Source: a virus
Taxonomy: Duplodnaviria; Heunggongvirae; Uroviricota; Caudoviricetes
Virus record (IMG/VR): IMGVR_UViG_3300044712_000823
Span: 64,001 to 88,710 of that record
DNA: 24,710 bases
Direction: 5' to 3' (one strand)
Below the pieces are notes generated by a model. That model had not been told where the DNA came from, searched no databases, and was given only the letters and a program-made list of their open reading frames with translations. The translations under genes were made by a program, and so were the position numbers. Positions 1-24,710 of this stretch are shown here, piece after piece; within the stretch, counting starts at the first letter, position 1; each line of letters starts with the position of its first letter.

Positions 1-231
1 TGGACCATTTATTCCATCTTTGGGTGGACCCAATCTAGGATCTCTCTGTCCTTTGAAAACGTGTTCGGGACAAGTCCTAGTCACATCGCATTGTGGGAAT
101 TTGCAAATGTCTTTATCCCAATTTGCTGGGTCTTGGCACGGGTATCTAAACTTATCACCACCACACATTGCTAAGCCTATGGGTAGAGCAATCAGAACAA
201 TTACGAATTTTAGTAGTTTTAGATCATGCAT
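1..231 (-). CDS. Small membrane-anchored Cys-rich protein of the lysis cassette, truncated at the left edge
   Basis: Not in the ORF track. Hand translation from ATG at 231: MHDLKLLKFVIVLIALPIGLAMCGGDKFRYPCQDPANWDKDICKFPQCDVTRTCPEHVFKGQRDPRLGPPKDGINGP, open to position 1. Hydrophobic N-terminus, 5 Cys, starts 2 nt after the endolysin stop. Confidence 0.8.
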   Translation of the reverse strand, partial: MHDLKLLKFVIVLIALPIGLAMCGGDKFRYPCQDPANWDKDICKFPQCDVTRTCPEHVFKGQRDPRLGPPKDGINGP

Positions 232-232
232 T

Positions 233-859
233 TCATGCTCCTAGTATATGTAGGGCATGTTCATAATGTTTTATGCGATCATCTAAGCCAATAGTACCAC
301 CATTGATCTTCTTTGTCAGTGTAACAATATCTCCTTTGTCTGCCCACTGATTAAGATTATTTGATTCCCAGAACCAACATGCTGATTGTGATGCACCTTC
401 GAAGGTTTGCATGTATTCTGCGGCTTCTTCTGGTGTAATTTCCAATGATGCAGCGAACCAGGTATAGTTTTGTTTACCTGTAACTTGTATTAGTCCTCTG
501 CCGCGATATCTGTAACCGTCACCGGATGCTTCATCACCGTTTCCCATTCTGTTAGCATAAACGCGATTAGCTATGGCTTCAGCTTTGTTTGGCTTTGAGC
601 AATATTGATTTGCCAACTCATCTGTCGGGAAGTATTTCGGGAATATCTTACGCAACGTGGCAGGTTTGTAATTTAAATTTTCAGAAAGAAAAATAAATTC
701 ACCAGATTCATGGGCACATTGAGCCATGAAAGCTGCGATTCTTTGTGGGGTATTGATTTCATAATCTGTCAATAAAATGCTCAGAGCATGATGCCATTGA
801 TCGATATATGGATTTTTCGGTAGAAGCTGTTTTAATTGTTGTTTTGTCAGTTCCGTCAT
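233..859 (-). CDS. Glycoside hydrolase family 19 (chitinase-like) endolysin
   Basis: Motifs AAFMAQCAHESG, YRGRGLIQVTGKQNY and TKKINGGTIGLDDR. Start moved to ATG 859 (MTELTKQQL), which overlaps the upstream stop as ATGA. Confidence 0.93.
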   Translation of the reverse strand: MTELTKQQLKQLLPKNPYIDQWHHALSILLTDYEINTPQRIAAFMAQCAHESGEFIFLSENLNYKPATLRKIFPKYFPTDELANQYCSKPNKAEAIANRVYANRMGNGDEASGDGYRYRGRGLIQVTGKQNYTWFAASLEITPEEAAEYMQTFEGASQSACWFWESNNLNQWADKGDIVTLTKKINGGTIGLDDRIKHYEHALHILGA

Positions 860-1119
860 TTCACACTTTCGAATATACGTTTTTGTTTCTGATACCATTC
901 ATTCCAAGCATCATTTTTCAAAGCACATTCGTAGTATGTAGAATAATTTTTATTAATAATATATGCAATATCACTTAATTTTGCATTATCATTTAATTTA
1001 TCCAAATCTGGGCATCGTTCAGTGTATTTAGGTGGTTCTGGAAATTTAACTGTAATGGGAACAGTTGTGCATCCAGAAAGTAAAACCATAGATAGTAAAA
1101 ACAGAAATTTATTTTTCAT
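856..1119 (-). CDS. Outer-membrane lipoprotein, o-spanin (Rz1-like)
   Basis: Signal peptide with lipobox LLSGC, Pro-rich segment PITVKFPEPP, further Cys residues; lies between the i-spanin candidate and the endolysin. Confidence 0.8.
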   Translation of the reverse strand: MKNKFLFLLSMVLLSGCTTVPITVKFPEPPKYTERCPDLDKLNDNAKLSDIAYIINKNYSTYYECALKNDAWNEWYQKQKRIFESVK

Positions 1120-1543
1120 GTTTAGTCGCCTGATTATGTGCGTCTACAAATTCTTTTGGAACTACACATTGATTATCATATTTGACAACTTCACGATCAA
1201 TATATTCTTTAACTACAATTTGTTTTTCTACTATCTTAGCTTTCTCTTTTACAATTTTTGTTTCTATTTGTGTATTAACAACCTGTGCAGCTTCTTGCGC
1301 CTTTACAACTTTTTCTTCCAATTCTCTTACTTTTTCTAACCAAGAATTGTTGTTCCAGTTTGCACCACAAATAAAAACACCAATCGAAATTACAAGTATA
1401 GATGTAATTTGAATTGGTGTCTTATAGAGATAAATTGATGGTATTGGGATGTAACGAATTAGATATGTGGCTAAGAGTCCCAATAGACCCATGATTGGAA
1501 TAAGATAAATGAACCAATCAGGGACCAATCTCAAAAGCCACAT
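1109..1543 (-). CDS. Inner-membrane i-spanin (Rz-like)
   Basis: Hydrophobic N-terminal helices, predicted coiled coil (LEKVRELEEKVVKAQE), C-terminal Cys (QCVVPKEFV); overlaps the lipoprotein gene. Confidence 0.78.
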   Translation of the reverse strand: MWLLRLVPDWFIYLIPIMGLLGLLATYLIRYIPIPSIYLYKTPIQITSILVISIGVFICGANWNNNSWLEKVRELEEKVVKAQEAAQVVNTQIETKIVKEKAKIVEKQIVVKEYIDREVVKYDNQCVVPKEFVDAHNQATKHEK

Positions 1544-1550
1544 ATTAAAC

Positions 1551-1742
1551 TCACATTTTAGGTGAAACTCTGTGTGACATTGGTTGCACTACAACATTGC
1601 GTTTACGTTTTGGGTAAACACCAGGTTCACCACCTTTACCACCAGTGCCTGCAATTCCACCTGTGCTTACGGCATTAGATGGTCCAGGAACTGCGGCTCC
1701 TCCACCCATACCATCTTCTCTCAATTGTTTGAATGTTTTCAT
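1551..1742 (-). CDS. Small Gly-rich/basic protein with capsid-targeting-like N-terminus
   Basis: Start moved to ATG 1742 (ATGA overlap). Begins MKTFKQLRE, close to T4 IPI MKTFKEF and IPII/III MKTYQEFIAE. Confidence 0.75.
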   Translation of the reverse strand: MKTFKQLREDGMGGGAAVPGPSNAVSTGGIAGTGGKGGEPGVYPKRKRNVVVQPMSHRVSPKM

Positions 1743-2125
1743 ATCTGTTCCAGTATACATGCCACATTCGAATCAATAGGTATTTCGGAAGAATTTATAT
1801 CTTTTCCTTTTATACCTTTAACCTTCTCTGGCATATAGTTGAGGTAAATCAAAAATGTTTTCAGAACATCGTAGTCCTGTTCGTCAATTTTGAAGAATAA
1901 AATTCTCGTAGCATGTTCTACACCAAAGACATTATAGACTAATATAAGATGATTTAAAATTAATCTCTCTTTAAGAGATTTGGTGACCTTATATCTACGA
2001 AACAATCTTTTTAAATATTTCGTTCTTTTAAGGTCACCCTCAAATTCTGACATTATGCAATGAGGTGAAGTATAAGCCTTTACTGCATACATCAAAAAAT
2101 TTTCATCAGTCAAATCATCAAACAT
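1739..2125 (-). CDS. Conserved hypothetical protein of T4-like marine/freshwater phages
   Basis: Operon-packed ORF; motif KYLKRLFRRY...ERLILNHLILVYNVFG recalled from cyanophage-type hypotheticals. Confidence 0.8.
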   Translation of the reverse strand: MFDDLTDENFLMYAVKAYTSPHCIMSEFEGDLKRTKYLKRLFRRYKVTKSLKERLILNHLILVYNVFGVEHATRILFFKIDEQDYDVLKTFLIYLNYMPEKVKGIKGKDINSSEIPIDSNVACILEQI

Positions 2126-2130
2126 TATTT

Positions 2131-2607
2131 TTATTTCGGTTGTCTAGGATCTAGATCGCCTCTTTCAATTTTATTTTCAGCAGATTCGCCGCCTGGCATT
2201 TCACCATCGTCAGTGATTAAGCCTGTGCAATGATAGAAACCGTGTTCATCAATTTTGTATGTGAAATTGAAGTACAATTCTCTTTCATCGTCCGCGCCCG
2301 GAGAAGTAATTTTTCCGTCTAGTGTTGCACCAAAGATGCCACCAAATGGACGCAAAACAAATATCTCTGATCCATTTTTTAAATCAGGAAAAATTGCTCT
2401 AGGTAATTCTAATCCATAGTTGCGTAAAACTTTAGCAGCTTTTACCCATCCAGCATAAGGATTCACAAAATCTTGGGCCAAAACAGCAGCAAGATTCCTG
2501 TTGGCTTCAAGACGGGTTTCCGGCTTTGCCAGATCCGCCTTAGTGAAGTCAACAGAAACTACTGTTGCAGGACCACCTTCGGTTAGATAGTCTTTAAATT
2601 TCAACAT
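2131..2607 (-). CDS. Hypothetical protein with capsid-targeting-like N-terminus
   Basis: Begins MLKFKDYLTE; packed 7 nt and 5 nt from its neighbours. Confidence 0.75.
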   Translation of the reverse strand: MLKFKDYLTEGGPATVVSVDFTKADLAKPETRLEANRNLAAVLAQDFVNPYAGWVKAAKVLRNYGLELPRAIFPDLKNGSEIFVLRPFGGIFGATLDGKITSPGADDERELYFNFTYKIDEHGFYHCTGLITDDGEMPGGESAENKIERGDLDPRQPK

Positions 2608-2614
2608 GATTCAA

Positions 2615-3295
2615 TTAAGTAATAGTGATTGTGTTGTTTTGTGATGTTGCGGTAACGCCTTGATCTGCGGCGGTCACAATGACACGGTATCTGTTTGTTG
2701 TGTTTGCAGTTGTGGCTGGCTTCACATACAGAGTAGAAGTTGTGGCACCAGCGAACTGAATGTTTGCAGTGTTTGCTGGAATGTTTGCCCAACCATATGA
2801 ACCGGTCGAATTGTTGTATTGCCACTGATATGTCAATGTTGCAGCAGTATTTCCAACCAATGTAGGTGTTACAGTAAATGTTGCTACGTTTGCGAAAGAA
2901 GCATTCGAAACAACTGATGTGTCGCCAGAAGTGACCAACGTAATAGTTACGTTAGGATATTGTTGACCATCACCATCTGGACCATTAATAGTATTTAAAG
3001 CCACTAAAACTTCATGCGTAACGCGACCTGCACGACCACCTGAGCCTGTCGTTCTCAATACCCAACCGGCGTGAGGTGCATGTGTGGCCAAAGCTTCTTG
3101 TGCATCGACACCAAAAAGACCAATTGTGGCACCTTGTGTGTATACATTGGCGGATGTATTTCCGTACAACAATGCAACGTTAGCTGCTGTCGGCGCGGCA
3201 ACGTTAGCTTCTGTTTGTACATTGTTCATAATCGTTGAATTCACAGCCCAGTATGGTGCGTTGGCTGCGTTATCGAATTTACCCCATGAGGACAT
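2615..3295 (-). CDS. Virion structural protein with C-terminal Ig-like domain (head decoration or fibre-like)
   Basis: Thr/Ala/Asn-rich. C-terminal TLTYQWQ...GATTSTLYV...YRVIVT pattern typical of phage Ig-like domains. SD AAGGAG at 3304-3309 and a late-promoter-like site upstream. Confidence 0.72.
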   Translation of the reverse strand: MSSWGKFDNAANAPYWAVNSTIMNNVQTEANVAAPTAANVALLYGNTSANVYTQGATIGLFGVDAQEALATHAPHAGWVLRTTGSGGRAGRVTHEVLVALNTINGPDGDGQQYPNVTITLVTSGDTSVVSNASFANVATFTVTPTLVGNTAATLTYQWQYNNSTGSYGWANIPANTANIQFAGATTSTLYVKPATTANTTNRYRVIVTAADQGVTATSQNNTITIT

Positions 3296-3319
3296 TTTTG
3301 TTTCTCCTTAGAAAGAATC

Positions 3320-3334
3320 TATTTACTATTTATT
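3320..3334 (-). promoter_or_regulatory. T4-type late promoter-like site (AATAAATA followed by GTAAATA)
   Basis: 7/8 match to TATAAATA at 3327-3334, overlapping the upstream stop codon, about 30 nt before a structural gene. Confidence 0.6.
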
Positions 3335-4763
3335 AATTGCTAGGTTTAGCACTATTTGGACGAGTTTTCAACATAGGCTCAATTTCCACAGTATCACGGG
3401 GTTGTCCTGTCATAGTGGTTCCACCTTTAACAACAATTTTTGCATTAGGCTTGTCGTCCTTTTCCCAATCATACGTTGTCTCTTTAATTTTATTTTTATA
3501 AAGAGATTTAATCATACGTGCCGATTTCATCTGTTTATTGCGATGCGCCGATTCCATTGCTTTCACGGAATTTGTTGCAGAAAGAGGCGAATCTTCTATT
3601 CCGCCGATGCCCTCTTGAACATTTTCTGGCACACAATTTGGAACAGTTCTGGAACCCTTTTTCTTTGTTCCTACCATTTGGTAGCCTTTCCAGCAAGGAT
3701 CAGCACCCTTCATTTTCTTTTCTTCGCGTGTGATATGGTCATCAATTTCCATGTTGTCTGGCATTTTTTTCAACTCAGACATAACACGCGCCTTGGATTC
3801 TGCACTTGAAGCCCCTAAATGTCTTTTAGTTGACTTTCTGTATTTCTGTAGTGCAGTGTTGAGTGATTTGGATGAACTACGTTTCGAAGCAGCATCACCT
3901 TGTTTACTCAACTTTTCGGCATCCGCTCTAGCTTTTGTTGCGTAACTAGTTAGAGTTGCTTTTTTCAATTCATCAATCTGTTCAAATTCTTCAGAAATCT
4001 TTACGATAGCATCATATTGCGCCATCGACAAAGTTCCATCTTTACGCATATTGATTAGATTCTCTACAACTTTGTGTAAGTCCATATCAGTCTTTGCATC
4101 TTCACGCGCATATTCAAGAACACGAATAAGTAAAGGAATATCCATTGTCACGGTGTCTTTTTCATCCAGTTCTTCTTTGAGCTTTTTGGCTTTCTTTTTC
4201 ACTGGTTCACTACTACCCGTTTCTTCATTCCAATCGTCGCCACGTTCACCCATTCCAGAAGTTTCTTCTAAAGGATCAACTTCTTCTTGTTTGACGGTAC
4301 CGTGTTTTTGTTTGAAGATTTTGAATTCACTTGAACGTGCATAAGCATGTTTTTGATTTCCATCCATTGTCAAAGGATTCAGACCCTTTGCTTTGATGTA
4401 AGTCATCAACAAACCGGTTCCAGCCTCATCCAAACTCTCAACTTCTTCTGTCGTTGGTGACTGAACTTTTACTACTCCTCTTTCCATATGCGCTTGTTTG
4501 TAATGCTTAAATGCATTCGAACGTGCATACTTGGAACGTTGTGCAAAAGACATAATCTTTGGATTGTAACCAAGAGATTTGATATATGAGAACAGCCAAG
4601 AGTCTTCTTCCAGTGTTTCAACTTCTTCGTTTTTCACTGGAGAATTATACTTAGCCGACCATGGTTCCATTGGATCATCGAATGGTGAATCACCAAGTTT
4701 GCCCATTACGGACTCCTTCTTGGTCTTCACCAACAATTTGACTAGTTTACCGGCGTTGCTCAT
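3333..4763 (-). CDS. Modular charged protein, putative internal-head polyprotein
   Basis: SD GAGGA. Basic modules separated by acidic E-x-x-[LIV]-[DE]-E linkers; two ~45 aa internal repeats; DPCWKGY...VPNCVP module. Confidence 0.75.
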   Translation of the reverse strand: MSNAGKLVKLLVKTKKESVMGKLGDSPFDDPMEPWSAKYNSPVKNEEVETLEEDSWLFSYIKSLGYNPKIMSFAQRSKYARSNAFKHYKQAHMERGVVKVQSPTTEEVESLDEAGTGLLMTYIKAKGLNPLTMDGNQKHAYARSSEFKIFKQKHGTVKQEEVDPLEETSGMGERGDDWNEETGSSEPVKKKAKKLKEELDEKDTVTMDIPLLIRVLEYAREDAKTDMDLHKVVENLINMRKDGTLSMAQYDAIVKISEEFEQIDELKKATLTSYATKARADAEKLSKQGDAASKRSSSKSLNTALQKYRKSTKRHLGASSAESKARVMSELKKMPDNMEIDDHITREEKKMKGADPCWKGYQMVGTKKKGSRTVPNCVPENVQEGIGGIEDSPLSATNSVKAMESAHRNKQMKSARMIKSLYKNKIKETTYDWEKDDKPNAKIVVKGGTTMTGQPRDTVEIEPMLKTRPNSAKPSN

Positions 4764-4765
4764 GC

Positions 4766-5704
4766 TTATTCCTCTTTAGCAGCCTTTGTAGCTGTAGCAT
4801 ACATTACTGATTTTGCTCTATCGCCATAACGTGCTTTGAAACCTGCTGTATCTTTTTTCATACCTTTAACGATGCGTTCTTTTTCAGCAGTTTCGCCGGC
4901 AGACAATGCTCGTTCTTCAAGTTGCTCAACACCTTCGGATGTAAGTTTTGCGCCAACATTTCTTTCATGTGCGCCTTGTAGTGCATCCATGTCTTTCTTA
5001 GCTTTTTCTTTTGTTTCAGCAGGCTTTTTAGCCATCTTTTCCATCTTTTTACCGATATAAGACTTGACAGTAGATTTCTTCAGTTCATCAAGTCGCTCGA
5101 TTGCAGACATTGTATCCTCTACAATCTGATCGATCAACAGTGGTTCATAATCCGTTTCTTCTTTACGTAGTTTAGCAAGAACTGCGCCGGCAACCTTTTT
5201 ACCAGTTTCAGTTGAACCGTAACGTGCTGCTGCACCTTTAGCGATTTTCTTGAACATTTTGCCTGGCTTACCAATATCTTTACCGGCAGCGGCAGCTTTA
5301 GCGGAATAAGAAGCTTCGTCTACTTGTTCAATATCTTCTTTAACTTTTTTCTTCTTGTCATCAGCGTCATCATGTTCTGGTTTTTCTTTTTGTTTAGAAC
5401 CACCATAACGTGAGCCTTGTTTGATACCAGAGCCGCCCGATGGTTGTGGACCAGAACGCTCCCTAGAGGCTCTTAACATGTCCTCCCAGCCTTCTTCAAC
5501 TTTCTCCGAATCTTCTTTTACGGCTTTCTTTTCACCGCGAAGCATTTTAAAGTCTTGTGCATCAAGTTTGTTGTTCTTGTTTTTATCAAGAACTTTTTGG
5601 TTGCCTTTTAGTTCTTCCATTTTAGCTTGAGTTTTAGCCTCAAGCATAGGCTTAACTAAGTCAGCGATAGGATCTTTTTGTGTGAATACGTTTTTGTTGA
5701 ACAT
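4766..5704 (-). CDS. Modular Lys/Glu-rich protein, putative internal-head polyprotein with EF-hand-like loop
   Basis: SD AAGGGG. Linkers EQVDE, ERLDE, EQLEE; loop DKNKNNKLDAQDF. Confidence 0.75.
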   Translation of the reverse strand: MFNKNVFTQKDPIADLVKPMLEAKTQAKMEELKGNQKVLDKNKNNKLDAQDFKMLRGEKKAVKEDSEKVEEGWEDMLRASRERSGPQPSGGSGIKQGSRYGGSKQKEKPEHDDADDKKKKVKEDIEQVDEASYSAKAAAAGKDIGKPGKMFKKIAKGAAARYGSTETGKKVAGAVLAKLRKEETDYEPLLIDQIVEDTMSAIERLDELKKSTVKSYIGKKMEKMAKKPAETKEKAKKDMDALQGAHERNVGAKLTSEGVEQLEERALSAGETAEKERIVKGMKKDTAGFKARYGDRAKSVMYATATKAAKEE

Positions 5705-5717
5705 TTTTTACCCCTTA

Positions 5718-6002
5718 TTAGCAATTCCAACGTCTTAGAGCTTTATTGATTGGTGAATCAGGATCACGTGCGTTTTTGGTCGACGTTAATCTCTTTTTCA
5801 TACCAGACATTCTTGAGCAAAAACTTTTACGTCTTGATGCTCGTTTACCTTTTGGATTCTTTTCGGTTACAGCAGTTTGCAGTTTTGAACCTGGATTCTC
5901 ACGGCGATAAGCATTGACAGCCTTTTGACTCAGACCATCTGTCTTGTCTTTTCTATTTACATCCTGCCAATCTTCTCCCAAAAATTCTTTAAAAGATTTC
6001 AT
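5718..6002 (-). CDS. Small, highly basic two-Cys protein (recalled as DUF6321-like) with capsid-targeting-like N-terminus
   Basis: Begins MKSFKEFLGE; motif RRKSFCSRM...DPDSPINKALRRWNC; ATGA overlap with the upstream gene. Confidence 0.8.
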   Translation of the reverse strand: MKSFKEFLGEDWQDVNRKDKTDGLSQKAVNAYRRENPGSKLQTAVTEKNPKGKRASRRKSFCSRMSGMKKRLTSTKNARDPDSPINKALRRWNC

Positions 6003-8053
6003 TTCTTTTTCTTCTTGTTTGAAACCATATTTACGGTTTTATCTAACATCGATTCGGGTGGCTCTTTGTTGGAAGGGCCATGATATCCACCAGTAACACC
6101 CATATCTACGCTGGGTGAATCAATTGACTCTTTTCTGAATTTAGAAAATGATTTGCGCGTTACCTCTGTGGTACTACCGTATTTATTCTCTGTCTGTTCT
6201 CTATATGTAACATTTCCAAGTCCAGACATTGGATACACTGTACCTGAACCGCGAGTATCATACTCGGGTGAAACACCAGCCGGCTTAATTACTTTACCTG
6301 CTTCGGCTGGGCTGGTTTTTTGCTTTTTGGCTTTGATTTTGTCGTTGTCTTGCTGGAACCTGGTTTCTTTTGGCTCTGGTTTGACTTCAATGCTGGGGCT
6401 TGTTTCTTCGTGGTACGTGCGGAAGGTGTACTTTGTGTTTGAGGCAATGTCTCCGTCGGTAACTGAATCTGCTCTTCCTGCTTTGGCTGTGAGTTGGCAG
6501 GCTGGACAGATGTTGTCAACGAGTTTGAATCGCTTGTAAGTGCCGCTCTTTTTGTCGGTCCGTCCAGTGGGTGCGGTTTTGTCTCCACAGGAGCAGTCTG
6601 CTCCTTCGGCATGAATAGTCTGGCTAGCGTCTTGAACATCATCTTTCTCCTCGAATCTTAAACGATTTCTTAATGTTTCTATTGATTTTTGAATATCAGC
6701 ATTTTGTTGCTGTTTCTTCTTGCGTAAATTTTGAATTTCTCTTTGCACCATACCTTCACGGTTTCTTTTACCGTATGCAGTCATTGGTGTATTCTGTGTA
6801 CGATTGACAACTTGTTCAAATAATCTATCGACAATCATACCTTTATTGTTCTTAAACATCCATTTATCAACAATTTCATTTTGAATCGGAATATCAAAGA
6901 ACCAATTTGACATTTCGTGTATGATTGCAATATCTTCTTCTTTTTGTGCAATCTCAAAATCATTAGCTTCTTTTAAATCCAATGAATTGTCGAATTCCAA
7001 ATATTTGTTGAATCGTGAATTGAAATCTTCTGTTATTTTTTGAGCAATTTCCCAACGCTCTTGTCTAACAGATTCTGCCATCATCTTTTCACGACCTTCA
7101 TTTCTCTTTTTCGAAGAATCGTTTGTAGTGTTGACGAAGATCATCATTGTTTCATAGCCAAGTTCTTCCAACTCGTTTTTAATTTCAACAATGTTAAATT
7201 GCTCATTCGTCGTTCCATTAATAATCAATGGCTTTCTATTACGAATAGCTTCTCGTCTGAAGTCTTTAGATTGCTCATGCAATTTATGTTTATCATTCAG
7301 AATATTGATTGCAAGAGTCGGGTTCATTTCTGTGGCAGTTTTTTCCGACACAGCTTCACGAATAATAATGTCTTTACCTGAACCAGGTCCACCGCAAATG
7401 AATAATGCTTTGAATAAGCCATGGTTTACATCTTCATGTATACCCATACCTTTTCGCACATCTCTAAAAAGCTCTCTTGCGTGTTTTTCAGGAAGGTGTT
7501 CAGGAACACCTTTTTTGAAGCTATGAAAATCATTATTTGTTGCATGTTCACGCATTTTTGAAGCCGACATACCCTCAACGCCTTCGGAATCCGGATCTCT
7601 CTGACCAGCAGATTTTAGTTCGATTTTCTTGAAGTTGAAAAGAGCTTTTGGATTTTTATCTTTAGTCCCATTATAATCGTGCAACTTTTTTTCATACTCA
7701 GGAATTCGATCTGATCCTGCAACCATAACCAAGTGGTCGTGTCCAGCCGCATTTAGCCTAGCTGCATGTTGCAAAAATGTCGGCATCTCTTTGCTAGACA
7801 CTTCTATGTTAGTATTCGGGAAAAAACGTTTAGCGTGTTTTAGCTTAGTCTTGGCATCGAGTGGATTTTTATTCGCGTCAACAGAATGTGAAATTATAAC
7901 ATGATGTGGAGCCTTGTAATCTCTTGCAATTTCTTTGACTCTATTTACAAGTTTTTCGTGTCCAACTGTCGGCGGATTCATTCGCCCAAAGGCCATCACC
8001 ACTGGGTTTTTGGTCTGCTGATCTTCTTGAACTTTTTGGAGAAATTTTTTCAT
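5999..8053 (-). CDS. HIGH-superfamily (cytidylyltransferase-like) nucleotidyltransferase fused to a P-loop kinase-like domain and a charged tail
   Basis: FGRMNPPTVGH (HIGH equivalent), VAGSDR and MSASKMR (KMSKS equivalent); then KALFICGGPGSGKD (Walker A) near 7372-7395; begins MKKFLQKVQE. Confidence 0.85.
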   Translation of the reverse strand: MKKFLQKVQEDQQTKNPVVMAFGRMNPPTVGHEKLVNRVKEIARDYKAPHHVIISHSVDANKNPLDAKTKLKHAKRFFPNTNIEVSSKEMPTFLQHAARLNAAGHDHLVMVAGSDRIPEYEKKLHDYNGTKDKNPKALFNFKKIELKSAGQRDPDSEGVEGMSASKMREHATNNDFHSFKKGVPEHLPEKHARELFRDVRKGMGIHEDVNHGLFKALFICGGPGSGKDIIIREAVSEKTATEMNPTLAINILNDKHKLHEQSKDFRREAIRNRKPLIINGTTNEQFNIVEIKNELEELGYETMMIFVNTTNDSSKKRNEGREKMMAESVRQERWEIAQKITEDFNSRFNKYLEFDNSLDLKEANDFEIAQKEEDIAIIHEMSNWFFDIPIQNEIVDKWMFKNNKGMIVDRLFEQVVNRTQNTPMTAYGKRNREGMVQREIQNLRKKKQQQNADIQKSIETLRNRLRFEEKDDVQDASQTIHAEGADCSCGDKTAPTGRTDKKSGTYKRFKLVDNICPACQLTAKAGRADSVTDGDIASNTKYTFRTYHEETSPSIEVKPEPKETRFQQDNDKIKAKKQKTSPAEAGKVIKPAGVSPEYDTRGSGTVYPMSGLGNVTYREQTENKYGSTTEVTRKSFSKFRKESIDSPSVDMGVTGGYHGPSNKEPPESMLDKTVNMVSNKKKKK
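6289..6639 (-). CDS. Nested out-of-frame Pro/Lys/Gln-rich protein inside the 684-aa gene
   Basis: SD GAGGAG at 6647-6652, 7 nt before ATG 6639. Amphipathic start MFKTLARLF, then HPLDG and a Lys-rich tail; frame differs from the host ORF. Confidence 0.6.
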   Translation of the reverse strand: MFKTLARLFMPKEQTAPVETKPHPLDGPTKRAALTSDSNSLTTSVQPANSQPKQEEQIQLPTETLPQTQSTPSARTTKKQAPALKSNQSQKKPGSSKTTTKSKPKSKKPAQPKQVK

Positions 8054-9243
8054 ATGTTTCTTATTCCGGCAAAATTTCTTTTAGAGAATTCGCTTCTATT
8101 TACAAACTTATCTGATTCTTTTCCATGGTGGAAAACGTAGCCTTCTGGATTAGCTGCTTCACCACCATGTTCATGTTTAAATTCTTGATGTTGATTCATC
8201 ACATTAATCAACACATTTTTAGCTCTTTGCAAGTGGTTATGTAGTTTGAATAAATTGTTGTAATGTTTCTTATTGCGTTCAATTTTATCCAATTCATCAG
8301 ACAATTCTTTTTGCTTCGCATTTCTATTCTTTTCCACCTTTAGCTTGTCAATCTGCTTATTTTTGGTGGTCTCCAACCATCTCTTGAAATTTTGGTGATT
8401 GGGTGCCTCGTCACTCCTTACGGTGTGATTGATATATGTTTCCAATGAACCACCGACACCTTGGTGTGCTTTGGTTCCAGCATACATATCATCACCATGT
8501 GTGTCATGCATTTGTTTAGCTGCCGTTATATGTTTTTGAAACTCTGCGCGATCTTTAGGTCCAAAATGCACCTTTGAAGTGTCCATTCTAGGATCCACGG
8601 AGAAAACATCAGGATGTGGTTTAAAATTTTCATGGTCAACTTCATGTGACGCATTTAAACTTGATGAATCTTTACCAGTATATGACAAGTGTGTAACTAC
8701 ACCAATCTTTGCTTTCTTGGCTCTAGAGCCGTGAGCACCACTTGCGGTGTATGTTATACCAGAAGGGTTCGGACGGAAAGAAGTACCCTCTTTGGTATTT
8801 TTTTTATCGTCGTCCGTGAACATCATATCACCTTGATAAACACCTTTTTCAGGTGCAACTTTTGGTAAGTGTTTCAATGCAGACTTCAACTTTTCAACAA
8901 GACCAGGTGCGTGACCATGGTTCTTCTCAATGTCCGCAGGAGTGTAATTTATTTTTGGTGTCTTATTGAATGCAGACTTTGAAGCAACAAAAAACTTTCC
9001 TGTTTCTGGATGATGACCATAGACAATCGCTGGTGAACCATCGTATTTTGTTGTCAGTTCTGAAGTTTTTTTACCCTGCTTAACATGTTCAGCAGCGGTT
9101 TCCAATGAAGAAAGCGCATGTTTTACACCCTTCTCACCGGCTTGGAGAGGGCGATCTTCTATATGCGTCAGGTGTTTAATTTGCCTGCTGGCGCCTTCTT
9201 CTGGGTCAGTTTGTTCTTTTAGGTACTGTGAAAACGGTTTCAT
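8050..9243 (-). CDS. ATP-dependent ligase-superfamily (RNA ligase-like) nucleotidyltransferase (recalled as DUF6267-like)
   Basis: Motif I TTKYDGS (K66), III YQGDMMF, IV PEGYVF, V DKFVNR; SD AGAGGA; begins MKPFSQYLKE. Confidence 0.8.
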   Translation of the reverse strand: MKPFSQYLKEQTDPEEGASRQIKHLTHIEDRPLQAGEKGVKHALSSLETAAEHVKQGKKTSELTTKYDGSPAIVYGHHPETGKFFVASKSAFNKTPKINYTPADIEKNHGHAPGLVEKLKSALKHLPKVAPEKGVYQGDMMFTDDDKKNTKEGTSFRPNPSGITYTASGAHGSRAKKAKIGVVTHLSYTGKDSSSLNASHEVDHENFKPHPDVFSVDPRMDTSKVHFGPKDRAEFQKHITAAKQMHDTHGDDMYAGTKAHQGVGGSLETYINHTVRSDEAPNHQNFKRWLETTKNKQIDKLKVEKNRNAKQKELSDELDKIERNKKHYNNLFKLHNHLQRAKNVLINVMNQHQEFKHEHGGEAANPEGYVFHHGKESDKFVNRSEFSKRNFAGIRNI

Positions 9244-9278
9244 TAAAATCCTCTGGAATAGTACACTATGACTATCTT

Positions 9279-10010
9279 TTATTTATAACCCCAAATTTTG
9301 GTATCAACCCAAACGTCCATATCTTCACGTATTAATGAGTGTTTCCCTATGTTAAATTTACCATCAACAAAAGGATGATTAATATCTATTCTCTCAAAAC
9401 TAATACCGAAGTGTTTTAAGTTCGCTTCTAGCATTGCATGACCACATAAAGAAACTCCTCTAGCAGCATGCCATCGCAAAAACAGATACGTGGAAGCGTA
9501 AATATCCATCGTTTCCGGATCAGCAATTGCGAATTGATCGTTCAGTAAAGAATTTTCATCGTCTGTGTCCTTCGAAACGTAAATTTTACCCTTCTCCAAG
9601 CTTGAAAAATCGATAACTTTATTTAAAGCTAGATCAAATCTACTTCTGACAATGAAGTCATATTTTACTGAATTGAAATTTTGATATTTTATTCTTAGAT
9701 TATTCGTTAGATAAATCGAATAAAACATTGATGTGCAAAAATTTGCTGGATGTGAAGCATTAGGAACAAATAGATCCGAATTTATATCCTCAGGCAAATT
9801 CTCATCTAAGATAAAATTTACTGGTCGATACAGATTAAAGATGCCATCATAAAGTGCAAACTTTGAGTGTTTTGGTCTCCAAGTGTGCGCGAAAACATCA
9901 ACATCATATCGATTCAGTAAATTAGCTTTTACATATTCGTGTGCTTTTCTGTAACTACGCGCTTGGCCCGAAAGGCACAGTGCAATTCTCGTCGATGAAT
10001 TGATTGACAT
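9279..10010 (-). CDS. Putative glycosyltransferase-like protein, paralog of 10437-11153
   Basis: RIALCLSGQAR, DVDVFAHTW, YDFIVRSRFDL and NDQFAIA align with the paralog. Start uncertain: ATG 10010 or ACG 9992. Confidence 0.65.
   Translation of the reverse strand: MSINSSTRIALCLSGQARSYRKAHEYVKANLLNRYDVDVFAHTWRPKHSKFALYDGIFNLYRPVNFILDENLPEDINSDLFVPNASHPANFCTSMFYSIYLTNNLRIKYQNFNSVKYDFIVRSRFDLALNKVIDFSSLEKGKIYVSKDTDDENSLLNDQFAIADPETMDIYASTYLFLRWHAARGVSLCGHAMLEANLKHFGISFERIDINHPFVDGKFNIGKHSLIREDMDVWVDTKIWGYK
9280..9287 (-). promoter_or_regulatory. T4 late promoter TATAAATA
   Basis: Exact consensus, overlapping the upstream stop codon, 36 nt before ATG 9243. Confidence 0.8.
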
Positions 10011-10440
10011 ACTTTGTACAAACTCCAGATATATTTTTGCAATTCTTGGTCCATTGCCACCAGTCATCTCTTGCCTCAGGTTGAACAGCAATCGAATTCC
10101 AAGTTAACTCTTTTCCGGGGTAAGTCCATATGTAGTTACTTGAGGTTAAAGTGAAATCATCGTTTTGATGCCAAAAATATTCATAAGGAAGTCCACTTGT
10201 GCTGAGTGACAAAAGTGCGTCCAAGTTTTTACAGTGTAGCCAGAGTCCCTGTTGCTGTAAAAACGTTTCACTAACTTCATAGTCTGGGCGATCATGTCCC
10301 AGAAACCATTTGTCTTTTATTCTCCAAACATCAATTTCACAATCAAATCCCTTTGCTAAAGCAGATTCAATTTGCTGTGGACGATTTTCCAAATTTACGT
10401 CTGGTCCATCAATCAGACCTCTATGTGCAATAAGTATCAT
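9955..10440 (-). CDS. Short glycerophosphodiester phosphodiesterase (GDPD)-like protein, BcbG-like
   Basis: IAHRG...ENRP...GFDCEIDVW catalytic and metal-binding motifs of the GDPD family. Confidence 0.8.
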   Translation of the reverse strand: MILIAHRGLIDGPDVNLENRPQQIESALAKGFDCEIDVWRIKDKWFLGHDRPDYEVSETFLQQQGLWLHCKNLDALLSLSTSGLPYEYFWHQNDDFTLTSSNYIWTYPGKELTWNSIAVQPEARDDWWQWTKNCKNISGVCTKYVNQFIDENCTVPFGPSA

Positions 10441-11153
10441 TGATAAAGACTCTTATGTTTATATTCACCCAAAGGGGTGTGCATGATTGTTTTATCTACC
10501 ATAAATTCTTGCCAAGGTAAACCAAGTCTCTTAATGAAATGTTCCGAAATAACATGTGGACACAAAAGACCTGTCTCCTGATATAGGAATGGAAGATGAT
10601 ATAAAACCTTACAGAATAAACTCATGGTGAAAAAGTTTCCAACCTGGATCATATCCGAGGTACCTTGACCCATATGGTTTCTGTAACCCAAAGTATAAAA
10701 CTTTTGAGGATCAAATTCAGGTAATTCTTCATTGAAGAACAAATCTGGTCTCATACGTATTATAAGATCATATGTCTGTCCTGTCAACATCATATAATCC
10801 TCTAACATAGTCATACCACGACCTACTTTAAACCACATGGAAATTTGGTTTTTTGGCACATGATATGAATTGGTAAATGCTTTTGCACGTTCACTAAAGT
10901 TTTGTTCAAAGGTTTCATACATATCGAAACGCATTTGCCGAACAGGAGTGTACACCTGAGACACTTTACCAAAATCAATCTTAGGACCACCTTCAGTGAT
11001 ACCTCGCTGTGAATGTGGGTCCCAATATGCTTCAGAATCCCACGTTTCAATAAACACATCAGCATCGTATTTGTCGATGATGTGTTTTCGTGTGTTAGGA
11101 GCAACTTGCTCCCAGCACCTCATATGACCAGTTAATAATAGTGCTACTTTCAT
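10437..11153 (-). CDS. Putative glycosyltransferase-like protein
   Basis: KVALLLTGHMR, DADVFIETW, YDLIIRMRPDL and SDMIQVG; lies within the sugar-modification operon. Confidence 0.65.
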   Translation of the reverse strand: MKVALLLTGHMRCWEQVAPNTRKHIIDKYDADVFIETWDSEAYWDPHSQRGITEGGPKIDFGKVSQVYTPVRQMRFDMYETFEQNFSERAKAFTNSYHVPKNQISMWFKVGRGMTMLEDYMMLTGQTYDLIIRMRPDLFFNEELPEFDPQKFYTLGYRNHMGQGTSDMIQVGNFFTMSLFCKVLYHLPFLYQETGLLCPHVISEHFIKRLGLPWQEFMVDKTIMHTPLGEYKHKSLYQ

Positions 11154-11821
11154 TTTCTTTTTGCAACCCAGAATCTACGCATACCACCACCATCATTGCG
11201 ATTATAATTTTCACGTTCCGCATCACCCGTTACAACCCAATCGTAACGATGAATACCATCATTTAAATCCGCATCATCATAACGTTTAAATTCGAAGCCG
11301 TTATCTTCAAAAACTTTTTCAACATATGATGCACTAGGTCTTGTTGCGATCTTTTTATCATTGATAGCTTGATCGTAACCATCAGGATCAATAACCTTAG
11401 CTTCAAAAATCTTATTAGTGTCAGCAATTTCGCTTTCTAAAATAATCAGATCAGTATGTTTCAATGCACATTCCAAATCTTGCTTCCAATTATCCAGGTG
11501 ATACATTACGCCAAAGTGAATAACAATATCAAATTTACGGTTGAGATTCCATTCATTTTCTTGGTCAAGCTGAAAGACTTCAGAACCTGGATTGTTTTCT
11601 TGTATATTTTGAATGTGTTCCACACGACCCTCAGTGAAGGTTACGTTTGCACCACGATTCTCTTTGAAGTGCTTACCAATGTCACCGAAACCACATGCAA
11701 GCTCAAGAATAGATTTGCCTTTGAAAAAGTCTTCACCAAAAATCTGTTCGATTTTTTTTATTCTGACTGGCCTCCATGATCTGTAGTGATCCATGAATTT
11801 GCTATTTTCTTCTCTTTTCAT
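11150..11821 (-). CDS. Class I SAM-dependent methyltransferase
   Basis: SAM motif ILELACGFGDIG and FDIVIHFGVMYHL. Start moved to ATG 11821 (ATGA overlap). Confidence 0.88.
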   Translation of the reverse strand: MKREENSKFMDHYRSWRPVRIKKIEQIFGEDFFKGKSILELACGFGDIGKHFKENRGANVTFTEGRVEHIQNIQENNPGSEVFQLDQENEWNLNRKFDIVIHFGVMYHLDNWKQDLECALKHTDLIILESEIADTNKIFEAKVIDPDGYDQAINDKKIATRPSASYVEKVFEDNGFEFKRYDDADLNDGIHRYDWVVTGDAERENYNRNDGGGMRRFWVAKRK

Positions 11822-13188
11822 TTGTGGTGTTCCAAGTAGTGATTCAAATCTTCTGGTGTACCCAAGCCCCACATACGTTCAATATTTTTTACACGAATCT
11901 TTTTCCCATCTTGAATTGCTTCATTGAAAACTGGGCAGACATAGAATTCGTTATTGACGCGAATGTTTTTAGAAATCATTTGTTCTGCATACTTGACATA
12001 ATCTTTACCATGTTTCCAGTAATAGATGCCGACTGTAGCAATATTTGAAATGGGTTTCTTTTCTGCAACTTCGGAAACAAAACCATTTTCATCTAGTTTT
12101 GCGAATGACCATTTTGGATGTGTAGATTCGAACGTAACAATACCACCATCGATCATGTCCGCAGTGAAAGCATACAGACACTCGTTTGAATTCCATTCAA
12201 CGAATTGGTCGGAGTTTGCCATCAGTAGTGGCTCATCATTATCAATAAATTGTTTAGCCAGCAGCGTGGTGCAAGCTGCACCCTCGGTCAAACCGTCTAC
12301 CTGAACAATGTCACAACCAGGCGCAATCAGATTTAGCACAGACTGTAAATTATATTTTTCATAATGTTCTTTTTGAACAATGAAAACAAAATGTGCATCT
12401 ACATTCAAGTTATCCACTACAATTTGAATCATTGGCTTTCCATTAACTTCAATTAGTGGCTTCGGGAAAGTATAGCCTGCTTGAGCGAATCTTGAGCCTG
12501 CTCCAGCCATAGGAATCAAAACATTCATTTTTTTATTTCTCCATGGAATCTTTTTTTGGTTGCCTGCATTAACATGTTCTTTGCAGAAATTAATAAAATC
12601 GGTGAACTTTAAATCATATGCATCTTTTACTGGATACAAATTTGCTCCAGAGTTGATTGCACCTTCACGACCAATGTGCGAATCTTCTACAATGATTGTG
12701 TCTTTTGGTAATGCTTTAAGTTTGACCATGCATTGCCAATACATTTCTGGGAATGGCTTCGTGTTAAACACATCTTCATTGCTGACAAAGTAATCGACAT
12801 AATCCATGGCACCACTTGACAACAAAGCAATCTTGATCGTTTCGCGTATACTATTTGAAGCAACAGCAATTTTCCATCCATCACTTTTAAGTGATGACAT
12901 AGAAAATAAAACATCTCTATTGTAGTATGCATTTGGAATTAACTTGAATGTAGCTTCTTGTTTGTCTTTCCAAACTTGGTCATATGTACTAACAGGAAGA
13001 CCTTTTTCTTCCGTCAGCATCTTTAATTTCTTTGTTGTGTTTAGGCCATCATATTTGCTCAGATGTTCCTCACGTGTGATAACATATTTTTCATCAACTT
13101 TACGTAAAGCATCATTTAATGCATCATAATGCAATTCACGTGAATCAAGAATCACACCATCTAAATCAAAAATAACTAACTTATTCAT
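11818..13188 (-). CDS. HAD phosphatase fused to a sugar-nucleotidyltransferase-like domain (BcbE-like)
   Basis: HAD motifs FDLDGV, VASNS, KPFP and IVEDS; then LIPMAGAGSRF...FPKPLI, ANSDQ and GIYYWK. Start moved to ATG 13188. Confidence 0.9.
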   Translation of the reverse strand: MNKLVIFDLDGVILDSRELHYDALNDALRKVDEKYVITREEHLSKYDGLNTTKKLKMLTEEKGLPVSTYDQVWKDKQEATFKLIPNAYYNRDVLFSMSSLKSDGWKIAVASNSIRETIKIALLSSGAMDYVDYFVSNEDVFNTKPFPEMYWQCMVKLKALPKDTIIVEDSHIGREGAINSGANLYPVKDAYDLKFTDFINFCKEHVNAGNQKKIPWRNKKMNVLIPMAGAGSRFAQAGYTFPKPLIEVNGKPMIQIVVDNLNVDAHFVFIVQKEHYEKYNLQSVLNLIAPGCDIVQVDGLTEGAACTTLLAKQFIDNDEPLLMANSDQFVEWNSNECLYAFTADMIDGGIVTFESTHPKWSFAKLDENGFVSEVAEKKPISNIATVGIYYWKHGKDYVKYAEQMISKNIRVNNEFYVCPVFNEAIQDGKKIRVKNIERMWGLGTPEDLNHYLEHHK

Positions 13189-14011
13189 GTTTATTGAACT
13201 TTCTAAGAATAGAACGAACTTCTTCCATTGGTGCATTTGGATCCATTTTATGCAATTCGAACATATCAGGATTATAGAAGTATGACATCAACAATAGACC
13301 TTGATCGTCATCAACAAGACCATTTTGCATCAATGTTTTCAATGAAGATTGCATACTATCTTTAAGTGTAGCCCATTGTTCTTTTTGTCCAACAAAAACG
13401 CCACCAATAATATAGACAATGTTATTCAGAACTGCAATCGTAACATCAGCAGTTGAGTTGCGGAGATTAGGCTCACGGTAGTTGAAATAGTGCATCAAAC
13501 CTGGAGTGAAATCATATTCCCACTTTTTGCTTTGTGGAATATGTTCATCATCACGGCAATAACCGAAATCGACCCATGCAGCCCACTCATTCGTGATTAA
13601 CCCACGTTCATATGCATCATGCACATAGAATGCTTTTAGAGAAGTTACACCAACATAATCTTTCGACCAATATTCTGGATTACGAACTTGATACGGATTG
13701 ATTCTCTTAATGAAGTTTGGATCTTTTTGGATTCTCTCAATATTCTCACGCAAATCTTTATGAATGTTGAAATAGTCATATTCAACAACTTTAATTTTTG
13801 GTGAAATTTTTGAAATCTTTTCTGTGAGATCAGGAGAAGTGTAAACAATTATTTCAGCATCGATTTCACACATTCGTGCAAAATGATCGAAATATTTCTC
13901 GTTTGATCTTTCAAGATAGTGAGGAAGTGGCCCGCCATTCTTTTCAAGTTGTGTCGTCCAATCGCCACGACCAATATCATAGAAAGCGGTCACAATAGAA
14001 ATTTTGCTCAT
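13181..14011 (-). CDS. HtrL/YibB (WlaTC-like) family putative glycosyltransferase
   Basis: SIVTAFYDIGRG.W, RS..KY...F, AAWVDFG, GGVFVG and DDDQ motifs recalled for this family. ATG 14011 has a GGGA SD. Confidence 0.75.
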   Translation of the reverse strand: MSKISIVTAFYDIGRGDWTTQLEKNGGPLPHYLERSNEKYFDHFARMCEIDAEIIVYTSPDLTEKISKISPKIKVVEYDYFNIHKDLRENIERIQKDPNFIKRINPYQVRNPEYWSKDYVGVTSLKAFYVHDAYERGLITNEWAAWVDFGYCRDDEHIPQSKKWEYDFTPGLMHYFNYREPNLRNSTADVTIAVLNNIVYIIGGVFVGQKEQWATLKDSMQSSLKTLMQNGLVDDDQGLLLMSYFYNPDMFELHKMDPNAPMEEVRSILRKFNKHE

Positions 14012-14035
14012 TTTCAAAGTCCCATAGTTATAAAA

Positions 14036-14920
14036 TTATATTTTGTAAGTGAAGTATTTAGGTGAAGTGCCTGTATTAGTGTCCGATTTGACAGAAAATT
14101 GGAATTTTTCCATATAAAATTCCATCCATTCAGGAACTCTATCATATTGGTGTACAATAGTGAAAGGTTTGCCTTCAGAATTATATACGATTCCGTCCTT
14201 CATGTAAGGACGATTTTCCAATAAATAAGGACCAAACTGTTCCATTTGGTCCGGCTTATTAGTTACGTGTGCATTTACTGCCCATGCGTCAGACAATCTC
14301 ATTTTGATTGCTACGTCACTCCATGGTTTATATCCAAGTAACATATTATATGCAGCTTGATCTGCCACCCAATCGGGACGATTTAGTGACATTTGATATA
14401 AGTGAAAACACAAGTCTTTAATGTATTCTGTAGTGCCTGCAAGAATACCGACGTTGTAAACATCATTCTTCATCACATTCTTATAGAAGTAGTGTCCGAA
14501 GTTTTTGATGATGTTATCACGATTCCAAGCTTCATGTTCAATCTTAATTGATTCAGATTGTGCAATGATTCCTTTGTCTTTGCTACCAAAAACTTTTTGC
14601 AGATATTCGCTTGGGTTTTTCTGAAAAATTACATCACGTACATCAGTAGTGATTACATAACGATACAGTTCACCATATAGATCCAAGTAATTGTAAACAT
14701 GCAAGAAACGAAGCATGTGAATCATTTCATTATTCGGATTTGTCGCCTTAATTACATTCACTCCAGCACGTTCAATTTGTTCGATTGTGTGGTTGTCAAC
14801 ATTAATTGCAACTAAAGCAATTTCCCCATCAAAGCCTGATTCCTTAATCGAATTGATCCAAGGCTTCAACAAATCAAATTCATAATTCGTGAAAGCACCA
14901 ATAATTAAATCTTTCGCCAT
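14036..14920 (-). CDS. GT-A fold nucleotide-diphospho-sugar transferase-like protein
   Basis: YVITTDVRDVIFQ, YNVGILAG, DQAAYN and IVHQYDR. Confidence 0.7.
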   Translation of the reverse strand: MAKDLIIGAFTNYEFDLLKPWINSIKESGFDGEIALVAINVDNHTIEQIERAGVNVIKATNPNNEMIHMLRFLHVYNYLDLYGELYRYVITTDVRDVIFQKNPSEYLQKVFGSKDKGIIAQSESIKIEHEAWNRDNIIKNFGHYFYKNVMKNDVYNVGILAGTTEYIKDLCFHLYQMSLNRPDWVADQAAYNMLLGYKPWSDVAIKMRLSDAWAVNAHVTNKPDQMEQFGPYLLENRPYMKDGIVYNSEGKPFTIVHQYDRVPEWMEFYMEKFQFSVKSDTNTGTSPKYFTYKI

Positions 14921-15630
14921 GGGTATTCTCCATTCATTTTATTTTTCATCATTTCATTACCCTTAATGAAGAAGCTATCTTGTACCGAATCGACTCGGCT
15001 TGCTACACGATAGTTTACACTATATTGACCATTGGTGTCAAATTTTTTGAAGTTGTGCATCATAAAAGGTGATAGAATCCTATCAACTTCCGGTTGTTCA
15101 TTTGGATGTCTTGCGCGGCGATACCAATATGGTGAAAAACCAATCGCAGCATTTCTTGGAATCATAAAACAATTCACATCAATGAATTTATCACCCAGCA
15201 CAGAATCCCATTTGCCCAATGATTCACAATCGTCGTTGCAAATGTATTGTCCGTCCTGAGATACAATTCTCCTCAATGAATATGCCCATTCATTTCCTTG
15301 TCGAATGAGTTCAACCAAAGATTCGATATGTGTATTTTCATACCAATTATCTTCATCGAGGAAACAAAGAAAATCACCATCAACTAGATATGAATATGCT
15401 GCGTAAATTCGATGGCCGTTATAACCACTGTGACCAGTATTATAAGGAACATTTACGATGTTAGTTTGGAAATCTTGTAGAATGTCGTGAACAAATCTTG
15501 TCTTTTCAGGTTTATCTACAACAACAATGTGTTCGAAGTTTTTATAAGTTTGTTTTTGAACCGATTTTGCTGCATCATATACTTGGCGATCACCTGTTGT
15601 AGGTGTAATCACCGTCACTTTTGGATTCAT
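14905..15630 (-). CDS. Glycosyltransferase family 2
   Basis: KVTVITPT, QKQTYKNFEHIVVVD and LCFLDEDNWY (DxD). Confidence 0.9.
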   Translation of the reverse strand: MNPKVTVITPTTGDRQVYDAAKSVQKQTYKNFEHIVVVDKPEKTRFVHDILQDFQTNIVNVPYNTGHSGYNGHRIYAAYSYLVDGDFLCFLDEDNWYENTHIESLVELIRQGNEWAYSLRRIVSQDGQYICNDDCESLGKWDSVLGDKFIDVNCFMIPRNAAIGFSPYWYRRARHPNEQPEVDRILSPFMMHNFKKFDTNGQYSVNYRVASRVDSVQDSFFIKGNEMMKNKMNGEYPWRKI

Positions 15631-15631
15631 A

Positions 15632-15913
15632 TTAACTCCGAGTTATTTTTAAGATTCTTTCAATCTGTTTTTCGATTGCTGGTTTTCTGTTTGGCCAATA
15701 TATGTATTCTTTGTCGGCCGTCTTTAAAAGCTTTGTCAGAAAAGGCACAATTAGTTTTTCAACTTCTGCAAGCTTTGCTTTATATGCTTCTGCGGTATCA
15801 GTAGCATCATTGATAACTTTCGAATATTCATCCTCAGAAACGGCTGAAAACCCGAAATCATTATCATCATCAAATTCTTTGAGAATTTTTTGTATATCTA
15901 AGTCTAGTGGCAT
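15632..15913 (-). CDS. Conserved hypothetical protein
   Basis: Operon-packed 93 aa ORF with DFGFSAV and KEYIYWPNR motifs. Confidence 0.75.
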   Translation of the reverse strand: MPLDLDIQKILKEFDDDNDFGFSAVSEDEYSKVINDATDTAEAYKAKLAEVEKLIVPFLTKLLKTADKEYIYWPNRKPAIEKQIERILKITRS

Positions 15914-15920
15914 TTTTTAA

Positions 15921-16715
15921 TTATGGTAATACAATATTTTTTTCATCAATTGTAGCAGATTTACCTACGACCGGACCAATATTGTAAGGTGATTTTGTGA
16001 CAGATTTGAATTGAATTTCCATTGTTATCTGATAGCCTTGGGCTCCTGCTGAAGGCCAACCTTTTCTTTTTTCCTCATCATTCGCTTTTGTCACACCTTT
16101 TGATTGTATCCTTATGCGTAAAATAGCAGTATGATGATTATCCCATAGTGGAATTTTTGGATTCGACGTTTTGTTTAAATCGGCAGGATCATTCTTACCT
16201 AGTAAGTAAAACCCATGTGTCGCAACATTTAAATAATATGTTTTTTTAATGTTGTAATATGAACTGATTGTACTTGTGGGCAACGGAAAAAAGATATCTC
16301 TGCAATTTTTTAAGTCACTATCATATCTTTCTTTTAATGTTAGACCTGATCTTCTAACTCTTGCAATCCATTTATCATCACGATTAGTTTGTATGAAAGG
16401 TTCTACTTTCCATTTACTCTTAATTGCTTGCAAAACTTTTGCGTCAGTACCAAGACCTTTCAAAAACTCTTTCTCCGCACTTCCTTCTGTTTCACCGAAA
16501 GCATATTTTCCGCCACCGAGATGATGTATAACAAGAGAACCAGCGGAAGCTAAATCTTTCTTTAGTTCGCAACCATATTCAACACCACCAATCAAGAGAT
16601 CCAAATCTGGTCTGTCGGAAGAGGCACCGGCAGGCTTATATGATTTTTTAACCCAATTCTTTTTGATTAGGGCTTTCGCCACATTTTCTTCATATAAAAA
16701 ACCTTCTTGTGCCAT
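15921..16715 (-). CDS. PD-(D/E)xK restriction-endonuclease-like nuclease
   Basis: Helix GFLYEENV, then RPDLDL...YGCELKK; basic protein; first gene after a late promoter. Confidence 0.65.
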   Translation of the reverse strand: MAQEGFLYEENVAKALIKKNWVKKSYKPAGASSDRPDLDLLIGGVEYGCELKKDLASAGSLVIHHLGGGKYAFGETEGSAEKEFLKGLGTDAKVLQAIKSKWKVEPFIQTNRDDKWIARVRRSGLTLKERYDSDLKNCRDIFFPLPTSTISSYYNIKKTYYLNVATHGFYLLGKNDPADLNKTSNPKIPLWDNHHTAILRIRIQSKGVTKANDEEKRKGWPSAGAQGYQITMEIQFKSVTKSPYNIGPVVGKSATIDEKNIVLP

Positions 16716-16734
16716 TCTAAGTCCTAAATGAAAT

Positions 16735-16742
16735 TATTTATA
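16735..16742 (-). promoter_or_regulatory. T4 late promoter TATAAATA
   Basis: Exact consensus overlapping the gp41 stop codon, 19 nt before ATG 16715. Confidence 0.78.
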
Positions 16743-18138
16743 CTTTGAATCCACCGAACTTATTAGACTTTTCTCTGGTACCAAACGTATTGAGTGGCTT
16801 ATCAGTCTTTGGCTTACTACCAACGTCAGCAATGCCGCTTTGTGCTCCTTGCTCCACATCATATAGTTTCATCTTAGCTCTGTCGATACCCAAAACAAAT
16901 CTTTTATGTGCAGTTGGATCAGAATAACGATTCTTCAACTGTTTCACCATAATCTGATTTAGCTTTTCCATTTCTTCAGAAGAAATTAAAGCAAACATTA
17001 AGTCTGCGGTTGCAGGCAAACCAAAAGATTCACTTGTGTCCTCAAGGCCTGGGTCGGATGAAGTATATCCGCTTCTAGTAGTTTGTGTAGCAGAAACAAT
17101 TGGTACTCCGAATTCAACTGCAAGACCTCGCAATTCTTCGGCAATTGCCTTGACGTAGGTGTAGGAGTTGACATTAGCTCCGGCTTTAAGACGAGAACTA
17201 CAGCAAATATTGAGATAGTCAATGAAGATAATGTTAGGAACAAAATTCCTCTTGAGGTTAAGTTCATTCAGTAGTGTCCTAAAATGTGTTGATGATGCCG
17301 TTGCGGTGGGATATTCTTTGATAATAAGTTTACCAACTGTCATATCCTTTACTCTTTTGACCTTCTTGTCAAACACATCTTTTGGTAAGGACGAAAGTTC
17401 GTCCACTGTGACGTTCAGAAGATTTGCGTCAATACGTTCCGCAATTTTCTCCTCAGCCATCTCCATCGTAATGTAGAGTACATTTTTACCTTGTACCAAA
17501 CAAGAAGCAGCCACGTGACACATGAAAAGAGACTTACCAACACCGGTACCAGCAAGGGCGATGTTGAGTGTTTTATTTGGAAGACCACCTTTTGTGATTT
17601 TGTTAAAATACTCCAAGTCAAATTGAATTCTTTCTTCACGTTTGTGGTAGAATTCATATCGATCATCGCTATTTTCTAAATAATCATGTCCAACAGAATT
17701 GTCGAAACTGATGGAAAGTGCATCTGACAAAAGTTTAGGAATCGAACCTTTGTCATTAGTCTTATCTTTTCCATCAAGAATCGAAATACTATTTAACACT
17801 GCATTGTAAATGGCTTTCTCTTGGCAAAACTTTTCTGTTTTATCAACAAGCCACTGTACCTTAGTTTCTTCGGTAAGTGGCTTGTCCATCACTTGCAAAT
17901 ATTCATCACACCTGGAGACTTCTTCATCACTAAGATTTCTTTTATCTTTGATTGAAAGTGTAAGTGCTTCAATTGTGGGTGTTGTGTTATAAGTCTCAAC
18001 GAAATTAAAAACTTCTCTGTAGATAGTTTTTTCGGTTTTATCTGTGAAATATTCTTCTTTAATAAAAGGTAAAACTTTTCTCAAATATTCTTCATTCCGA
18101 ATCAAGTTCTTCAGAATAGTTTGTTCCAGAATCATCAT
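16738..18138 (-). CDS. 41: Replicative DnaB-like helicase gp41
   Basis: Walker A LAGTGVGKS, YITMEMAEE, IIFIDY, SATQTTRSG, SESFGLPATAD and QLKNRY. Confidence 0.97.
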   Translation of the reverse strand: MMILEQTILKNLIRNEEYLRKVLPFIKEEYFTDKTEKTIYREVFNFVETYNTTPTIEALTLSIKDKRNLSDEEVSRCDEYLQVMDKPLTEETKVQWLVDKTEKFCQEKAIYNAVLNSISILDGKDKTNDKGSIPKLLSDALSISFDNSVGHDYLENSDDRYEFYHKREERIQFDLEYFNKITKGGLPNKTLNIALAGTGVGKSLFMCHVAASCLVQGKNVLYITMEMAEEKIAERIDANLLNVTVDELSSLPKDVFDKKVKRVKDMTVGKLIIKEYPTATASSTHFRTLLNELNLKRNFVPNIIFIDYLNICCSSRLKAGANVNSYTYVKAIAEELRGLAVEFGVPIVSATQTTRSGYTSSDPGLEDTSESFGLPATADLMFALISSEEMEKLNQIMVKQLKNRYSDPTAHKRFVLGIDRAKMKLYDVEQGAQSGIADVGSKPKTDKPLNTFGTREKSNKFGGFKV

Positions 18139-18424
18139 TTATATCCTTACCCATGTTTTGGGAAATAATTGCCGTAAGAATGTCGCCGATATGATTTTTG
18201 AACTCAAGGCTTTCATCCAAATTTATACCTTCATACGGCGTTTCAATTACATTATAGACGAACCTCAGATAAACAGAACCATCCGGCTGCTCATCAAAAC
18301 CAACTTTACCATATTGATACAACACATCTTTAAATTTACCTTTCAGTAAACGAATGTGTACTGTTGATCCTTCATCTTTTGGAATGGAATAAGACCAATC
18401 GACTTCTTCCTTCATATCACTCAT
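18092..18424 (-). CDS. Acidic hypothetical protein at the position of T4 gp40
   Basis: Between uvsX and 41, as gene 40 is in T4. SD GAGG before ATG 18424. Homology to gp40 not demonstrated. Confidence 0.7.
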   Translation of the reverse strand: MSDMKEEVDWSYSIPKDEGSTVHIRLLKGKFKDVLYQYGKVGFDEQPDGSVYLRFVYNVIETPYEGINLDESLEFKNHIGDILTAIISQNMGKDINDDSGTNYSEELDSE

Positions 18425-19463
18425 CTGCAATTACCTCTTCTTGGATGATTTCATTTGCTGCAACACGATACTTTTTCTCGACAAACGTTTGGAAACTTTT
18501 CTGTTTCAAAATTGGTAACCAGAAGTCGCCTGTATTAGTGTCTTTTTCTCGGTATTTTTTTTCTTCAACTTCACCTGTCTCAATATCTACTTTCGAATAC
18601 CAACCGTTACTGGGTTTGATAACGTGTCCTGATTCAATTGCAAGGTCCAGTAGACCAGACCATTTACTAATACCACCATCAAAAGATACAGAAATAGGTA
18701 TTTTAGATTTTTCTTTGACATATCTAGATTTTTCCACATTGATAATAAAATTGTAACCGACAATCTCGGTTCCTTCTTTTTCTTGCTGTCTACCTAGAAT
18801 GAAAATGTTATCGGCGGAGTAATAAGAACCTGTACCACCACCTACGATATCTTTGGGGAACATTCCGATTTCTTTATATGTGTGATTCACAACAATCATT
18901 GGAATATCTTTCATAGTCAGATGCGGTGTTACCATTCTGAACAATGATTTGATTTGTTTTGCACGGGACATATCTGCAACAGATTTACCATCAAGTGCAT
19001 CATCAACCTCTTTCTTTGAAGCAAGATTGCCGATAGAATCAATAATGATAATTAATTTATCAGTACGATCAAGCTGGGTCAATTGTTGCATAATATCAAA
19101 CTTCAACTGTTCAATGTCGGTGATAGGAGTGTGCAACACACGATTTGTATCAATACCAAACGAATCGAAATATGATTGTGGTGTACCGAACTCGGAATCA
19201 TAGAACAACAAAGCTGCATCTTGATATTTGTCGAGATAAGATTTAGCCATCAGCAAAGAGAATGCAGTCTTAAAGTGCTTCGATGGTCCTGCCCACATAG
19301 TTAGACCTGGCGTCAAGCCACCATCTAGCTTACCCGAAAGAGCAATATTAACTGCGGGCACCGCAGTCGGAATCATATCCTTGTCGGTAAAGAATTTAGA
19401 TTTGGCAAGGATAGCCGAATCTTTAATGCTAGAATTCTTTTTAATTTTTTCCAAAATACTCAT
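18417..19463 (-). CDS. uvsX: UvsX RecA-like recombinase
   Basis: AGPSKHFKT, FYDSEFG, IIDSIGNLASKKE and GGGTGSYYSAD. SD GGAGA before ATG 19463. Confidence 0.97.
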   Translation of the reverse strand: MSILEKIKKNSSIKDSAILAKSKFFTDKDMIPTAVPAVNIALSGKLDGGLTPGLTMWAGPSKHFKTAFSLLMAKSYLDKYQDAALLFYDSEFGTPQSYFDSFGIDTNRVLHTPITDIEQLKFDIMQQLTQLDRTDKLIIIIDSIGNLASKKEVDDALDGKSVADMSRAKQIKSLFRMVTPHLTMKDIPMIVVNHTYKEIGMFPKDIVGGGTGSYYSADNIFILGRQQEKEGTEIVGYNFIINVEKSRYVKEKSKIPISVSFDGGISKWSGLLDLAIESGHVIKPSNGWYSKVDIETGEVEEKKYREKDTNTGDFWLPILKQKSFQTFVEKKYRVAANEIIQEEVIADE

Positions 19464-19474
19464 AATTTCTCCAT

Positions 19475-22012
19475 TCAATCAAACAGTGATCTTGTTTTTT
19501 CTAATGACCAATCCATACAATCTAAGATTACTCTAATTGGTTCAGTAAAAGTTTTTTCGAACTGCAAGTCATAATCAATAAATTCTTGCAGTTCAAATTC
19601 TTGTGGCAACCTTCCAGGGAAAGAGATAACGTTCTCTTTAAAAGGATTGGGTTTTTTGAGATAAGTGAATTTAATCTTTTCACCTTCTTTAATCAAAGGA
19701 TATTTCTTAGAAAGACCCTTTTCTTCTAGATACTTATTATATAGCAATGCACCCTTCACATGAATTGGTGTACCTTTTTTATAGACTGCTGTTTTATCAC
19801 CATATTCTCGCAGACCATTGATACCACGTGGAAAAGAAATCTCTTCCGGAGGCAACTTCTTAAACTCAGTTCTGAATTTCTCAATGTAATCGTGAATTTC
19901 TTCTTCTGTACCTTTCAACATAATCTGCAAGCTACCTCGCATTTTCTCGCGCACAGGCGCAGGCGTGGAAGACTTAATCATCTCCAAGCCCATGACTTTC
20001 ATATCAGGTTCAGCATATTGAACACCTTCATTGTTATACACATGCATGATATAACGCTTCTTTGCTGTCCAAATACCTTTGTCGGCCAAAGCTTCACGTT
20101 TCATTTGCATCTTTTGTGCATAAGCATGTACATATTCAGCAAGTTCGTTATATGATTTATCGATGTATGGTTGAATCTTGTCCTCACAAACACGGTCCAT
20201 AAATTCAATAACTTTCAGTGCAGGAAGTTTTACAACGCCGTCTACACCATAAACTTTATCAACCAAATTACCAAGACGCAGATAAATCGAATCTGTATCT
20301 GATGCAATCACATAATCTTTATCAATTGTTCCCAAGATTTTGTTCATGTAAACATTCAGCTTATTTTCGATCCAACGAATTGATAGCTGACCAGCAGTAG
20401 TAACACCCAATGCCATTCTAAGATCATAGAATCGGAAATACTGAGAACCCAAAGCACCATAAGCTGAGTTAAGTGAAACCTTTTTAGCTAACTGTAGATT
20501 ATTGTATCTCGCAATACGCTTTTCGATTTCATATTTTTTAGATTCATCCTTCTCGACTTCATATTCCTTCTTGGCTTGAATCATCAACTTTTTAAACTTT
20601 TTACGGTCTTCATACATTTCTTCCATCATCTTCGGCAAGAAACCCTGAAAATCTGTTCTAAAAAATTGACCATTAGGTGTCACAGTTACATCACTCAAAT
20701 TTGAGAGATTAACCGATTTGGTCAACAATTTATCAACACTCACACCATCAGACAAAATTTCACGCATTTCTTCAGTATAGTTTTCCGGCTCAATCAATGT
20801 TTCCGGAGAAATATTATACTGCATCATCAGGTGAGGATACAGAGAGTTCAAGTCAAATGATGCGACCCAACGATGCATACCAACTTGAGGATCTTTAACG
20901 TATGCACCTTCAAAAGCAGCGTCTTTATCTTTGATGATTCTCGGAGGAACAACAATCTTTTGTGCCATCAAATGATTATATGTCAGTGCATCCCACATGC
21001 GAGTTTGTGCAAAAACATCATCATAGTTTGTTTTGGTGTCATACGCAAGAGTTAGACCCAGTTCAAGCAGTTTAAGCTTGTCGTCCATTCGCAAAATAAG
21101 TTCAACGTCTTTGATGTTATATTCAATGAACAATTGAAAGTTTAGGCGATAGAGTTGATGCAAGTTATCGTAATCAGAATAATCGATTTTCTTTTCACCA
21201 ATTTCAACGTTTGCAATGTTATCAAGTCGATAGGACTCTTGCGACTTTCCACCAGGTGCATACCATTTGTAGAGTTCAAGATAATCAAAATCACCGATAC
21301 CAACCAATTCATAGACTTTTTGTTTCCGATTCATCACGAAAACTTCACGCTCACGAATCATATTCCATGGCGATAGTTTCTTGGCTTCATCTTCACCAAG
21401 AATTTTACGAATACGGTTAACGAGGTACGGAGTATCGAAGAACTTTGTGTTCCAGCCAGTCAAAACATCAGGACATTTTTCTTGCCAGAATTTTAAGAAG
21501 AACTTCAGAAGATGATATTCGTCTTTGCATTTTGTGTAACGTTCTTCGCCTTTGACTTCATAATCACCGCAACCCCAAACAAACATGTGACCACCCATCA
21601 TTTTCAATGCGATGGCAGTCACTGGCTCATTGGCTTCATATGGATCGGGGAAACCATTCTCTGATCCGACCTCAATATCAAGTACACCAATAATGATTTT
21701 GTCGATATCCCAGTCAACCATTTCACGATGCTGTTCACCGATAAATGCATACTCAAAACGATTTTGACCATAGATAGTTTTACCCGAGACACCTTCAAAC
21801 TGTCTCAGATATTCTCTTGCTTCTCTGACAGAATCAAACTTATGTGGTTGCAGATACACACCATCAAGTGATGTGAAATTTGTTACTTTGTTTGATGTTT
21901 CGTAGAGTGTCGGTTGATAGGGAATTTTGAGTTTAACCCTACGATTATCTTGTACACCACGATATAGGATGTTATTACCGACACATTGAACGTTAGTATA
22001 GAATAGTGACAT
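19475..22012 (-). CDS. 43: Family B DNA polymerase gp43 with 3'-5' exonuclease
   Basis: LDIEV (ExoI), SFDLNSLYP (A), KKVSLNSAYG (B), ASDTDS (C) and KKRY. Confidence 0.98.
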   Translation of the reverse strand: MSLFYTNVQCVGNNILYRGVQDNRRVKLKIPYQPTLYETSNKVTNFTSLDGVYLQPHKFDSVREAREYLRQFEGVSGKTIYGQNRFEYAFIGEQHREMVDWDIDKIIIGVLDIEVGSENGFPDPYEANEPVTAIALKMMGGHMFVWGCGDYEVKGEERYTKCKDEYHLLKFFLKFWQEKCPDVLTGWNTKFFDTPYLVNRIRKILGEDEAKKLSPWNMIREREVFVMNRKQKVYELVGIGDFDYLELYKWYAPGGKSQESYRLDNIANVEIGEKKIDYSDYDNLHQLYRLNFQLFIEYNIKDVELILRMDDKLKLLELGLTLAYDTKTNYDDVFAQTRMWDALTYNHLMAQKIVVPPRIIKDKDAAFEGAYVKDPQVGMHRWVASFDLNSLYPHLMMQYNISPETLIEPENYTEEMREILSDGVSVDKLLTKSVNLSNLSDVTVTPNGQFFRTDFQGFLPKMMEEMYEDRKKFKKLMIQAKKEYEVEKDESKKYEIEKRIARYNNLQLAKKVSLNSAYGALGSQYFRFYDLRMALGVTTAGQLSIRWIENKLNVYMNKILGTIDKDYVIASDTDSIYLRLGNLVDKVYGVDGVVKLPALKVIEFMDRVCEDKIQPYIDKSYNELAEYVHAYAQKMQMKREALADKGIWTAKKRYIMHVYNNEGVQYAEPDMKVMGLEMIKSSTPAPVREKMRGSLQIMLKGTEEEIHDYIEKFRTEFKKLPPEEISFPRGINGLREYGDKTAVYKKGTPIHVKGALLYNKYLEEKGLSKKYPLIKEGEKIKFTYLKKPNPFKENVISFPGRLPQEFELQEFIDYDLQFEKTFTEPIRVILDCMDWSLEKTRSLFD

Positions 22013-22320
22013 TAACCAGTTATAATTTGTTTAGATGATGGAGTGATGATGCCGCTGAACATTGATTTGTAGTTTGAAACAATATCTTCAACAGGATCAT
22101 ACAAGTATACTACATGTAGAGGCTCAACGAGAATTGATTGATTTTCTTTACCGAAAGATGGGAAAGGAACAAATCCCATGGACGGAGAACTACCTGCTAT
22201 TTGTGGAGGAACTAACCTAATCTGAACTGAATTGGTTAGCTTGTAGCGATTGTCACCAGAGTTTTCTACGTCTGCAATAACCTCTTCGCCTGTAACTAGT
22301 TTTATGCCTTTAATGGCCAT
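22012..22320 (-). CDS. Sm-like small protein typically found upstream of gp43
   Basis: IKLVTGEEVIA start, MGFVPF and C-terminal FSGIITP; position recalled from T4-like cyanophages. Confidence 0.7.
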   Translation of the reverse strand: MAIKGIKLVTGEEVIADVENSGDNRYKLTNSVQIRLVPPQIAGSSPSMGFVPFPSFGKENQSILVEPLHVVYLYDPVEDIVSNYKSMFSGIITPSSKQIITG

Positions 22321-22322
22321 AA

Positions 22323-22892
22323 TTAAATCTCCGTATTAAAAAAGAATGTTTGAAATAAACGACCATTATACTGGTTTTCACCAAAGCCAGGCAAGATTGA
22401 ACGATGGTAATATTCACCTCGGTACATTACCAATCGATTAAAAACGTTCGATACACGAACGATTTCTTCCCATTGCGTTGGATCATTTAATGCTGACGAA
22501 TCATTATTGAGATCCGTTTTAGGATCGTTTCGGTCCAGCATGAAAATGCCGGTATTTTTATGTCGATAGATACCTGTTCCAGCTTCAAGTGGAGCATCAG
22601 GAGTCAGATACAAAACAGCGGCCCACATCGTAGGATCATAATGTATCCAAGTTTTATCGTCCTTTGTGGTATATTGGAATGCAGTATTGTATTCTTCAGG
22701 CCACCAGGTAATTTTCTTGCGGAGAATGTCCTCAAACAGTGTTTTTGCACCAGAATTGAACGGTTCGCTTACTGGTTTTGTTCTTTTTCCTGGATAATTT
22801 CCCACAACATCGAACGGCAAAGAAAGTGCATAAGACCTTACATCCAGTGGGTTTCCATAAAAATTGTCAAATAGTAGGAAAGATGGTAGCAT
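22323..22892 (-). CDS. 2OG-Fe(II) oxygenase (recalled as DUF6445-like)
   Basis: HxD...H triad (WIHYD, YYHRS), AAVLYLTP, NRLVMY and terminal RLFQTFFF. Confidence 0.85.
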   Translation of the reverse strand: MLPSFLLFDNFYGNPLDVRSYALSLPFDVVGNYPGKRTKPVSEPFNSGAKTLFEDILRKKITWWPEEYNTAFQYTTKDDKTWIHYDPTMWAAVLYLTPDAPLEAGTGIYRHKNTGIFMLDRNDPKTDLNNDSSALNDPTQWEEIVRVSNVFNRLVMYRGEYYHRSILPGFGENQYNGRLFQTFFFNTEI

Positions 22893-22906
22893 AAGATATT
22901 CCCATT

Positions 22907-22914
22907 CATAAATA
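22907..22914 (+). promoter_or_regulatory. Late promoter-like CATAAATA
   Basis: 7/8 match to TATAAATA, 61 nt before ATG 22976, in the only divergent intergenic region. Confidence 0.5.
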
Positions 22915-22921
22915 AGTATAT

Positions 22922-22950
22922 ATTATCATGCACAGGCCGTGATATGTCAA
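22922..22950 (-). promoter_or_regulatory. Sigma70-type early promoter
   Basis: TTGACA (22945-22950), 17 nt spacer, GATAAT (22922-22927), with an upstream A/T tract; points into the replication operon. Confidence 0.75.
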
Positions 22951-22975
22951 GTAAAATTTTAAAAAAAGGCTCAAA

Positions 22976-23449
22976 ATGTTCAAAAAGATCGCCGTTTCGG
23001 TGCTTTTTGTCATGGCTACATCTGTGATGGCTCAGACCATCGTGACTGATTCGACTTCCAACAGCACCTCAAATTCTAACACAACGAACTATAGCAAATC
23101 GGATTCTTCCGTCAAATCGACGCCTCCGTCAGCCATAGCTCCGGCGGTTACCACGATCAATAATGATCTATGTGTTGTCGGTGCATCGGGTGCAGTACAA
23201 ACACAAATATTTGGAATGTCGTTCGGTTCTACAACTAGGGATATGAACTGCGAACGAATAAAGTTAGCTAAAAACCTTTTTGATATGGGTATGAAAGTTG
23301 CTGCGGTAGCAACACTATGTCAAGACCGTAGGGTTTTTGATGCTATGATAAATGCGGGAACACCATGTCCGGTTGACGGTAAAATTGGCACCGAAGCCAA
23401 GACATATTGGGAAGAAAACCCAGATAAAATTCCAGCACAAGTCAAATAA
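22976..23449 (+). CDS. Signal-peptide protein with Ser/Thr/Asn-rich N-terminus and four Cys
   Basis: MFKKIAVSVLFVMATSVMA signal peptide; PPSAIAP, SGAVQTQIFGMSFG, CERIKLA, TLCQDRRVFDAM and GTPCP. Confidence 0.85.
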   Translation: MFKKIAVSVLFVMATSVMAQTIVTDSTSNSTSNSNTTNYSKSDSSVKSTPPSAIAPAVTTINNDLCVVGASGAVQTQIFGMSFGSTTRDMNCERIKLAKNLFDMGMKVAAVATLCQDRRVFDAMINAGTPCPVDGKIGTEAKTYWEENPDKIPAQVK

Positions 23450-23454
23450 ACAAA

Positions 23455-24710
23455 ATGAAGAAATTTTTAATAGCATTGTTGCTATTAGCTTCTTCTACTT
23501 TGCATTGTGAAGAAGTAACCCCAAACTTGATGGCAGGTGCTTTCAGCGGCACCACGATAACTAATGTCTGTGGTGGAAACACAGGCGGAACAAAACCTGC
23601 CTATCTCGCAAATACAGGAATTATCTGTTGGGGTTACGTTCAAGCGACTGTAGCACAAACCGTTGCAATCAATGCTGCACTTAGAAACACTGGTGTACAA
23701 GTCAGTGGATACAATTATTCTTGGGATTATTACAACTCAGATTATCATTCTGGTACATTACTTGCTAATGTGAGTTTAACAAATTCAAAAAATGAATATT
23801 TGGAAAGATACTATTACATATTGAACACGGACACCAATATGAAATGGACTACAATTAGTGGTTCGCAAAATTTCAAACAATCTTATCCTATTGAGGCTCT
23901 CGGTGATTTGACAGTTTCATTCACAGGAAAAGATAGTAGATATTGGGCAGGTTGGTATGGGCCAGCAATAAGAAATGTTAATGTTGGATTAAAATATACA
24001 GCAGCACCAATTGATCCTTGTGTGACAGATGTATTGAGTTCGCCTACTTGCCCGGGGTATCAACAAGCTTATTTGACACAACAATGCTCAATAAATTCTC
24101 TATATTCTCCAGAGTGTCCTGGCTATCAACAAGCTTATTTGACACAACAATGCTCAATAAATGAACTTTACGATCAAAAATGTCCAAATTATTCAATAGC
24201 ATATGCGAAAAAATCTGTGTTGGAGCAAAACACAGTAAAACAAGTCGAAACGAAACTTGCACAAACAAATATAGTTACAGAGATAATGCCAGAAGTGAAT
24301 ACAATAACTTCAACGATATCAGTTTCACCAGCTTCACCAATATCTGTTATTAAATCACCCGAAACGTTATCTCAAATACAACCACAACAATTGTTAACCA
24401 CACAACAACCGCAAAAAATACTGGAAGAAAGAAAACCAGAGGGTCAAATGGCTTCGAAATTGGAAAAGAATATTGATAGTTCAAGCAAGAACGATAAGAA
24501 TAAAATGAAAGAGACTGTAACAAAAATACAAAAAGAAATAACAAAAGAGATAAAAGAAGCAAGTTCTATAGAGGCACAGATAGCTTCACAGGGATTAGTT
24601 TTAAGTTCTATGAACTATGTTCCGGAATTTGATGCATATAAAAATGCATTCATTCCAGACACAAATGCACTATTGATGGTGAAACAATATGGAAAGCCGG
24701 TTATCGATAA
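23455..24710 (+). CDS. Large exported protein with Cys-rich repeats, truncated at the right edge
   Basis: Not in the ORF track. Open from ATG 23455 (MKKFLIALLLLASSTLHCEEV) to the end, 418 codons. Aromatic beta-rich domain, then C-x7/8-CPGY repeats, a Pro/Ser/Thr/Gln linker and a charged helical region. Confidence 0.88.
   Translation, partial: MKKFLIALLLLASSTLHCEEVTPNLMAGAFSGTTITNVCGGNTGGTKPAYLANTGIICWGYVQATVAQTVAINAALRNTGVQVSGYNYSWDYYNSDYHSGTLLANVSLTNSKNEYLERYYYILNTDTNMKWTTISGSQNFKQSYPIEALGDLTVSFTGKDSRYWAGWYGPAIRNVNVGLKYTAAPIDPCVTDVLSSPTCPGYQQAYLTQQCSINSLYSPECPGYQQAYLTQQCSINELYDQKCPNYSIAYAKKSVLEQNTVKQVETKLAQTNIVTEIMPEVNTITSTISVSPASPISVIKSPETLSQIQPQQLLTTQQPQKILEERKPEGQMASKLEKNIDSSSKNDKNKMKETVTKIQKEITKEIKEASSIEAQIASQGLVLSSMNYVPEFDAYKNAFIPDTNALLMVKQYGKPVID
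24058..24162 (+). repeat. Two identical 39-nt direct repeats, 66-nt period, in coding sequence
   Basis: TATCAACAAGCTTATTTGACACAACAATGCTCAATAAAT at 24058-24096 and 24124-24162, encoding YQQAYLTQQCSIN. Confidence 0.95.

Follow-up and report, generated by a model that had tools for sequence, protein, structure and literature searches.

Why should five otherwise dissimilar phage proteins begin with nearly the same nine or ten residues? The question is raised by nine consecutive genes in a 24,710-nucleotide stretch of DNA (the window) from an uncultured marine T4-like phage, whose contig measures 88.7 kb and is 53% complete. The shared N-terminus is found on five minus-strand genes with starts at 9243, 8053, 6002, 2607 and 1742 and follows the consensus M-(K/L)-x-F-x-x-(F/Y/K)-(L/V)-x-E. 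The original prediction compared it to the leader of the T4 internal proteins. As five unrelated proteins bear what resembles the head-loading tag of T4, they probably travel inside the virus particle, and are possibly injected with the DNA.

A leader restricted to one block of genes

All five N-termini, each a motif of 9-10 aa ending in Glu as originally described, were verified on the minus strand (Table 1), and according to Pfam and PHROG they belong to five unrelated proteins. The whole 88.7-kb contig was scanned with the expression M..[FY].{2,3}[LIVM].E in ATG-started frames of at least 50 aa, and seven frames matched: the five block genes and two internal Met codons, one in NrdB and one in a 294-aa gene. 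A looser scan with GTG and TTG starts added internal or antisense frames only. None of the contig's replication, sugar and lysis genes starts with the leader, in agreement with the original prediction, and at the N-termini of the contig's genes the scan gave five matches, all in the block, against 0.46 expected after shuffling of N-terminal residues (Poisson p = 1e-4). The leader is present in 5 of 9 block genes and in 0 of 139 other genes of the contig (Fisher p = 2e-7), with all five carriers inside the run of nine consecutive genes. That the block shares the leader therefore stands for five genes but not for the remaining four, which encode two Lys-rich modular proteins, one protein weakly matching a 'head protein' family and one DUF7207 protein. 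The codons encoding the leader vary among the five genes, the conservation being at the level of protein and not of DNA, and for this reason the idea that a DNA-level repeat or a recombination cassette marks the starts of these genes was rejected.

In the T4 record ipII and ipIII both begin with MKTYQEFIAE and ipI with MKTFKEF, and according to Mullaney and Black, summarised in PMC9026906, residues 4 and 7 serve targeting and residues 8 and 10 processing. The leader matches the capsid-targeting sequence of IPII, IPIII and IPI at positions 4, 7, 8 and 10. All four critical positions are satisfied in three of the five genes, the exceptions being the 684-aa protein, with K7 (not aromatic) and V8, and the 63-aa protein with its 9-residue variant. 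Homologues of the latter in relatives have the 10-residue form MKTFKQFMLE, which together with the ATGA overlap favours the start at 1742 over that of a longer ORF at 1760. F4, F/Y7, L/I8 and E10 are kept in all of 80 close relatives of the DUF6267 gene, and positions 2, 3, 5, 6 and 9 vary. Among 64 leader-bearing representatives, at most 50% identical to each other and selected by a pattern that left position 7 free, 61 had F or Y there. Resemblance to the T4 leader is real and specific, as judged from the T4 record sequences and from its restriction to the block. The five mature proteins were matched by Pfam and PHROG to no internal-protein family; the families found were DUF6267, cytidyltransferases and DUF6321, and two proteins belonged to none.

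As in the internal proteins of T4 (Mullaney and Black 1996; PMC9026906, PMC3012670), the leader has ten residues with aromatic residues at positions 4 and 7, L or I at 8 and E at 10 (MKTYQEFIAE in T4 and, for example, MKSFKEFLGE here), and the proteins that carry it are mostly basic, change fast and are not otherwise related. The T4 and the marine lineage both encode a prohead protease of the gp21 type and a gp22 scaffold, and the block adjoins spanin and lysozyme genes as T4 ipII and ipIII adjoin the lysozyme gene e. Unlike in T4, the leader genes form one operon-like block after gp41, their mature products have no homology to IPI, IPII or IPIII, and two large enzymes (44 and 78 kDa) figure in the predicted cargo. 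T4 belongs to the Straboviridae, whereas the phage studied here is a marine Kyanoviridae-like T4 relative. A literature search ('capsid targeting' with cyanophage; DUF6267) found no description of the leader in marine phages, nor of leader cleavage or cargo ejection in marine T4-like phages, and a NAR 2026 literature match concerned T4 IPI only.

Table 1. Coordinates in the window of the nine block genes, their leaders and the late-promoter-like sites.
Feature	Position	Strand	Evidence or remark
TATAAATA, T4-type late-promoter-like octamer heading the block	9280..9287	-	exact match
397-aa DUF6267 protein, predicted RNA-ligase-type nucleotidyltransferase fold	8050..9243	-	Pfam DUF6267 E = 2e-95
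Leader MKPFSQYLKE of 397-aa protein	9214-9243	-	
684-aa protein: putative HxGH nucleotidyltransferase, P-loop kinase, long basic tail	5999..8053	-	PHROG cytidyltransferase E = 3e-63
Leader MKKFLQKVQE of 684-aa protein	8024-8053	-	
94-aa basic DUF6321 protein	5718..6002	-	Pfam DUF6321 E = 7e-15
Leader MKSFKEFLGE of 94-aa protein	5973-6002	-	
312-aa Lys-rich modular protein, leaderless	4766..5704	-	linkers EDIEQVDE / EGVEQLEE; pI 9.3
476-aa Lys-rich modular protein, leaderless	3333..4763	-	four EEVE-x-L-x-E type linkers
AATAAATA, second late-promoter-like site, precedes 226-aa gene	3327..3334	-	
226-aa protein, leaderless	2615..3295	-	phrog_613 'head protein' E = 1e-8 (weak match)
158-aa acidic protein, no known family	2131..2607	-	no Pfam or PHROG match
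Leader MLKFKDYLTE of 158-aa protein	2578-2607	-	
128-aa DUF7207 protein, leaderless	1739..2125	-	Pfam DUF7207 E = 1e-38
63-aa Gly-rich basic protein	1551..1742	-	ATGA overlap with upstream stop
9-residue leader variant MKTFKQLRE of 63-aa protein	1716-1742	-	

Proteins encoded in the block

The AF2 model of the DUF6267 protein has a pLDDT of 93.8, with residues 1-20 at low confidence and outside the fold. In this model the leader forms a low-confidence helix (residues 4-11), followed by a disordered linker and then by the fold at pLDDT 94. In 150 representatives of the family, 61 start with the leader and 12 directly at the domain. The leader is a separable module and, as modelled, stands apart from the fold. 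VIA-align placed RNA ligases or a DNA ligase in the first nine ranks, with Z of 8.6-6.8 over 170-207 aligned residues at an rmsd of about 4 Å, which is of moderate strength. All of the top 30 Foldseek matches were ligases as well, but weak (E of 0.047 or more), and the fold was therefore judged by VIA-align and sequence motifs. An alignment of 74 sequences showed K66 to be invariant and D68 and G69 to be at least 90% conserved, corresponding to the K-x-D-G of motif I; E367-G368 is likewise invariant and K379 at least 90% conserved, and these are in our reading the putative equivalents of ligase motifs IV and V. The model is consistent, with moderate strength, with a ligase adenylyltransferase fold. 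DUF6267 shares with the ATP-dependent RNA ligases Rnl2, Rnl5 and Trl1 the K-x-D-G with its invariant lysine and, as far as the moderate model scores indicate, the nucleotidyltransferase fold. It differs from them in a large helical insertion and in having no detectable sequence similarity to solved structures, a sequence search against which gave nothing useful.

The gene of the 684-aa protein overlaps with its start the upstream stop codon. The best Foldseek match of its AF2 model was NadR (1lw7, E = 9e-7), covering both domains, with PPAT, NadD and PNKP next. Its motifs are TVGH with an invariant H32, the ISxTxxR-like SASKMR with conserved S163 and R168, and the Walker A sequence GGPGSGKD. 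By motifs, domain order and predicted fold the protein is a putative NadR-like bifunctional nucleotidyltransferase and kinase. With NadR, an NMN adenylyltransferase and ribosylnicotinamide kinase, it has domain order, fold, HxGH and P-loop in common; at the sequence level, however, a search against solved structures returned nothing useful and no similarity was detected.

The majority of the block's products are basic (pI 9-10.7). The DUF6321 domain is in relatives preceded by the leader or, in larger proteins, by an internal acidic junction ending in [LI]-x-E. The 158-aa protein was absent from 80 related loci, and among 5.8 billion proteins no more than 32 clusters represent it, each beginning with M[LKI]xF.xY[LI]xE followed by GG, position 9 being free; the ESM Atlas returned unnamed viral clusters only. 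This distribution suggests a variable, lineage-restricted cargo. The DUF7207 protein is a conserved member of the block and is 48% identical to SSM1_196 (T4-GC198) of phage S-SM1. From its sequence the 226-aa protein is likely a virion (head) protein, and it shares name, position and N-terminal likeness with two virion proteins detected by MS, S-PM2 p148 ('head protein' GC537) and the S-SM1 S-layer protein GC425. BLASTP gave no link between the 63-, 94-, 158-, 226- and 312-aa proteins and the block proteins of S-SM1 or Melnitz, and a match of those proteins to GC426, GC425 and GC1454 is not claimed because position alone supports it.

The linkers of the 476-aa protein flank two modules in tandem, each some 55 aa long, and its residues 345-380 form a Cys module also present in the nucleotidyltransferase protein of Melnitz. 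An expression describing the acidic linkers matched only the 312-aa and 476-aa proteins in the contig. In relatives it also matched the gp22 scaffold, with one stray match in about 136,000 residues; the expression was derived from the block proteins themselves and only the gp22 matches are independent.

Prohead machinery and virion proteomes of related phages

No prohead protease, scaffold or capsid genes were found on the phage's own contig, and for the protease gene this absence is put down to the contig's completeness of only 53%. A Peptidase_S77 (gp21) gene is present in two near-complete relatives (99% and 100%) with the same block, where it adjoins the T4_CASP (gp22) scaffold gene, and also in the distant phage Melnitz, which has a syntenic block with five leader-bearing genes. 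Where gp23 of T4 is cut during maturation, at L-T-E|A, the alignment shows L-N-E|A, L-N-E|T and L-T-E|T for the two relatives and S-SM1. In the 99%-complete relative seven leader matches were found among 236 ORFs, five of them in the same block. The prohead machinery exists in this lineage and, by analogy with these relatives, is presumably encoded by the phage itself.

Virion proteomes are available for related phages. Table S8 of PMC3037559 lists, for purified S-SM1 virions, SSM1_190 with 25 peptide counts and SSM1_192 with 7 counts, as well as four neighbouring gene products. In the S-SM1 GenBank record SSM1_190, which is T4-GC190, starts with MKKFSAFLNE and SSM1_192 with MLSFKELQE, and both are encoded in the syntenic block after gp41-mazG. 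The 684-aa protein is 39% identical to SSM1_190 by BLASTP, and its nucleotidyltransferase domain is homologous to the cyanomyophage 'cytidylyltransferase' T4-GC190 (S-SM1, Sullivan et al. 2010, PMC3037559; S-CREM2, PMC10665884). Like the 684-aa protein, T4-GC190 is positioned after gp41, and its S-SM1 copy is leader-bearing and, by Table S8, found in virions. The S-CREM2 virion contains its cytidylyltransferase and neighbouring gene products (PMC10665884). In the available parts of the two papers the virion presence of T4-GC190 is recorded, with no targeting leader or mechanism. GC1453 and GC1454 of the S-SM1 block are virion proteins although they lack the canonical leader, which means that there are other routes into the particle. 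A leaderless S-PM2 homologue was not detected in the S-PM2 proteome; since this proteome is shallow, the non-detection weighs little either way. The domain architecture differs too: S-PM2 joins DUF6267 to the transferase in a leaderless protein, and in the phage studied here the transferase is instead joined to a kinase and a long tail.

Head loading and its alternatives

The leader M-(K/L)-x-F-x-x-(F/Y)-(L/I)-x-E is in our judgement probably a T4-type capsid-targeting propeptide, implying docking, gp21-type cleavage, a DNA-associated mature cargo and probable ejection. The block would be transcribed from the T4-type late-promoter-like sites, and the leader would dock each protein on the scaffolding core of the assembling prohead. 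A gp21-type prohead protease would then cut after the Glu of (L/I)-x-E, releasing the mature protein inside the head, where it would remain with the packaged DNA and probably be ejected with it into the host. L-x-E at the aligned gp23 site and the [LI]-x-E junctions ahead of DUF6321 lend such a cut indirect support. The predicted cargo comprises the RNA-ligase-fold DUF6267 protein, the NadR-like enzyme, the basic DUF6321 protein, the 158-aa protein and the 63-aa Gly-rich protein. The leaderless Lys-rich proteins are probably core or internal proteins, whose acidic EEVE-x-L-x-E linkers the same protease may cut. The original prediction of a cargo locus is supported in part, by the specific likeness to the T4 sequence, by the modularity of the leader and its confinement to the block, and by leader-bearing S-SM1 proteins in virions; core binding, cleavage, late timing, ejection and the host roles of the enzymes are what we infer. 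The proposed cargo would resemble T4 Alt, a packaged and injected ADP-ribosyltransferase, in being head-carried, processed by gp21 after Glu (at ITE-6 and LTE-619 in Alt) and delivered with the DNA, although the propeptide of Alt is different and has 6 residues. Engineered T4 fusions of the capsid-targeting sequence (CTS) to beta-galactosidase, GFP and a nuclease are likewise head-carried, gp21-processed and delivered; these are artificial, whereas here natural enzymes bear the leader of the internal proteins.

It is unlikely that the leader targets the prohead only for proteins that are core, scaffold, DNA-condensing parts or enzymes of the packaged DNA, retained or else degraded and expelled at maturation, and not delivered effectors. 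The basic pI of most block proteins is as expected of such DNA-associated internal proteins, and the linker motif of the Lys-rich proteins also occurs in the gp22 scaffold, which is degraded in T4. However, leader-bearing proteins of the syntenic S-SM1 block occur in mature virions as listed in Table S8 and are therefore not cleared like a scaffold, and every examined T4 protein loaded via the CTS, large foreign enzymes included, reached the infected cell (review PMC9026906). The ligase-fold and NadR-like enzymes would moreover depend on nucleotides as substrates, and these are not provided inside a packed head.

Quite improbable is a reading of the shared N-terminus as a signal other than a capsid tag, be it for translation initiation, for binding a chaperone, tail or baseplate partner, or for degradation or regulation. 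Strongly expressed phage genes often have AT-rich codons such as AAA and TTT after the ATG, and three of the five leader-gene starts are translationally coupled, but what is conserved is F4, F/Y7, L/I8 and E10 and not codon composition, the codons there differing between genes. Neither in the contig nor in two complete relatives do other late or structural genes have the leader, and its pattern agrees both with the T4 sequence and with the L-x-E specificity that the gp23 site implies. A functionless likeness, due to chance or left by gene duplication (paralogous N-termini), is favoured by the shortness of the motif and by how common an M-K start is, yet we regard this as extremely improbable given the excess over the 0.46 expected matches and the clustering in the block. 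The leader proteins have no fold or family in common, and the motif is retained over hundreds of divergent homologues and in Melnitz and S-SM1.

Should the leader be a capsid-targeting propeptide, the head-loading tag of T4 would not be peculiar to the T-even group of coliphages but a portable address label of ancient origin. The abundant marine T4-like phages would have it too, and in them it would naturally carry sizeable enzymes beyond small anti-restriction proteins. This would explain the 'cytidylyltransferase' and its neighbours in cyanophage virion proteomes, and a simple sequence rule would predict packaged, possibly injected, proteins of uncultured phages. The DUF6267 ligase-like and NadR-like enzymes would become candidate first-minute effectors against host defences, and the leader-based protein delivery of T4 could, it suggests, be transferable to marine phage-host systems.

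A wider and doubtful proposal, which we put forward tentatively and as one joint claim, is that marine T4-like phages of the pelagiphage, methylophage and cyanophage types routinely pre-load their heads, via a T4-type leader, with functionally linked enzymes. The kit would consist of an RNA-ligase-fold enzyme and a NadR-like NMN-adenylyltransferase/kinase, fused in some phages, and would be injected with the DNA and active before phage gene expression, when it might rebuild NAD+ or repair cleaved RNA against NAD-depleting or tRNA-cutting defences. The Lys-rich neighbours would be polyproteins cut at the EEVE-x-L-x-E linkers into small DNA-bound modules.

The exact octamer said to head the block was located. 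Between TATAAATA and the ATG at 9243 there are 36 nt, with AGAGGA as a ribosome-binding site, and the octamer overlaps the preceding gene's stop codon. The octamer occurs twice in the window against 1.5 expected, and its count was discarded as evidence because it is no higher than chance. The second site, AATAAATA, is followed by AAGGAG and then by the ATG at 3295.

Occurrence and constraint of the N-terminal leader

The original prediction described five ORFs with a similar N-terminus of 9-10 residues ending in Glu, and all five were present exactly as claimed among the nine consecutive genes of the block (see the table). The 63-aa gene is better started at 1742 than at 1760, where another ATG lies upstream, since the codon at 1742 overlaps the preceding stop (ATGA) and homologues in relatives begin MKTFKQFMLE. 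Over the whole contig the leader pattern matched five gene starts, all within the block, and two internal Met codons, while 0.46 matches were expected with shuffled N-termini (Poisson p = 1e-4). The leader was found in 5 of the 9 block genes and in 0 of the 139 other genes of the contig (Fisher p = 2e-7), and, as had been noted, no replication, glycosylation or lysis gene starts with the motif. The leader feature is real and non-random.

Features of the 24,710-nt window and their positions
Feature	Position	Strand	Remark
397 aa, DUF6267	8050-9243	-	N-terminus MKPFSQYLKE
684 aa, transferase and kinase	5999-8053	-	N-terminus MKKFLQKVQE
Basic tail of 684-aa protein	6003-6970	-	residues 362-684
94 aa, DUF6321	5718-6002	-	N-terminus MKSFKEFLGE
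Cys module of 476-aa protein	3624-3731	-	residues 345-380
158 aa	2131-2607	-	N-terminus MLKFKDYLTE
63 aa	1551-1742	-	N-terminus MKTFKQLRE
Exact TATAAATA	9280-9287	-	36 nt before first ATG of block
Other exact TATAAATA	16735-16742	-	only other one in window
264-aa gene	15921-16715	-	between helicase and sugar island
Sugar-modification island	9279-15630	-	inserted between gp41 helicase and cargo block
Lysis cassette	233-1543	-	directly downstream of block
i-spanin-like gene	1109-1543	-	lysis cassette
Lipoprotein o-spanin	856-1119	-	overlaps i-spanin-like gene; weak LysC/Rz1-like match
Lysozyme	233-898	-	weakly GH19-like
Two plus-strand genes	22976-24708	+	157 aa and at least 417 aa (runs past window end)

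In the T4 record ipII and ipIII begin MKTYQEFIAE and ipI begins MKTFKEF. For IPIII the residues that matter most are 4 and 7 for targeting and 8 and 10 for processing (PMC9026906); the same four positions are constrained in the leaders here, which bears out the likeness to the T4 internal-protein leader that had been proposed. In the DUF6267 leader F4, F/Y7, L/I8 and E10 were present without exception across 80 related loci while positions 2, 3, 5, 6 and 9 varied, and in the 158-aa family F4, Y7, L/I8 and E10 were found in 32 of 32 clusters with position 9 free. Position 7 was F or Y in 61 of 64 leader-bearing DUF6267 representatives (pairwise at most 50% identical) gathered with a search pattern that left this position free. 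Because the five leaders are written in different codons, it is the peptide that is constrained, and a DNA repeat was ruled out.

The five leader-bearing proteins differ in family: one is DUF6267, one combines a cytidylyltransferase-like domain with a P-loop kinase, one is DUF6321 and two have no family. Among 150 diverse DUF6267 representatives 61 open with the leader and 12 have the conserved domain at their very start, like the S-PM2 and S-SM1 proteins. AlphaFold modelled the 397-aa protein with a pLDDT of 93.8; the leader came out as a low-confidence helix (residues 4-11), and a disordered segment lies between it and the fold.

Prohead machinery and virion proteins in related phages

The window makes up the final 24.7 kb of a virus fragment of 88.7 kb, judged 53% complete, and no prohead protease gene was found in this contig. 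Two relatives with the same block (contigs of 166 kb and 177 kb, rated 99% and 100% complete, DUF6267 76-87% identical) both encode Peptidase_S77 (gp21), as does phage Melnitz, and in both the gene adjoins that of the T4_CASP (gp22) scaffold. The T4 gp23 maturation site L-T-E/A (residue 65) aligned with L-N-E/A, L-N-E/T and L-T-E/T in the two relatives and S-SM1, which suggests that the prohead protease specificity is conserved.

The 166-kb genome (236 ORFs) gave 7 pattern matches, 5 of them in consecutive block genes that include a 445-aa gene, and the 177-kb genome two clear matches, the DUF6267 and transferase genes. Melnitz carries five leader-bearing genes in a syntenic block with a DUF6267 only about 30% identical. 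This 445-aa gene is an extra leader gene directly upstream of DUF6267 (MKPFRHWLNE, 15692-17029 (-) of locus L100 of the relative, no Pfam match), and Melnitz has one there as well (361 aa, MQGFKTFLSE, 7914-8999 of locus L001); the window has no counterpart.

In purified S-SM1 virions the putative cytidylyltransferase T4-GC190 was detected with 25 peptide counts, and the same virion table also contains GC1453, GC1454, GC1455, GC425 and GC426 (Sullivan et al. 2010, PMC3037559). GC71, the leaderless DUF6267 of S-SM1, is not among the table rows examined. In the S-SM1 record the six detected proteins are encoded by neighbouring genes after gp41 and mazG. SSM1_190 (GC190) begins MKKFSAFLNE and shares 39% identity with the transferase domain of the 684-aa protein, and SSM1_192 (GC1455) begins MLSFKELQE. 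GC1453 and GC1454 are without the canonical leader, and therefore other routes into the particle exist. The cytidylyltransferase and the products of adjacent genes are also present in the S-CREM2 virion proteome (PMC10665884).

The original prediction of a cargo locus for proteins delivered into the host before any phage transcription stands in part: T4-type head-targeting leaders on a cargo block are the best explanation and, in our judgement, a fairly probable one; ejection into the host and a host-directed function are possible. The proposed mechanism is the same as the known T4 one. What differs is the lineage of the phage, the enzymes carried as natural cargo, the arrangement in an operon-like block and the neighbours that resemble polyproteins. 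The mature block proteins are not IP homologues. A search of the literature readable without subscription gave no paper that connects such leaders in marine phages with loading into virions.

Probable cargo enzymes and Lys-rich neighbours

Like T4 internal proteins, the block proteins are mostly basic (pI 9-10.7); the 158-aa protein is acidic. In DUF6267 K66 is invariant, D68-G69 is kept in 90% or more of the sequences, and the pair E367-G368 as well as K379 are also conserved. Structurally its model came closest to RNA ligases with Z 8.6-6.8 (Naegleria Rnl5-type, Trl1, REL1, T4 Rnl2 and archaeal Rnl3), and Foldseek gave the same kind of match but weakly. The 684-aa protein consists of an HxGH nucleotidyltransferase, then a P-loop kinase, and a long basic low-complexity tail with a CxC...CxxC cluster that may be a zinc ribbon; a model of the two enzyme domains best matched NadR (NMN adenylyltransferase/ribosylnicotinamide kinase, E = 9e-7), then PPAT, NadD and PNKP kinases. 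DUF6267 and the transferase form a single fused protein in S-PM2 and phrog_455, which argues for a shared pathway of the two putative enzymes. NAD+ salvage and RNA repair are offered as cargo roles purely as hypotheses. In the S-PM2 record NC_006820 (L002, 8998-10777) the fusion is annotated as two CDS in different reading frames (p141 and p142); since the match is in one piece in a second S-PM2 record (LN828717), the split looks like a frameshift that arose in sequencing or annotation.

In relatives DUF6321 either stands alone behind the leader (...F-L-E-E-S/AAW) or closes larger proteins after acidic junctions (EEVD-L-E-E-T/AAW and EEVEQ-I-D-E-A-T/PAW), so that [LI]-x-E always precedes the domain. 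The two leaderless Lys-rich block proteins (312 and 476 aa) contain six EEVE-x-L-x-E linkers altogether, and those of the 476-aa protein mark off two tandem modules of about 55 aa. The linker pattern was written from these proteins and matches them by construction; elsewhere in three genomes (about 136,000 residues) it was found only twice per gp22 scaffold of the relatives and once as a stray. In T4, gp22 is the textbook example of a protein cut by gp21 at several sites, and from the linker shared with the gp22 of the relatives we infer that the Lys-rich proteins are probably prohead-protease substrates as well. A small Cys module of the 476-aa protein (C-W-K-G-Y ... V-P-N-C-V-P) shares 54% identity with a segment of the Melnitz nucleotidyltransferase protein, which taken with DUF6321 and the repeats of about 55 aa suggests that small modules are shuffled among block proteins.

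Gene neighbourhood and octamer sites

All genes of interest are on the minus strand of the window, in the order DNA polymerase, UvsX, gp41-type helicase, 264-aa gene, sugar cluster, block, spanins and lysozyme. The closest named relatives are marine T4-like myophages, namely cyanomyophages, Pelagibacter phage HTVC008M and Methylophilales phage Melnitz (Kyanoviridae). The sugar island (two DUF7796, a methyltransferase, a HAD-phosphatase/NTP-transferase fusion, HtrL_YibB and a GT2 glycosyltransferase) holds the position of mazG and 2OG-oxygenase genes in cyanophages. The block adjoins the lysis cassette, and in T4 ipII and ipIII adjoin the lysozyme gene e.

The block is headed by an exact TATAAATA, as had been noted, and a second site, AATAAATA, lies ahead of the 226-aa gene. 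The other exact octamer stands 20 nt upstream of the 264-aa gene, which had no Pfam match; taken alone, the octamer count in the window is no higher than chance. The two plus-strand genes have signal-peptide-like N-termini and are the sole large plus-strand genes in the window. Outside the window, at about 42,000-47,000 of the contig, crude ORF calls look unlike the remaining phage, with Arg/Ala/Gly-rich products and many GTG/TTG starts, which suggests that the stretch is an insert, foreign or non-coding, or that the assembly is chimeric here.

Follow-up and report, generated by a model that had tools for sequence, protein, structure and literature searches.

A candidate head-packaged pair of a ligase-like and an NMNAT-like protein encoded by an uncultured T4-like phage

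Within the window (the whole stretch of 24,710 nucleotides that was analysed, part of the 88.7-kb contig of an uncultured, T4-like, aquatic phage) two overlapping late genes, A and B, appear to specify an enzyme unit of two proteins that a T4-like myovirus expresses late: a ligase-like and an NMNAT-like protein that would be packaged in the phage head and act early in infection. We regard the chances that this overall reading is right as evenly balanced. Gene A would encode a divergent, ATP-dependent polynucleotide ligase-type enzyme with K66 as its catalytic lysine, and gene B a protein whose NMNAT-like adenylyl/nucleotidyl-transferase domain is predicted to dock onto the ligase-like protein. 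The most likely job of the pair would be to seal or modify broken nucleic-acid ends, in RNA or in nicked duplex, during the first minutes of infection, e.g. as a counter to host nucleases, and the HIGH domain would supply an adenylylated cofactor or intermediate, or regenerate it. The folds, motifs, linkage and leaders described below were computed, and the substrate is what we infer.

Gene layout and late expression

The preliminary description of this DNA had placed two coupled open reading frames here, had taken them to be late genes and had expected them to be conserved together, all of which was confirmed; both lie on the minus strand. An ATGA stop/start overlap at 8050-8053 joins the stop of gene A to the start of gene B, and gene B is coupled to a small DUF6321 gene by another, at 5999-6002 (Table 1). 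A T4-type late promoter box precedes gene A, and 49 of the 77 related loci have a box of the TATAAATA type in the 100 nt upstream, its distance being fixed at about 50 nt. Both proteins are basic (pI 9.1-9.4), as are the T4 internal proteins.

Table 1. Features of the gene A/gene B locus, in window positions.
Feature	Position	Strand	Description
Late promoter box TATAAATA	9280-9287	minus	T4-type; 37 nt upstream of gene A start
Gene A	8050-9243	minus	397 aa; DUF6267, putative ligase-fold covalent nucleotidyltransferase
Gene A leader MKPFSQYLKE	9214-9243	minus	Capsid-targeting-like: F4, Y7, L8, E10
Gene B	5999-8053	minus	684 aa; HIGH domain, then P-loop domain, then basic tail
Gene B leader MKKFLQKVQE	8024-8053	minus	Capsid-targeting-like: F4, V8, E10; Lys at 7
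HIGH-motif (TxGH) nucleotidyltransferase domain	7433-8011	minus	Gene B residues 15-207; NMNAT/PPAT-like
P-loop domain	6884-7432	minus	Gene B residues 208-390; T4 polynucleotide-kinase type (AAA_33/Zeta_toxin), degenerate catalytic residues
Basic tail	6002-6853	minus	Gene B residues 401-684; pI 9.5, mostly low-complexity
Third coupled gene	5718-6002	minus	94 aa; DUF6321; canonical leader MKSFKEFLGE

Gene A: a ligase fold with a helical insert

The product of gene A belongs to Pfam DUF6267 (profile match, E 2.4e-95). Across 73 diverse homologues K66 of motif I (KxDG, in TTKYDG) and E367 and G368 of motif IV (in PEGYV) are invariant and at least 90% of them keep the motif V-like K379; the segment YQGDMMF (D139) resembles motif III, the motifs III, IIIa and V having been assigned by eye and spacing. 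The AF2 model (pLDDT 93.8) matches the nucleotidyltransferase domains of ligases in both Foldseek and VIA-align comparisons. It has no OB domain; instead, a helical bundle of about 120 residues (229-349) separates the regions of motifs IIIa and IV, an insert that would interrupt the predicted nucleotidyltransferase domain. The modelled fold and the invariant residues support the earlier assignment of gene A to the ligase superfamily, without an OB domain.

Within that superfamily the protein seems nearest to the nick-sealing RNA ligases Rnl5, Rnl2 and Trl1. The best VIA-align match was the Naegleria RNA ligase (5cot; Z 8.6, rmsd 3.9 Å, 184 aligned residues), with lower scores for Trl1 (8.1), REL1 (7.6), T4 Rnl2 (7.4) and T4 Rnl1 (7.2), and at most 7.0 for DNA ligases. 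The nick-sealing enzymes of this list (Rnl5, NgrRnl; Rnl2, from T4 and as Trypanosoma REL1; fungal Trl1) share the fold over 174-208 residues at Z 8.6 to 7.4, and have the KxDG lysine nucleophile, the EG of motif IV and the motif V lysine in common with gene A. Residues 3 onward of Rnl2 align with the N-terminal segment of gene A before motif I, and in hhalign the PEGYV of gene A falls on EGYVLK of Rnl2. Gene A lacks all the domains that are appended in Rnl2, Rnl5 and Trl1. Unlike these ligases, its family has an obligatory partner, a HIGH nucleotidyltransferase that is often fused to it, as well as a capsid-targeting leader. The Foldseek comparison that had been proposed returned ligases in all top rows, but weakly (E ~0.07); Pfam RNA_ligase does not detect gene A, and no sequence-level relative was found in the PDB. 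Such middling model-based scores weigh against the proposed reading.

DUF6267 could also be the DNA ligase that marine T4-like phages, which lack gp30, otherwise miss; it would then serve replication or repair by sealing Okazaki fragments or nicks in phage DNA. The ligase domains PF01068 (ATP-dependent DNA ligase), PF01653 (NAD-dependent DNA ligase) and PF09414 (RNA_ligase) were not found in two complete relatives, nor was PF01068 in five Kyanoviridae isolates, all of which have DUF6267; gp30 is part of the non-cyanophage core, the DUF6267 gene lies just after gp43, uvsX and gp41 in several phages, and among 50,697 phage records the family has no match in those named after Escherichia. Stenotrophomonas phage DLP6, however, carries, besides a gp30-type ligase (E 2.5e-15), a full DUF6267 (E 1.4e-119) that adjoins a HIGH-domain gene, so that a simple replacement of gp30 is unlikely. 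The lack of an OB domain, the slightly higher scores of RNA than of DNA ligases, a late promoter and capsid-targeting leader that would ill suit a replisome enzyme, and a host LigA that could serve these phages all argue in the same direction, and we consider a replicative or repair role improbable.

Gene B: a HIGH-fold transferase joined to a decayed kinase domain

The HIGH-fold transferase proposed earlier for gene B is recovered. The domain matches phrog_3041 and phrog_395 (both 'cytidyltransferase'), and H32 of its HIGH motif (PPTVGH), S163 and R168 of its SASKMR motif and, likewise, G113 and D115 are invariant. The comparison with NMNAT and PPAT structures (VIA-align) gave Z 13.2 for the NadM NMNAT 2qjt (rmsd 3.2 Å, 156 aligned), 12.9 for the archaeal NMNAT 1f9a and 12.5 for the PPAT 4nah, the last being inside the tie range with the NMNAT scores.

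The P-loop domain gives weak matches to AAA_33 and Zeta_toxin and has a fold close to that of a putative kinase, PSTK, Kti12 and CthPnkp (Z 11.7 to 10.9, VIA-align). It was aligned with the kinases of phages HTVC008M, Melnitz, RsoM2USA and Atu_ph07 and with T4 Pnk, and a five-sequence profile (these four phage kinases plus the window's own domain) matched T4 Pnk with E 3.9e-9. The motifs GxPGSGK[ST], xNxD, D-x-T and RNxxRxxxxP of the wider family run collinear with those of the T4 Pnk (PseT) kinase domain, a pointer to nucleic-acid ends, and in HTVC008M the P-loop kinase adjoins the ligase-type enzyme, which may be compared with the tRNA repair by T4 Pnk and Rnl1. The clade of the window differs from T4 Pnk at three positions: the Ser/Thr is replaced (GKD, in GGPGSGKD), as are the catalytic Asp (NPT, in MNPT for xNxD) and the Asp of D-x-T (NGT for D[SG]T). 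About 25 residues are deleted as well, a 3'-phosphatase domain is missing, and in sequence the ligase does not resemble Rnl1. All 28 close homologues have lost the Walker-A Ser/Thr, catalytic Asp and Walker-B-like Asp, and each of them retains D228. A working kinase step can therefore not be assumed: the kinase-like domain noted earlier stands as a fold and as a member of the T4 Pnk-type family, but its catalytic residues are degenerate.

Judged by these residues, the domain probably lacks polynucleotide kinase activity; it would probably bind nucleotide only, or have a structural or regulatory role. There is precedent for a dead kinase in fungal ATP sulfurylase, which keeps an inactive APS-kinase-like domain as a regulatory module. 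The decay across the 28 homologues is a new point for this window, and would count against the end-healing model that an active kinase would support; the module yielded neither a phosphatase nor a cyclic phosphodiesterase. In the tail, where no Pfam family was found, residues 420-500 are variable, a CxC...CxxC stretch is present and the last 160 residues are conserved.

The two domains of gene B together invite an explanation by cofactor supply, in which the protein, as a NadR-like NMN adenylyltransferase plus kinase, is carried in to sustain NAD+ or another adenylylated cofactor, e.g. against NAD-depleting defences, and the ligase-like partner uses or is fed by that cofactor. In structure the HIGH domain matches NMNATs best, its GRxNPPTxGH motif recalls what we take to be the archaeal/NadM-type GRFQPFHxGH, the NCBIfam model nadR_NMN_Atrans weakly matches 10 of the 44 family members, and cyanophage papers propose such a role for the virion NMNAT-like proteins. 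NadR, like fungal ATP sulfurylase, has the same succession of a HIGH-fold transferase and a P-loop kinase-fold domain (Foldseek E 6e-7 to 3e-6; two-domain matches to NadR at E 3e-6). The earlier suggested likeness to NadR holds at the level of domain architecture and goes no closer: the domains are oriented differently (rmsd >11 Å over both), gene B has no HTH, no family HMM reaches its cut-off, and the P-loop domain is a degenerate one of Pnk type, not of ribosylnicotinamide-kinase type. No NMNAT model reaches its curated cut-off with the HIGH domain either, PPAT ties with the NMNATs, the closest sequence in the PDB is that of a TmcAL-family protein, and the frequent fusion to a ligase-fold domain is left unexplained. 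We think cofactor supply unlikely.

Linkage of the two genes

Genes A and B are linked at several levels. Their ATGA overlap is kept in 56 of 72 relatives. In P-HM2, HTVC008M and S-SZBM1 the gene order is UvsX and gp41, then DUF6267, then 'cytitidyltransferase', and DUF6267 and HIGH-domain genes adjoin in Melnitz and DLP6 as well. Among 150 family representatives (clusters at 50% identity) 40 are DUF6267-HIGH fusions, in both domain orders, and in many phages the ligase-like and HIGH domains are one polypeptide; the fusion partners sometimes add a third nucleotidyltransferase, of Pol-beta type. A model of the A-B complex reached an ipSAE of 0.78 (median of three runs; best control 0.00). For comparison, 58 of 80 solved complexes attained the mark, as did 2 among 110 mismatched pairs. 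At least 92% of contacts are shared between runs, the partner has a pLDDT of at least 83 (84 in each run), and the modelled interface takes in the G113/D115 patch of gene B. To our knowledge no complex of this kind has been solved, so recall by the model is unlikely, and the prediction supports binding of A and B to each other. Synteny, fusions and complex model together support a functional link. What speaks against the proposed end-sealing unit is that nothing accounts chemically for the need of a lysine-adenylylating ligase for a HIGH nucleotidyltransferase.

Two nucleotidyl-transfer domains held in one predicted complex, sometimes joined by the Pol-beta-type domain, could instead act as a takeover effector that nucleotidylates a host protein or RNA and joins no ends, much as T4 injects enzyme effectors with capsid-targeting-type processing, e.g. 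Alt. Ligase-fold enzymes are without precedent as protein modifiers, though, no target can be inferred, and all motifs of end-joining ligases are kept; we rate such an effector as very unlikely.

Leaders and probable virion carriage

The capsid targeting sequence of T4 is MKTYQEFIAE (PMC8442874), in which positions 4 and 7 serve targeting and positions 8 and 10 cleavage (PMC9026906). Like T4 cargo, the products of A and B are basic, come from clustered genes and begin with a leader of ten residues (aromatic at 4 and 7, aliphatic at 8, Glu at 10), and a gp21 protease homologue (Peptidase_S77) is present in two complete relatives. The capsid-targeting-like leaders seen earlier on both genes are conserved, but that of gene B breaks the T4 rule at targeting position 7, with Lys in place of an aromatic residue. 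All 80 of the close relatives have the gene A leader, as have 29 of the 75 diverse DUF6267 representatives, the others beginning directly at the catalytic domain; the gene B leader follows the strict pattern in 62 of 72 relatives. On the whole 88.7-kb contig only four open reading frames bear the pattern, all at 2131-9243 in the window (gene B being counted by a pattern with fixed Lys at position 2, and that at 2131-2607 only by a looser one), where a rough estimate of chance expectation is ~0.2 per contig. In a complete 177-kb relative it marks three real frames, all within 7.3 kb.

Gene B has close counterparts among the 'cytidylyltransferase/NMNAT-like' virion proteins of T4-like cyanophages (T4-GC190; S-CREM2 gp154, S-SZBM1_140, S-SCSM1 NMNAT), which have already been discussed in cyanophage papers: they share its homologous HIGH domain, the kind of leader and the neighbourhood beside DUF6267, and were found in purified virions (PMC10665884, PMC9146016, PMC9602691). 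In CsCl-purified particles mass spectrometry detected S-CREM2 gp154, whose leader is MKNFSSFLTE and which has 33% identity to gene B (E 8e-26), and S-SZBM1_140, with the leader MRFRQFIIE (PMC10665884, PMC9146016). Unlike these homologues, gene B has the extra degenerate Pnk-type P-loop domain and a basic tail of ~285 residues, and in the clade of the window the DUF6267 partner is tagged too. The DUF6267 proteins of cyanophages and HTVC008M are without leader, and packaging of the ligase-like enzyme would therefore be confined to some lineages; the leaderless one of S-SZBM1 (gene 141) is not among the entries available from that phage's virion table (PMC9146016).

Given the conserved leaders and the leader-bearing gene B homologues in cyanophage virions, the earlier proposal of a virion-delivered enzyme pair is well supported, the choice of substrate aside; for these particular copies of A and B we infer packaging and ejection. 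The T4-type leaders would direct the proteins to the prohead core, a gp21-type protease would trim them after Glu10, and they would be retained in the head and then ejected; as both carry the T4 head-loading tag, they are probably injected with the DNA. It is rather doubtful that there is no delivery at all, the leaders being mere amphipathic N-termini or serving core recruitment followed by degradation, with the enzymes acting late in the cytoplasm and the virion detections reflecting carry-over. The Lys at position 7, 11 internal [LI]xE sites in gene B, the few virion peptides of the homologues (3 in S-CREM2, 2 in S-SZBM1) and the remark of the virion-proteome authors that abundant enzymes may co-purify with particles would agree with this. 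Against it, conservation of the leader falls precisely on the four functional positions and the others vary, the leader is modular (present or absent across the family), the tagged genes cluster, and in the S-SZBM1 entries available leader presence tracks virion detection. If delivered, the pair would differ from the cargo of T4, which consists of small basic proteins or an ADP-ribosyltransferase, in being a two-enzyme nucleotidyl-transfer complex.

The two genes and their genomic setting

The contig (88.7 kb, rated 53% complete, with the window as its final 24.7 kb) has its closest isolates among the Kyanoviridae and related phages (Pelagibacter phage HTVC008M, Prochlorococcus phage P-HM2 and many Synechococcus myoviruses), and metagenomes are rich in close relatives, some of them on complete genomes of 166-177 kb. 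A related-locus search with a single protein returned close relatives only (76-87% identical). The minus strand carries every large gene within 233-22892, and the genes of the window include a T4-type DNA polymerase, UvsX, the gp41 helicase, a glycan-modification block, genes A and B, several Lys/Glu-rich proteins, a head protein and an endolysin. All the elements listed in the preliminary description were recovered in place. Genes A and B share an ATGA overlap, and a TATAAATA box lies 37 nt before gene A; in 49 of 77 related loci such a box recurs at a fixed distance. The features discussed are collected in the table.

Features of the window in and around genes A and B (positions on the window)
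Feature	Position	Strand	Description
Gene A	8050-9243	-	397 aa, DUF6267, ligase-fold; ATGA overlap with gene B
Gene B	5999-8053	-	684 aa; HIGH domain, P-loop domain and basic tail; ATGA overlap also with the following DUF6321 gene
DUF6321 gene	5718-6002	-	94 aa, E 6.8e-15; canonical T4-like leader MKSFKEFLGE; ATGA-coupled to the gene B stop
Fourth leader-bearing ORF	2131-2607	-	158 aa, leader MLKFKDYLTE; capsid-cargo candidate
Lys/Glu-rich protein	3333-4763	-	476 aa, faint family matches only; adjoins the next
Lys/Glu-rich protein	4766-5704	-	312 aa, faint family matches only
Nested ORF	6289-6642	-	117 aa, other frame, within the variable part of the gene B tail; from a mechanical ORF list
Glycan block	9279-16742	-	glycosyltransferase-like, HAD-plus-nucleotidyltransferase, methyltransferase and DUF7796 genes

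Family and predicted fold of gene A

Over its full length gene A matches the Pfam family DUF6267 (E 2.4e-95), for which full-text literature searches found neither a publication nor a description as a ligase-fold family. Its conservation was read from an alignment of 73 diverse homologues (31-59% identity to gene A), in which K66 (in TTKYDG), G76, K89, G181, E367, G368 and N390 are invariant and D68, G69, D139, Y163 and K379 are conserved in at least 90%. Motif I of the ligase superfamily, KxDG, is present as TTKYDG, with K66 at the position of the lysine nucleophile; D139, Y163 and K379 were placed as motifs III, IIIa and V from order and spacing alone, and motif IV (E367-G368, in PEGYV) was aligned by hhalign, at low probability, to EGYVLK of the T4 RNA ligase Rnl2.

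The AlphaFold2 model (pLDDT 93.8, pTM 0.91) shows 20 disordered residues followed by an alpha/beta domain, a helical bundle (229-349) and a short C-terminal beta/alpha unit that bears PEGYV and K379; an OB domain is absent from it. The leading Foldseek rows for this model were all ligases but weak (E 0.07 or worse), and an exhaustive VIA-align search was required. There the top 11 matches were all ligase nucleotidyltransferase domains (Z 8.6-6.8, rmsd 3.9-5.5 A, 174-208 residues aligned), headed by the Naegleria RNA ligase (Z 8.6, rmsd 3.9 A, 184 residues) and including the Trl1 ligase domain (8.1), REL1 (7.6), T4 Rnl2 (7.4) and T4 Rnl1 (7.2), whereas DNA ligases reached a Z of 7.0 at most. 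The earlier proposal of a ligase-superfamily KxDG enzyme without OB domain is borne out by these folds and by the invariance of K66. The topology is unusual, in that a helical insert lies inside the catalytic domain, and the OB domain is lacking.

At the sequence level, searches of the solved-structure sequences with gene A alone or with the 73-sequence profile gave nothing meaningful, the hhalign comparison with T4 Rnl2 returned a probability of 0.2%, and neither PF01068 (DNA_ligase_A_M, the type of the T4 DNA ligase gp30) nor PF09414 (RNA_ligase, the Rnl2 family) had a match in G000 or in the complete relatives G001 and G002. Since DUF6267 fails both of these sequence tests it forms a new branch outside the two families, and its likeness to Rnl2 is one of fold only. 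We conclude from the predicted structure that DUF6267 is a putative, very divergent covalent nucleotidyltransferase of ligase type that would form a covalent enzyme-AMP, and that it stands slightly closer to RNA ligases than to DNA ligases.

It was attractive to see in DUF6267 the replacement of the missing gp30 ligase, because profile searches found no other ligase gene in the two complete relatives and a gp30-type ligase is missing from five Kyanoviridae isolates. Phage DLP6, however, carries a gp30-type ligase together with a leader-bearing DUF6267 beside a HIGH-domain gene, and for this reason the idea was down-weighted; the late promoter and the leader argue against it as well.

The domains of gene B

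The first domain of gene B (residues 15-207) carries the HIGH-fold motifs GRMNPPTVGH (PPTVGH, with H32 invariant) and SASKMR (S163 and R168 invariant), and G113 and D115 are likewise invariant. Phage annotation labels it 'cytidyltransferase' (phrog_3041, phrog_395; T4-GC190), and a full-text literature search for 'cytitidyltransferase' returned no paper. By sequence it matches generic adenylyl/cytidylyl-transferase models only, and its best PDB sequence match is a TmcAL-family protein. Structurally, the AF2 model of the domain (pLDDT 90.6) finds NMN adenylyltransferases (NMNATs) at the top (Z 13.2, 13.1 and 12.9), PPAT ties with them at 12.5, and the (H/T)xGH and ISxTxxR-type motifs of the NMNAT type are present on a Rossmann-like HIGH fold. 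The curated NMNAT cut-off is not reached by the window protein, which matches only the generic cyt_tran_rel model (23.9 bits, below its cut-off of 27.7), and nadR_NMN_Atrans gives weak matches in 10 of 44 members (E 3e-5 or worse). The domain is NMNAT-like and at most a putative member of the NMNAT family itself; as a HIGH-fold transferase, which is how it had first been described, it is upheld by the invariant H32, S163 and R168 and by the NMNAT matches. A supply of NAD+ by gene B would agree with the NMNAT-like fold, and the literature itself suggests such a role, but it leaves the ligase partner unexplained and we regard it as unlikely.

The second domain (residues 208-390) has the fold of a P-loop kinase; its VIA-align matches include a putative kinase, PSTK, Kti12 and Clostridium Pnkp (Z 11.7-10.9). 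Distant homologues in HTVC008M, Melnitz and Atu_ph07 exceed the cut-offs of AAA_33 and Zeta_toxin; these and the RsoM2USA homologue, which was also aligned, are collinear with T4 polynucleotide kinase (Pnk) over GxPGSGK[ST], xNxD, D-x-T and RNxxRxxxxP, and a five-sequence profile of the four isolate kinases and the window's domain matches T4 Pnk at E 3.9e-9. On this alignment evidence a NadR-type reading of the domain was dropped for the Pnk type. The catalytic residues of T4 Pnk, the Walker A GK[ST] and the general base Asp35, are missing in the window clade: the Walker A motif has become GGPGSGKD, with D228 in 28 of 28 sequences, the catalytic-Asp site is MNPT where the relatives and T4 have xNxD, and the D-x-T site is NGT where the relatives have D[SG]T. 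About 25 residues have also been deleted from the domain in this clade. The kinase-like domain suggested earlier thus stands as to its Pnk-type fold and homology, but its catalytic residues are degenerate. It is still strongly conserved and therefore in use; judged by its residues, it probably does not phosphorylate 5'-OH ends. A precedent for a dead kinase domain that is kept is fungal ATP sulfurylase, the inactive APS-kinase-like domain of which is regulatory; the same protein is the top Foldseek match.

Only some lineages have added the kinase-type domain, which is a separate gene in HTVC008M and is absent from the cyanophage loci P-HM2, S-CREM2 and S-SZBM1; the phage search returned no cyanophage record for it. 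The tail that follows (residues 401-684) is basic and mostly of low complexity; its middle part varies and its end is conserved. In the Agrobacterium jumbo phage Atu_ph07 (L097:4227-6563) a 778-aa protein has a canonical Pnk-type kinase domain at 257-450, the flanks of which match no known family.

Linkage of the two genes

DUF6267 precedes the HIGH transferase downstream of uvsX and gp41 in P-HM2, HTVC008M and S-SZBM1, the two genes are adjacent in Melnitz and DLP6, and 40 of 150 family representatives (50% identity clusters) unite both domains, in either order, in a single polypeptide. A model of the A-B complex scored 0.78 (median of three runs) vs 0.00 for the best control, a mark attained by 58 of 80 solved complexes and by 2 of 110 mismatched pairs; contact agreement between the runs was at least 92% and partner pLDDT at least 83. 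The predicted interface (gene A 223-230 and 351-357; gene B 114-119 and 145-152) takes in the invariant G113/D115 patch beside the HIGH active site. Taken together, the complex model and the fusions make it likely that A and B form a physical two-enzyme unit, and the functional linkage that had been proposed is supported by synteny, fusions and complex score. Titles and abstracts retrieved for RNA ligase, NMNAT and phage fusion held nothing that looked related.

When the additional regions of long DUF6267 fusions were scanned with Pfam, only an occasional Pol-beta nucleotidyltransferase or LysM domain came up, and no kinase, phosphatase or nuclease. S-CREM2 gp156 (L085:7013-7726), which is encoded two genes past the virion 'cytidylyltransferase' and was also detected in virions, looks like a nucleotidyltransferase of the Pol-beta type, and a 1145-aa DUF6267 and HIGH fusion (P0268) carries NTP_transf_2 as well; the functional set may thus include a nucleotidyltransferase of a third type. 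The DUF6267 copy of S-CREM2 (L105:1456-2364, 302 aa) sits far from the HIGH-domain gene and is missing most of the helical insert (profile positions 187-323).

Capsid-targeting-like leaders and virion proteomes

Internal proteins of T4 are loaded via the leader MKTYQEFIAE (PMC8442874), in which type of sequence residues 4 and 7 serve targeting and residues 8 and 10 cleavage by the prohead protease gp21 (PMC9026906). All four positions are in agreement in gene A (MKPFSQYLKE: F4, Y7, L8, E10), in the DUF6321 gene and in the 158-aa ORF; in gene B (MKKFLQKVQE) F4, V8 and E10 fit and K7 departs. The capsid-type leaders attributed to both genes are therefore sustained in full for gene A and in part for gene B. 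Among related loci the leader is present in 80 of 80 for gene A and 62 of 72 for gene B, with the non-critical positions free to vary. In the 88.7-kb contig a leader pattern occurs on these four genes only, and in a relative with a complete genome of 177 kb the three real ORFs that match it lie within 7.3 kb. Across DUF6267 the leader is a module, carried by 29 of 75 diverse members, while the others open directly at a conserved HLxHxED segment. A gp21-type protease (Peptidase_S77) is encoded in the complete relatives G001 (E 3.4e-35) and G002 (E 1.2e-30), on which this check was made; the incomplete contig does not include that region.

Virion proteomes give independent support, at the level of homologues, for packaging of gene B's family. 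S-CREM2 gp154 (33% identity to gene B, leader MKNFSSFLTE) was detected in CsCl-purified particles (PMC10665884), as was S-SZBM1_140 (leader MRFRQFIIE; PMC9146016); the leaderless DUF6267 of S-SZBM1 (gene 141) does not appear in the covered part of the virion table. For S-SCSM1 virions an NMNAT-like protein was reported, with earlier detections in estuarine cyanophages cited (PMC9602691), and the authors of the S-CREM2 study propose that such enzymes ride in the virion, while warning of co-purification (PMC10665884).

Function and significance

Our preferred reading is a role in joining or modifying nucleic-acid ends early in infection, because the ligase motifs are kept, the closest folds are those of nick-sealing RNA ligases and the P-loop family is of the Pnk type. 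The weak points of this role are the degenerate kinase found here, the lack of a 3'-end healing enzyme in the module and a combined HIGH-ligase chemistry that is unexplained. A more specific form of it can be put forward only tentatively: DUF6267 and its HIGH partner could be an unrecognised two-enzyme ligation system of essentially all marine T4-like phages, in which the NMNAT-like enzyme would make an adenylyl donor or adenylylate the nucleic-acid substrate, and which some lineages would preload into the capsid and inject, so that RNA or DNA ends cut by host defences are repaired before any phage gene expression.

The finding is real and biologically interesting, and not categorically new: the capsid targeting sequence is known from T4, and NMNAT-like proteins are a cargo class already seen in virions. 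What is added is a ligase-fold family that, on the modelled complex, appears to act together with this NMNAT-like cargo. Gene A is matched by more than 5,000 protein clusters (90% identity) and its family is carried by 465 isolate genomes; few unexplained genes of marine T4-like phages are as widespread as DUF6267 and its 'cytidylyltransferase' neighbour. The ligase assignment and the tie to an NMNAT-like enzyme make this gene pair, which is core to cyanophages and pelagiphages, accessible to assays of K66 adenylylation, nick sealing and co-purification. Should the tagged copies be injected, the internal-protein strategy of T4 would be widened from small inhibitors to a ready-made nucleic-acid enzyme complex, with a bearing on how abundant ocean phages evade host nucleases or NAD-depleting defences.

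Neighbouring genes

The 158-aa leader-bearing ORF has neither a Pfam nor a PHROG match. The two Lys/Glu-rich proteins, whose genes separate the tagged genes from a head-protein gene, are possible core or internal proteins. The C-terminal domain of the 94-aa DUF6321 protein also terminates many far longer PHROG families. The glycan block is an insertion between gp41 and gene A and is flanked by the only two TATAAATA boxes of the window; in HTVC008M and P-HM2 only a few genes separate gp41 from the downstream DUF6267.
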